Below the pieces are notes generated by a model. The model did not search any database. It was not told where the DNA came from and was given only the letters and a program-made list of their open reading frames with translations. A DNA stretch of 64,000 nucleotides from an uncultured Nitrososphaeraceae archaeon (GTDB taxonomy: Archaea > Thermoproteota > Nitrososphaeria > Nitrososphaerales > Nitrososphaeraceae): NCBI GenBank assembly GCA_963765895.1, contig CAVXZB010000024.1, positions 192,001-256,000 of the forward strand, given 5' to 3'. The position numbers and the translations under genes were made by a program. Below are positions 1 to 64,000 of the stretch, one piece after another (position 1 is the stretch's first letter; every line of letters begins with the position of its first letter).

Positions 1-1128
1 CCCGGCTGCGGTTGAGCCTCTCCCTGAAGTGTAAAGTCCTCTTGGTCCAATTTTCGCAGCAAATTTCAACATCTCGGATTTTGCTGTCCCAGGATCACCT
101 ACTAAAAATATATTTATATCACCTCTTCTTGCCGATCCATCGGTAAGTTTCTTTGTCACAGATCCAACAATTAGTAACAGGATTGCTTCCTTGATTACTT
201 CGTGACCATACACATGAGGAGCAAATGAAGCTATCAGTTTGTCATATGCATCTGGTTTACTAGCAATAGACAGAATTTGTTTCTCATCTGCACTACTGAT
301 AGCCATCCGTTCTATGCTTCTTGTTTCCTTGTTGCCTGCTCTGCCACCCAGATATTCAATATTATTTCCCTCCATCCTTAGCCGAAATAGATTCGTTTTC
401 AGCTGTGGTGAAACCTGTTCTTGCTCTATTCTCACTATACCTGTCAACATAATTCGATCACCGGGACGACATTGATCTACTAAATCGCCCATCACGGTTA
501 CCTCAATGTAATGCGGTAGCTGACCCGCAGGTAAATCTTCGGGTAGTTCTTGAAGGCGAACCATTTGAAAATCAGTAAAAACGCTATTTTCTGGATCCAT
601 ATCCAACTCTTTTTCGTCACAGTTACTGCATTTTGTTGGTTTCTTCAAAAGAAGGCCTTTTAATATGGCTTCGTTAATAGCATTACAGCTCATGCAACGA
701 TAGCCAATTTTCCTCGCAAGAGGTTTTACTTCTGATGATCTCACCACCATGCCCGATACGCCGATTAGCTTGTCGATCACATCGGCGCTGATTTCCCTTA
801 ATCCCTTCTGGACTGTATAATTGCCAATTCTAACTCTGAGCTTATCACGGATTTCCGTTGCGTAATCTATGTGAATTTCGCTTAGGATTGATAAAACTGC
901 CTGGTTGAATCCCACAAATATTTCATCAGGGTTGTGTGTAATCTGCTTCGCAAAATCTGGATTAAAGATGTCGAAATCAATGTAGTCTACTATTATCGAT
1001 GTCGAATTTAGCGACATCATATTATTAATTTTATCAAAATACTTGTAGCTACCCTCTCTATTTTTAAATGATCGTAAAAACCTTTCTAGCTCATTTGCCA
1101 GTGCAGAAGCAGTCTGCTGTTCAGCCAT
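1..1128 (-). CDS. mcm: Replicative helicase MCM (5' part; runs off the window start)
   Basis: Manual translation from ATG at 1128: MAEQQTASALANELERF..., Zn finger CMSC...CSNC, FTDFQMVRLQELPE, and Walker A region GDINIFLVGDPGTAKS followed by YTSGRGSTAAG. Missing from the ORF track because it is open at the edge. Confidence 0.97.
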   Translation of the reverse strand, partial: MAEQQTASALANELERFLRSFKNREGSYKYFDKINNMMSLNSTSIIVDYIDFDIFNPDFAKQITHNPDEIFVGFNQAVLSILSEIHIDYATEIRDKLRVRIGNYTVQKGLREISADVIDKLIGVSGMVVRSSEVKPLARKIGYRCMSCNAINEAILKGLLLKKPTKCSNCDEKELDMDPENSVFTDFQMVRLQELPEDLPAGQLPHYIEVTVMGDLVDQCRPGDRIMLTGIVRIEQEQVSPQLKTNLFRLRMEGNNIEYLGGRAGNKETRSIERMAISSADEKQILSIASKPDAYDKLIASFAPHVYGHEVIKEAILLLIVGSVTKKLTDGSARRGDINIFLVGDPGTAKSEMLKFAAKIGPRGLYTSGRGSTAAG

Positions 1129-1666
1129 ACTTATTTAACACTGTTTGTTTAAATAAGTCTGTAATACGGTGCATCATAAGATAAAGCTCATATTCTTCAG
1201 CGGATAATTTTTCTTTGACTTCAGGGGATAGTGGAGAAGCTGCTGCAAGTTTTGCGATTTTTTCCAACCGAGAAGCAATAAAAGAATTGAGTGAAACTGA
1301 CAACCTTTCACGGTCATCTTCACTAGAAGCTTCTAGATGATCTTTTAGCCTTATATAAAAGTCAGGATCAATACCCGATAAGTCATGAGGTCTTGCAATT
1401 CGCTCACGATTCAACGATCTCGAAACATAAGAAGATACGTCAATATCTTGGATATCAAGGACACCATTTCGATTCAGCACTTTTGCGAGCCATCGAGGAA
1501 TCATCGAGATATCCCCATCCTTTGCATCAATAAATACTCCGCCCAGATCTAAGTTAAGATCGTGTCTAAACGTGACTCGAATATCCTCCAACATAAATTG
1601 AATAAAATATATTAGTTGAATAGGGATCGCATTTGTCATGGTTAGAGCATGATAGTCATTTTGCAC
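1121..1666 (-). CDS. GINS subunit (Gins23/Psf2-like)
   Basis: IPRWLAKVL and DFYIRL motifs; overlaps the mcm start, matching the archaeal gins23-mcm operon. True start may be downstream of 1666. Confidence 0.85.
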   Translation of the reverse strand: MQNDYHALTMTNAIPIQLIYFIQFMLEDIRVTFRHDLNLDLGGVFIDAKDGDISMIPRWLAKVLNRNGVLDIQDIDVSSYVSRSLNRERIARPHDLSGIDPDFYIRLKDHLEASSEDDRERLSVSLNSFIASRLEKIAKLAAASPLSPEVKEKLSAEEYELYLMMHRITDLFKQTVLNKYG

Positions 1667-1951
1667 AGCTTTGATAATGGCTGCTTCCGTTATATCCTTT
1701 ATTGTATTTTAGTTGACTGCCAATCTATTAGTTTCATTGGATTTTCCAAAAGACAGACATCAATTCTAAAACAACGATTACCGATTTCTATCCCGAAGAC
1801 TGACAATAATGTCTGCTCGTTTTTAATAGCTGTATATTATTATCCTTAATATTCTCCTACATACAACGCCAGGCCGACTATATAATTTGAATGATTCCCA
1901 GGTTCGCAATCCTAATATGCGGTCTGATTTAATTCACTGGGTCAGACACCA

Positions 1952-2947
1952 ATGTCGACAACAAATAATACCTTTCAAAACTTGATGTGGGTTGAGAAAT
2001 ACCGACCACAAGACCTGGAGCAAATTGTTAATCAGAGCGAGGTAATTGGCGGGATTTCCAATCTTATCAAGGATCCTGAAGCTATTCCGCATCTACTTTT
2101 TGCCGGACCGCCAGGCGTAGGAAAAACTACAGCTGCCTTATGCATAGCTAAACACCTGCTCGGGGTAGATTGGCGAAAAGATACCCTAGAGTTAAACGCT
2201 TCCGATGAGAGGGGCATAAAAATGGTTAGAGAAAGGGTAAAATCATTCGCAGCTGTCTTCAAATTAGTTACAGATTCAAATAGCGAACAAAAGATGTATC
2301 GATTAATTGTACTAGATGAGGCCGATGAAATGACTCCAGAGGCGCAGACAGCATTAAGAAGAATTATTGAGGATAGTTCCAAAACGACGAGATTTATAAT
2401 TATATGTAATTATTTGTCGCAAATCATAGACCCACTTCAGAGTAGGTGTGTAATCTTTAGATTTACAAGATTGGCAGAAAAATATGTGGTAGACCATATG
2501 AAGATGATATGCAAAAAAGAAGGGATAAATTTTGAGGAGAAGGCGTTATCAAAAATATATGAAATTACCTCTGGCGATCTTCGTCTATCTATAAATATTC
2601 TTCAAGCCTCCGCAGCAACAAAACATGTGTCAATCTCGAATGTGCTGTCGACTATGGGGTTATCTGGTAGAGCAAAAGTAGCAGATGTTATCAGATTAGC
2701 CATTTCAGGGAAATTTAATGAATCGAGAATCAAGCTAATGGAATTGACGACGGTTTATGGCATGTCCCATAGTGACTTTTTAAAATATGCAAATCAAGAA
2801 ATCTATTCTATGAAGCTACCTAATCCAAACAAAATAGCTGTCCTGATGGCGGAATATGACTTTCGCTTGGCGACAGGAGCTCATCCTGATCTCCAGCTAA
2901 CTGCTTTTTTGGCGCAGCTGGCACACCATGGATCCGACCAATTGTAG
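1952..2947 (+). CDS. rfcS: Replication factor C small subunit
   Basis: WVEKYRP, Walker A GPPGVGKTT, ELNASDERG, LDEADEM, SRC motif. Confidence 0.97.
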   Translation: MSTTNNTFQNLMWVEKYRPQDLEQIVNQSEVIGGISNLIKDPEAIPHLLFAGPPGVGKTTAALCIAKHLLGVDWRKDTLELNASDERGIKMVRERVKSFAAVFKLVTDSNSEQKMYRLIVLDEADEMTPEAQTALRRIIEDSSKTTRFIIICNYLSQIIDPLQSRCVIFRFTRLAEKYVVDHMKMICKKEGINFEEKALSKIYEITSGDLRLSINILQASAATKHVSISNVLSTMGLSGRAKVADVIRLAISGKFNESRIKLMELTTVYGMSHSDFLKYANQEIYSMKLPNPNKIAVLMAEYDFRLATGAHPDLQLTAFLAQLAHHGSDQL

Positions 2948-3716
2948 ATATTTCATGTTAGTTGATCCTTATTCTAAATATATCGACTGCTAAAGGATTT
3001 CACAATATCTATTTATGCTTAAAGTTAATTTTGCGAGGCGACTTAGTTAGCACAAATATTTACAGAAGACGAATCCGGGCTCATGTATCATCCTGATTTG
3101 GCAGAGAATTATAAACAGTATTGCTATTCAAAGGTATGAGATTCATTTGTACAACGTTAAAGAGGAGATAGTCAGGGATAGGTACCAGCTAACGGTACAT
3201 CCTGCTAGCACAATGTCTAATTCAAGACTTCAATTGTACTCCAGACTTTATCCTTTCCAAGCCTAGCGATAACATTGCTTAGAAATGCAAATGGCGCTAT
3301 CATACCATCATGCACAGGAGTGACAAACAGTGATGTCATCAACCACACTTGCGATCGTAAAGCAGAGGTATTTGAATTCAATGAAACAATGTACAGGAGA
3401 GGTCTAGACAAAATATGTCTTTTATATGACTATAGGCGTAGTATACTAGCCTTAATAGGATCCTCGAGACTGAGGTCGATTAGATAGCGTCTATAGAATC
3501 AAACAGGTTTGACAGCCCACCCAGGCTAGATGACATTTAAATGCTCACGTAGAATGTACCAGTATCCAAATAAAACAAAGTCACGTCAGCCTAACAGCTT
3601 CTACCACACTCAGCAGCATTGAAATATCTATACATGACTTGCTACTTATAGACATGAATGTAAGGCAGAGATATTAATTGAAAACCTTATATCGGAATCT
3701 CTTTTTATAGCACACC

Positions 3717-4065
3717 ATGAAACGTATAGAAGCAATTATCCCGCATGAGAAGACAACGGAGTTAAATGAAGCATTGAAAGAAGCCGGGGTAGGAGGTTGT
3801 ACTATTCTGGAAGCGAAAGGCCGAGGAAAGGGTGAAAAAGCAGTGGTTGAATCTGGAAGAGGAACAGCTCGGTTTGTATCAGAATTCTCAGTGAGATCAA
3901 ATTTTGTCATAATTGTTGGTGACTCAGAAGTCGACAAAGTAGTTACAACGATTTTAGGTACAGTCAGGTACTGGTTCGACAGGTGATGGCAAGATCTTTA
4001 TCTCTCCAGTGAATGATGCTATCGATATAGGCACAAGGAAAAAAGGAGAAACTGCGGTTGTATAG
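3717..4065 (+). CDS. P-II nitrogen regulatory protein (GlnB/GlnK family), one frameshift near 3967
   Basis: MKRIEAII...KGRGKG; the conserved C-terminus GTGSTGDGKIFISPVNDAIDIGTRKKGETAVV* is in another frame, ending at TAG 4065. Confidence 0.9.
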
Positions 4066-4393
4066 TACCTAAGGATTGAATGTCAGTTGCAAATTTAGTT
4101 GACATGTTGGTTTACGTTGAATCTTGCATTAACTTACGAGTAAACCAGAGAAGTATACAAAATCCCCAGTTATAGCCGGAGAATATGTTAGAGTGGAACG
4201 TCAAATTACAATGGGATCGCCTAATGAAGGAAGCTTAATGTTGAGAAGAAAAATAAACTATTAATCACTGGATCTTGAATCTGATTTGCTTCTAATATGT
4301 TTCTAAGTTTATTATATGAACATGCAAAAATACTATACCAATTCGGTTTTAAGAATCCAACCAAATTTTATTATAATTTTACTAGGAGTAAAA

Positions 4394-4468
4394 CGGGCCC
4401 GGAGGGCTTCGATCCCTCGCCCTGCGGTTCCGAAGACCGCCACGATGTCCTGACTACGCTACGAGCCC
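4394..4468 (-). tRNA. tRNA-Arg(TCG), intron-less, CCA not encoded
   Basis: Acceptor stem GGGCTCG/CGGGCCC; anticodon arm GCGGT-CT-TCG-GA-ACCGC; T arm GAGGG-ATCGAAG-CCCTC. Confidence 0.93.
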
Positions 4469-4881
4469 GACAATGTTTGATTAAATGGTAGTCTTAAATC
4501 TATTCTTCTGGAAAACAGTGCAAAGACTAATCAGTCTTTTGTAAAAAACTGAGGTCGAAGTCAATTATACAGTATGAAATCTTCAGATCAGCTATCCATA
4601 ACCTTCTAGTCCTATGGAGCGAGGGTGTAAATATAATAATGAACTTGGGTATTATTATCTGCATTTGTTCTAAAAGGTTGGTGAAGATAGTGCAGCAGCA
4701 GTATCTTGTAGAAATAAAAGGAGTATCTCTGTTACAAATATTCTTACCATGCCAACTCATTGACATCATGGATTCTCTTTTGTAAATGGTGCATATTACA
4801 TTTGAGATAACGTCGGATTAGTTCCAGGATTATTATACATAACCATTTATCTCTGGTCTATTCCTTTCATCTACTACCTAA

Positions 4882-6066
4882 TTGAAAGTTTCAGAAAGAA
4901 CAAGTGGTGTAGAATATGCAATTCGTGATATCATCCTACATGCCAAAAGTTATGAGGAATCCGGAAAGGAAATAATATACCTTAACATCGGAGATCCCGT
5001 TAGGTTTGATTTCAAAACTCCAGATCACATCAAAAGAGCACTAATAGATGCTGTAAATAATGAAGAAAATTACTATGCTGAATCAGAAGGCCTTCCAGAA
5101 CTCAAAAGGGCAGTTGTTGAAAAAGAAAATGAAAAGGGGTTAGCAGTAGTAGAAGACGATGTCATTATCTCTAATGGTGTTTCTGAGGGGCTAGATATGG
5201 TAATGGCATCAGTCATAGATCCCAATAGTGAAGTGCTTATGCCAGGACCATATTATCCCCCCTACGCATCTTATGTCAAGTTCTATGGAGGAAGACCTAT
5301 CGAATTTGAGTTGCATCAAAATGGGGGGATTGATGTTGAAGACATAGTCTCAAAAATTACACCGAAGTCGAGGGCAATATGTATTATCAATCCGAATAAT
5401 CCTACTGGCGAAGTCTTTGACAGGAAGAATTTGCAAAAGGTAATTGATCTAGCGGCCGAATATGATCTTTACTTAATATGCGATGAAATTTATGATAAAA
5501 TAATATTCGACGAACAATTTGTGGGTATTGGGAGAGTCTCAAAAGATGCTCCGGTAATTTTATTGAATGGCTTTTCGAAGTCTTACCTAATGACTGGATG
5601 GCGTTGTGGTTATATTTGCTTGAACAGTGATTCAAAACGCCTTGAATTATTACGAACAAATATCCCCAAATTGGCTAGAGTTCGGATAGCTTCTAACCTG
5701 CCTGTTCAAGTTGCAGCGGTGCAGGCTTTGCGTGGGCCGCAAGATCATATAAACATCATGGTCGAGAAGCTCAAACGAAGGCGAGATTATATAGTCAGAC
5801 GCTTGAACTCTATTAATGGAATAAGTTGCATTAGTCCTCGTGGTGCATTTTACGTATTCCCAGAGATCGATTTAGGACATAATTGGAAAAATGACAAGGA
5901 ATTTGTCTTAGACTTTTTTGATAATACCGGAGTTCTTACAGTAAATGGGTCAGGATTCGGTAGTAAATATGGGTCCAGTCATTTTAGAGCAGTTTATTTA
6001 CCTTCTGAAGATATTCTTGAAAAAGCCATGAATAAATTGGAATTATTTATGAAATCAACTGTCTAG
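4882..6066 (+). CDS. PLP-dependent aminotransferase class I/II (AlaA-like)
   Basis: LNIGDP, INPNNPTG, DEIYD, PLP-lysine motif NGFSKSYLMTGWRCG, GAFY. Confidence 0.93.
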   Translation: MKVSERTSGVEYAIRDIILHAKSYEESGKEIIYLNIGDPVRFDFKTPDHIKRALIDAVNNEENYYAESEGLPELKRAVVEKENEKGLAVVEDDVIISNGVSEGLDMVMASVIDPNSEVLMPGPYYPPYASYVKFYGGRPIEFELHQNGGIDVEDIVSKITPKSRAICIINPNNPTGEVFDRKNLQKVIDLAAEYDLYLICDEIYDKIIFDEQFVGIGRVSKDAPVILLNGFSKSYLMTGWRCGYICLNSDSKRLELLRTNIPKLARVRIASNLPVQVAAVQALRGPQDHINIMVEKLKRRRDYIVRRLNSINGISCISPRGAFYVFPEIDLGHNWKNDKEFVLDFFDNTGVLTVNGSGFGSKYGSSHFRAVYLPSEDILEKAMNKLELFMKSTV

Positions 6067-6292
6067 AGAATTTGATGCCATAATGTGTTTTCCTAAAATT
6101 GTATACCTCCTGGCCGATTGGTCAGATATACGTGCTGGCTTGAAATGCCAGATTTTGAAAGAGATACGCTAGAAAAGATTGATTGTCAGATAATAGCAAA
6201 CGGTTCTAATCAAATTAGCTCAATATGTCTGGATGAGATCTCTATTATACTAAGCCCTACCAAAAACAGTATATCAACAAGATCATCTAGGA

Positions 6293-7558
6293 TTATATCT
6301 CAATAACTTCTCCTGTTTCGGGCGCCCTTGCATCAAAACCGTATTTTTCATTAATTTCTTCTGCAAATCGTATACAGGAGATACCATCCCCGTGTACTGT
6401 CAATACTTTAGGAGTGCCTTCAATACGATCGAGGATCTCAAATAGTTCTGTTCTGCTATTGTGAGCAGAAAATTCAAACCGTTTTACGTCTGCTAGGCAT
6501 CTTTTTTCTTTACCATTAAACATAGTCACTCTTTTTTCCAGTAGTATTCTACCGGGTGTATTGTTTGCCTGGTAGGACACCAGCGCGACCCCGTTCCGCT
6601 CATCCTTTGCTATTTCCTGTAGGTAAAAAATTGCTGATCCTCCTACTAGCATACCTGCAGGAGATATGATAACACAAGGCTCTTTCACGACTTTTTTCCT
6701 TCTATTCCAGCCTCTCACCCATTCTGCTTCACCTATTGCCTGCTTGAACATATCAGGATTCCTTAGGAATGACGGATGTCTCAGCATAATTTCGTTAGCT
6801 TTGAGGGCCATCCCATCCATAACAATCTTATGATTAAAGTTATAGTTTTTTAAGACGATTGAAATCTCCTGAGCACGTTCAACAGAGAACGCAGGGATAA
6901 ACAATGTCCCGCGTCTTTCAATTACTTCGTTTGCAAATTCCACCAGATCCCTTTCGGATTGTTCTCGAGGAGTCTGTTCTGATTGCGAATATGTACTCTC
7001 TATAATTAATAGATCAATTTTTCCTATATCTAAATCGGCAGGTCTAAGCAGGTTTGTGCCTCTCGTGTTAATATCACCTGTATAAAAAATACGCTTAGCG
7101 TCAGATTCGGCTAGGATAGTTGCTCCTCCAAGTATATGGCCAGATTCATGCAGAGTTATCTTGAGATCGTTGTTTATAGAAATCGGTTCACGATATTGTA
7201 AAACCTTGGAATGGTCCATCATAGTCATTATATCAACGTACTCAAAAGGTAGATAGAATCCGGATATTTTTATCATATCTTCCAAAAGAAGTCTCGATAG
7301 TTCGAAAGTGGGAAGAGTCCCAATAGCCTGCAGACTAGTATTTTTTGATAAGAATAAAGATGGCACAAATCCTGAATGATCCAAATGGGCGTGTGAAATT
7401 ACGACCGCATCTATGTCTCTCGGCCTGACATGTACAGGAAAATTTGGTTCTCTCTTTAAAAGAACGCCATAGTCTAAGAGAACATTTGTATTATTAGTAG
7501 TAATGAGAAACGCAGAGCGGCCCACTTCCTTTGCTGCCCCTAGTACAGATACTTTCAT
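6293..7558 (-). CDS. MBL-fold beta-CASP ribonuclease (aCPSF2-like, no KH domains)
   Basis: GAAKEVGRSA, SHAHLDHSG, SGHILGG, TGD, ESTY, FSAH, VHG. Confidence 0.92.
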   Translation of the reverse strand: MKVSVLGAAKEVGRSAFLITTNNTNVLLDYGVLLKREPNFPVHVRPRDIDAVVISHAHLDHSGFVPSLFLSKNTSLQAIGTLPTFELSRLLLEDMIKISGFYLPFEYVDIMTMMDHSKVLQYREPISINNDLKITLHESGHILGGATILAESDAKRIFYTGDINTRGTNLLRPADLDIGKIDLLIIESTYSQSEQTPREQSERDLVEFANEVIERRGTLFIPAFSVERAQEISIVLKNYNFNHKIVMDGMALKANEIMLRHPSFLRNPDMFKQAIGEAEWVRGWNRRKKVVKEPCVIISPAGMLVGGSAIFYLQEIAKDERNGVALVSYQANNTPGRILLEKRVTMFNGKEKRCLADVKRFEFSAHNSRTELFEILDRIEGTPKVLTVHGDGISCIRFAEEINEKYGFDARAPETGEVIEI

Positions 7559-7652
7559 TATTTTGCACTACCGAGGTTCTGTAGATTATGCCATACCCTG
7601 GCGGTACAGATAATAGAGATTAGAGAACAAGTGTATGCTTAGGTAAGGCAAA

Positions 7653-8549
7653 TTAGCTATTGTCAAAATAAATCTCCCAGAGACGTTCTCCGCAAGAAGT
7701 AGGATCACCCGTTCTCTCTAGATATCTAAACCCGCATTCGTCTAGCACGTCCTCAAAGTCATATCGGTTGCTCAACAATTTACATTCTTCGTTAATACTT
7801 CGTTTTAGTGCCTTCACTATAACCTCAGACTTTTTCTCGTTGCTGCAATATATATACCATAGATTATGGGCTCTTCGCATACTTGAAAGCTTGAGATGCG
7901 TTTCCAACGGAATCTTCGTATAATAACGATTCATTATTTCATAATTGACGTCGTCCCACGATGGAGTACGCCAGTACGCAATCCTTTTGTAGCCATGACC
8001 ATCATATTCTGCGGCAAGACTGAGTCCTTGGTCTAATGTTGTAATCACGATCTCAGACCTAAGCTTGACTGCATCTCTAAAATCCACCCCAGGATCCATC
8101 CAGCCAACAAAAATGACATCGAAGTCTTGTTCGATACTCCACTGTGCGTCTGCAATCTTAATGAAATTAGGTTTTTTAATCTCGCACTCATAAAAAATTT
8201 CTGAATTTTTTTCTATGCCAATTGCGTTTGGAATATACTGTCTTATCCTCTTTAAGAAGTCTCCGTAACCACATCCCACGTCCAAATATGATGGATCGTT
8301 TGAAATCGAATATGCTATTGAAACTACACGCAAGACATCAATTTTTCTATATGAAAAATAAGTCCCGCACAGAAAGGGAAAACTATAGCGTTCGTGATGC
8401 CTTGATATTGAATGCGTTCTATAAAGCTTTAGGGAATTTATTCCTTCCTTTAATGCGTGACAGCTATACGACATTATACATATGTTCTCCAAACATCCTA
8501 AGAACCATATTAATCTACAGCAGTCAGATGTTATTTTATTATGAAGCAT
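7653..8549 (-). CDS. Class I SAM-dependent methyltransferase-like protein
   Basis: YLDVGCGYG, GIE and FDVIF motifs; start codon uncertain. Confidence 0.7.
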   Translation of the reverse strand: MLHNKITSDCCRLIWFLGCLENICIMSYSCHALKEGINSLKLYRTHSISRHHERYSFPFLCGTYFSYRKIDVLRVVSIAYSISNDPSYLDVGCGYGDFLKRIRQYIPNAIGIEKNSEIFYECEIKKPNFIKIADAQWSIEQDFDVIFVGWMDPGVDFRDAVKLRSEIVITTLDQGLSLAAEYDGHGYKRIAYWRTPSWDDVNYEIMNRYYTKIPLETHLKLSSMRRAHNLWYIYCSNEKKSEVIVKALKRSINEECKLLSNRYDFEDVLDECGFRYLERTGDPTSCGERLWEIYFDNS

Positions 8550-8786
8550 ACCATTTGAAAATGGCTTATAGCCGCATTACTCAGCATACGATAGTACTTC
8601 CTCTGTTGCAATACAGTTTGCGAATATCACAGGATGTATACTTATCTAGCTCACCAGATCTACTCCAACTTTGGGACAATGGATGTATGGCGGTTTAGAA
8701 CACCTTCGCCTTCTGGTTTAATTCCAATTAGTATGGTAATAAACCGGATAGAATTTAATAGGCACAATTTCTTGCCGTTCCTATAG

Positions 8787-9833
8787 ATGGATATTCAAGA
8801 GCGCATAGATTTGATTACGAGGTCTCCAACTGAGGAGGTCGTTAGGACGGAAGAACTTGAAGATTTATTTGAAGTCACTTCCTCTCCCAGACATTATATT
8901 GGACTAGAAATTTCTGGTAAACTGCATCTTGGAAGTTTAGTATTAACTGGTTTCAAGATTAATGATTTTATTAAGGCTAAAGTTAAGGCGATGGTGTTTC
9001 TTGCCGACTGGCACAGCTACATAAATAATAAGCTTGGCGGAAATTGGGAAAAAATTGAGATAATGGGGAAATACTACGCTGACGCATTTAATTTTTTTTG
9101 TCCAGGTGTTCAGATCGTAACAGGCAGTGAGCTTTACTCGAAATGCGGAGTCGATTATTGTCTAGACCTCATTAGATTCAGCAAACACTTGACTTTGGCA
9201 CGGGCAACTCGATCACTAACAATCATGGGAAGGACCGAGAAAGATGCCCTCGATCTATCTCAGTTACTGTATCCCCCTATGCAGTCAGCTGATATCAAAG
9301 CCCTTGATATAGATATAGTTCATGCTGGAATGGATCAAAGGAAAATCCATATGCTTGTAAGGGAAGTCTTCCCTAAACTTAATTGGAAAGTGCCAGTCAT
9401 GGTACACCATCATCTGTTACCAGGTCTATCCGAGCCAGCCATGCTTGGACAAACTGATTCATTAGAGGAAAGATATATTTGCAGTAAAATGAGCAAGAGC
9501 AATCCATCTAGCGGGATCGCAATTCACGACGATGAAAAGACAATTCATGAAAAAATTCGTAAGGCATATTGTCCTATTGACACTAGTGAAGACAATCCGG
9601 TTCTCGAATTGGTTAATTATGTAATCTTCCATGAATTTTCGCACTTTACTATCGAACGTTCATCAAAACATGGTGGAAATATCACTTATTATAACCAGAA
9701 CGATGTCACAAAAGACTTTCTGATGAAAAAAATTCATCCTATGGATTTGAAGAACGCAGTAGCTGTGCACATTAATAGAATAGTTGAGCCGATAAGAAAC
9801 CATTTTGAAGGTAGGGAACCTGAATTTAGCTAG
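8787..9833 (+). CDS. tyrS: Tyrosine-tRNA ligase (archaeal type)
   Basis: YIGLEISGKLHLG (HIGH-like), ADWH, YPPMQSAD, GMDQRKIH, KMSKS, HPMDLK. Confidence 0.97.
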   Translation: MDIQERIDLITRSPTEEVVRTEELEDLFEVTSSPRHYIGLEISGKLHLGSLVLTGFKINDFIKAKVKAMVFLADWHSYINNKLGGNWEKIEIMGKYYADAFNFFCPGVQIVTGSELYSKCGVDYCLDLIRFSKHLTLARATRSLTIMGRTEKDALDLSQLLYPPMQSADIKALDIDIVHAGMDQRKIHMLVREVFPKLNWKVPVMVHHHLLPGLSEPAMLGQTDSLEERYICSKMSKSNPSSGIAIHDDEKTIHEKIRKAYCPIDTSEDNPVLELVNYVIFHEFSHFTIERSSKHGGNITYYNQNDVTKDFLMKKIHPMDLKNAVAVHINRIVEPIRNHFEGREPEFS

Positions 9834-10337
9834 TTAATAAGTAAAATTTTGCCTATTCTAGATAGAAACTTGTTAGTCTGAATGATATCAGAGATTTCAT
9901 ACCTTTCTCTGTATTTTTAGATGTCGTTGGTTGCAATGGTCGCTTGTTATGGTTTGATTTAAGACGTATGGAGTGGTGTGCCATCATAAGGAGATCCCGC
10001 CTAATAGATATAGGTCAAATAGTACATATCAAGCTCTTGCAGAACCTATCCTGGAGTAAATCAAATCTTCAACATCTCCGCGATTTCGCTATATTTTTTT
10101 TACGTACCCGGAAAGCAGTTTTATTATTGAAAGATTGAGGATTACGGACATGGAACTTGTATATGAAAGAATGTTTCATACCTTTCAGCTAGGAAAGTAT
10201 ACATTATAAATCATGATATATATTTATTTAATAATGAAAGAGCTACTGAATCTAGGTGTTAGGAAATCACTTTAGAACGTCAAGTAGTAAAACAAGTAGA
10301 ATTAGATAGAAAAAGATGGTTAGTACGATATCTATTA

Positions 10338-11780
10338 TTGGGTTCAGTTGCGATTGTACTTGCACTTAAAGTGTACTTGTTGTTATTTGTGATGGATTTT
10401 ACATTAGGTATCTATAGTTTCTTTTCGAGCTTCGTTCTCTTTAATATCTTGCTTTTTGCCTACACTAGATATAAAGATCCATACATCGATGCTGCGAATA
10501 TTCCTATAAATTCCTCGAATTTGAATAGTCTTCCGTTTTTTTCAATTGTAGTTCCGGTTAAAAATGAGGAGGAGAACATTAGAAACTGCGTACAATCTTG
10601 TATAAACCAATCATATCCAAAGAAGGAAATTATCATAGTCAATGATGGTAGCACGGATCGAACTGCGGAGGTACTTGACGACATGAGACGGGAAGAGAAA
10701 GCGAAAAATCATGATAACCAACAATTGCGCATTCTTCACTTATCAAGGAGTGTTGGAAAGAAAAAGGCTATAGAATTCGCCAGTCAAATATCCAAAGGTG
10801 AAATTTATGCTTTTATGGATAGCGATTGTGACATGGCGTATGACGCAGTAGAAAAGGCCGCGAAGATCTTTATTTCTGATAAACAACTCGGGGCACTGAC
10901 CTCACATGGTAGGGTCAGGGGCGCGCACTCTGGTAACATATTGGAAAAATTTCAGGACGTATATATTGACGGCTCATGCAGAGCGATAAAAGCAGAAGAA
11001 AGCTCATTTTCTTCAGTTACCTGCTGCTCAGGGTCTCTCAGCTTCTATAAGAGAGAAGCCGTTCAACATTTTATCCACGAATGGGCGCATGACACATTTC
11101 TCGGAATGGATTTTAAATTCTGTACTGACCGACGTATGACGGCATATGTCCTTGGGACAAGGCCTAGAATGCATGAGAACAATACTGATGCAACATTAGC
11201 TACGAGAACGACTGACGACGTGGATCATGGACGAAGTGCTCAGGCTGATATTCCGATTCTAGCTGTAGGAAACGATGCAATAGAGTTATTGGAAAAGACT
11301 ACAGACCCAGATCGGGATTATGATAAACGTTCTTCTCCTCCGCGTTGGAACGTCAAGTATAGCTATAGTATAAAGGTAAACGTAGGAGTACCCAACAGAG
11401 TCTCAGATCTCATAAAACAGCAAATTAGATGGAAAAAGAGTTTTATTCGAAGCCTGTCCTCTACCGGAGGAATGTACTGGAGTCGCCCATTTTATGTTGC
11501 TATGCTTTATTATATACAAACAGCTATGAAATTTATTCGCCCCTACATAGTGCTACATGCATTACTAGTTCTGCCCTTCGAAGGAGATTTTAGATCTACG
11601 ATTTTATGGGTAATGGGTATAATGTATACCGGCATGATTTATGCTGTAGATTTCAGGCTACGTAACCCAGGCGACAGGCTTTGGTTATATCGGCCAGTAT
11701 TCACTTTTCTCACTACTTTCGTCTACACATGGTTGCTTCCAGTAGCTGCTATGACACTAAGAAATAAATCATGGCGATAG
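10338..11780 (+). CDS. Processive GT2 glycosyltransferase, hyaluronan synthase/NodC-like, membrane-bound
   Basis: VNDGS, GKKKA, DSD, CCSGSLSFYKRE, TDRRMT, QQIRWKKSF; TM helices at both ends. The frame extends upstream to ~10263. Confidence 0.85.
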   Translation: MGSVAIVLALKVYLLLFVMDFTLGIYSFFSSFVLFNILLFAYTRYKDPYIDAANIPINSSNLNSLPFFSIVVPVKNEEENIRNCVQSCINQSYPKKEIIIVNDGSTDRTAEVLDDMRREEKAKNHDNQQLRILHLSRSVGKKKAIEFASQISKGEIYAFMDSDCDMAYDAVEKAAKIFISDKQLGALTSHGRVRGAHSGNILEKFQDVYIDGSCRAIKAEESSFSSVTCCSGSLSFYKREAVQHFIHEWAHDTFLGMDFKFCTDRRMTAYVLGTRPRMHENNTDATLATRTTDDVDHGRSAQADIPILAVGNDAIELLEKTTDPDRDYDKRSSPPRWNVKYSYSIKVNVGVPNRVSDLIKQQIRWKKSFIRSLSSTGGMYWSRPFYVAMLYYIQTAMKFIRPYIVLHALLVLPFEGDFRSTILWVMGIMYTGMIYAVDFRLRNPGDRLWLYRPVFTFLTTFVYTWLLPVAAMTLRNKSWR

Positions 11781-11970
11781 ATAAACTACACGTTCGCTAT
11801 ACCCTAGACTTCATATGTAAAATGGATAAGTAAAATAGGATAACGAAATATGGCAATTGCACTTGGGAACTAATGTGGCTTACCCATCAACTGAATAACA
11901 TTTTTCTACAAGAGCCTGGTATAATTAGCGTCTCGTCTTAGGAGGACAATCTAAATACTTATAATCCATA

Positions 11971-12450
11971 TTGGTCTGTATTTCTGTGATGTTATGCAAA
12001 TCTAGCCTGATAAAGCTAACACTAGGGTTTTTTGTAGTATCTATATTGTCATTCCTTTTCGTCTCTCATCCACCGACAGCATATGGACAGAGTGCTGCAC
12101 TTGTGAAGCCTACGACTGGTGGTAGTCTGAAGGTTAAGATCGAGCCTACTCCAATAATCATCAAGGTAAATACGCCAACAAAATTTAAAGTAACATTCTC
12201 CAAATCAGCAGGAAATGCTCAGCCACATATTGATTATGATTTTCTTATTACAAAGAACGGCAAAGGTGTTTTCTCAGCATCTTCTTCAACGGGTCAAACG
12301 GGGGTCCCGCTACACACTGCTGAGGGTATTGTAACTATACCTTATGTATTTCATTCATCAGGTAATTACCTATTAACAGTAAAGGTGTTCGGTATACTTT
12401 TTAATCCTATTAGACCGGAATCTGCGGATTTTCCGATCAAGGTAACCTAG
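11971..12450 (+). CDS. Secreted beta-rich protein (Nitrososphaerales type)
   Basis: Signal peptide ending AYG-Q; PHIDYDF, PLHTAEG and GILFNPIRPE resemble thaumarchaeal extracellular domains. Confidence 0.65.
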   Translation: MVCISVMLCKSSLIKLTLGFFVVSILSFLFVSHPPTAYGQSAALVKPTTGGSLKVKIEPTPIIIKVNTPTKFKVTFSKSAGNAQPHIDYDFLITKNGKGVFSASSSTGQTGVPLHTAEGIVTIPYVFHSSGNYLLTVKVFGILFNPIRPESADFPIKVT

Positions 12451-12600
12451 TATACCAACGGTCTCGTGTCGAGTACACGATCACTGAAATAGGAGCCAAC
12501 ATTCTGCATTAACTAACCCTGTCTCGAAATCGAAAATGATACAATGAGGATATGAAGAGAAAAGACGAAGACGGAAAATGGATATTTTAATCAAAGATTA

Positions 12601-13128
12601 TTACATATTAGACAAGAATTGTCTGTGTTGTTGTTCTGCGGATGAAAAGAAGGAATTCCAGGCTTTCATAACATTATTATTGTACTCTGTGACAGTATCG
12701 ATTGTCCTATTGCAGACCTTTAAGTTCTCTCTAAAGGTATCAAGACTATTAATCAGGAGTTGATTGTTAACGTCAACTGCCCTGATCGTGCCATTAGTAA
12801 TCTGATTAGACTGATTTACCAATTGCTCCGCGTATGGACCAGAGGAGTGGATTGACCAATTGTTTCCTAGAAGCTGTTTTTGAGCAGATACTGTAGTTTG
12901 AATAATATTTTTTGCGGTCTGGATATAATCAAGCTGAAGATTAGAAACAGACTGATAATATTGAGGTTGAGCCTTCGCCATTTCGTCTACTGTTCTCAGT
13001 AAATTTTCCTTGACAGAATCGTAAATATTCAGACCTTTAGAGGTGATTGTATTTTCCTCTGTTGGTTTATAATCTACCATAGAACTATTTAGCTGTAGTT
13101 CTATATAAATATTGGTAATCAATACCAT
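12601..13128 (-). CDS. Helical Asn/Gln-rich protein, possibly phasin-like
   Basis: Amphipathic helical composition (SNLQLDYIQTAKNIIQTTVSAQKQ). The phasin call is inference only. Confidence 0.45.
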   Translation of the reverse strand: MVLITNIYIELQLNSSMVDYKPTEENTITSKGLNIYDSVKENLLRTVDEMAKAQPQYYQSVSNLQLDYIQTAKNIIQTTVSAQKQLLGNNWSIHSSGPYAEQLVNQSNQITNGTIRAVDVNNQLLINSLDTFRENLKVCNRTIDTVTEYNNNVMKAWNSFFSSAEQQHRQFLSNM

Positions 13129-13408
13129 TGTTTACCGAATAAAACCGTAGGATTATCTATAGCATACCCTCTAAATTGCATATTTTTAAGGACATCTACT
13201 TTATGAGAATATCTATATGTGGTAACACGGGGAGTTAATATACACGAATCTTTGATCAGAGGCAGGAAGATTTTCTAGCCAACTGGGTTTGATTAACTTG
13301 AGAAGATATAATTCTAGCTATTGCAATATTTGCTTAATCTTTCAGTACGATTTAGAATTCCACAATCTAAGGATTAGCAATCTTTCACAAAAATAGCATT
13401 GTCTAGAA

Positions 13409-14257
13409 TTAGAACCCATGCCAAAAATAGATAGACATCTAGCTTGTGAGGGTTTTGCTCATAAGTGCGGCTTATGATAAAGTCAAATATCTTCCAATTG
13501 TCAAAAGAATCTCTGATGCGTTATGGAATGAGGCCAGGTTGTTGATACTTCCATCAGAAAAACCAAATAATTCCATAGGACGTCCAGCAGCAGTATGATG
13601 GCTAAAGTAGGAATTCAATAGAGAGGCAACCACTTGATAGTAGTAGTATTCGGTAAAGGCATCTCTAGGCAGAAATGACTGATTGGACCTAATCCTACAG
13701 ACAAATGTAAGTTAGTTAGGAACAAAATGTCCTCCTGTATTAATAACCGATGGACAAGGTATTTCCATTATCTGTTATTGTTATTATTATTGTTATTATT
13801 ATTATTATAACTGGGGCTAATACGCATAATGATATGAAAGGCAGCAATAAACACGCTGGAAAATAATACCGTAGTTAAAAGACCATCGTCTAGGACATAT
13901 AAAGAAAAACAGAATCTTTATCTATCTTGATAAAGGATATGACTTTCAAACGATCGTAGTATACGAACCAATAAAGGATATGACTTTCAAACGATCGTAG
14001 TATACGAACCAATAAAGGATATCTATCACATATTTGACATAGAGGAGAACAATCAGTTATAAAGATTAATGGTTGTAATAATCATCGTCATCATACTAAA
14101 AGAAGATGGGTTGTAGAAACAACTAACTCTTGGCATAACAGGTTCAGAAAACTTTTAGTTGGGTATGAGAAGAAGTTAGGAGGCTATTTTGCCTTAGTAG
14201 TAGTATATTTAGGCTCTATTATTATCTATAGGAGGATAATTTTAGGATAGGCTCTTA
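13409..14257 (+). mobile_element. Degraded IS5-family insertion sequence
   Basis: Broken transposase segments ISDALWNE..LPSEKPNNSIGRP, GPNPTD, TGANTH, LDKGYDF, RRWVVETTNSWHNRFRKLLVGYEK. Imperfect terminal inverted repeats: TTAGAACCCATGCCAAAA versus the reverse complement of TTTTAGGATAGGCTCTTA (13/18). Confidence 0.85.
13931..14022. repeat. 41-bp perfect tandem duplication (2.2 copies) inside the IS5 relic
   Basis: TAAAGGATATGACTTTCAAACGATCGTAGTATACGAACCAA twice, followed by TAAAGGATAT. Confidence 0.95.
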
Positions 14258-14315
14258 GATATACATGAGCCACTGACGACAACATACTACATCTACTGGT
14301 TTCAAGCATATTCGC

Positions 14316-14771
14316 CTAGCTTCTTTTCATTCGAGAATCTTCTTTTATAGTCCGTATAAACTCTTCCAATTTCTTTAGACTTTCAGGATGCAGGTGATGC
14401 TCAATTCCCTCCGCATCCCGATTGGCTATATCAACAGTTACACCGATCATTTTGAAGAATTCTGCAAGAAGGCCATGTCGTTCCCTAATGCTCTCTGCAA
14501 CTTTTATACCCTCGTTAGTTAGGCTTATGCCTCTATATTTTTCATATTTTAGGTGCCCACTCTCCCCTAGCCTTTGTACCATTTTTGTAACGCTTGGAGA
14601 GCTTACGTTAAGGTATTTGGATATTTCAATAGTTGTTGCATATCCTTTTTGCTGAATTAGCTCAAATATTACTTCTAGATAATCTTCCATTCTATCTGTT
14701 CTATCTTCTTTTTTTGAGTTATTAGCGTCACGAATTGATTCTAATCTAGTTCCTTTAGTCGTAGGCTCCAT
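14316..14771 (-). CDS. mntR: DtxR/MntR-family metal-dependent repressor
   Basis: EDYLEVI, HTH ISKYLNVSSPSVTKMVQRL, RHGLLAEFF, DAEGIEHHL. Confidence 0.9.
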   Translation of the reverse strand: MEPTTKGTRLESIRDANNSKKEDRTDRMEDYLEVIFELIQQKGYATTIEISKYLNVSSPSVTKMVQRLGESGHLKYEKYRGISLTNEGIKVAESIRERHGLLAEFFKMIGVTVDIANRDAEGIEHHLHPESLKKLEEFIRTIKEDSRMKRS

Positions 14772-15237
14772 GCATATCCCAGTGATACATCATACAATAG
14801 GTACATTCCTAATTATGCTTTTACTAAGCCGTGTTAAACGATAATTATACAATGATTTTGCTCGACCCGCTCCATTTGTAATTTATATGCTTTTTTTATA
14901 TTCTATAACACCGATATCAGGAGTGGATCCACTGCTTCTTATTCTCAGAGATAGTTCATGTCATTTAGCACAGAAAGAATTTCATATAATCAATATAACG
15001 CCCGATATTTGTACCAGTGATAAGATATGATTTGGGAGAAGTGATAATTAACTGATCTGCTGATGTGAATTATTAGAGTAGGGCCACACCAGAAGCTTTG
15101 TATACCGACTATATTTTATAAGCTTGAGATTAAATGAAATATACCAATTCTGGAGGTTAATTATTTAGTAACGCTTTCTGGCCTAGAACAATAAACCCCA
15201 TTCAACTATGCTTTGCCAGAGATGATATGGTTGTCGG

Positions 15238-16221
15238 TTAGTTCCCGCAACTATCTTGTTTAATATGACCTATGAAGGATTCAAGATCTGCTGTTGCAAG
15301 GCAACATACTTTATCTCCTGCGCCGTAGTAAACAAACAACCGTCCGTCCAACACACATCCACCGGTGGGAAATACCACATTGTTAACATCTCCGTATAAT
15401 TCATACGATTCCATTGGTTGCAATATTGGTCTCCTAGTCCTAGCAAGTATCTTGTTTGGTCTATTCAAATCCAGAAGCGCGGCACCGGCTCTATAAACTT
15501 TATCATTACTTACTCCATGATAGATAACTAACCAACCATATCTCGTTTTGATCGGTGGTGGCCCTGCTCCGACCTTTAATTCCTCCCAGTCTGACTTAGG
15601 ACTTATAAGGAGAGTGTATTTGCTACGGGCCATCAAAGAGTTCCCTTCCCCAAGCCAGATACTCGGTCTATCTACTCCATAATCCTTTCCAACCCATCGA
15701 CTTGGTCTATGTAACGAAAAATACTTATTTGTTCCTTTTCCACTTATTGAATGTGCATCAAATTTATGTGGGAAGAAAACAACATCTTTGTCGTCATCGG
15801 TTTGTTTTGTTATGGTACCTAATCTGGTAAAAACACGATAATCACTCGTCGTAGCTAATGCTGTTAAAGTCTCTGGACCTTCGCGTACATACTTGGAAGG
15901 AACTACATAAACAAGGTAATCCCTCTGACCAATCTTTACTAAACGAGGATCTTCTATACCGAATCTCTCGTATTGGACATTAGGAGAAATAGCAACCTCA
16001 TTACGTCTAACAAACGTATAGCCATCAGTGCTGGAAGCATATCCTACTCTTGAAATATAGTCTTCATATTCGCCAATAGCACGATACAACATATGAATTC
16101 TAATCCCGTCATATAATACTCCGCAGTTAAAAACTGCCTTGGATTCCCACCAGTTATTATTATCAGGACTCAAAATCGGATTTTTACTATACCTCTTTAG
16201 GACCATCTCGTTTGCAGACAA
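15238..16221 (-). CDS. GH130-family glycosidase/mannoside phosphorylase
   Basis: NPIL, AVFN, LYRA, GIEDPR, DKDVVFFP, HRP, GAGPPP, YHG, NVVFPTG, YYGAGD. Confidence 0.9.
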   Translation of the reverse strand: MSANEMVLKRYSKNPILSPDNNNWWESKAVFNCGVLYDGIRIHMLYRAIGEYEDYISRVGYASSTDGYTFVRRNEVAISPNVQYERFGIEDPRLVKIGQRDYLVYVVPSKYVREGPETLTALATTSDYRVFTRLGTITKQTDDDKDVVFFPHKFDAHSISGKGTNKYFSLHRPSRWVGKDYGVDRPSIWLGEGNSLMARSKYTLLISPKSDWEELKVGAGPPPIKTRYGWLVIYHGVSNDKVYRAGAALLDLNRPNKILARTRRPILQPMESYELYGDVNNVVFPTGGCVLDGRLFVYYGAGDKVCCLATADLESFIGHIKQDSCGN

Positions 16222-16649
16222 GACAAATCCATAAGTAAATCTCTGGTTTTATTAACCTACGCACTTTAGATGGTATAGAATAAGACTCTTCAAAACCATT
16301 ATCCGAGGTACTATCTACCCTAAACAAAAAGTGCCCTGAAATTGAGCTGAAGTTACATCTACTGAACTGAAGTGATTTAGGTTGCCTTACTTATGTCATT
16401 GACATTGCTAGTGCTATCGTATAATAGTGATATCATCTAACAGCTGCAATGTATATACAGTTCTTCGACAATTTGCATCGATTCATGCCAAGGTACTAAA
16501 AACAACATCTTTAGTTGATTGTCCTACTGTATATATGCTCCGAAAAATCTGTTGTGAATGACGACAAAAATGGGGGGAGAGTAATGTGGTTATCGTATGC
16601 CATTCAGTGCCGATTCAACCTAATTTAATCATCCGAGCCTTATCGACCT

Positions 16650-16859
16650 TTATGATTGGTGATGGTGGTGATGGTGGTGATGGTGGTGATGGTGGTGATG
16701 GTGGTGATGGTGGTGATGGTGGTGATGGTGGTGATGGTGGTGTCCGTCTGCATAAGCCAAGTGTTCAGTCACGATTGGAGCCGTTGCCATCAGTGCTATC
16801 GCGGCCATCAAAGTAATAGTTGCCATCAGTGCTATTTTCCTATCACTATTTTTATTCAT
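16650..16859 (-). CDS. Secreted poly-histidine peptide (signal peptide + DG-H28-QS)
   Basis: Basic N-region, hydrophobic core and AYA cleavage motif; (CAC CAC CAT)x9 + CAC; TTTATAAG box ~35 nt upstream. Confidence 0.75.
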   Translation of the reverse strand: MNKNSDRKIALMATITLMAAIALMATAPIVTEHLAYADGHHHHHHHHHHHHHHHHHHHHHHHHHHHHQS

Positions 16860-18081
16860 ATTTCTGCTAGATACTCTTTTTATTTACAATCTTATAAACA
16901 AAGTATACAAATACCTGCATTGGAACCCAGAGATGGAATTTGCCCTGCACTAGTCGAATATAAAATCTCGCTCAACCTACTCCGTCATTAAATCAAAATG
17001 TTGTTTAGCAATGAGGTGTGTCATCATTAACGAGTAAAATAACAAGCCATAAAAATGAACATGAAACGGTCCCTCTTGGTCCTAGGAACGATGGTGGTGT
17101 TTACCAGGGATACTCGCATATCAGGCAAGTAAGCGAGTAAAAGTGATTGTATTGAACATCGTAAAGTTGGACAATAAAACAGTAATAGCTAAGGAGTTTG
17201 GTAGTCAAAGGATTTGATAAAGCTAGCAAACGATACCGTCTCACTCACATCTTCAGGATCACCCAACAAATCTGGCTATGTTCCATCCATGGGTAATGCT
17301 ATCGAGATAATTAATACTGGAAGTAGCAAAAGTAAAAACTTTACCGCGATGTACTCTAAATGTTGAAGGTACACAAGGAAAAATGGTCAACAATCTCTAA
17401 AGCCTCGTCTCAGCAGCTACTTTACACCATCTAACACAACCAACTCAGGTAACTGGTTAATTTACATGAAACTTGGCTACCCATATTGAGAACGTCCTAA
17501 TAACCGAATTGTGCTAGATTAAAGCCGCAATTTAATGACATTTTTTGTTTGTATTTAAAAATATAGAAGACTATTTTGACCGTTGCTTAGACTTACCATA
17601 GTTACTGGTTATTATTTGTGCCTCGAGTCTTTTTTACAAAATCTCGAGTGAGTGTGATAGGTTCAATTTTAAGAATTTATAATAGAAATGAGTTTCTACC
17701 GGCCTGAATATTATACTAGAGGTGTTTCATTAGAAGAAATTTCACATCTGGCCAATCCACACTTTTCCGTTTCCATTAAGTTTATTGAGAGTCTGTTAAT
17801 TGCATTTTCGACAGAATAGCCAAATTGATTAGATTGTTCGCAATAAATCCCATTTCTAACAATGCGAATCATAGGGGCCTATTCTAAACGTTACTTATGT
17901 TATCAATAGTAAAGTTTTTGACATATCATCTTATTGGTAATAAGATCATTTTTCGCAGTAGGCCCATCTGACTTATAGTACAAACATTAACCAGTTCATA
18001 TCATATCAGATCTACTGACCGACTCATTTACCAAATTTCCGGTAGTACTTTCTATATATCTATTTTGCTAATGAAAATACT

Positions 18082-18102
18082 AACTAACCAAACAGTTAGT
18101 TG
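18082..18102 (+). repeat. Putative attL core
   Basis: TACTAACTAAC-CAAACA-GTTAGTTGATA: 11-6-11 imperfect inverted repeat, arms 9/11 complementary. Confidence 0.7.
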
Positions 18103-18152
18103 ATATATAATACTAACTTATATGTCAGAAAAAATGCTATATTATTTATTAA

Positions 18153-19598
18153 TTGGACAATACCGTTACTGCAATACGTAAAGAAAAACTAGTAAGAATC
18201 AATGGTGAACGTGATGATATTATTTTCGAAAGAAAAATGGACGATATTACTTCGGGCTTGCAACCGGAATATTCTAGGTTACTACATGATATATCAGAAG
18301 AAAACGCACTCACAATAGGAAATTACATTCAAGCATTAAGAATGGAGGTCAATCCCTCTGATCATTACAGAGGCGATGTAATTAAACTACTATGTACGTT
18401 CTCTAAATTTAATAATAATCATCCTTTTAGCGCTATAAGTAGGGATGATATAATTTCATATCTAGAAAGTTACCGCAAACCAGAGACATTAGATCCCATG
18501 CATAGATGGATTGAAACTTACAATATATACCGAATGCATTTGATTAGATTTTTAAGATGGTTATATTATCCTGACATTGAACCAAGGAAACGACCAAAAC
18601 CAGAAGTGATTCAGAATGTATTACAGCTCAAGCGAAAAGAACAATCAATTTACAAGCCTACAGATCTTTGGACAGTTGAGGATGATCTGCTATTCCTAAA
18701 GTATTGCCCTTCTAAAAGAATAAGATGCTATCATGCTATGTCTCGTGACACAGGCTGTAGGCCACACGAATTATTGAAGTTAAGGATAAAAGACGTCGTA
18801 TTCAAAGCCACCAGAAATAGACAATATGCAGAAGTTTTGGTCAACGGAAAAACAGGAAGCAGATTTATCCCTTTAATAGACTCGATTCCATATATCAAAG
18901 ATTATTTAAATTATGAACATCCGCAGTCAGCAAATCCAAACACGATATTTCTATGTGGAACACGTAAGAGCTTAGGTAGGATTCTGAATATATCATCACT
19001 ATCACGGATTTATGGTATATATAAGCATGAATTATTTCCAAAGTTATTAAACGATCCAAATGTTCCATCGGAAGATAAGATGATGATTGAAGAATTACTG
19101 AAGAAACCATGGAACCCGTACGTACGAAGACATAGTGCGTTGACAGATAAATCCAAAATACTCAAAGAACATACTTTACGTCAATTTGCAGGTTGGAGCA
19201 CGAATTCCAACATGCCTCAGAAATATCTTCACTATTTTGGAAATGAAGCAAGTGAAAGCTTGTTAGAAGCATATGGTATAGTTACAAAAGACCAGAAATT
19301 ATCAGATGTACTAAGACCAAAGCAATGTCCTAATTGCAATGAACCTAACAAACCTGATAGCAAGTTCTGCGCGCATTGCAGGATGGTTTTGACATATGAT
19401 GCCTATAACGAAAGGTTAGATGAGCAGAAGAAGAAGGAAGATAAACTGGCAGTTATAGAAGACCGATTCAATACTATGCAGTCTCAGATGTGTACGCTAA
19501 TTACAGCTCTTGGAAATATGGATGGCAATAATAAAGTCCAATTTGCAAAGCAGTTGTATCACAGCGGAATATATGAAGTAGATAGTGTCACTATCTAA
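18153..19598 (+). CDS. Tyrosine recombinase/integrase with C-terminal Zn ribbon and coiled coil
   Basis: Catalytic R (DTGCRPHE), K (GKTG), RRHS, GW, Y (PQKYLH); CPNC...CAHC. Confidence 0.93.
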   Translation: MDNTVTAIRKEKLVRINGERDDIIFERKMDDITSGLQPEYSRLLHDISEENALTIGNYIQALRMEVNPSDHYRGDVIKLLCTFSKFNNNHPFSAISRDDIISYLESYRKPETLDPMHRWIETYNIYRMHLIRFLRWLYYPDIEPRKRPKPEVIQNVLQLKRKEQSIYKPTDLWTVEDDLLFLKYCPSKRIRCYHAMSRDTGCRPHELLKLRIKDVVFKATRNRQYAEVLVNGKTGSRFIPLIDSIPYIKDYLNYEHPQSANPNTIFLCGTRKSLGRILNISSLSRIYGIYKHELFPKLLNDPNVPSEDKMMIEELLKKPWNPYVRRHSALTDKSKILKEHTLRQFAGWSTNSNMPQKYLHYFGNEASESLLEAYGIVTKDQKLSDVLRPKQCPNCNEPNKPDSKFCAHCRMVLTYDAYNERLDEQKKKEDKLAVIEDRFNTMQSQMCTLITALGNMDGNNKVQFAKQLYHSGIYEVDSVTI

Positions 19599-20233
19599 TC
19601 ATCAGTTTGAGGTATGTGGGATTCATATCTAGCACATTTCGTGCATTCGTAATATTTTCCTAGCTTATAGAGTAACGTCTCCTTCCATTTATGCCCACAA
19701 TTATTACGATATCTATCTTTATCTAAATAAAAGACTTCGAAATATGATAAATAATCATCTTCTATGACTTTATGGACTTCAGGATAGATTTTGGCAAAGC
19801 TACTAGATAATTTGTTGTAACTTGCCTCTTTTAACTCAATGCCTTTGGTAATATCTTTGGTGTATTCCTTAGGAAGGATAGTCAAAAATGTTCCAAATAA
19901 CTCTGGTAATGAGAATGCATTGTTAATGAAATCAAGACCTGCTTTTGTTCTCATATTACAGTTAGTAATCTTTCCTGTTGGGCTCATTGCCTCTATCAAC
20001 ATGTAAACAATGAATGCGCCGATTCGATTCACGATTTGAAATAATGCATATTCTATATCATCCCTAAACAGCTCTGGATTTCGAAACCTTATCGAATCCA
20101 ATTCTAAATCTGGGATAAATCGCATAATTAACAAGTAAACTTTAGATATCCTGCAAATTCTAATTTGCCATCGTCAAGTACATCATCTTTAACGAAGTAT
20201 TTATTCCCATGCTTAACGATTTTATTTTCCATG
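19595..20233 (-). CDS. Hypothetical protein with C-terminal Cys/His cluster, divergent from the replication operon; probable 5' frameshift
   Basis: CGHKW...YYECTKC; upstream ATG near 20233 is in a different frame. Confidence 0.55.
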
Positions 20234-20322
20234 ATTAATTTGTTTACTAAAGAGGTAACGGTTTGCATAAAAGCGTAAAGGAATTTCCGGAATTTATATT
20301 ATATATAACCTCAATATTCTGC

Positions 20323-20478
20323 ATGTCATCAAAATACAAGAATATTGTGGTATCAGAGACCAACTACAATATTCTAAAACGGCTAGGAGAAGCAGGAGAG
20401 AGCTTTAATGATGTCATCACGGACATTTTGACTAGGACTTCAACAGTCTCATTAAATGGTGAATTTAATGATGGATAG
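20323..20478 (+). CDS. Small RHH DNA-binding protein (VapB/DUF217/CopG-like)
   Basis: MSSKYKNIVVSETNYNILKRLGEAGESFNDVITDIL; TATA-like box ~30 nt upstream suggests a leaderless start. Confidence 0.8.
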   Translation: MSSKYKNIVVSETNYNILKRLGEAGESFNDVITDILTRTSTVSLNGEFNDG

Positions 20479-20614
20479 TTTCGTCGCAATTGATACAGTA
20501 GCAGAATGCTTGACTGAAAAGTGTTCTGACTGTACAGGATTTTACATCAACAGATTATTTCAGCATCACTTACAGTGCATGCATGTCATAAAAAGGCCAT
20601 GATGTTAGAACAGG

Positions 20615-21202
20615 TTGGGCACCCCGAATCTAACATCAATTTGCGGACACCCTCTTCAGTCAAAGGTGAAGAAAATGAGCGCTGATGATAGATTCTCTAA
20701 AGATATAGATAAACATTTTCATCGAATGAAATCTAGCCCTGATGATGGGTCCATAGCACATTCGAATTCAGACATATTAAAGACAACAGACATCACACAG
20801 AGAACAGGAACAAAAGCATACTCGATCAAATACGCCACAAAAAACAAGTGCTATAGTATTCATATTGAACAACGACAGCTTGAGGTCGATCAGGTGGGAT
20901 TTTCCGGTCTAATTGATGACCTATACAAGCAGCTAGGTGACAAGTGGATACAAGATAGCACGGAGCATTCATGGGTAAACAAGTATACAGAGCGAGCCCA
21001 AGTGTGTTTGTTGGATATATATGAAGTCGGCCGCGCGGAATTCATTATAGATCCATCTGATTTGGATGATAAAACCAAATCCTTACTCTCTGAATTAGAT
21101 GAGGACTCTGAAGAGTATATAATCAGGGAAGTTATCAGTAGGATATTTGCTAGCATAGGTGTCCCGCACTTTAAGTTGACACAGAAATATTGTGTGTTAT
21201 AG
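20615..21202 (+). CDS. Hypothetical protein of the element
   Basis: 195-aa ORF co-oriented with the primase operon; no motif recognised. Confidence 0.55.
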   Translation: MGTPNLTSICGHPLQSKVKKMSADDRFSKDIDKHFHRMKSSPDDGSIAHSNSDILKTTDITQRTGTKAYSIKYATKNKCYSIHIEQRQLEVDQVGFSGLIDDLYKQLGDKWIQDSTEHSWVNKYTERAQVCLLDIYEVGRAEFIIDPSDLDDKTKSLLSELDEDSEEYIIREVISRIFASIGVPHFKLTQKYCVL

Positions 21203-21630
21203 CACAGGTGCGTCTTGAGATGGTTGGACTCATTACTGTTGAAGAGAAAATCAGAGTAGTAAAGGAAACCTGGTCGACCGGAAGGCTTATTGATGAACTA
21301 TTCTTGGAGCTCGACAATGCAAAGGAAATAGATGAAAAAGGTGGCATATCCAAAAGGAAGTATAGTAACGATACTAATTCCATTACAAAGTATGGGGCAT
21401 TACATACCATTTTTAATCTATACAAATTGGATAGAATACCAAATCAAGGGATCGTTATTGTCTATCATGGTACGAGGCCAGCCAATGATCTGGGCTTTAT
21501 TCAGAAATATGAAACATATGATTACTCAGAAAATGAAGCTAAAAAAATTCATCAGCATAAATTCGATTCTGAGTTAATAAACCGACAAGTCGATTCTATT
21601 CTCGGTCAAAAACTGGGGTTTGCACATTGA
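21190..21630 (+). CDS. Hypothetical protein of the element
   Basis: Overlaps the start of the primase gene; no motif recognised. Confidence 0.55.
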   Translation: MCVIAQVRLEMVGLITVEEKIRVVKETWSTGRLIDELFLELDNAKEIDEKGGISKRKYSNDTNSITKYGALHTIFNLYKLDRIPNQGIVIVYHGTRPANDLGFIQKYETYDYSENEAKKIHQHKFDSELINRQVDSILGQKLGFAH

Positions 21631-23984
21631 GTATGGATAATGTGCTAGCTATGATTGCTAAGTATGGTCCGGATCCTGAATCCTCCTCTTTTGCTTCTCG
21701 TCACGATGCGATAGCATATCATAATATTTGGGCCGATTTTTGGCGTTACAATATAGGAGTCAACGTCATACCATCTGATACTAAAAATAAGAAACCAGTA
21801 GTTCCATGGTTTGGATGGCAAAGCAAAGCAATACCAGAGTCATTGCATCGCCAATGGAAAACAGAAGGCCTATTTTCAAATGGGATTGCTGTTATATTGG
21901 GGAAAGTCTGGCACAGACAAGATCTGGCTCATTATTACCTGGTTGGAGTGGACGCGGATAACAAGAAAGCTATTGACGAAATTTGTAATTATAATGGAGA
22001 GGAATTTGCTGCGAAAACCTTAGTTGAACAGCATAGAGATAATCCCGCTAAAGCTCATTTTTATTTTTATGCTACAAGACCGATTAAAGGTAAGAGTAGC
22101 GATAATGCTCTACTAGCCCACAGGCTTTCGACCAACGAAATACCTGCAATAGAGATCAAAAGCCTTGGCAGCCATGGGATTCTGTATTGCTCCGGCTCTT
22201 TTCATAAAGATGGATACAATTATGAAATTATAGGATCACGTAAACCAGCAATATTAAATGAATTACAAACCGCAGAGCTAGAAAACCACTTTAACAATAT
22301 TTTTAACAAATATATGATAAGTTATCTCTCCGTAGGTAGCGCAGATAATTCAGCAAGTGCAAAAACAAAGTTACCAATAGAAGAGCTTTTCAAGCCAGTC
22401 TATAAAGTGCTGGAGGGCCATAATCGACATGAGGCATTGTTACGGGTGATAGAATCACTTACTTCGCGACCGTAATATTTTCTCACTGGAGGAAATAAAA
22501 CAGTTATCGAAGAACTGGAACAACACTCATTGTATGCCGCCACTTGATGATAGAGAGTTGGAAGGACAATGGAAATGTGCCCTAGAATTTATTGCGCCAA
22601 AACAAAGGCAATCATCATGGCAAAACGATATTGGGTCCCAAGATCACAATCAAAGCATTACTGCTGAAGAAAGACAACAGGAACAAAATTCGCATCCAGT
22701 TAGTGAACTAGCCGAGAAAATAATGTCTCGGTATATCTTTAAAACACTAGCAGACACTGAAGAGATGCTGTATTACAGAGACGGAATTTATCATTCAGGT
22801 GGAGAACAAATAATCAAGACAGAGCTGGAAAAAATTGCCGGTTATTCGATTAAAATTAATCAGCGAAATGAGATTATAGCTCATATAAAGTACCGGACAA
22901 TTGTAAACAGGGAAGAATTTGACAAGAATGAGTCAGTTATTAATGTGAAAAATGGTTTATTAGATATAACGACTGGAGAAATTAGGCCACACAAGCATGA
23001 TTATTTGTCGATCATCCAGTCGCCAGTGACGTACGATCCTCGCGCTACCTGTCCCCGAGTAATCAAGTTCCTAACTGGAGTAAAACAAGAGATGGGATTT
23101 CAACTCTTGTAAGATTATTTGGGTATTGTCTATACAGGAGCCCGCGTTACGAGAAAGCAATTATGTTAGTTGGTCCAGGCAGAAATGGCAAAAGCGTTCT
23201 CATCAAACTAATTGAAGCTTTAGTAGGAAAGCATAATGTAAGTCATGCAAGCCTACAGGAATTGTTAGGAGATAGGTTCGCAAGTGCAGATCTCAATTGT
23301 AAACTTGTTAACGTTTTCGCTGACCTTGAAGCGGATAAACTAGTAAATACTGGTAGGTTCAAAGCCCTTGTTTCTGGTGATAGTATCCGGGCACAACGGA
23401 AACACCAGCAAGTCTTTAGTTTTAGAAACTATGCCAAACTGATTTTTAGTACGAATAAGATACCTGAATCTATGGATAACAGTTATGCCTATTATCGTAG
23501 ATGGGTGATACTGCCTTTCGATAGAATTTTTGAAGGTGAAGAAGAAGATACGGATTTGATAAGTAAACTAACCACCGAAGAAGAATTGTCAGGTCTTCTG
23601 AACCTGGCACAAAGGGGCTTGACTAAACTCATTAAGGAAGGTGGTTTCAAAGAGACACCGGTAGAAAAAATAAAGCAACAGTATGAGCATAATGCCAGTA
23701 TAGTAAAGCAGTTTATTGAGGAGCAATGCGTTATTGATCTAAATAAACCGGACATCTGCATTATGGCAACCACTTTGCGGGATTCATTTCAAGAATTTTG
23801 TCGGACAAGGCATACTAAAGTGTTAGAAGAAAACATATTAGGAAAAGAGTTGGCACAACAAGGCATACTAAAGGATCGTATAATGAAGAACAAGAAACGG
23901 GAATATTACTATGTAGGAATCACAACAAAACAGGCATTAAGAGGTGAAAATGAGACGTTGATCTCTACCTCTACTACCTTCTAG
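21627..23984 (+). CDS. Primase-polymerase + PriCT + D5_N + SF3 helicase fusion (P4/D5-like), split by two frameshifts (~22465, ~23100)
   Basis: Prim-Pol motifs NVIP..KKP, GIAVILG, VDAD, AHFYF, IEIK; PriCT EGHNRH...CMPPLDDRE; D5_N INVKNGLLDI; SF3 GPGRNGKS, FKALVSGD, KLIFSTN, YRRW. Confidence 0.9.
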
Positions 23985-24069
23985 TGTAATATTTTGGGCT
24001 CATAATAGGACTTTAGATATTCTCTCCTGATCGCATTTCAAGCAGAGCCATTTTTCGTCAGTTGTAGGA

Positions 24070-24200
24070 TATTGCCCTAGTTGCCTTAGATGCTGTTAAC
24101 TTATTGTCAATTCAATAGAATGTACTATGACAAGATACTATTACAATTAAGAAGAAAGTAAGAGAATAAGTTGCAACTTACTAGGGGAGCCAGGGCAATA
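24070..24200. other. Candidate replication origin: inverted 20-bp arms around an AT-rich spacer
   Basis: TATTGCCCTAGTTGCCTTAG (24070-24089) matches the reverse complement of 24181-24200 (TATTGCCCTGGCTCCCCTAG) at 16/20; lies 85 bp after the helicase stop. Confidence 0.5.
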
Positions 24201-24432
24201 ACGCCATACTCCACAAATGCAAAAGCCATGCATGAATTCACAAGGCGAATTAGGAGGAACACGATCTATTGTGTTAACCAACGACGGCGCGTTCAACCTA
24301 TCTAATGTATAGAAAATCAACTCTGACGGATTAATTTACATATAATTTTCTTATGATAACACTTATATCGCTTAGCGATATTAGGAGAAAACTTGACGGT
24401 CAAGGTTAACTGTATAATCAACTACTTTTATG

Positions 24433-24646
24433 ATGATTCAGCAATATCATAACCCCACTTCCCAAACATGATTTAGACCGTAGTCCATGTTATCCAATAA
24501 TATCTCTAAAACAAGGAGGATATTATTGTAAATTACATCCTGAAATAAAGAATGTAGATTTGGATTCGATAGAGCATCATATCCAATACAAACGTCCTGT
24601 GGCGCGTAAATCAGATTTATTAAAAATGCCCCGAAATTACTTATAA
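24433..24646 (+). pseudogene. Small Cys/His (Zn-finger-like) protein remnant, copy 1
   Basis: SPCYPII...YYCKLHPEIKNVDLDSIEHHIQYK; paralog at 35470-35686. Confidence 0.6.
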
Positions 24647-24734
24647 ATGGATTATTCTATAAATAGGTAACATTGTCAGAACTTGAAGTAAACTTATTTA
24701 GTCACGAACAAAATTGTCGACTCTACAATTTGAT

Positions 24735-24835
24735 GATATCTATAGATAGTAGCAATTAGTGAATGTAAAAATAAAGCATTTAGTTCATATGGCAAGTTCT
24801 AACATGCCCGACAATATTTGATTAAAGTCAGGTTA
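24735..24835 (+). repeat. Island non-coding repeat, copy A
   Basis: GATATCTATAGATAGTAGCAATTAGT, then hairpin ATTTGAT-TAAA-GTCAGGT at 24816-24833. Confidence 0.75.
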
Positions 24836-25554
24836 GTTATATAGGATAACTGTTATAAGATGGTTCGTAGCTTGACACCTTAAGAATATTTCCGAAATTG
24901 AAGCGTGCTAAGTTTAGACGAACTGTTCAGTGTACATAGACATTGATCAGAATGGTTCGTTAGTAGATAAGCCATGGGTGCATGCTATGTCCTCTCTGCC
25001 TTTCATCAGATTATGTTGGAATCTTACTATCAGATAATTTTATTTTAATCTCTTGTCCTGTACTGGGTTTTAGAGTCGTTTGATTGTTATTATGACTACT
25101 GTATCTCTTCTTCGATTTTCTTCGTCCAATATCATTGCATATATTGCTGCATTGCTTCTACCTCTGCCAAATTCTCTTCTACAATTCGCATGTTGAACTT
25201 TTCCTGGTCTACAGACTTTTGCTTCTTCTGAATTGCTTTGTATATCATATCTTTAACCTCCTTTACCGTTAGTTCCTTCTCTTTAGTTTTGGGCAATTGT
25301 TACGTCCTGTAGATAGGTAGTGATTTCTATAGACTGAAGAACTGCAAGTAGAGGGAGTGTCCTTATCATGACAACATTTCCAGTAGAGCAGTCTAAAAAA
25401 GTGTATTGGAAGTTTATGAACGGCTAACCTGCATTAATATTACATGTCAGAAACTGCCCTGCTCCCTATGGTACCAGTTGCTTGTAGTGAGCCAGGGTGG
25501 CTCTAACATCTTGGCGTGAATTCGTATAGATATATGTAGTAGCAGGACTTATTT

Positions 25555-26223
25555 TTACCAACCTTCCTTTAACTTGTTGGCGATCAAGTTTGGCCTTGCT
25601 TGGTGTTTCTAGCCCAAGTGACCCCGTCTTGACTTCTCCTGAGCGCTCGTAATTGGCGATTATAACTCCGCTTGGTGAAATCCCGCTTTCAAGAAAGTTT
25701 GAACCCAGCTGAATCTAAACCTTCTGCAAACAAGCGCTTGCCAGTGCCAAGAGTAATAGGAAATATTTTTAGCCAAAGCTCCTGACCAAATCATACTTTA
25801 AGAGTGTCTGAACAAGATTGCTGGTTGCCATGAACTTGTATTTCTGGCCCATCCTGCTCCTTTATCCTTTTAATTCCCTCTGGAACATCACCATTTATCA
25901 GTTCTGAATTATTCCAATCCAGTTTTGTCAGGGTCTTTGAAGCTACGTATTTCTTGGCATTATTGAGTTTGGCCGGCGAATGGGTTTTGATTTGCGTTCA
26001 CGTATGGCCAGTATGCTCCGGAATATTTCTGTACGTTTTTCTGCCAAGCAACAAATCGAAAGGTTTACTCGTCTGCTTGATCACCACATTAAGAAGAAAG
26101 TCGTCAGAGTATCCAGCTACCCAGCCTTCGTGTTCAAACCCTCCAGTAGGATTCTTCAGGCCCACCTGGAGCCTGCATCACGTTGTCAAGGGATATGAAA
26201 GACAGGACAATTGTCTTTCTCAT
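25555..26223 (-). pseudogene. Dihydrofolate reductase/RibD C-terminal family protein, frameshifted
   Basis: MRKTIVLSFISLDNVMQAPGGPEE, LLLGRKTY, KKYVASKTL, IQVHG, FPITLGTGKRLF spread across frames. Confidence 0.85.
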
Positions 26224-27126
26224 TTATTTCCCCTCTCCTAAAATTTCCCTCGCTATATATCTGATAATCTTTTTAAGTTCATATGTGATTGGCTTATCCA
26301 AAGGAAATCGGACAGGCCCTTTTTCTTATATATGGTGCCAGTTCTTTTTTGACCGGTTCAATGCCATGGTGGTTTTGAATTTTCCTCCGACGCACATATC
26401 ATTTTCGGTAGCCAACGCTTCCCAGTTCGAAGCAAACGCCAGCCGATGATAGACATTCCAAATGACATTAACCGGATCATAAGAAAGCAAGACATTATTA
26501 TTAATATAGCTGCACGCGCTTAAGGTCTGCAAATATAGTAAGATATTCAGACCATTATCTTCAAGAACAGCAGCAACATCTGCATTATTGATGCGATCGT
26601 TTACAAGGAGATAATTTTTCTTTCACCCCCTTCACAGAAAGAAATTTTCCCCCTAGTAGTCAGAAAGTAAATGAAGTAGAGCATAACCTAAGCTTTATCC
26701 TATCACACCAGAATTCGGCAGTTTCCGATAACTCATTGATCCACACAGAACCGAAGGTCCTCTAACCTTCAGACACTATAACCTTACCAACAGATATCTA
26801 TTGGTATGGGAATTACATTGTCCCACACTATCAAACACTGTTCCACATTATAGTTACAGGTCTTGACGACGAAATGGCACTTCGTTTCTAATCAACTGCA
26901 ATTAGAATCTTCTTCTATAAATATTAAGCAGAATGTTCAATAACATCTATCACTACAATTGTGACATGTGGAGTAAGGCCAAATCAATTATCGTAATGCC
27001 AACAGTCATGATGGCAATAGTGCTAAATTCTGTGATTGTAGAGTTAAGAAATTCTGGATATAAGGTCGTAACGGGTTTCGTGGAGGAATCAAAGAAGGGT
27101 TTACCACCAAGGGCTGAAAGTAAATA

Positions 27127-27958
27127 ATGAATAAATTTATTATTTTATTTTTGATTGTTGGCTTGGCAGCTTGTATGGTTTCGGTGGGTGGTTTTAGTGT
27201 GAGTCTGGTCGAGGCTAAGGATTCAGATAGTGGCGGCGACGATAGTAGTGATTCAGGAACCAGTGATAATGGTGACAATGGCGGTAGCGACAGCGGTTCA
27301 AGCGATAATGGTGACAATGGCGGTAGCGACAGCGGAAGTAACGATAATAGTGATTCAGGTGGCAGTAGCACTAGCGGTGTAGATGATAGCGATAATGCTG
27401 TCACTGGTGATAATAGTGCTCCTACCGATGATACACCAGCCCCAACACAAGACGACACCCAAACGGCAAACAGTGACACGGCACAAGTTACGCCAATAGC
27501 ACCGGCAACGACAACGACAACAACGCCAACAGTGCCTCAAGAAGACGCTGCTAAACTTCCAGATTGCCATGGCAAGTCTAAAGACTGTGTGACAATGCGG
27601 CGATGTCTGTCTAAAAGGCTCACGTGCGCATGAATGCGAATGCGATGGTAAACATGACCCTAATTGTCAAAAGCACAGTCCTATATGTGATAGTATCCGG
27701 GGCTGTGAAGGTTTAGGAAACTTTTGCCATTCCCATAAGGATGCAGGTGTATGTAAGCCATTTAACCCGTCACACCCTGACCATGGTACTAAGGTCATAG
27801 TCATACACAAAACCAAGACAATTCATAAGAAAGACTTTACTAGTATACCAACCGTGTTCGTTCCAAATGTCGGTCTAGTTCAACCGTTGAATTGTAAATT
27901 AAATCAAGATAATGGAAAAATCGGATGCGAGTTCGTCGTAATAAAGGTGATTAACTAA
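27127..27958 (+). CDS. Secreted Ser/Asp/Gly-rich protein with Cys-rich C-terminus, frameshifted near 27600
   Basis: Signal peptide; SDNGDNGGSDSGS repeats; Thr/Pro linker; C-terminus ...PLNCKLNQDNGKIGCEFVVIKVIN*. Confidence 0.65.
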
Positions 27959-29654
27959 CCACATCTTTACTTTGCGAATTGACAACTCTTTTGTCTAAGG
28001 TCAGATTTACCTTAAATACTGTCTTCCAACATCAATATCCGAAGGAGCCGTTTCAACGAATTTTCTGGCAAACTCTTTGCTATTCCACTCTTCAAATGGA
28101 TCAAGATACAACTTTCTTAATTGACTTAACGTGAGACAGAAAATCTGATTGAATGACTTGACCTCGACTTTTGTTTTTGGGTATATACAATCCAAGTCTA
28201 GAAATGATTCTCTCATCTTATAACAGATATGATATTGCGTGATGAGAGTATTAAAGAAGTAGTTTGTAATTAGTTAGCGCCATCTATCTTTCATCATTCT
28301 GGCTATGGTCGTTACTGATGGGTATTACTGTTCACACCTAGTAGTAATAAAATAGTCTTTGACACCAGCAACAAGTCGAAGTATATAAAACCTAGTACCA
28401 ATCATATTTGCATAGATAAAAAGATATGTTGTGTTTGGATATTTCTCCAATAATAGAAACCCGCTTCAGGGCGGTAATGGGCCGGCATCTAGGAAATAGA
28501 CGTGGTAACTTAACATTAGCGACGGAACAAGCAATTTGGTTATGGGGAGTATTGTGAGCAATACCAGGTATAGTTCCATAAACACTCGATGGTAGAGAGC
28601 ACAGATGGATCTTTTGGGCATAGGATTCTTTCTAATACTGCTTTCCCTTGAGGTGTGATGGCGCGATGGTCTGGTGTAACTAAAGTCTCGCAAGGTTGTG
28701 ATATATAAGAACGAACGAGGGAGTTATTGCATATACCCCACCAATCTATGCCTTCATAATAGACTCCAGAAGGTTCTTTAGTGAATGAATCTGGTTTGGA
28801 TCAGGTTGTTGCATTGAAACTTCGGCTATGGACATTGACTTGTTCGCCTGATCAATAGAAGTTTAGTTTACATCATATCCATCATCTGGCGTCATGCCAT
28901 AACACTGTGCCTCAGTTAAATACTGTGGGCAAATCGTATAACCTTCGTCATCTTCCGCCTCTGATCGGTCTACACCAAAAAATGGTATTCTTATTTGCTC
29001 TATAGTAGGCCCTTGATTGTTTGTCGATCCAAAGTTATCACAAAGTGTAACGTTTGGATAGATCAGGCGTTGAATACAGGAATGGAATGATGCATTGACT
29101 AAATTTAACATAAGAGAGCATTAACGTGTTGAAACCTCGCATACCCAAAACTTGAAGTGCCAAAGCTGAATAACTGAATATTAATAGATCGTCACCACAG
29201 CCTATGGAAGCAGATGCAGAATTGAACGAAGTCCATCAAGTCCACTTGATTCGTTCATTTTAATAATACCATCACATCCAGTGGGCCCCGCGAGCAGACC
29301 TAATCCTCTGATAATCCACCCTATCTGTAGCGCACGAACAAGGTCAAGTTAATTTATGAATGACAACGGCAACTTATTTAACGTTTTTTTATCCTTAGGA
29401 ACACAAGGGAGCGCTGGTACCCCGTCGCTACTACACATATGAACATGGACTCAACTCCAATGGTATCGTCCGTAGTAGCCAGTTGAACGAAGTCGATAGG
29501 GTACCACACCCCGCCACTATATCTTTAAGTCATCAGTTAGTCATGACAGTCAGATTGGAGTGGCATATTAGAAATACGCAATCGAGTATATAGTATTGCT
29601 AATTGTTAGTTCTAGGTTAATTTTCTATATGTCGGATATGGTAGAATCAAATAG

Positions 29655-29745
29655 ATATCAAAAATATCTAGTCCTACGTGTAGATTGACGTCCCTCGATG
29701 ATAAAATTTATGTATGCTGTCTGTGAATAGGCGCGCCAAATAATT
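29655..29745 (+). repeat. Island non-coding repeat, copy C (3' part only)
   Basis: TATCAAAAAT..GTCCTACGTGTAGATTGACGTCCC..GATAAAATTTATGTATGCTGT matches ~35918-35985. Confidence 0.75.
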
Positions 29746-30033
29746 CGTAATGAGCCTGAACCACAACACTATAAAACCAAACAAGTCCTTTCGATTTCAG
29801 GTTAGTCGTGCTCTGAGGCCATAGCGGGTAATGTAGGATTTGGTGCATCGTATCCATCATGAAATCGTTTGTCATATTCTCCGAACATATTCTTTGGAGC
29901 CATTCTTGGCAAGTCTTGCCCATGTACGAATATGTTTTTGTTATTATAAAACAATTTTGTAGAATATTAGAACATTTAATATGACTTTATCAATGTGGAG
30001 AATTCTTTATGAGGTTAGACTTTTGTTAACATG

Positions 30034-30101
30034 GGTAGGCGCAAAACCTTGGGCCTTTTGCTGAAATGCAGAGGCTAAGCAAGGTTCATGTGCAGTTTGC
30101 T
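30034..30101 (+). ncRNA. Conserved structured 5' leader/ncRNA, copy 1
   Basis: Nested stems GCGCA/TGTGC, AACCTT/AAGGTT, GCCTTT(T)GC/GCAGAGGC; BRE-TATA-like GGAGAA-TTCTTTATG ~30 nt upstream; homolog at 41506-41571. Confidence 0.6.
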
Positions 30102-30132
30102 ATTGATGGATGATTTCAATGGTGAGTTATAA

Positions 30133-30294
30133 GTGACTGATAAAGAAAATGAGAAAATCATGCCTCCATTAAAGATAATGAAAAAGAATGAGGTAATGAA
30201 TGATTTGCTTAAACTACTTGATCTGGTTCAGAAACATGCTGATAAAGAAGGGTGTGAACATTGTCTTGACATACTGGAATCTGTCTTTACGTAG
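30133..30294 (+). CDS. 53-aa CxxC protein, copy 1
   Basis: GTG start after GGTGA; MTDKENEKIMPPLKIMKKNEVMNDLLKLLDLVQKHADKEGCEHCLDILESVFT; 40/53 identical to copy 2. Confidence 0.8.
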   Translation: MTDKENEKIMPPLKIMKKNEVMNDLLKLLDLVQKHADKEGCEHCLDILESVFT

Positions 30295-30607
30295 TGAAAA
30301 AGCTCAGTAGATAAAACGCCCCAATTCTTAGATTTTATAGGTAGTCGTGCCTAAGCCTGACACGCACTCAAACCATCGATTCAACTACGATACGATAGAA
30401 TCCATCTTTGAAATATTCAGTATGTTTCTATGCATGTACGCTTGCGTTGCCTGCCCGGCTATCCTAACTCTAATACTAATGCCAATATTGTTGCCATCAG
30501 GACTATTGCCATTACGATAATTGTTCTGGTCTTAATCTATTATATGCATAATAGATGCATAATATTGAATATTCTACTCATTCATTCTAAATGAAGGCGC
30601 TAATAAT

Positions 30608-30647
30608 GATATCTATAGTTAGTATCAGCTACTTAGATGCGAATCAA
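30608..30647 (+). repeat. Island non-coding repeat, copy D (5' part only)
   Basis: GATATCTATAGTTAGTATCAGCTA..GATGCGAATCAA matches copy E. Confidence 0.7.
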
Positions 30648-31149
30648 TATACCACAGTACAGTCTGGTTTAGCATCTCTGGTAGTCAGGTATAAAAGATA
30701 ACAATAGCATGAAAATATCAATAACCTATTGAAGTAGTGGAATGCTGTAACGTTCATTAGGGTTCTATGAGCTCATCACGGACGTTGCCTGTAAAACTCT
30801 ATTGTAAGTTCTCTTACTCTAGATTATGGCTTCTGTTTCAAGACCTCTTCTATGACCGGTTCTAGATATTCACTACTGGTAGCAAATTGACAAACAGAAA
30901 ACTAAGCGATGATAAGTTGCAAAAGGTCATTGATTTGTATAAGCAAGGTAACCTATAAGGCAGATATTTAACGAGACTGGTATTGCTCGTACTACAATAT
31001 TGAGACAAATCCACCTTCATAGTTAGTTTAGTCTATTGGAATAATTCAATGTGGATTGTCGAGCCACTTGACCTCCCATTTTCACAAGGTCATATGAGAC
31101 GATAGCAGGTTTTTATAGACAGGTAGTCTGGAATTTCTTAGTGTATCCT

Positions 31150-31395
31150 CTAGACATTACAAGCACTATTTACACCTGTCACACAAATCCCCATTTGTGT
31201 ACCGCCAGTCGGCCTACCACCCATATCGTCATTAGATGTATGTGCATTTATCATTATTGTCGGTACAGATAATGAAAGTAGGCTTATTCCAATGACTAAA
31301 ACTAAAAACACAAACATGGCATTCAATGATAAAATCGTAGCAAAAACTGCAATTGCACACTTTGGTTTTGTATATTCGTTTTTATTCGTTTTCAT
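31150..31395 (-). CDS. Small membrane/secreted peptide
   Basis: Hydrophobic N-terminal half; tail GICVTGVNSAC. Confidence 0.45.
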   Translation of the reverse strand: MKTNKNEYTKPKCAIAVFATILSLNAMFVFLVLVIGISLLSLSVPTIMINAHTSNDDMGGRPTGGTQMGICVTGVNSACNV

Positions 31396-31629
31396 TCCTA
31401 ATTCTTGCTCTCATAAATGCATTTCAGCATAAGAATACTTAAGTAGTATGAGTTTTTTGCAACTAAATATTGATTTTTTATGTATATTTAGGTAATTTAA
31501 CATAATAGTTACAAGGTAAGCAAGTAATTGCGTCGCAACTAAATTATATATAAAATAATACATAATAAATTGGTTTGAAGTTATTTATTTAACCATGCTA
31601 TACCAAATTTGATGTGCTATAACTAACTT

Positions 31630-32184
31630 AATAGAAGAAAAAGAGATAAACCATCATCATCAGCATCAAAGTAAAAGTATCACCTTTAATTAGACAATAT
31701 TATTTTAGATAAACTGCATCGTGAAGCAGAACAAAAGGATACCAGTGTCAATACATTAGTAAGTCATATAATGAGAATGCACGTTGATTGGTATTCTAAT
31801 GCAGCAAAAGCTGGATTTGTAAGTGTAAGGAGAGGATTGCTAAGTAACCTCATAAATAGACTTCCAGAGAAAGAGATATCTTCCATTGCAGAAAATATAG
31901 CAAAGAATGAAACCAAAGACTTTGTATCCTTCTAAGAAATGAATACAATATTGAATCGAGCTTTAGATGTGATTGAAACTTGGATCAAAATTTCAGGTCA
32001 TCCATATAGACACGAAGTCAGCTACAATCTACACTCATATGTTATACAACATGATATGGGAAGAAATTGGTCTCTTTATATGGCAGAACAATATCGGTTT
32101 TTGTTTGAAGCATTTGAATTGAAAAAAGTAGATTTTGATATAAACTACAATACATTAGATTTTGTTGTTGATACTGAAAGATGA
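31630..32184 (+). pseudogene. RHH-led protein of an expanded Nitrososphaerales family, frameshifted
   Basis: SITF.LDNIILDKLHREAEQKDTSVNTLVSHI (RHH-like)...DW..AAKAGF...VIQHDMGRNWSLY. Confidence 0.65.
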
Positions 32185-32285
32185 CATACGAATTCAATAG
32201 CATATATTTCATAAGACTTGTTTCGTAGCGGAACCTGACTGTAACTTCTCTCATAGCCAATCAAAGTGAATCCTATTGAGGGTAT

Positions 32286-32409
32286 GATGTCATAAAGGTC
32301 AGATATTGTCAGATGGGTCATTGGGCTGTAATGCAGTATCAGTTCAATGCGATTCGAGATCACATGTTGGGGAATGTCAGATAGGTCAGATATTGTCAGA
32401 TGGGTCTTA
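32286..32409. repeat. Iteron-like GTCAGAT cluster containing a 24-bp direct repeat
   Basis: AGGTCAGATATTGTCAGATGGGTC at 32296-32319 and 32383-32406. Confidence 0.8.
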
Positions 32410-32567
32410 TTTCTTGTTCGATATCAAGATTAAATATGTCAAAACTGTATTTGACAGTGAGCCCGAAGTTTTATCATTACTTGTAGGTTGACAAGATTGA
32501 AACATCAATGGACTTGATTAATGAAGTTAAATTCTAGACTAGGAATTCAGAGTTGACCTTGCAAATT

Positions 32568-32655
32568 GATATCTATAGATAGTAGCAGCTAATCGATGCG
32601 AATCAACAGACTAATTCCGTTAATATGCAATACGTTTAACACATAGGACAACATT
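32568..32655 (+). repeat. Island non-coding repeat, copy E
   Basis: GATATCTATAGATAGTAGCAGCTA...GTTAATATGCAATACGTTTAACACATAGGACAAC matches copy F. Confidence 0.8.
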
Positions 32656-32890
32656 ACATAGCATACACAAAAAGTTATACACTATGCTAAGAATATTTGA
32701 AGAAGAGACTGAAACTAACTAATGACCAAACAGGAAGTTAAAGACATGAATGGTTGGAATAGAATCAGAAGAGAAGTTCTTGTTGCTCATACAGTTGCAG
32801 ATGAATTCTAGTTTAAGATCTTGACTTATATTCTTGAATCATCAATTTTTGAACCAATTATATGCTTTATTGTTCCTGTTCCAATAATTT

Positions 32891-33778
32891 CTAGCCTGAA
32901 GTGATATTTTTTAGTATGCTCTCCACTTCAAGCAGATTTTCATCGTGTATCTCCACTATAATTTTGTGTAGTTGTTTTAGAACATTATCTGCGCCTCTTA
33001 ATGCTATAACCTCTGCTCCTTCAATGTCCATCTTCATCACATTACAATCATAACCATGCAAAATATTATCGAGAGTGTCGCAGCCTACCGGGTTTGAGGG
33101 AATATCATCACTTGATCTCGCAGTAATGCTGAATTGTCCCGTATAAACATGGCCACGTTGTCCATCTGACAAATGTTCGTAGATATAACTAACACCTCTG
33201 TGATCTGATACCGCCTTGTTTACAGTTCTTATATTTGTAAACCCGTCAAGGTCAACATTCCTGCAAAGTGCTGTAAAGGTTTCAGGATGTGCCTCTATTG
33301 CAAAAATTAGCACTCCCTTACTTTTGTATTGTTTTGCAATTTGAAGGAAGTACGAGCCTACATTCGCTCCTACGTCAACAAATACATCATTTTCATTCAA
33401 AGCGAGATGTTTTTTAAGGTCCTTTTCTCTTTCTATGAAGAGAACATAAAAATCATCTGTATGTTTTCTAGGTATTACCCTTATATTATTTAGTTTACAG
33501 ATTTTTTCTGCAAATAGCCATTCAGGTAGGAAATTTACATAGGAAATATTATTATTTTTCAGGAATTTGTCCCTAAGGGACTTTCCCATCTTGATTCGTA
33601 AAAATAATCTATATAATATATAATAATGCTTTGCATAGTGGACAATAAACTTCGGGTTGAGTTTATTTCCTGCTAAGAATGCAGAATCATTCGCTACGGC
33701 TACGGCTTTGTATAGATTCGTGGGACTTCTCCCAACATCTACTTCACTAGTAGGCGTATGTAAGTAGAAATACCTCAT
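32891..33778 (-). CDS. FkbM-family methyltransferase
   Basis: FVDVGANVGSY, AIEAHP, NKAVSD, TLD, MKMDIEGAE, IVEIH; both termini uncertain. Confidence 0.85.
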   Translation of the reverse strand: MRYFYLHTPTSEVDVGRSPTNLYKAVAVANDSAFLAGNKLNPKFIVHYAKHYYILYRLFLRIKMGKSLRDKFLKNNNISYVNFLPEWLFAEKICKLNNIRVIPRKHTDDFYVLFIEREKDLKKHLALNENDVFVDVGANVGSYFLQIAKQYKSKGVLIFAIEAHPETFTALCRNVDLDGFTNIRTVNKAVSDHRGVSYIYEHLSDGQRGHVYTGQFSITARSSDDIPSNPVGCDTLDNILHGYDCNVMKMDIEGAEVIALRGADNVLKQLHKIIVEIHDENLLEVESILKNITSG

Positions 33779-35078
33779 ATTAGGATCAGCAGTCAGAACG
33801 GCCTACCTCTTGAAAGATAATGGTTTCTCATCACAGAGATCAATTATGGAATCCCACAAGTTATCAATTTATCATTTACTAATAATAGGTTGCAATATTT
33901 TTATATTGATAACTTACTCTGATTTGCTCAGAGAAATCTATCTAGCGGTAAGATGATAAGTGGTCTATAAGGCATATTCAAATACTTCAATCGTCTACCT
34001 GGGCCAAGAAGATGTATTTGATAGTCATATGAAGTATTTACAGGCAGTTGTTATTAGAATAGTAAAGCCTATTAATATTGTATGGCCGCCATCCAAATAT
34101 GGCTGAATGCGGGACTGGAAATAATGTCGTATAACGTGTGATGATGGAAGTCTCCATGATTTGATCTCTTCGGTTAAGATATTGACGTTGTCCTTTTCTT
34201 CTTTTTATTCATTTTGAGACACTTTCACTATCAACTTGATGCGTTTACCCCCTTTTTGTGGGCGCGCCAAACATCATACGGAAGTCGAATTAAAACCAGA
34301 AGACTTCAGCAAAGACATGTCTCTCAATCCTATGCTGACTCATGATCTTACCATCAAGACAATTACACATCATACAGATACTGTTAGTGTAATCGTGCCT
34401 GCTCTCTAAATCCAGTAGCCGTTGACCTAAGGGGCCTAGTACGACTATCTAATGCTTTAACTCGGGTAGAGGAGCGATTGCTACGATATATAGAATGCGC
34501 GCCTCAGCCGCTGTCACTGTCATCGTCAGCCGAGTCAAGTCTTATTCCTAACATCCATGTAGTAAAGCAAAGTCTTACATCCAATAGATAGATATGACAA
34601 CTTACCAGCAGCAGAAGAAAGAAAAAATAATTAGAAAAGCGGTCGAGGATAAAGACAATAGTAACTGTAAGAGGTAATGACGGTAATCCTATTGTATTTG
34701 ATAATGAGAAGAAATTCACACAATATCCAAAGCCGCTAATGAAAAAGCAACAAGCGAACTAGGTAGGGTAGGTAGGTAAGTAGATATGTCATTCACAACT
34801 GAAGAAATGAAGTTACTAACAAATATTTATACATAAACTAGTAATGATATACGATAAAATATATCGAACCACAAACACAGACACAGACTTCACGTTAGAA
34901 GAAAAAGCGAATATAAAGAAACTTAGAGATAGATTATCGCAATAATAACTAAATATGGTGTTTGAGGGTGCACCATCCTCAAACACCATCGTTCTGTCTG
35001 TCTTACCATCGGATTCTTTATAGGACATTGGTTATAGGTCGATAACATATTAAAATCTTATAATTAATTAATTAATTA

Positions 35079-35424
35079 AAGTGGCGTCGGGGACAAACCC
35101 CTGCGCCCCCAAACGCCACTTATTCGTCCTGTCCTGTCTTTAGTCACCAGTCTATGTATGGCATAATCTATGAAGCAAACATCTATTAAAATTTTAAGCT
35201 TAAATCTAACCTATGGTGGTTAGCGAATGTCTCGGGTGAGTCGAACCACCAGACCATTAAAAGTCCACTAAAATTCCTGTTTGTTGATATCCTCTTCTAT
35301 AACGACCTTATGAGAGGCCTGAGAATCGGGCAAGCCATACCAAGAGCATTATATTGATAAACTTGAATGTTGGCAACGGGGAACCGAAAATTATGCCATT
35401 AGAAAGTTTCGTGGTGGGTTCCCC
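35079..35424 (+). ncRNA. Three GC-rich stem-loops (35079-35121, 35214-35251, 35378-35424), candidate small RNAs
   Basis: Terminal stems AAGTGGCGT/ACGCCACTT, TGGTGGTT/AACCACCA, GGGGAACC/GGTTCCCC; each starts 30-31 nt after a TATA-like box. Confidence 0.45.
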
Positions 35425-35469
35425 ATCTGAAAATGGTCCAATTCACGCTCAATTTGAGCACAAACGGTG

Positions 35470-35686
35470 ATGATCCAACTATGCTTTACGTAGCGCTACC
35501 AGACCATAAATTAGTCCAGAGCCCATGTTATTCTATTATAACAATGAAGGCAGATACTATTACTGTAGGTTGCATCCTGAAATAAAGAACACAAATCTGG
35601 AATCCATAAAGGACTACATAAAGTACAAAGATCCAGCAACACATAAATCAGAGCTATTAAAATTGTCCAAACTTACTCATAACTAG
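35470..35686 (+). pseudogene. Small Cys/His (Zn-finger-like) protein remnant, copy 2
   Basis: SPCYSII...YYCRLHPEIKNTNLESIKDYIKYKDPATHKSELLKL; one frameshift. Confidence 0.6.
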
Positions 35687-35755
35687 TTTAGCCTATCAAT
35701 AGGATAAAACTATCAGGACTTGTGTACTTAGCAGAATTGCCTATTCTATAGACTT

Positions 35756-36012
35756 ATATCTATAGATAGTAGCAATTAGTCAATTCGAATCAAAATACTT
35801 AGTTCTGTTAATACTCAATACGTTTAACACATCGGACAACGTCGGATTTTTAAACATCCGGCATAATTATTCGGAAAAAGCGTTAAATAGGATATGCGGC
35901 AGGCCAGATTATAAATATTATCAAAAATGTGCGTCCTATGTGTAGACTGACGTCCCAGGATGGTGATAAAATTTATGTATGCTGTATTATCACGAGGCAC
36001 TCAAAACATCAT
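35756..36012 (+). repeat. Island non-coding repeat, copy F (most complete)
   Basis: ATATCTATAGATAGTAGCAATTAGT; hairpin GTCGGAT/ATCCGGC at 35841-35862; ATTATAAATATT; ATAAAATTTATGTATGCTGT. Confidence 0.8.
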
Positions 36013-36083
36013 GTAAAACTGGAGATTAATTAGGGACGGAAATTTGAGAAATATCATAGTCACTTGCAATTTGCTCCTTTCTA

Positions 36084-37753
36084 TCAATACCAGGCTGAAG
36101 TCTGTAATTGTGTAAGTGCTGCACAACAAGTAAAGTGATCTTTACCTGGACCGCCAGTAAGAATATCATTACCATTGCCTCCAGATATTTGGTCGTTGCC
36201 GGAACCGCCTTGTATCACATCATTTCCTGCACCCCCATTCAGAATATCATTTCCTTGACTCCCTGCAATGCGATCGTCTCCGTTACCACCATCAATAATA
36301 TCCGCTCCATTGCATCCATTTATTCCGTCATTTCCACCTCGGCCATTAATGATATCAACACCTGAACTTCCTATTAGCGTGTCATCTCCATTTGTACCCG
36401 TTATAATCCTGCCAGTTCTGCTGTTACTAACACATGAACTATCTGGGGGCGGGGTAGGGGTAGTTACTTGCCAAGTAAATGATACAGAAGGTCCTTGAAG
36501 TGCTGTACTATCAGTAGCCCTAAAGTGAGATGTATGCTGTCCAACACCTAAATTACCGTCAGTAACAGGACTGGAACAGCTTGAAAATGGAAAGTTATCT
36601 AGGCTGCATTGTAGTGTTATAGGCGGTGTACCTCCAGAAGTAGTTACTTGAAATGTTATTTTGTTAGATGTGGTCGAGCCTCCGTTTAACACTGGGTTAT
36701 TATTTCCATCGATAGCGGAAGATAAAGTGCTTGGAGGAGTCTGAGGTGTAGTAGAGATTACGGAGACAGTATTTCCGGGAGCATCATTTGAATTATAATT
36801 GGTCACATTAACATTATGATGTACTGGATCATATACTGGTGTGACTGGCCCCTGCCCTACGGTAACATTTCCTATTACCTGATTGTTTGTGCCGTTAATT
36901 AATGAAATATGGTTCGCACCTTGGATGCCCACATAGATAACACCTGTATCTTGATTAAATCCAACACCTGTCGGATCAGGACCTACATTTACTGTAATAA
37001 TTACACTATTTGTAGAACTGTCTATAACAGAGACAAACTGGGTATCATGATTTGCCGCATATATATTACCATTGACCGAGTCATATGTAAGAAATACAGG
37101 GTTTGGTACATCAGATACAATATCTATCACAGTTCTAGATGCTCCATCTATTACCGAGATGGGTCCTGGTCCTGTATTAGGAATGTATGTAAGCCCATTG
37201 CCGGGGTTAAAGACTCCTTGTAGTGGTTGTCCTCCAACCGTTATAGTATCAATTACTGCTCTGGTTGCTCCATCTATTACTGAAACAGTTCCACTTCCGG
37301 CATTAGCTGCATATATGTAGTCATTAACAGGATCATAAATCACGCCGTCTACTATTGAGCCACTGCTTTGTATCGTGTCAATCACATTATTAGTTGGAGC
37401 ATCTATTACGGATAGTGTGTTTGAATATACATTAGCTGTATAGATGTAATTGCGCTTTGTATCCACAGCAAGTTCACGTGGAGTATAATTATTTGGTAGG
37501 TGAATAGTTGTAAGTACACTTTTTTAGAAGCTGTATCAATTACTGATACAGTGCTTGAAGCAATATCTGCAGTGTACACATGACCTGTAATTGGATTATA
37601 AATTGCGCCATAAGGTCCTATTCCAACAGTTATTGTGGCAATTACAGAATCTGCATGCACAATAGAAGAAGATAGCGTAGGCGCAATTGCCGATATAATA
37701 GTAGCTATTACACATAAAATCATAGTAACAGTCCGCGCTTTTATAACCTTCAT
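36084..37753 (-). CDS. Secreted YVTN/YncE beta-propeller + Ig-like domain + RTX-type Ca-binding repeats, frameshifted near 37480
   Basis: Signal peptide ending VHA-D; repeated IYAAN..SGTVSVID blades; LQCSLD..FSSCSSP; GGNGDD/GGAGND nonapeptides. Confidence 0.85.
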
Positions 37754-38063
37754 GGTTAAAAGAAAACTTACGATAACATATTTAACATAAAGGTAGCACC
37801 ATTATATAAAATTCCAGATTATATATGGGTTAATCAGAATTTATGATAAGAATGTACATGATTGGAGTAACGACTAATTTTCTGATTTATCTTCATGTAC
37901 GAGATCAATGAAATACGTGTCTTGTAACTATATTGTTGGACATCGTTCCATAATGTCCTACATTGTGATACCTTCATCAGTAATTTAATATATCTTGTAC
38001 AAATTGAATTTCATTATATTATAAAGGAATATTAAATAGCGTTCTCATGAAATCTGACCAATA

Positions 38064-38300
38064 TTGCCCACATTCTTGGACGTCCACTCTATCGGGACGT
38101 TGACTGAGTATGGTCTCATAAAAGCGCAGAATGCACCCAGAGATAAACTAGGAGTAAAGACGGTAAACATTCTCTACAATTTAGAAGGCGGCGTGATTTA
38201 TTGCTTGTTAGATTCTCCAAATAAGGAGGCAGTGGAAAAACATCATAATAACATTGGCGTAAAAGGTGACTGGGTAATTGAAGTAAAAACTACTCGATAA
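38064..38300 (+). CDS. DUF4242 (SCO4226-like nickel-binding) protein
   Basis: MPTFLDVH...IYCLLDSPNKEAVEKHH..GVKGDWVIEV. Confidence 0.8.
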   Translation: MPTFLDVHSIGTLTEYGLIKAQNAPRDKLGVKTVNILYNLEGGVIYCLLDSPNKEAVEKHHNNIGVKGDWVIEVKTTR

Positions 38301-38427
38301 ACATAAATTATAGGATTACTTCGAGCCAAAGTAACACTTAATTAGTATATTCCAATGACGGGCCACGCACCAGATGCTACAGATACTATAAAAAGAGAAT
38401 AAGAAATGAGCCTATTCATTTCTCCAT

Positions 38428-38664
38428 TTAATGAAGCAGTTGCGCCGCAGTCCATCCTACACGATAACCTAATTTGTAATCGAAGCAGTATGTGTCTGAA
38501 TGATCGAAACTGCAATGGTCGTCAAAATTGTCTCCATTCATATATGCATTTCTTGCATCCCAATATCCTTGATTGTATGCATTTGAATGAGCTAATACGG
38601 AATCACCTTGCAGCAGAGCCCCTAAAGCAAGAGACATGATTAGCGCTAAGCTGGTTACTATCAA
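38428..38664 (-). CDS. Small secreted Cys/His/Tyr-rich peptide
   Basis: Signal peptide ending VLA-H; YNQGY...CSFDHSDTYCFDYKLGYRVGW. Confidence 0.65.
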   Translation of the reverse strand: MIVTSLALIMSLALGALLQGDSVLAHSNAYNQGYWDARNAYMNGDNFDDHCSFDHSDTYCFDYKLGYRVGWTAAQLLH

Positions 38665-38697
38665 TTTTTTCGTTGTCTATCCACCTCCTAGACTATT

Positions 38698-39103
38698 TTA
38701 CTTGCCGTATTCTCCGTTGTCAGAATCGCTGCTTGATGATGCCGCTTGTTCTTGAGTTTGTCGTGGAGCTATTACCACATTATTGTGACTGCCATCAACG
38801 CGTACGTTAGAGTCGCCTTGTGCCTGGCTCTGGGTTTGCTGCTGTGTTGTCGTCTCACCTGCCAATGAATTCCAACGAATACCCATTACAGAATTCATAA
38901 GTGTGCTTTTTATCATTTGGACAGCTCCTATCATGACCGTGCTTGCTGCCATCACAATTGCTATAGTCGCAGGCCGCATAGTTCTGACCGGGATCATATC
39001 CATCATTATAGCGTTTTTGATCTGATATGTGTGCAAAACCACTGGATGTCAAAGTAGCAACCATCATGATGGCAACCATTGCTGCAAATATGCCATTGTT
39101 CAT
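38698..39103 (-). CDS. Secreted Cys/His peptide paralog with Gln-rich tail, frameshifted near 38880
   Basis: Signal peptide ending GFA-H; RYNDGY...CPNDKKHTYEFCNGY; tail WNSLAGETTTQQQTQSQ in another frame. Confidence 0.6.
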
Positions 39104-39649
39104 CTATAGCTCAATCTCCTCTAAGAGAACTTTGCCTCCGTCCTTTGCCACATTATCTAACGCTGTTTCAATGCTGAGTAGCATTATTTCGCTATAGCCA
39201 TACTGTGATATGGTAAATTTTATCTTGTATTTACCAAGAGCCTGAACTGCAAACAAAGATCTCTGAGAGTCCAAGCAATATATTTTACTGTAATCACTGT
39301 ATTTCTTGTAGCCCATATGCACCCTTAGATATGGACTTGTCTTGCAAATCTGATGATTCGCAGTTGATTGGATACTCATATCGCAGCTCCCTTAATTGAG
39401 CCTTCAATCAAAGTTAGGATTGAGTATAACACTCGCCTCTGCCAATCTTTTTTGTTATGCATAATCCCCAGGAATAGGAGGACTTTTTGTAAGATTATGA
39501 CCTTGAGATGCCTGCTATATTTGGAACTAGATTTGTTATTATAGGATCTGCCTGTAAAAATGGCATAATGTAAACTCCATATTTTCTTTTTTCCTAGTTT
39601 ACAATATATTTAAAAGGAACACCCTTTATTTCTAATACGATATCCCCTA

Positions 39650-41000
39650 ATGAAGGGCCTTCTTACGAGCGCCATAGTAGTTATCGTTATTCTAATGATA
39701 CTTTGTACAGGTACTGAATTCTTTTACCCTGGTTGGAATACCTGCTAAGACGCAAAAGCAGAGGGTCACGATTACTGCAATACTTGAAGACCAAGGGGAT
39801 CCACGAAGATGGAACTCCTTATTTCAGCCAGCGCTACAAGAACTAAGAGCAAAACATCCTGATTTAGAGATATTACTAAATGCCACGAAGCTTCCATATA
39901 ATCAAGCTAGACCACACATGTTAGCTGCATTAGAGACAAAGACTCCTATTGATCTAATATCTTTGGACCAAATATGGCTTGGAGAGTTCGCTCAGAAACG
40001 ACTCTTGACTGATCTTACCAATTATACCAAGATTTGGGGAAGAGAAAAAGACTGGTACGAAATGAATTGGGATGGTGGGATTTATGGTGGAAAAGTCTAT
40101 GGAATATGGGCATGGACAGATATCAGAGGAATATGGTATTGGAAAGATCTGTTAAGTGAGGCAGGGGTCAATCCAGATTCATTAAAGACTTGGGACGGAT
40201 ATATTGCAGCTGCAAAAAAACTAAACACAGTTCTCAGACCTCAAGGAATAGAAGGTATACATCTTACTGGTGCTAGTCATTCTCCTGATTTATGGTATCC
40301 ATATCTGTGGATGCTTGGCGGTGAAATTGTGAAGATGAAGTCGGGACATCCAACAAAAGGTAGTTACTGGTTTCCTGCGTATAATAGTAGTGAAGGTGTA
40401 AGGGCTATGAATTTTATCAAGCAACAGGTCGATGCCGGGATAAAGCCGCAGAAAAATCATTATTGGGGATTAGAATTTATTGACAGAAAGTTTGCAGTAA
40501 TGATAGAGGCATTACAACATCATATAAATGAGAGATTTCCAATTACTTCGCCTGAAAAGCGAGCAGAATTTCAACAAAAAGTAGGATTCATACCAATGTT
40601 TCCTGTACCAAGTCCAACCAATGCGACCGCTAGTTTAATGGGAGGCTGGGAATTGGCTGTTCCATTGACGTCGATACATAAACAGCTTGCGTGGGATCTG
40701 CTCGCAATCATGCTAAAACCCAAAATACTTGCCCCATATTTAGGAGCACACTCTAATCTTCCTACACAGATACCTATAGGTGAGGGTCCATATTCAGGAG
40801 CAATATATAATACAACACCCTATTACGACCAATTGATCGCTTTACTTAAAGCAGGGCACAGTAGACCCAGTATACCTGAATATCCTAAGATAGCAGAAAA
40901 TATTCATCATGCACTCGACGAAGTTTACTATGGCATGAAAGAACCAAAGCAAGCTCTAGATGAAGCAGCTAATAAATCTGCAAAGGCATTAGGATGGTAG
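39650..41000 (+). CDS. Sugar-type extracellular solute-binding protein (family 1), disrupted 5' end
   Basis: N-terminal hydrophobic anchor; DLISLDQIWLGEFA, LTDLT, KVYGIW, KTWD, MGGWELAV, RPSIPEY, PKQALDEAA. Confidence 0.85.
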
Positions 41001-41149
41001 CAACAGCAGATCATCATCATCATCTACTACTGCACTTATGTCAGTACAATTTTCTGTACAAGATGTAAACTAGTCAGTTTTCTAGTTGAGAATCTGGAGA
41101 CAAAAATTCTCTATGCCACAGACTATTAAATGCTAACACTCCTCCTTAC

Positions 41150-41362
41150 TGAAAGCTGATCGTAGAATTATGCTTAAATCTACTAATCCTAAGCGTTTCA
41201 GACAGCGTCGGATTTCTCATCAGAGGACTATGATAACATCGGAAATAGTGCCTACAAGATGTGCGGCATACCAAACACCCGTAAAATGAGGTATAATTTT
41301 TATTGATTGAGATTGATAATAGATCATCATAATGTGTATATATCATGAGGCGCCAAATAATG
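41150..41362 (+). repeat. Island non-coding repeat, copy G (diverged)
   Basis: CAGACAGCGTCGGATTT..ATCGGAAA..GATGTGCGGCATACCA..GAGGCGCCAAATAAT is colinear with copies F and C. Confidence 0.6.
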
Positions 41363-41505
41363 TATTCTTTTGCACTGACAGGACTAAGCTCAGCCGTGGA
41401 TAAAATTTTTTGTTCTTATAAAATAGTTTAGTAGAACAAAAGAACATTTTATATGACTTTATCAATGTGGAAAATTGTTAAAAGAGCTTTACGTTTTATT
41501 TAGGA

Positions 41506-41571
41506 GTAGGCGCAAAAACCTTCGGCCTCTGGCTTAAATGCAGAGGCTAAGCAAGGCGTATGTGCGGTTAC
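41506..41571 (+). ncRNA. Conserved structured 5' leader/ncRNA, copy 2
   Basis: GTAG.CGCA/TGCG.TTAC, CCTT/AAGG, GCCTCTG/CAGAGGC; GGAAAA-TTGTTAAAA ~30 nt upstream. Confidence 0.6.
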
Positions 41572-41600
41572 AATTAATCACCATTCCAATGATGAAACTA

Positions 41601-41765
41601 ATGACTGATATAGAAAATGAGAAAGTCATACCACCATTAACGTTAATGACCAAAAGTGAGGTAGTAAATGATTTGCTTAAACTTCTAGATATGGTTCAAA
41701 AACATGCAGATAAGGAAGGATGTCAACATTGCATTGACCTACTAGAATCTGTTTTTGAGCACTAA
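41601..41765 (+). CDS. 54-aa CxxC protein, copy 2
   Basis: MTDIENEKVIPPLTLMTKSEVVNDLLKLLDMVQKHADKEGCQHCIDLLESVFEH; start chosen by alignment with copy 1. Confidence 0.8.
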   Translation: MTDIENEKVIPPLTLMTKSEVVNDLLKLLDMVQKHADKEGCQHCIDLLESVFEH

Positions 41766-41845
41766 AATAAGACTCGGCCGGTCGGGGTACGCTAGTTAAA
41801 TATTGGACGTAATATTCAAGGTGCTATAAGGTGCCCATAAATTGG

Positions 41846-42030
41846 TATCTATATGTAGTAGCAATTAATGGATGTAAACCAATGTCTTCAATTTAGTAAA
41901 TCACCAGTAAGCTTTAACACATCAGACAGTATTGGGTTCTTGAAACGCCCAGTATAATCATATCGGAAAAATCCCTTCTAATACAGTTTTGTGGCGCACC
42001 AAATTATAAATATTTTCTAAAAAGTGGTAT
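41846..42030 (+). repeat. Island non-coding repeat, copy H
   Basis: TATCTATATGTAGTAGCAATTAA...TTTAACACATCAGACA; hairpin TATTGGGT/GCCCAGTA at 41930-41954; ATTATAAATATT. Confidence 0.75.
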
Positions 42031-42094
42031 CATGTGAATAGACCAGCTTGGTTGAATACACATAGATATTGATTAGATGACACTGCCCAAACAT

Positions 42095-42335
42095 CTAAGT
42101 CATGGGCGGCGCACCAGCAACCTGTCTTCTCCCTATCTCCTGCAATCTAGCCGATAGTGACACAAGTTGATCTGATAATTGGGCTATGACATCATCCTTT
42201 ACTTTATCGCGCTGTCCTAGTGACTGATTTAGATCTTCTAATTCTTCTGCCTTAGTTTGTATATCGGCGCCTTGTCTTTCTAACTAATGGATATTTAGGA
42301 AGATTGAATAAGGCTCGATTTTGCTGAATTTTTGC
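42095..42335 (-). pseudogene. Probable C-terminal remnant of a tyrosine integrase
   Basis: KFSKIEPYSIFLNIH*LERQGADIQTKAEELEDLNQSL...LSDQL resembles coiled-coil tails of Nitrososphaerales integrases (recalled, not searched). Confidence 0.5.
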
Positions 42336-42368
42336 CTAATCTAATCTGATAAGCAAGTATTCATAGCA

Positions 42369-42389
42369 AACTAACCAAACAGTTAGTTG
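42369..42389 (+). repeat. Putative attR core
   Basis: Identical to 18082-18102; context AGCAAACTAAC-CAAACA-GTTAGTTGGTA. Confidence 0.7.
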
Positions 42390-42442
42390 GTAGTTTGTTA
42401 CTTACTATACCATTTATATGTAATTACTTTATTACATTAGAT

Positions 42443-43410
42443 ATGGTGATGTTAGCGTAGATACAGACTCATATGGTAAAATTCCTCCGAACAACCAAAA
42501 AATAAAGGCTTCTGTTATAACAACATGCCCAGGATGTAAGAACGAGAGTATAATCACCGATTCTGAATCTGGAGAGATCATTTGCAGTAATTGTGGTCGT
42601 GTAATCTCTGATAAATTACAAGATATTGATTCCGAATGGCATAGATACTTTGTCGATGAGTCTAAGATAGGAACCAGGATTGGGAGTCGTAGTTCGCTCG
42701 CCCGTCACGATATGGGATTGTCTACAGTTATTGGCAGATCTGGCAGAGATGCCAGCGGTAACAAACTTGATGCAGTTATGCAGACCAAGATGAATAGGTT
42801 AGCTACTTGGGATTTAAGATCCCAATTACATACGCCAAAAGATCGAAGTCTCAGACAAGCATTTTTTAAATTAGATGTTCTAAAAGATAAACTCGGACTC
42901 TCGGACAGTATTGTCGAGAAAGCGGCATATATCTATAGGAAGGCTCAGTCGAAGAAAATTACTCGTGGTAGAACCATCTCAGGGGTCCTAGCAGCCGCAA
43001 TATATATTTCATGTAGAGAAATGGGAATCCATAGGACACTGAATGATATCGCTGCTGCATGCAGTGTAAAGCGTAAGGAGCTGTCAAAAGATTTCAGGAT
43101 CCTTTGTACCCGACTTGATCTTAGAATACCTCAACCTGATCCCATGAAGTGCATAGCAAAAGTTGCAAATAAAGTCAAACTAAGCGAGAAAACGAAACGG
43201 CAAGCCTCGCTGATCATGAGCAACGTCACAAAGGAAGAAATATCTGCTGGAAAAGATCCTATGGGTCTAGCTGCATCTGTGCTGTATCTATCTGGAATTA
43301 AAAATGGAGAAATTGTTACCCAATCAAATATAGCTGCTGCAGCCGGGGTTACTGAAGTAACCGTTAGAAATAGAACAAAGGAATTAAGAGATAAGCTTAT
43401 GCTTAATTAA
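42443..43410 (+). CDS. tfb: Transcription initiation factor TFB paralog, apparent frameshift near the start
   Basis: Zn ribbon CPGC...DSESGEIICSNCG is in frame with the 42712 ORF; HDMGLST, GRTISGVLAAAIY, GKDPMGLAA, GVTEVTVRNR. Confidence 0.92.
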
Positions 43411-44198
43411 TTCCTGTAATTTCTGCCTTTGACATAGGTAGCGTTGCCTGGTAGTTAGGCCCAATTTCTCTAATCGGTTATATGGTAAGTCCATTGAGGT
43501 ATCGAAGTGCCCGAAGTAAATTATCTGAGATTGAGACGCTAGAATAGATGATATTGCCATTCGGTGTATCTCTTAGATATAAGATTACCATAACACATGA
43601 TTTTTCTAACATGAAATTTGGTTATACTATTTAATTCGAAATAGCAAGTATCGATACTGATAAAATCTCAAGAAGTAGAAGCTAATTGCTTTGAACACTA
43701 ATTTCTCTTCTGTTTTACATTAGTGGTACTCCATGATTTTTCATCTAAGCTTTCTCCATTGAGTCCTAGAACGTTTCTATTATTCAATTACAATTCATTT
43801 TATTTCGTTCGGAGTACCTGCCCCGCACAGATCATAATTCAAATTTTACAAGCGATAAGTTCCGATTCATTTACCTAGCCTTAATGATTAGTTGTTATTG
43901 CTTGGGAGCAGACAAATAGGGATCTCGAGTCTTGCCTAGTTATTTCAATGTTGAATAGCAATAGCATATCCTCGAAAATTGTTTGGACATACTTGTGTTG
44001 ACAAGAATAGTCTGAACTGCCTGTTTCCTAGTTTGACATATATAATTGGAATATTTGCAGAAATCACTATGATACTATCTTGACATACAGCCAGATTGTA
44101 ATAGTAACACTACTAGTTTTTCCAATTGGGAAGCTTGAAACAAATTCCAAGAAATGTAGCATATATTGTACTAATTCGCATACAGTACTTATACTAAA

Positions 44199-45082
44199 TT
44201 GGCAAAATTAGTTATAGTTACGGGGGCATCTAGTGGTATCGGTAAAAAGACCGTTATGAGGTTACTTGAATCTGGATATCAAGTTATTGGACTAGCTAGA
44301 CGATTTGATAAACTAGCTGCTGAGCAGTTACAATCATCACATAAGATACAGTCTAACGGGAGTTACAAGCACACCTATGTACCATTGGAATTTGATATCG
44401 CTAAACCAAAAGTTTTCACTGAGGTTATAGACAGAATTGTCTCTATAACCAATGGTAGTGAAATCTATGGTCTTGTAAATAATGCAGGCTACCTTGAGCC
44501 TGGAGCAATTGAAGATTTGACTATGACAAACTTGAGAGATCAATTTGAAACAAATTTCTTTGGCCATGTAGATTTTACAAAAAAGTACTTGCATTGATGG
44601 TGGAACGAAACCAATCAGGCGGGAGAATTATAAATGTTAGCTCATTTGCAGGTCTCATCTCGCTTCCATTGATTGGAGCTTATGCAGCTTCAAAACATGC
44701 ACTTGAAGCGGTGTTTGATGCCCTCAGAGTGGAGCTCTGGAATACAGATATCAAAGTCATAACCATTAATCCTGGTGTCATCAGTACTGGTATATATGAT
44801 ACCTTGAAACATAAGACTGAGGACATACTAAATATTAAGAATGTTAATAAAACAAGATTTGTTGTGGCATATAACAGATATCTGCTGAATAATAATTATT
44901 ACACAGGACTGAATCCAATTTCTGTAGCGAACGTTATTCTAAAGGCTGTTAGTTCACTGAAACCACATCACAGATATTTCGTGGGCTCTAGAAAAGAGAT
45001 ATTGATGATAAGGCTCCTGCCGTACATACCTGAAAAGCTATTATTCACCCTACTCGCTAACAGAATACACTCCCGAACCTGA
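44199..45082 (+). CDS. Short-chain dehydrogenase/reductase, frameshifted near 44585
   Basis: TGASSGIG, LVNNAG, NVSS, YAASK. Confidence 0.9.
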
Positions 45083-45208
45083 CAGATATGAAACATTCTT
45101 GATCGATTACAATCAAGATGCTACTAGGCTCGTGTGGTCAAAATTTCATCCACACCTCTTATAAAGAAATATACACAGGCCAAAGTGGTATATAGCTAAT
45201 GTTTAGGA

Positions 45209-45592
45209 GTGAGCTTTCCGACGAGCGATGCTAAGTCACTAGAGATTCAAGTGAAGGAGCATCCCAACTTCAGAACGATCAATGTGAATGGTGTCTTTGG
45301 TGGGGCTAGAGGGATGTATTTTGATATAGTGTTATTTTCTGATGAGAGCAAGGTTAGCTCAGCCTTATCAACTATAGGAACAGCACCCGAAAAGACAACG
45401 ATCAACCGTACATTAGAGTGCAGACTAATAATAGACCCATTAAATGCCAAGGCGATTTCGCAATGGCTTATGCTAAATATTGCTGAATACGAAAAACAAT
45501 TCGGAAGGATTCCATCGCCTGAAGAATTACTAGACAAACACGAAAACGTGGATCTGGAACTCAATAAAAGCTCAAAAACAGTTTATCAGTAG
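45209..45592 (+). CDS. Hypothetical protein (DUF3467-like)
   Basis: TINVNGVFGG...RLIIDPLNAKAISQWL..NIAEYEKQFGRI pattern. Confidence 0.55.
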   Translation: MSFPTSDAKSLEIQVKEHPNFRTINVNGVFGGARGMYFDIVLFSDESKVSSALSTIGTAPEKTTINRTLECRLIIDPLNAKAISQWLMLNIAEYEKQFGRIPSPEELLDKHENVDLELNKSSKTVYQ

Positions 45593-45927
45593 AGTCTGTG
45601 ATGGGTTTCCACTTATTAGTCATAAAGTTATTAGTCTAGTTAGAATGTAAATATCATTGCTTCGAATTGCATTATGATAGAATTGATCAACCGATCTAAT
45701 TGACTCCCGACTAGAATCTCCTCGATTTCAAATCGCATTTCATTAAATATATTATCGATATACTGAGCTAAAGGATGTTATAATAACTATGATAGGAAAC
45801 GTCATGATTTATTTTTTTATTTCTGTGTTCACCAGGATCTAGAAAGAATGTTCAGGCTGATTTGGGACTCTAGAAAAATTAGGTAGTCGATCATGACTAG
45901 TATCGCATATGAGACAAAGCATAGCTC

Positions 45928-47772
45928 TTATGGTAGTCCAAATGCAGCTAAAGTTCCTTCTCTATTGGTCGAACCTTTGCGTTGACTATCATCAGTTTTT
46001 CCAGTGGGTACAAATAACATTCCATCTGCAATAGAGGGCCCGACCTGGCCAATCGGGGCGTGTAAGTCATATTCCCATAGTTTATTCCCAGTTTCCTTAT
46101 CTAAAGCTAAAATTATTCCGGATCTACTCGCCTTGACATGGTTTGAAGTCGTCTTAGTCCTTTCAGTGAACGGGATGTAACCGGCAATGACGATTTTGTT
46201 GGTAACTAGTGGTGATATCCTTGGTGGAAATTTTGTCTCATATTGCCATTTGACTTTACCATTTAGCAAATTCATTGCAATTATTGTACCATTGCGTAGT
46301 CCGTCTTGTATAGTGTGAGGTGCAGTATTCTTATGTCCGGCAATCCCATCTGTAAAATAATTCACTCCTCTATTTGTAGCCGAAATATATAGAGTATGGC
46401 TAGCATCATCTACAGCATGATAGTTTGATATTCCATAAAACCAAATCATGCCACTGCCATTCGTGAAGGGATCGATTCTGTATTGTAATGAGGCCCTATA
46501 GTCCTCCACCAGATTTCTTTACCTGTGGTTGCGTCCATTGCCATTACATTTCCCATCTTATCATGTCCTACAACTAATTTCTTCTGAGTTCCATTATCAA
46601 AGGTAACTTTGCTAATACTGCTTCCCCATGAGGTGATCCCAATCATGCGTATCTGGGATTGTTACATTCAGAACTGTTCCATGTGCAATAAATGGAGTAG
46701 CCCATATTATTTTGCCATTAGTAATATTTACGGCAATCATGTGGTTTGAATAAAGGTTCGGTGATTGCCGACTAGTCGCATTAAAGTTTGGCGATGCACT
46801 TCCTATGGGCATGTAAATGGTTCCCGTTTCAGGATCGACCGATCCTCCGGACCAATCGTTTGCTCCAGCATTATATGCCGGAGCAGAACGTGAATTTACC
46901 CAATCACCCACTGTAGTCTGCAGGACCCAGATCACATTACCATTAGTACGGTTTAATGCTGTGATATTTCCTCTAACAGTTACAACGCCACTGGATGTAT
47001 CATCATGACCGGCTGATCCAACGATCACATAGTTTCTCCAAACAATTGGAAATGTAGGAATATTATATCCTGCCTTAGAATCGCCCAAAACTTGCGATTT
47101 CCAGACAACCTTGCCAGTTGTGGCATTAATTGCTATAACATTGGCATTATATGCAGTACTCTGCATAAGATTATTCCGTCATTAAAAGCCAAACCCATTG
47201 TTGGACCATTACCTCCATGATGTTTCCAGATTACATCTCCAGTATGAGTATCAAATGCTATCACAGCGCCGGCGTAATCCTGTACATATCCTTTATTGCC
47301 AATAACTATTGGAGGGTCTTGTACCTCAGCATCATTAATTAATCTCCATTTAAGCTGCAACATTGCTACATTGCTTCTATTAATTATCGTTTGAGGACTA
47401 TTTCTGGTATCGTAGACATCATGGTTAACAGTTATCCAGTTATTGGCATTACTAGGTTCTGTTCCTAGTTCTGAGTAGGGTTGGTCAGGTGACATGCTAG
47501 AATTATGATGTAGTTTATACATACTAATGTGAGGAAATACATTCTCTGTAACTTGCTTGTCGATCCACTATGTCGATAGATTTCAGTTCACCTGAATGTC
47601 CTGGCCGAATTTGATTCGACTCAATAGACAAAATAACAGAATCCCTATTTTTGTCCTTCAACTGACTGTTTGTTCCTGGAATAGGACGCATGACTAAGAA
47701 AGTCACAATTAATATTAAAATTATAAACGCAAAATCATCTTTTAAAACGAATTTGTGCAGATTGGATACCAA
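45928..47772 (-). pseudogene. PQQ-binding-type beta-propeller protein in five consecutive fragments
   Basis: Repeated A[FILM][DN]xxTG..[IVL]W docking motifs; VDPETGTIY; DTHDWD; C-terminal LAAFGLP. Confidence 0.85.
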
Positions 47773-48367
47773 TTATGTGTTCAAACACGTCGATAATAAT
47801 AAACTATTTCGTATTTTCGGCAACCACACTTATCGATGTGTAATATTTAATGGATATTAGCGATACCTGCTCCACGTCAGAGAATAGTTTGCATCAGCAT
47901 AACTATTTTTTCTTAAAAATTAGAGTATAACATGTTAGTAGTATATTTTCTTAAATAACATTAAGAGATCTGAATCCTATAGTTAATTATTTGAACGGGC
48001 TTACTGTTAAAAACCGTTAAAGGTATGCTATTTAAGGTTCAAATCGAGCCTTTCTTGTACCATGTGAATACAAAAGAGGCTAATGGACGATTAACATCTC
48101 AGCAAGCTGCAGATTTAAGATAACGTTAGAACAAAAACATTACTATGCCTAGTCAGGCAGCCAACTAACCTTTTGCCCTTAGCAGCAATCTTTTATCTCG
48201 TAGGCGAATAAATGTCAAGATTGATCTAAAACACCATTCATTACATCTACTAAATATGTATCTACACACATATTTTTATCGAAATAGGAACAAGGCTACT
48301 TCTACATGGGTACCAGGCAATTGAACGCATGACTATGTACCTCACTCAGTTGCAGTCATCTCTTTCA

Positions 48368-49330
48368 TCATCCTAAAGAATTATCAGGCAATATTTCTAT
48401 TTCCGACATCAAGTCCCAGATTGAATTTTGCCTATTCTCTGGCTTCAATTCAATCATCTTAAGTATACATTTATCTAGTTGTGGAGAAATCGTTGGATTA
48501 TATTTTGAGGGTGGGTCTATCTGTGGTCTCTGCATGTCAATATTATCACGATCATAAGTAGGTGGACGTCTCCCAGTCATCAGTTCATAAAATATAACAC
48601 CTATAGAGAAAATATCAGTTCTTGCATCGATAGATGCATCTTTATGGACCGTTGCAAACCACTGTTCTGGAGAACAATAGTTTGGAGTTCCACCGATGTT
48701 TCCTTCAGCTACTACAGCAGTTAATTCTAGCGATTCTTTATCTATAATGGTAAGATTATCGTAGTCTACATTGTTGCCACAATGATTGCTATTATTAGTA
48801 TTAGTATTATAATCCTGTCCTTTAACAAGTCCCCAATCTGCAATTTTTATTTCTGACCTTGTAGCATTTGTAAATAATATATTCTCTGGTTTTAAATCTC
48901 TATGGAAGACATTGGAGCTATGAGCCTGTGATAAAGCATTACAAATCGGCAAAATTATTGTCCTAAAAGTCCATCTCTTATCAAATAAATTTAGATCTGT
49001 ATAACCACTTACATTAATACTACTTCTGATGGTAGAGAATTTTTCATCTATATATTTCCTAAGAGATCCACCACTTAGAAACTCCATTATATAGTAAGGA
49101 CTAAAACTAGGAGGCTCACCTGCCATATTCCATTCAAAGATTTTTACAATATTCGGATGATTTAATTCAGAAAGTATCTGTACTTCTCTCTCAAAACGTT
49201 GTTTACTTATTGAATTTATATTCGAAAGTTCCTTTAATGCATAGGTCTTATTTCCATTGTCTCTACCCTCTATTTCATATATAGTTCCAAACGCACCAGA
49301 ACTAATTTTTCGTTTTACATTATATTCCAA
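48368..49330 (-). CDS. Hanks-type Ser/Thr protein kinase
   Basis: SSGAFGTIY, YALK, RFERE, HRDLKPEN, DWG, GTPNYCSPEQ, DIFSIG. Confidence 0.93.
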   Translation of the reverse strand: MEYNVKRKISSGAFGTIYEIEGRDNGNKTYALKELSNINSISKQRFEREVQILSELNHPNIVKIFEWNMAGEPPSFSPYYIMEFLSGGSLRKYIDEKFSTIRSSINVSGYTDLNLFDKRWTFRTIILPICNALSQAHSSNVFHRDLKPENILFTNATRSEIKIADWGLVKGQDYNTNTNNSNHCGNNVDYDNLTIIDKESLELTAVVAEGNIGGTPNYCSPEQWFATVHKDASIDARTDIFSIGVIFYELMTGRRPPTYDRDNIDMQRPQIDPPSKYNPTISPQLDKCILKMIELKPENRQNSIWDLMSEIEILPDNSLG

Positions 49331-49626
49331 TAGAATTTAACTCTGTTCCTGATATTCATATGGATAACATTGGTAATATAGTAACATCAATTATAGCAGG
49401 CAGCAGATCTCATTTATTATATATAATAGCTACATCATTTCTTAAAGATGACAATAATAATGACAGCTTAGAACAGACCATCGAATCTTATTAAAACTTA
49501 TAATTTCAGATATTAAATCATAATTTTATTGCGTATTTCATCGTAAGAACAGAAAAATCTTTATCATTATGCTTATTTTAATTTTCTGCATTAATAATTG
49601 ATGCCGTAACCTCCAGCATTTATGAC

Positions 49627-50112
49627 TTGGTTGATAAAGAGATAGCTTCCAATTGGGGAACAGTATTCTTCATATCTGTTTCTGCCACTATACTTATTGT
49701 TGGATTAATTCTTCTTTTGGGAATCATGAAACAGCAAGCGCGCAATCTCACTCATCTTGTGACTCTGAACAAGGATGGAAGTCCTCAGGTCTCTATTTTC
49801 TGGGTTGGCATTGATGGCGATGAAATTGCCTGTGCTCATCTGAATCTCTACCAAAAATTGAAGAATATTCAGCGCGACTCCCAGGTCGCACTCTCTATAG
49901 CGACTGGTGGGAAGACTAATGGGCTGGATAATTACCTTGTGATCAATGGTCGTGCCAGAATTACTGAGGGCGGTGCCCCCGAATTGGTAAACCAACTGGC
50001 CCAGATTTATATTGGCCCAGGTACAAAGTTCGCTCCTGATGGAGCGCCACAGGGATATATTACCCATATTACTGCTGAAAGTATTCATGGCATTGGACCA
50101 TGGAGTGAATGA
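49627..50112 (+). CDS. PPOX-class F420-dependent oxidoreductase domain fused to an unrelated TM segment
   Basis: HLVTLNKDGSPQVS..W, KLKNIQRDSQVALS, YLVINGRARITEGG. Confidence 0.7.
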   Translation: MVDKEIASNWGTVFFISVSATILIVGLILLLGIMKQQARNLTHLVTLNKDGSPQVSIFWVGIDGDEIACAHLNLYQKLKNIQRDSQVALSIATGGKTNGLDNYLVINGRARITEGGAPELVNQLAQIYIGPGTKFAPDGAPQGYITHITAESIHGIGPWSE

Positions 50113-50379
50113 GCTACGAATACGTTTTGCTGTTTAGGATTTTCGTCATATGACAGAACTCTAGCCGTTATTCCAGATATGATAAACTCGTTTTGCAACT
50201 ATTCAGTAAGATCGTTTTAGGCTAAAAATCTTGTCCTCAGAAGCAAAGTAAAGATTTAGGGTACTGTTAGAGTGGATCTTCTCTAAATCTGGAACCAATT
50301 AGTTAAGACTAATGCGATACCTAACTCGAGATCATCATGTCAATATGAATACACCGATATCATCCTATTTCAGCCACCC

Positions 50380-50550
50380 CAATCTTTTAATAAAGTCCTT
50401 GGTCTTGTCATCATATCCTAGATCCGGTACTCTAATTATTTTAAACCCATTATCATACATATACTTCATTTCCTCTGCAAACAGAGCTAAATCAGTACTA
50501 CCTGATGCTGTGTTACCTATGATATGGTACGATGACAAGGGACTTTGAAC
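50380..50550 (-). pseudogene. Possible polysaccharide deacetylase C-terminal remnant
   Basis: SYHII...STDLALFAEEMKYMYDNGFKIIRVPDLGYD. Confidence 0.45.
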
Positions 50551-50562
50551 AACATAGCTAAG

Positions 50563-50820
50563 TTACATGGCATGAGGCTGAAGTATGACTTTACTAATGA
50601 TTAATTTAATATTACCAGTTATATAGATATATACTTCACCGCTGATTAGTCTCTTCACGGTTAGCCTGTAGATCCTGTCATATTTCTGCTTCATTGCTTG
50701 CATTTCGCTATCCTTCTCGGACATCTTAGCCTCAATACCTGCCTCTAGTGCAGTACAATCTAGAAATCTAAGATACTCCTTGCATTTTGACATCGACTTC
50801 CTCAGACTCTAGCATAATTA
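50563..50820 (-). pseudogene. Probable integrase C-terminal remnant
   Basis: KCKEYLRFLDCTALEAGIEAKMSEKDSEMQAMKQKYD, same YLxFL + coiled-coil pattern as 42095-42335. Confidence 0.45.
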
Positions 50821-50876
50821 TATGCTTCAAAAATATGAGAATCAACATTTTTATAAACTAATTTAAAATAGGAAAG

Positions 50877-51317
50877 TTGATGTCAGTTCAGATTCAAGAG
50901 CAAAAACAGAAACAGCAAGTAAGACTTTCACAAATACTGAAAAATGCTACGGAAGAACAATGTTTTGGACATTTTATGAAAATTTCTGAAATTTCAGGCC
51001 TAAACGCCAAGGATTATCAAACCAAATTAAGAGCAAAATCTGTCAAGGTATGCGTTAACGGCTTGCTAATGTCAAAGTCTGGAATTGAAGATGAATCTTC
51101 GACGCCCTTATCTATATATGAATATGTAGCTGATGATGAAGATATTTTGCGGGCTTACAGAACTTTAGGAATTGATCCATATTATAGAATTAAATGCAAT
51201 AAATGTAGCCTGCTTGGTGATGGGTATCATATTTATCGCGTACTTGAACATATGAATGATTATCATCGGGCTTCATTTAAAGAAATAGGATCATATCTTG
51301 AAATATTGGGACTTTAA
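50877..51317 (+). CDS. Hypothetical protein with C2H2-like motif
   Basis: CNKC...HMNDYH followed by SFKEIG. Confidence 0.6.
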   Translation: MMSVQIQEQKQKQQVRLSQILKNATEEQCFGHFMKISEISGLNAKDYQTKLRAKSVKVCVNGLLMSKSGIEDESSTPLSIYEYVADDEDILRAYRTLGIDPYYRIKCNKCSLLGDGYHIYRVLEHMNDYHRASFKEIGSYLEILGL

Positions 51318-51414
51318 ATAAGTAGTAATCAGCTAATGTGATAGGCGCGCGCCTACTATAGTAATATTTCTCTAGACCTAATTCTTTAAATTTCATATTG
51401 TTTTTTTTAGATGT

Positions 51415-52466
51415 ATGAATGCGGCTGTATATCGTGAACATAATAAGGATCCAAGAAAAGTTGTAAATATAGAAGATATAGAAATTCCATCTATCAAGTA
51501 TAATCAAGTTCTTATAAAAGTCGAAGCAGCCTCATATAATTACAATGATCTTTGGGGAATTTGGGGAGAACCAATCAAGATTCCTCTCCCCCACATTTCT
51601 GGAAGTGATGTATCGGGAACTGTAGTAGACATTGGAGAAAATGTTTTAGATATAAAAAAAGGAGATAGAATAGTAGGATATCCTAATCTAACATGTAGAA
51701 TATGTAATGCATGTACTTCGGGCAAAGAATATGACTGTCGTCAAAGACAAGTATGGGGTTTTCAAACTGGCCCATTATGGGGGGGATTTGCCCAATATAC
51801 ATATTTACCAGAGGTCAATGTCATTAAAATTCCAGATAATCTCTCTTTTCAAGATGCAGCGGCCATTTCTATGGTAGGCATGACTTCTTGGCACATGTTA
51901 GTTACTAGAGCTAATATTCAGCCAGGACAAACTGTCTTGATTATGGGAGGCGGAAGTGGTATGGGAATAGCAGGTATTCAATAATTGCAAAGTTATTCAA
52001 TTGTGATGTTATCGCAACTGCTGGTACACAAGAAAAAATGGATAAATGTCTCAAATTAGGTGCTGATCATGTCGTAAACCATAGAGAGCCAAATTGGTAC
52101 AAGAAAGTTAGAAATTTAACAAACAATCAAGGTGTGGACATTATTTTTGAACATATAGGAAAATCTGTCTTTGCAGAAGAAGTTAGTCTTTTGAATATTG
52201 GCGGTACTTTAGTATCTACTGGAGCAACAACAGGATATGATTCAAAATTAGATTTGAGATACCTCTTCTTTCGAGGACTTAATCTTATCGGAGCTACTCA
52301 AGGAACACGTGCAGGATTAGAAAAGGTAATTAAGTGGACAAGTAAAGGAAAAATAAAAGCAATAATAGATACAGTTTATCCTTTCGAAGATATGGTAATG
52401 GGTCATATAAAAATGATGGAATCACAATTGTTCGGAAAACTGATTACCACTCCACAAAAGTTATGA
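51415..52466 (+). CDS. Zn-containing medium-chain dehydrogenase/reductase, frameshifted near 51981
   Basis: PHISGSDVSG, structural Zn motif CRICNACTSGKEYDC, GGGSGMG, FGKL. Confidence 0.9.
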
Positions 52467-52816
52467 TTCAATGGGTTTGAATTTTCTCATTAAATAATGA
52501 CTTGTAGTTAGGTAAGACTTGTATTGAACGAAAAGACAAAGATGTCTAACGTCTACCCAAAAGGGTAAGATAATCATTTTCGGTCAGCCATCTTATTTTG
52601 GGTATCCTAGGTGCAATCAGATGGCCCAGCAGCGGCGCGCCTACATGTAAAAGGGATCTGGCCGTCTTCTATTAGACTAGATAAGTGCTAGTCATAAACA
52701 AATAGTGATCACTTTCACGAATCATCACCTAGTATATTCCAGCGAGTATACAATCCCCTCGGGCTCTACCATTGTGGCTATGTTGTTAAAAAGAATGTAA
52801 ACGACTTTAGTTGATA

Positions 52817-53116
52817 ATGAAAGCGTCCTAAAATGAACAAGAAGAAGAAAATGGCAAAGTTGATATCTTAGCCAATGAAATCAAATCGTGGAAAGACTTT
52901 AGATGTGCTCTAAGGGAAGAAAGTGCACTTCTCTTTAATGAGATGCTTTCAGAATGCGGACATAATGAAGACTATATTAGAGTTGTTAACTCCAAAGATG
53001 AATACTATTCAACTGAATCATTATTTATAGTCTTAATATTGCAGCAGCAAAAGATGATAAATGAATTGATCTTCAAAGTATCTGAATGTGAAAAGTTGCA
53101 AATGCAATCACAATGA
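52817..53116 (+). pseudogene. Small helical hypothetical protein with an early in-frame stop
   Basis: EIKSWKDFRCALREE..LFNEML...ESLFIVLILQQQKMINEL. Confidence 0.45.
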
Positions 53117-53419
53117 CTTATGCTAGTTCAAATCTTCTTCAGCGTTAACTAAACGGTAAGTTAAAGACTTAGTTTTCTATCTTCGGTTTATCCCATTCAG
53201 CAAGCATTTGTTACTCCTATGGAGACTACGAATTAAATTGAAACATCAATTGCACATCAGGGATTGATTGCCTCAAGTCCATCACCTCAGATTGTACCCA
53301 TTGATTAAAGCATTCTGCAATATCATTTGAAAATTATTCTGTGAATAAAAAGAATGGTATCAGAGGCAGATATTTAATCTGTCTGATCCTTATTCATTAT
53401 AGTTTAGCCTTGCCTGGTT

Positions 53420-53638
53420 TTACTTAGTTGAGTTACCTGAAGTTGAATTTCCTGGAGGTGCTGGGCTTGCTGAGCTAGCACCACCACCTGGTGGAGGGCT
53501 ATTCATGGGTGTTCCACCGTAGCCTTGCGCGTGTGCGGACTGAGTCAACAATGTATTTCCAGCCATGGTCGCCGATATTCCAACTGTCAATGATGATACG
53601 ATCATTGCAAAGAAGATTACCTTTGTTTTTGTTATCAT
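53420..53638 (-). CDS. Small secreted low-complexity peptide
   Basis: Signal peptide ending AHA-Q; Gly/Pro/Ser tail with NST sequons; TTTATAAA box upstream. Confidence 0.6.
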   Translation of the reverse strand: MITKTKVIFFAMIVSSLTVGISATMAGNTLLTQSAHAQGYGGTPMNSPPPGGGASSASPAPPGNSTSGNSTK

Positions 53639-54052
53639 TTTAGATTAAATAGGAAACATTTTTTATAAACACTTGTTATAAAGGATTTTTGAAAACCCGA
53701 GTTAATTATAGGAATATAGGTTATCTCTAACTTTATTATGTATAAAATACAATATATGCCTGTAATACTGTAAAACTCCTCTAATTTAGTTTGCTAGATA
53801 ACTTAGAAAATTTATATAAATCAGGTCAGTACTACAAATCCTGATGTTCTTGAAGTTGGCCGACGAGATTTTTCTAAGATGTCTAGTCTAAAAAATGCAT
53901 CTGGATATTAACCAACTACATGGTATCCATTCCTGATAAAAAAGGAAAGAAAAGGATTGCTAATGATAGACGTAAGGAACTGGCCGCCTTAAGTCTGAAA
54001 TTCAGACATGAGGGAATAGAGAATTTATAGATATAGAACAACTGCGACTTGA

Positions 54053-54725
54053 TTACTTGATCATTGACTTGACGTTACAATTTTGAGTAGATACGTTTTC
54101 TGTCTTTAGTTTTTCTAAGCTTCTCGGCAGATAGTCATCTCTCTTTACCGTATTAATATTATGTCTGATTATGTAATTTGGATTAAAGTCTAACCGCCTT
54201 AATTGGCTACATCTATCAAGCCAATCCTTTATTATTTTAGAAGCCTCATCAGTAGAACATTTTCTAATATTGATAAGGTAAGGAGCCAGGATGCATCACA
54301 CTGCAAATTTGTTGTAGTCACTTAGTGGAGCTAGTAGTAGCTTTTCAATCCACCAGATTGTATTTGAATGTGCGGTCTTTGTGCGCGCCTTCCTGCTGCA
54401 TAAATTTACTGGCAAGATCTTTTCCATTTTGGTCAATAAATTTCGCAAATACGTCTTCCTCTTCTAGGATAAATCCTTCCATCGGTTGGTAAATATGATA
54501 GTTGTTGCCAGTCCACAATACAGGAGGATGGCTGTGTATACTAGTTTCAATTTTCTTTAGGACTCTTTTCAACACTCCATCTAACTTATTTTTCGAAGCA
54601 AAATCCTTTAGATCTATATCGCTTATTAGAAAACTTGGTGGCGCTCTATTAATGTCATCATATTTAGTAAATGAAGGATAGGCATTGATTCTACAACAAT
54701 AGAGGATCAACAATAGGTACAGCAA
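54053..54725 (-). pseudogene. Relic of an AEP-primase + PriX-like fusion
   Basis: CRINAYP..SDID..LWTGNNYHIYQP, then WIEKLL...LAPYLINIRK...IKDWLDRC..LRRLDF in shifted frames, with an internal deletion. Confidence 0.6.
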
Positions 54726-54895
54726 TAAATGCTTTGACGATTTCAGAGGTCGACTCAGTGTAGCGGGAAAATAAAGCAGGCGTTCATTCGCATAGCAAAT
54801 GCGATACTAACGACTCTACCAATTCCGGATTAAGTAGTTTTCTAATCTAATTTGAGGAAATCGCAAATTCTCTGTGATATACACGATATTTTTTA

Positions 54896-55516
54896 TTAAA
54901 CCTTCATCATAGTTGCAAACAATGCTTTAGGCCAAGGCACTAAATTTCCCTGAAAAACGGTCTCATTTATGCCTTCAATTTGGAATGATTCTCGCTCAAA
55001 CATATCCATTATCTCATTTTCTGAGAATTTGTATGGCCCATCATTCCTTAATTCTTTGTCACTGAAAACTTTTAAAAATAGTAAGCCATGATACTTTAAC
55101 TTTTTATTTACTTGGATGATATAGGTTAGCCTTTTATTAATCGGAAGGAAATGAAAACATCCGCGGTCAAAGATATAGTTAAATTCGTTATCATTTATCT
55201 TAGAATTTAAGATATCATCTACTATAAAATCGATGTGTTTTATCTTATCATTTTTGTTTTCACCCATTATTTTTCTTGCTGCGATAATAGCGGCCTCAGA
55301 TATGTCAGAACCTACGACTCTAAAGCCCATATTGGCAAGTTGAAAAGCCTGAGTGGCCGGTCCAGTGCCTAAATCCAGAAACATCCCTTCTTTTATATGC
55401 CTGCTCTCTAATTCTCTCCTTAAATCTTCATCCAAGATTTTACTATACCAGGGCATGGTCTCAACTTTTTGGTTTTTATACAGGTTGTCCCAATCTGGAA
55501 ATTTCTTTTCTATCAT
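54896..55516 (-). CDS. Class I SAM-dependent methyltransferase
   Basis: WDNLY..MPW, FLDLGTGP, GSDISEAAI, IFDRGCFH. Confidence 0.88.
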   Translation of the reverse strand: MIEKKFPDWDNLYKNQKVETMPWYSKILDEDLRRELESRHIKEGMFLDLGTGPATQAFQLANMGFRVVGSDISEAAIIAARKIMGENKNDKIKHIDFIVDDILNSKINDNEFNYIFDRGCFHFLPINKRLTYIIQVNKKLKYHGLLFLKVFSDKELRNDGPYKFSENEIMDMFERESFQIEGINETVFQGNLVPWPKALFATMMKV

Positions 55517-55865
55517 GAATAAACAAATTAGATATATCGGACTAAATTAGGATTCTGACCCATAAGTGTGATAATCAGGGGCTGATTCGTCTAGTTGGGA
55601 AAAAATTGCTTTCAATGATATAAACTCTCTCTTTGCAACACCATCATCGGACGTGTAATATCCTATGGAAAGCTCCCGGCTTCAACAGGACTATTCACGA
55701 TCCAATTAGTGCGTGACGGTAATGATGCTTGTGACATTTCTTTGAGGAATTGCTTTGCACCTTTGTAGCGCCATAATCATACCTGCCATCCGACCCATGG
55801 AATAGGCAAAAAAGTAGAATATTCTTTAACCGAGGATGCAACAAAACAAATACGACTGAACCTTC

Positions 55866-57190
55866 TTGGGGTACCAATGGGACAAAATTATCCTTTTTAG
55901 AAAAATCTATCAAACGATGCTATTTAATGATATATCTGAAAGCTTACCAGTTAGAGTCGAGTCAGAAGAACAGTTTAACCAGATGATTTTATCAGAATTA
56001 CGAGTTAACAGTAATGATCTGCAATGGGCACGAAAAGCAACCGGAGATAATGTTGACAGTGTAGACCTAATATACGAAACTCCACGTAGGAAAGATCGTC
56101 GAATGATTACTAACAAATATTGGGCAGAGAGAAAAGGTCAAACAATTGTCTTGGAAGATATAGAATTCATATGTTATCCGTAGCTTCCAAAGGCAATTTA
56201 GATGTTATTCTTAAGAGAATTGAATATTGGCAAATTAACAAACATTCGGATAATGTAAAATACAATGAAGAGTACTTATGTGAATTACATGGATTCTCGC
56301 AAGAGGAGGTGACTCGAAAGTGGGAGATTCAAATATGACGATGTGATTCTTGCCTTTAATGCCCTCCGAGAACTAGGTTTGATTAAGCCAGCTATTGAAT
56401 TCCAAGGTAAGATTAGGTTCATAATATCAGATAAGAAATCACATGAATTACTGATAGATATGCGGACTATTCATGGAGCAGAGATTTCCTATCTAGTGGA
56501 GAAATGGAAATACTTCGATGCGCCAACTCCTGAAGAAAAAAATAGAATAGCTAGTCTTTTCGGCGAACATGAAGCTATCAGGTTCTTCAGACAATTACAT
56601 CTTGCAAGATCTCAACATAATATGGACCTAAAAAAAATTAAAACTGCAGATGAATACAATGAATATATTAAAAAGGAGTGCACAGATTTTTTGTGGGCTC
56701 TAGATATTGATACAGAACTGGAGAATTATAAAGAAAAGGAAAGAGGAAACAGAGAACTAGTAACAGATAAGGAACGAAAAGATGATGTATACAAGTTCGT
56801 CAAATTTAGGAAAGAAAAATTGTACAACCATTTGAAATACTTACCTGCTAATTATGAATATGAAGGTATAGATGACTTAAAGATGACTATAGCGATACTC
56901 TTAGAAAATATCTTTTTTTTCAACCTGTTTTAAAAGAGATTTGTCCTAAAGCATTAGAGGCAATCGATGAATCAGAATCTGAAGTGGAAGAGCAAAATAT
57001 ATCTCCGATTGAGAAGAAGAGGAAATCTTCGACTGTTACTCGTAAAAAAATTGCTAGAGGCACAGATAATAAGCATTCTCCTTCTAAAAGTAAGAAGATA
57101 GTGAAAATACCATATGAATTGATGAAAGTCCATAATCCTCGAAATAATACAGTTGAAGAAGTTGTGGTTTCAGATTTCACAGATATATAG
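55866..57190 (+). pseudogene. Fragmented hypothetical gene(s) convergent with the second integrase
   Basis: Successive + strand ORFs with Lys/Glu-rich coding-like composition; no motif recognised. Confidence 0.45.
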
Positions 57191-57213
57191 ATTATATTCA
57201 CTAGGGAACAAGA

Positions 57214-58375
57214 TCATATTTGCTTCACTAATGCCTCTGGCTTAACCTGTGCCAGTTTAGGATTGTGTCGTATCATTTGCATCATCTGGGCCATTTGGTT
57301 TTGCACTGCCTCTAAATCTTTCCTGTACCGTTTTTCAAGTTCCATTATCTGATCACTTTTGAACTGCAATTCAGTTACCTTAGTGGTTAATCTATATTCT
57401 TCGTTTATAGTTAGATCATTAATTGCTGCCAGATAACCAAGGGCCTTGTCATTGCCTTCTAGCAGTTCCATGTCTGAGGGTTTGAAATAACTCTTGGTGA
57501 GGCCAGAATGGTGTCCCATAACGTATTCTGAATAAAGAGGATTTACACCCGCATTGATACATGTCGTTTTAAAGTATTTTCTAAAGCCATGAGTCTGCAT
57601 TAGTTCTGAGCGCTGTTTGATTTCACTGGGTGCTCTTACTCCTGACGCATCAAGTCTGCTTTTGTATCATTGTGGCTATCAGTTGCGAATTAATAGGATT
57701 GGGTCTATTAGCCTGGAGGATTGGGTCGAAGATCGTTCTAAATAATGGTGAATTTGGTTGCAGTTTTTCACCCTGCCTTTGTCTATATTCTAGGTATTGG
57801 TCTATTGCATTAGCACATTCTGGAGTACAGAATGTTACGTAATTTTCCTGCTCTTTCTTGTAGACGTTGATGCTGTATAACTGATATTTCTCAATTTTTT
57901 TAATGTCTCGTAATCTCAGATTAGGTATTGCTCCCCGTCTTAGTCCTGCTGAACACATTGTAAGTATAATGGCCCTGTCACGTAATGTGCAGGAGTCCAA
58001 TAGTGTCTTTATCTGCTCTCTGGAGTAAGGTCTATCTTCAACAACACTTCTATTTTTGGCTTTTAATTTCTTTAGCTTTTTCCAATTTATAGTCACATCA
58101 TTCATCTCGTAAAAGTGGGTAATTGCTGCAATGTAGAGGGACACCGAAGCGGGTGCTAATCTCTTATTATGTCTTAGATGGACAATATAATCTCTTAATA
58201 GTCCCTCTAGCGTAGTCTTATCAAAACGCAACATATCGTCATAACTCGTTTTTTTACAAAAATGCATAAAGTAAGGAAATGTCTTTCTGTAAGATTCTTT
58301 TGTTGCATCGCTATCAATGCTATTAATAAAATTCTTGTATGCCTCGGACTCCTCCAGAAGTTGTTGATCTGACAC
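57214..58375 (-). CDS. Tyrosine recombinase/integrase (XerC/D-like), frameshifted near 57640
   Basis: RDRAII..SAGLRRGA, YKK, THGFRKYF, MGHHSGL..SYF. Confidence 0.9.
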
Positions 58376-58482
58376 ACCTAGAATAGCTCTACGCAGATAA
58401 TTAAAGGTAGTATGTATGATTGTTAAATAACATTAAAAGTATATAACATAGAAAAATTATATATGTAGGTAACAAAAATGTC

Positions 58483-61400
58483 ATGTCTAAGTTAGTCCTT
58501 GTAAACCAGCTAATTAGAAATCGGAAGGTGGCTACCGGAACCGGTTTTGCAGTGATTTTCATTGTAATAGTCGATCTGCTCATGACACGTCAGATACTTG
58601 CATATACAAACTTCACAGAATTTGTTATGTTTATTTTGACCATAGTTATAGGATATGGTGTAGGTTCTTGGGTCCTTTTGGGGTATACCGAACAAGTGAG
58701 TAAAGAGCTTAGGTCCAAGTCACGATTTATCAAGTTCAGTAACTGGGTCGTAATAATAAGTCAATATTCGTTTTTAGCTATACTATTATTCATTCTTTTT
58801 AGTAGTACCACTGGATTTTTGTCTCCTTTAGTTTTTGGAGTAAGTTCCGTATTAGCGACCATAATTATGGGAATAATGACCCTCAAATTTTTTTCCTGGT
58901 ATAGATTAAGTAGTAATAAAAAGAATTTGACACTCCTGTTATATGGCCTAGCGAGCATTAACGTTGGCAATGTCGATAGCAGAGGACGCCGCTACTAAGT
59001 TGTCAATGATCGATATAGTACATGAAAGATCACCTCCTGGGGTCATCCCAAAATCCTCTTTTCTGTACAAACACTCTAGTAAATATAACGGCGAAATAGA
59101 ATACAAAGTGGTGAACCCGAGCACCACCACACTCTATTTACTACCAAATTCAAACTTGATGTTTTACAACCTTTTGAATTCGATAGTGCTTCCTGTGGGA
59201 TTCATATTTAGATGGATGGCTTCGGTTGTACTGTTGCGAAGTCTTTATCATAGAATGGGAAAGATGCCTTTATCATTTTGGATAATTCTTTCTCTGCCTC
59301 TAATATTCTATTTGATAGGAAAGATGCCTGGGTTCTTTTCCGGTGAAAGCATCTCAGGTGTTGATGAACCATACAGATATTTTTTTAGAGCATTGTTCAG
59401 GGCAGGTACAGTAGGCGGAAATATTCTTTTTGGAGTACCATTTTTTATAGCCGCTAGAGGTATGATTTCATCAAAAGTAAAGGATTATCTCATTATTTGC
59501 GGTATAGGAATTACTTTGGTGGGTATATGTCTTTCAACATCTGCCTTACAGCAAACGTACGGAATGGCTGCTCATTCGCTAGTATTACTATCTTCGTATT
59601 TGTTCACTGTCGGGTTTTATTCTTCGGTAATTTCCGTGTCTCAGGATAAGACGCTGCGAGAGTCTATAAAGAGATCAGCCACGGATGTTTCTAGGCTGCT
59701 CGATGTTCTTGGATCTCCCCAATTGAAACAGGAGATTGAAACTAGAGTCCTGAATATAGCGAAAGAGCAGCAGCAAGTTCTCACAAAACAAACTGGAATA
59801 TATCCATCCATAACAGAGCTTGAAATGAAACAATATCTTGGTAAGGTGCTTAAGGAGATAAAAGTTCTGAGTAATGTTGATGAAATTCTAAAAAAAGGAA
59901 GGGATATTTTGGAAAAGTCCCTCGATTATATGGTTTGTTCAAAATTCGGTAACCTGCGATTAGTCTACAATAATTACTTTGATCTGTATGAGAAAGTAAT
60001 GACCACTAAATATAAAAATCTGCAACACAATGGTATCAGATTGGTTACCTCTATAGATACAGACAGTGTAGAATTGGTTAAGAAATTTGTCAACAAAGGT
60101 ATTCAAATAAGACATGTAAGAAATATGCCACCAATCGATTTTGCCCTTTCAGATAAGGAGATGATAGCAACAATACAAAAAACTGAGGGCGGATATGAGA
60201 TCCAAAATCTTCTGGTTAGTAACGAGCCAGCATATATGAAGCACTTTGTATCAATTTTTGAAGAACTTTGGAAAGGAGGAATCGAAGCCAGTGAAAGAAT
60301 AGATGCAATTGAGCAAGGCATAGAATCCGAGTTTCTTGAAGTTATAAGTGATAGAGAAAAAGTAAGTCAAATTCTTTTCGATCTATCTAAATCTGCGAAG
60401 AAAGAGGCACTCTTGCTTCTACCTAACGATACCGCCATGTTGAGGATGGAGAAAATGGGCGTGATTGAATGCCTAATAAATGCGTCGACCAAAATTAGTG
60501 CATCGATAAAAATAATTTGTCCTATGTCGTCTAGGAATTCTGATATCATCCAATATATATCTAACCGTGCTCCAGACATCAAGATCCTTAATGGTGCAAA
60601 TTCATCTTCAGGCATGTTCATTGTTGACAGTATCAAATTTCTAAGAGCCGAGCTTAAGTATCCTGATGCACAGGATTTCTCGCAAGCAATAGGTTTCAGC
60701 ATATATTCGAATAGTAGGAAGAGTGTTGAATCATTTAAATCGATTTTTGAATTGCTTTGGGAACAGACCGAATTATCAGAAAAGCTAAGAAAGGCAAATA
60801 TGCTGTTTGAAATTGCAAATGAACAGTTAAAAACTCGCGATAAACAACAACAAGAATTTATTAATATTGCAGCCCACGAATTAAGAACACCTATACAGCC
60901 AATACTTGGACTCACAGAAGTTGCACTCTCGAGAACAAGCGATAAGGAACAGGTAGAGTTATTGGGTATTGTTAACCGGAATGCAAAACGATTACGTGGT
61001 TTGACAGAAGATTTGCTAGATGTAACAAGGATTGAGAGTCAATCTCTCAAGTTAACTAAAGAAAGAGTCGAGTTAGGCGATATATTACAATCAGCAGTGA
61101 CCGATTTTCAAAACCACATCGCTAAACTACATGACAATAATGGAAATGTAGCTTTCACATGTAGAATGAAAGAAAATGTATTTGTGCTGGCAGATAAACG
61201 TAGAATTACACAAGTTGTCTCCAACTTGTTGAGCAATGCAATAAAGTTTATTGACCAGGAAGGTGGCAACATTCAAATAATAACAGAAATGGCTCATATA
61301 CACGATCGTCTTAGTAACAGTCATATTGTCGTAGCTATAAAAGATACAGGAAAAGGAATAGATCCTCAAATAATGCCAAGATTATTTTCCAAATTTAGTA

Positions 61401-61540
61401 CAAATTCACAACAGGGAACTGGTCTAGGTCTTTATATCTCCAAAAATATTGTGGAAGCACATGGTGGCAGAATATGGGCAGGAAATAATGAAGATGGTAT
61501 AGGAGCATGTTTTTACTTTACTCTTCCAATTGCAACGTAG
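58483..61540 (+). CDS. Multi-TM sensor histidine kinase, frameshifted near 58960
   Basis: Many TM helices; two tandem domains ending FEELW/FELLW; H-box AAHELRTPIQPI, N-box NLLSNAIKF, DTGKGI, GTGLGL. Confidence 0.92.
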
Positions 61541-62256
61541 ATTCTTTAATCCATTTGTAGTTTTTTTACATATACATTTATCGGATTTTATTTCTAAATG
61601 AATCCATATTTAAAATATAATCCCCTAGGTATCTAGTCTATTAATTTGCCAAAGCTAGAGGTCAGGACAGTCTTTTAGCATCTGATTGTGACAAGAAGTG
61701 TCACATCTGGTATCTTATTTCTGGTAACGATTTCATATTGGAAAGGTATAAACAGTGGACTTTCTTGTGCTCACTGTTGATTCGTTCTCGAGTTTATAAC
61801 AAATACATTTGATATTTGTTTATCATCATGCAAATATAAGGCCATTGTCGATCTGGGTTCGGTGGTTCTCGCACTAATTGCAGTTCAAAAAAGAAACTCA
61901 ATGATAGTAACATTATTCTAACTATTAAGTTTTCTGTCAAAATTAGCCTTCGAACGGCTTGATAACAAGTTTTACAAATGTTGGAGCAAGAATTACACCG
62001 AATCCACGAATTTACATCATAATATCCAAAAAATATAAAGCTAAATTAGTTGAAATACTATTAACAAGAAATGGCTAATCCATAAGCTGCCTCTTACACC
62101 TGCTACACCAAAAGTTATTAAACTAATAATACTAAAGATCACGAAGAACTTATTTCAATAACTGAAAAATAGACACTTGACTACCAAAAAGACGTACATC
62201 CAAGGGGCAAAGTGGTCTTAACTGTATGATGAACAACTGCACTGGAAGAGATAACA

Positions 62257-63932
62257 ATGTCCAATGCACGTAGGGGACTTCCCCTAACCAGCTCCCGTAT
62301 TGAGAAAATATTTCCAAAATTAACACCACAGCAAATTCGTCGCATTGAAGCATATGGAAGAATGCGTTCAGTACAGCCTGGTGAAGTGCTAATAGAGCAG
62401 GGAGACAAATCGGTACCGTTCTTTGTTGTTATAACGAGCGAAGTGGAGATTGTGCGCCCCTTCGATGCCTATGAAACCCTTGTGACTGTCCATGGTTATG
62501 GCGAATTCACAGGAGAAGTCAACATGCTCTCTGGCCGGCAGATCTTTCTTTCGGGCACTTGCTACGAAGCCAGGCAAAGTAATCGAACTGGATCACCAAC
62601 AAATGCGGACTTTGGTACAGACTGATGCTGAACTCAGCGATATACTGATGAGGGCTTTCATCCTACATAGAGTCGAATTGATAGCTGCTGGTGTTGGAGA
62701 TATTATTCTTATCGGATCAATACATTCTGCCGGGTATTTGCGGATCAAAGAGTTCCTGATGCGCAATGGACATCCATACTCTTACATAGACCTGGAACAT
62801 GACCCTGACGTACAGAATCTATTGGATAGTTTTCAAATTTCGGCCAGCGAAATTCCCGTTTTAATCTGTAGAGGCCAAATAGTACTCCGCAATCCGGGTA
62901 ACCAACAAATCGCAGACTGCCTTGGCTTTACCGAATCCCATTGACCAAACCCAGGTGCGCGATGTTGTCATCATCGGAGCTGGTCCCTCAGGGCTCGCGG
63001 CCGCTGTATATGGTGCTTCAGAAGGACTAGATGTTATGGTACTAGAAACTGGTTCTCCTGGCGGTCAGGCTGGCTCAAGCTCAAGAATTGAAAATTACTT
63101 GGGATTTCCTACCGGGATCTCCGGCCAAGACATAGCAGCTAGGGCTTACCTCCAGGCTCAAAAGTTTGGTGCAGATATGCTCATTGCAAAGGCCACAAGA
63201 CTCATCTGCGATCGCAGACCATACATAATCGAACTTGAGAATGGGACTAGAATTTCTACTCGCACTATTGTGATTGCCACTGGTGCTCAATATCGAAAGC
63301 TACCATTGGAAAACCTGTCCAGATTTGAAGGTGCAGGCGTATACCATGGGGCTACCTTTGTGGAAGCGCAGTTGTGTGGAGGCAAAGAAGTAATTGTAGT
63401 TGGTGGGGGAAACTCAGCTGGCCAGGCTGCTGTGTTTCTGGCACAGACTACAAAACATGTACATATGCTAGTCAGGTCCTCCGGTTTGGCTGCTACTATG
63501 TCTCGATACTTGATTCGTAGAATAGAGAATAGCCCTACGATCACATTACGACCACAAACGAAGATTGTAGCCGTAGAAGGAGATAATCAGCTCGTTTTCG
63601 TGTACTGGCGAAACAGTCAAACAGAAGATACCGAGAAACACGAAATCAGTCACATATTTGTCATGACTGGCGCCGACCCAAACATCCATTGGCTCGATGG
63701 CTGCATTGCACTAGACGATAAAGGTTTTATAGGGACCGGCCCTGATCTGTCGCCTGAAAGTCTTAGCGCCGCAGGCTGGTATCCTACACGTCAACCATAT
63801 TTGCTTGAAACTAGTTTGCCAGGTATTTTTGCAGTAGGTGATGTCCGAGGCGGTAGTATCAAACGGGTTGCATCCGCAGTGGGTGAAGGATCAATTGTAA
63901 TCTCGTTTGTTCATAAAGTACTCCAGGAATAG
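62257..63932 (+). CDS. cNMP-binding domain + thioredoxin-reductase-like flavoprotein, frameshifts near 62545 and 62935
   Basis: [15 protein letters not shown]; [64 protein letters not shown]. Confidence 0.9.
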
Positions 63933-64000
63933 GAAATACATGGTAGGAATAACGGCTATACTAAACGAAGTATAGAATACAGCACAAAATACAGAAGACA

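Follow-up and report, generated by a model that had tools for sequence, protein, structure and literature searches.

Among the known protein-binding stem-loops of 5′ leaders are the autoregulatory r-protein leaders and the k-turn that archaeal L7Ae has in its own 5′ UTR, a k-turn being defined by a 3-nt bulge followed by tandem sheared G·A pairs. Small archaeal proteins with cysteine motifs include the one-domain zinc-finger micro-proteins of Haloferax, with two CPxCG pairs and a zinc-ribbon-like fold, while a CxHC motif forms the active site of thiol-disulfide oxidoreductases such as DsbA (CPHC) and PDI (CGHC). As for genes related to copper, a DUF1326 and DUF2182/PpoB2 (COG5486) gene pair is described as DmdF/DmdE in Roseobacters (PMC12992908), and the PpoB2 copper chaperone of Marinomonas is reported to pass copper to a tyrosinase (PMC2855505).

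The cassette presented here is an undescribed unit of soil ammonia-oxidising archaea, made of a promoter, a hairpin leader and a small-protein gene. Like the r-protein and L7Ae leaders, it places a single conserved hairpin, whose internal loop is asymmetric, at a fixed distance before one gene, with its sequence conserved more than covarying; unlike them, it encodes an acidic product that probably does not bind RNA itself. A K-turn or L7Ae site was rejected, as G-C and C-G Watson-Crick pairs follow the UAA bulge instead of tandem G·A. The protein shares with the Haloferax micro-proteins a length below 70 aa, a lineage-specific occurrence, multiple paralogues and a CxxC motif, and with DsbA and PDI the placing of C-x-H-C at a helix N-terminus. 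It differs from the former in carrying one CxHC plus an upstream His on a two-helix hairpin, and from the latter in having two helices only, without a thioredoxin fold (both from the AF2 model). A zinc-ribbon or zinc-finger micro-protein was likewise discarded, since one CxHC and one His six residues upstream do not make the two pairs (CxxC twice, or CxxC plus HxxH) that form the single site of such a monomer.

The window, the whole stretch of 64,000 nucleotides that was analysed, comes from a Nitrososphaeraceae MAG of 4.9 Mb and does contain the two look-alike modules of the original prediction, at 29935-30294 (copy A) and 41407-41765 (copy B; Table 1). The identity of 40/53 residues between their proteins (75%) was confirmed, although only copy A encodes the 53 aa ascribed to both, copy B having 54. 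The unit, taken for a “duplicated module”, is not a duplication and had been undercounted: the source genome carries nine hairpin-bearing units (eight full and one promoter-less) dispersed over eight contigs, as well as other copies that are partial or diverged, and its ORFs of the protein family number at least 14. The databases yielded 64 non-identical units. Each unit is about 355 bp long. It opens with an AT-rich palindrome and a BRE/TATA-like box, continues with a conserved block and an interrupted stem-loop, and closes with a GGUGA-type Shine-Dalgarno and an ORF of 53-54 aa; homology sets in sharply at the left edges of copies A and B and stops at the stop codon. The leader DNA matched five of the six other genomes of the same genus (copy numbers across the seven genomes: 9, 1, 1, 2, 2, 8 and 0), and gave one strong and four short weak matches among 194 other genomes of the family. 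The cassette is almost confined to one genus of soil Nitrososphaeraceae, with that one strong leader match in another genus.

Table 1. Features of copies A and B, in window positions unless a contig (C24) is named.
Feature	Position	Strand	Remarks
Copy A, left edge of unit, AT-rich box with TTATAAAA motif	29935..29969	+	homology to other copies begins here; degenerate form of the copy B palindrome
Copy A, BRE/TATA-like box, GAACA + TTTAATAT	29970..29982	+	conserved in 64 units; putative promoter role
Copy A, TATA-like box proper	29975-29982	+	
Copy A, conserved block GACTTTATCAATGTGGAGAAT	29983..30003	+	diversity 0.12-0.15
Copy A, interrupted stem-loop (core 30047-30084; weak outer stem GCGC/GUGC)	30038..30093	+	fold; R1 match
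Copy A, covariance model R1 match	C24:222032-222100		
Copy A, Shine-Dalgarno-like GGTGAG	30121..30126	+	7 nt before GTG start
Copy A, ORF, 53 aa	30133..30294	+	GTG start
Copy B, 15-nt inverted repeat TTTTGTTCTTATAAA / TTTAGTAGAACAAAA, 4 nt between arms	41408..41441	+	87% complementary; operator-like; includes TTATAAAA box
Copy B, BRE/TATA-like box, AGAACA + TTTTATAT	41441..41454	+	
Copy B, TATA-like box proper	41447-41454	+	
Copy B, conserved block GACTTTATCAATGTGGAAAAT	41455..41475	+	predicted TSS near 41472-41480
Copy B, interrupted stem-loop (core 41519-41556)	41509..41565	+	fold; R1 match
Copy B, covariance model R1 match	C24:233503-233572		
Copy B, ORF, 54 aa	41601..41765	+	ATG start at 41601; alternative in-frame ATG at 41589
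Downstream shoulder, common to only part of the copies	41766..42025	+	diversity 0.39-0.51 (50 extended copies); includes a member of a separate dispersed repeat family (BLAST copies)

The hairpin of the leader is under purifying selection. It is built of a 6-bp stem, the UAA bulge, a 7-bp stem and a loop of about 9 nt, with conserved bulge and loop nucleotides; from the unpaired “TAAGC” first proposed, UAA (3 nt) is indeed unpaired, opposite 0-2 nt, but GC pairs in most copies. The fold of copy A reaches -34.7 kcal/mol (z -2.86; equalled by 1 of 200 shuffles) and that of copy B -28.1 kcal/mol (z -1.62; 14 of 200). Across the 64 non-identical units the hairpin is among the most conserved parts, with a diversity of 0.12 (0.04-0.05 in the stem segments) as compared with 0.33-0.47 for spacers, 0.22 for codon position 3 and 0.27 for the stretch between hairpin and start codon, which had correctly been described as poorly conserved. 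Among the 49 intact ORFs (1176 pairs; pS 0.347, pN 0.095, hairpin 0.119, spacer 0.346), hairpin divergence (0.12) is as slow as that of non-synonymous sites, with synonymous sites and spacers at 0.35. No reading frame runs through the hairpin without a stop in more than 19 of the 64 units.

The hairpin is, moreover, strictly coupled to one ORF subfamily (type 1). With covariance model R1, every hairpin of the source genome was found with an ORF or an ORF remnant and no orphan hairpin was detected there; among 99 ORF-anchored external loci, several of which went into building the model, 67 were matched, always on the ORF strand, and the match ends about 35 nt before that of the ORF wherever the upstream DNA is complete. 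Four other ORF subfamilies carry other leaders, and the expectation that homologous ORFs should possess the hairpin holds within type 1 and fails in the other subfamilies (26 loci with enough upstream DNA).

The ORF itself is a real gene under purifying selection, with a pN/pS of 0.27 in the coding frame and of 0.74 and 1.26 in the off-frames. It encodes an acidic protein (11 D/E vs 5 K, counted by hand) that has no hydrophobic segment and shows a conserved H-x5-C-x-H-C motif, whose H, C, H and C never vary among the source-genome paralogues and reach a conservation of 90% or more across the wider alignment; in the type-4 subfamily, Gly replaces the first Cys. The AF2 model (pLDDT 75.7) consists of helices 18-39 and 42-52, the second of which begins with the Cys pair, and both helices are predicted to be amphipathic in what would be a soluble protein. 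Sequence and fold searches of the PDB gave no matches, Pfam gave none at cut-off, and the family comprises only 32 representative clusters among 1.84 billion proteins. We infer a metal- or thiol-related chemistry, and a metal or redox role, as suggested earlier, finds indirect support in the conserved His/Cys/His/Cys together with the downstream DUF1326/PpoB2 genes of three subfamilies.

In these subfamilies (types 1, 2 and 3) a DUF1326 gene follows the small ORF on the same strand, and locus L160 has the order small ORF, DUF1326 and full PpoB2 (163.5 bits), which recalls the known DUF1326/PpoB2 pairs. The small ORF is, however, not known from descriptions of those pairs, and most DUF1326 loci lack it: of the roughly 27 such loci in the genus only 4 have it upstream, as does one of six in the source genome. 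A DUF1326 neighbourhood occurs at 9 of the 99 external small-ORF loci, and most type-1 cassettes stand alone among unrelated neighbours, both window copies being devoid of DUF1326/PpoB2 neighbours. The cassette is possibly linked to copper handling.

The reading we favour, with a probability of roughly 0.45, is that a cis-acting leader stem-loop controls a small metal- or thiol-related protein, and that the unit was amplified as a cassette. The palindromic operator-like box and the BRE/TATA element would constitute an archaeal promoter driving an mRNA whose leader, about 125 nt long, would carry the one strongly conserved interrupted stem-loop, then the GGUGA-type Shine-Dalgarno and then the ORF. 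We infer that the stem-loop acts at the RNA level, most likely in cis, where it would set the expression of its own gene as a protein recognition site or as a stability or translation element. The protein would most likely be a small metal- (Cu/Zn) or thiol-handling accessory, functionally related to copper-chaperone systems of the DUF1326/PpoB2 type.

A bolder version, which we consider doubtful, would make the cassette a new archaeal regulatory unit, in which a thaumarchaeal leader stem-loop bound by a metal- or redox-responsive factor tunes a Cu/thiol protein working with DUF1326/PpoB2, the whole block spreading as a portable module. If true, soil ammonia oxidisers would thereby have their first defined class of cis-regulatory RNA and their first defined small accessory protein related to copper. 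Soil Nitrososphaeraceae are drivers of nitrification and depend heavily on copper enzymes and, to our knowledge, almost nothing is known of their post-transcriptional control or small proteins. The cassette provides a leader element that is conserved, compact and open to testing, an orphan small-protein family and, through its genomic context, a connection to DUF1326/PpoB2 genes, which are themselves of barely known function.

Based on the usual archaeal spacing between TATA box and transcription start site (TSS), the latter is predicted at the 3′ end of the conserved block 29983..30003 in copy A and near 41472-41480 in copy B. The TATA-like box lies about 55 nt before the hairpin, and not the 30 nt or so originally estimated. 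The motif AGAACATTTTA..TAT is common to type-1 units and the leader of the type-2 subfamily. A GTGA that is nearly invariant in the unit alignment, conserved as GTGA/GGTGA 7 nt upstream of the start, is complementary to the 3′ end of the source-genome 16S rRNA (...GGATCACCTCCT), and this Shine-Dalgarno-like conservation implies an mRNA with a leader. The contigs of four metatranscriptomes from soil cover nothing but the neighbouring TFB gene, and no transcript of the unit was found.

A rival that we hold to be unlikely is that the hairpin region works as DNA, as an upstream regulatory site such as an operator or a cruciform for a transcription factor, with transcription starting downstream. 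The sequence is indeed conserved without covariation, the promoter region has a 15-nt palindrome and repeated AGAACA words that are typical of factor binding, and a type-2 TTATATAA box about 30 nt before a GTG start (by eye) would suit a leaderless mRNA. In type-1 units, however, no conserved TATA-like box exists between hairpin and start, the GTGA speaks for a leader, and one-sided stem changes lean towards G·U on the + strand. This bias is weak over all 15 pairs (17 Watson-Crick-to-G·U vs 12 Watson-Crick-to-A·C parsimony events); without the two apical pairs the counts are 14 vs 5 (one-sided binomial about 0.03, calculated by hand on a post hoc cut).

With regard to the RNA structure itself, RNAalifold showed compensatory changes in 0 of 12 pairs, and the covariation scores were reached by shuffles in 82-486 of 500 cases (486 for the covariation score proper), so that the structure is not proven. 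Rfam 15 recovered only a tRNA in the whole window at gathering score, and with E up to 10 only chance C/D-snoRNA-like and other rows (12-21 bits vs cut-offs of 39-94). As no covariation, Rfam or Pfam match or transcript was found, we speak of a putative 5′-UTR RNA element; in favour of the original prediction of a cis-regulatory RNA speak the purifying selection and the strict coupling to the ORF.

It is distinctly unlikely that the leader itself is the product, as a small or dual-function RNA with a role independent of the ORF. The hairpin ranks among the most conserved parts of the unit and is equally kept in the 15 broken-ORF and the 49 intact units (4.47 vs 4.49 mean mismatches), which counts against our preferred reading, given that a hairpin serving only the ORF would be expected to decay in broken units unless the breaks are recent. 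Recent they appear to be, since broken copies still keep recognisable ORF sequence. No hairpin is found without an ORF or its remnant, no T-run terminator was seen by eye between hairpin and ORF in copies A and B, and the ORF is under selection, all of which argues against an independent RNA.

Very unlikely, in turn, is that the hairpin serves a small mobile cassette as its signal for recombination or mobility, either attC-like or as the subterminal hairpin of IS200/IS605-type elements, even though this would explain the amplification. Copy number within the genus is very uneven (0 to 9), ORFs are broken in 15 of the 64 units, copies sit in repeat-rich islands beside the remnant of an integrated element, and the breakpoints of two rearranged copies fall at the hairpin (inside its 5′ arm, where C49 stops, and at its 5′ edge, where C40 starts). 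Nevertheless, the shared flanks vary in extent from copy to copy, the hairpin is internal to the unit and not at an end, and no terminal inverted repeats bound the unit; nor were arrays, matches in viral contigs, or a transposase or integrase among ORFs of at least 110 aa within 4 kb of 13 other copies or paralogues found.

The two remaining proposals are weak. A riboswitch, for instance a metal-sensing one, is highly improbable despite a conserved structured leader, with conserved bulge and loop nucleotides, before a putative metal-related gene: the leader is a single hairpin without multi-helix junction, covariation or, even at E up to 10, any Rfam match beyond chance snoRNA-like rows, and RNAalifold predicts no conserved second helix or expression platform before the Shine-Dalgarno, a second hairpin being predicted for copy A alone. 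Scarcely credible is a type I-like toxin-antitoxin pair, where an RNA restrains a toxic small protein. It would suit a small ORF that has a structured leader, is multicopy and is often inactivated, but the acidic, non-hydrophobic product with two predicted amphipathic helices does not fit the small hydrophobic membrane toxin of such pairs, purifying selection acts on the ORF across many genomes, and neither a PADLOC-type or toxin-antitoxin neighbour nor an evident antisense promoter was found.

Archaeal C/D box sRNAs carry C (RUGAUGA) and D (CUGA) boxes at their ends and internal C′/D′ boxes. The snoRNA-like Rfam rows (E 1.9-8.2) led to no such assignment: the leader has only a C-like box, missing from most subtypes, and one CUGA over the start codon, with no terminal D box.

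An integron cassette with attC was also rejected, as the hairpin precedes the ORF on its 5′ side, the copies are scattered over their eight contigs and the integrase (18153-19598) belongs to the element remnant, more than 10 kb away; so was a MITE or small transposon, the shared extent varying between copies and no inverted repeat bounding the unit. Segmental duplication would have carried the cassette into islands rich in repeats and poor in genes, and many copies decay. It illustrates the way in which an archaeal genome with many dispersed repeats can multiply a block of promoter, leader and ORF and then let it decay. The broken neighbours of the window copies, already noticed in the original prediction, were confirmed, with a split SDR gene (44199-45082), a PQQ dehydrogenase gene in three pieces (45928-47522) and a solute-binding protein gene truncated at its N-terminus.

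A lineage-specific cassette formed by a promoter, a leader hairpin and a small protein is real, undescribed (no such element in Nitrososphaerales was found in a literature search), under selection, amplified and decaying. Copies A and B of the window are both present as described, and their proteins share 40 of 53 residues (75%), also as reported. The 53-aa reading frame predicted for both stands for copy A, whereas that of copy B is one codon longer and, by ORF calling, extendable to an upstream ATG (41538), an extension absent from copy A. In the DNA alignment of the two copies, homology starts abruptly at 29935/41407 and fades at the stop codon, with a unit of ~355 bp. What had been regarded as a duplicated module is in fact a multicopy family, with eight full-length units in the 4.9-Mb assembly (88 contigs, 88% complete; BLAST and genome search): two in C24, the contig of the window, and one apiece in C61, C42, C19, C25, C48 and C6. 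The same searches revealed a C40 unit without the promoter part, a C49 fragment with the promoter and half of the hairpin, and ORF-only or diverged copies in C10, C30, C76, C84 and at C24:98350. An HMM search of the six-frame translation detected 14 family ORFs at E <= 5e-13, and the covariance model of the leader hairpin (R1) matched exactly the nine hairpin-bearing units, where the extra rows were only weak reverse-strand echoes.

Coordinates of the cassette, its surroundings and related loci
Feature	Position	Remarks
Copy A	29935-30294	
Copy A ORF	30133-30294	GTG start; 53 aa
Copy B	41407-41765	
Copy B ORF	41601-41765	ATG start; 54 aa
15-nt inverted repeat with TTATAAAA box	41408-41422 / 41427-41441	Copy B; repeat search
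AGAACA + TTTTATAT box	41441-41454	Copy B
Block GACTTTATCAATGTGGAGAAT		Copy B; strongly conserved, 3' of the preceding box; variable spacer next
Hairpin	41509-41565	Copy B; 3' of the variable spacer
Stretch between hairpin and ORF		Moderately conserved; almost invariant GTGA at its 3' end (copy A: GGTGA)
Downstream shoulder	41776-42025	In part of the copies only
TFB gene, full	42487-43410	Zn ribbon and two TFIIB repeats
SCO4226-like "nickel responsive" protein	38064-38300	78 aa; between copies A and B
DtxR-type metal-dependent repressor	14316-14771	Upstream of both copies
SDR	44199-45082	Split into two overlapping ORFs
PQQ-dependent dehydrogenase	45928-47522	In three pieces
Dispersed repeat family, pieces	41837-42043, 32563-32655, 29656-29750	Several dozen BLAST copies across contigs; one piece 3' of copy B, another 5' of copy A; MITE-like look
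Second dispersed repeat family	42109-42333	~200 bp; ~30 BLAST copies in the genome
Integrated mobile element remnant	18153-23984	Tyrosine integrase (phrog_1, E 3e-17), then primase-polymerase split into three ORFs
Prim-Pol	21627-22475	
D5_N	22534-23112	
DUF5906 helicase part	23163-23984	
Rearranged C49 copy	G000:C49:8899-9020	Broken at hairpin; promoter and hairpin 5' arm joined to an unrelated Asn/Gly-rich open frame
Rearranged C40 copy	G000:C40:5374-5444	Broken at hairpin; foreign sequence upstream of hairpin and ORF
Second 16S gene	G000:C48:134-1646	Very end of C48; archaeal model 1076 vs 1497 bits
Locus L160	G002:C8:14989-18531	Minus strand
L160 type-3 small ORF	2573-2740	
L160 DUF1326 gene	1465-2226	
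L160 PpoB2/PF09948 gene, full	250-1428	163.5 bits

The cassette is nearly confined to one genus of Nitrososphaeraceae. The window is itself archaeal, as indicated by its full TFB (transcription factor B) gene, and the ORF has its relatives in Nitrososphaeraceae MAGs: 18 of the 19 loci in the genome collection belong to five such MAGs, the other being a weak bacterial match. A metagenome scan added 121 relatives, 80 of them retained. Hairpin counts across seven genomes of the genus were 9, 1, 1, 2, 2, 8 and 0; leader DNA occurs in five of the six other genomes of the genus, while a search of 194 genomes from other genera gave one strong match and four short weak ones. All 62 proteins recovered by protein search are unnamed or "hypothetical" and carry no Pfam domain, and a profile run against 1.84 billion representatives matched only 32, all of them short bar one 699-aa repetitive protein. 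The 87 hairpin matches collected were reduced to 65 distinct full-length units, and to 64 after removal of a spurious short one (L009, plus strand).

Across these 64 units, nucleotide diversity is 0.12 in the hairpin (stem segments, 0.04-0.05), against 0.33 in the spacer (core 0.36-0.47) and 0.27 between hairpin and start codon. The hairpin consensus reads CCUUGC, 0-2 nt, GCCUCUG, a ~9-nt loop, CAGAGGC, UAA and GCAAGG, with a weak outer GCGC/GUGC stem (87% of cells paired), and the GTGA/GGTGA, which precedes the start codon by 7 nt, shows complementarity to the 16S 3' end ...GGATCACCTCCT. Diversity at codon positions 1, 2 and 3 of the ORF is 0.116, 0.095 and 0.220. For the 1176 pairs of 49 intact ORFs (Nei-Gojobori), pS is 0.347 and pN 0.095, with a divergence of 0.119 in hairpins and 0.346 in spacers; these pairs are non-independent, and paralogues may have undergone gene conversion, neither of which affects the contrast between regions within one unit. 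The pN/pS ratio is 0.27 in the coding frame versus 0.74 and 1.26 in the two other frames, falls to 0.14 in the VQKHADKEGCQHC core (codons 31-45), and is 0.62 in codons 2-15, where a low pS of 0.185 may reflect a nucleotide-level constraint that overlaps the coding one close to the ORF start. Whichever reading frame is taken, at most 19 of 64 units remain open across the hairpin. From the diversity, pN/pS, off-frame and open-frame results, it follows that both protein and hairpin are kept by selection.

Whether the conserved hairpin is an RNA structure is not proven. None of the 12 pairs predicted by RNAalifold shows a compensatory double change; in a 19-pair structure of our own, 93.5% of cells pair, a value equalled in 430 of 500 column shuffles, and its covariation score was matched by 486 of 500. 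Counted by parsimony on a tree built from non-hairpin columns, the stems underwent 17 Watson-Crick (WC) to G.U changes, 12 WC-to-A.C changes, seven other mismatches and two compensatory events. WC-to-G.U changes are tolerated in a plus-strand RNA, and once the two apical pairs, frequently open, are left out, they outnumber WC-to-A.C changes by 14 to 5 (one-sided binomial ~0.03 by hand, for a post hoc cut), a pattern that leans weakly towards a plus-strand RNA helix. The classical riboswitch that had been proposed is poorly supported, with no compensatory pair in RNAalifold and no match for the leader in Rfam, a check called for in the original prediction. Contigs of four soil metatranscriptome runs (X1, X2, X5 and X7, out of 24 listed), compared with 29500-43500, matched only the TFB region and scraps, and neither unit.

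Our preferred reading, to which we give a probability of about 0.45, is that a cis-acting stem-loop in the 5' leader would set the expression of a small metal- or thiol-related protein. It is also possible that the conserved hairpin works as DNA, or that it works as a separate RNA. Other candidate features were rejected: a long-range pairing of 41452-41464 with 41618-41630 (central pair C.A in 49 of 64 units, no covariation); a conserved uORF in block ATGACTTTATCAATGTGG, whose first ATG is replaced by ACG, ACA or the like in many units and whose stop is lost in copies A and B; a loop-to-upstream pseudoknot (CAUUUA/UAAAUG), whose upstream partner lies, by eye, within the most variable spacer; and a second, SD-sequestering hairpin, which folding predicts in copy A and which is not conserved. 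A bulge-helix-bulge splicing motif, defined by two bulges 4 bp apart, was also dismissed by eye, as the bulges here lie opposite each other.

R1 matches 67 of 99 ORF-anchored external loci, many of which also went into building the model, always on the ORF strand and, wherever upstream DNA is complete, ending ~35 nt before the ORF match. Among the 32 remaining loci, six have no upstream DNA and 26 come from other ORF subfamilies, which have conserved upstream regions of their own, broken or truncated ORFs being also among the latter. Homologous ORFs without the hairpin, which the original prediction counted against itself, thus exist across the family, but not within type 1, the subfamily of copies A and B. 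The R1 hairpin is missing from types 2 (VTTTK...QKIIAPLQALG), 3 (MNDIEKGKVL), 4 (VTDRQGKIVSPLEI, first Cys changed to Gly) and 5 (MLMSTSEV). The type-2 leader carries a different GC-rich hairpin, and shares with type-1 leaders the words AGAACATTTTA..TAT, ATGTG.A.AAT and TTTCAA...GTGA.

AlphaFold2 models the protein (46-sequence alignment, pLDDT 75.7) as a helical hairpin with helices 18-39 and 42-52. Residues H35, C41, H43 and C44 (54-aa numbering) are invariant in the source-genome paralogues, with a conservation of 90% or more in the wider set. There were no matches in Pfam at cut-off, PHROGs, viral contigs or, by Foldseek, the PDB; PDB searches by sequence gave nothing below E 0.09, and the best Atlas score (0.76) corresponds to no named family. 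The acidic composition (11 D/E versus 5 K, counted by hand) disfavours nucleic-acid binding and a membrane toxin, and the toxin-antitoxin pair once suggested is poorly supported.

A single gene partner for all copies was discarded, as neighbours within 4 kb are diverse and for the most part unrelated, with MsrA, SnoaL-like, thioredoxin/DsbA, pyridine-nucleotide disulfide oxidoreductases, hemerythrin, HxlR and TFB among them. Three ORF subfamilies include loci with a DUF1326 gene downstream in the same orientation: type 1 (the C48 copy and its orthologues L052, L068, L069, L082 and L129), type 2 (L027) and type 3 (L019, L023, L099 and L101). Conversely, a small ORF precedes four of ~27 DUF1326 loci in the seven genomes of the genus (one or two per subfamily), and one of six in the source genome. 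These DUF1326 proteins start with a CNCxWGCPC motif. PpoB2 of Marinomonas delivers copper to a tyrosinase (PMC2855505), and DUF1326 and DUF2182 are described as always adjacent in Roseobacters, with function unknown there (PMC12992908). This neighbourhood and the motif make a metal (copper) or thiol role plausible, but through guilt by association; the metal or redox role originally put forward stands to that extent. A functional link would be tested best at L160, where small ORF, DUF1326 and PpoB2 genes follow one another; at L019, the locus ends within the third gene (28.5 bits versus a cut-off of 28.7).

Among other genes around the copies, the TFB paralogue adjoining copy B (42451-43497) appears in contigs of all four metatranscriptome runs compared, starting in three of them at 42451-42458, ~30 nt before the open frame. 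The broken neighbours noticed earlier are confirmed by the SDR and PQQ-dependent dehydrogenase genes. As for contig C48, the second 16S gene at its very end has a bacterial-looking 3' end, and this contig end may be chimeric or a contamination.

The units themselves also decay. ORFs are broken in 15 of 64 units through frameshifts, in-frame stops, start codons changed to ACG or GCG, or a Cys-to-Tyr change followed by a frameshift, and the 49 intact ones start with ATG (38), GTG (10) or TTG (1); in the source genome, the C42, C6 and C40 ORFs are broken and the C48 C-terminus is altered. A parallel decay of the hairpin was rejected, with 4.47 mismatches to consensus in broken and 4.49 in intact units. 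Shared flanks vary by copy (for example, a 960-bp block common to copy A and C61), and BLAST places the units among other dispersed repeats. The pattern suggests segmental copying mediated by repeats, with birth and death of copies, and not a fixed-end transposon. Two rearranged copies are broken at the hairpin, and a role of this conserved element as a recombination signal is possible. Both window copies lie in a gene-poor stretch after the mobile element remnant.
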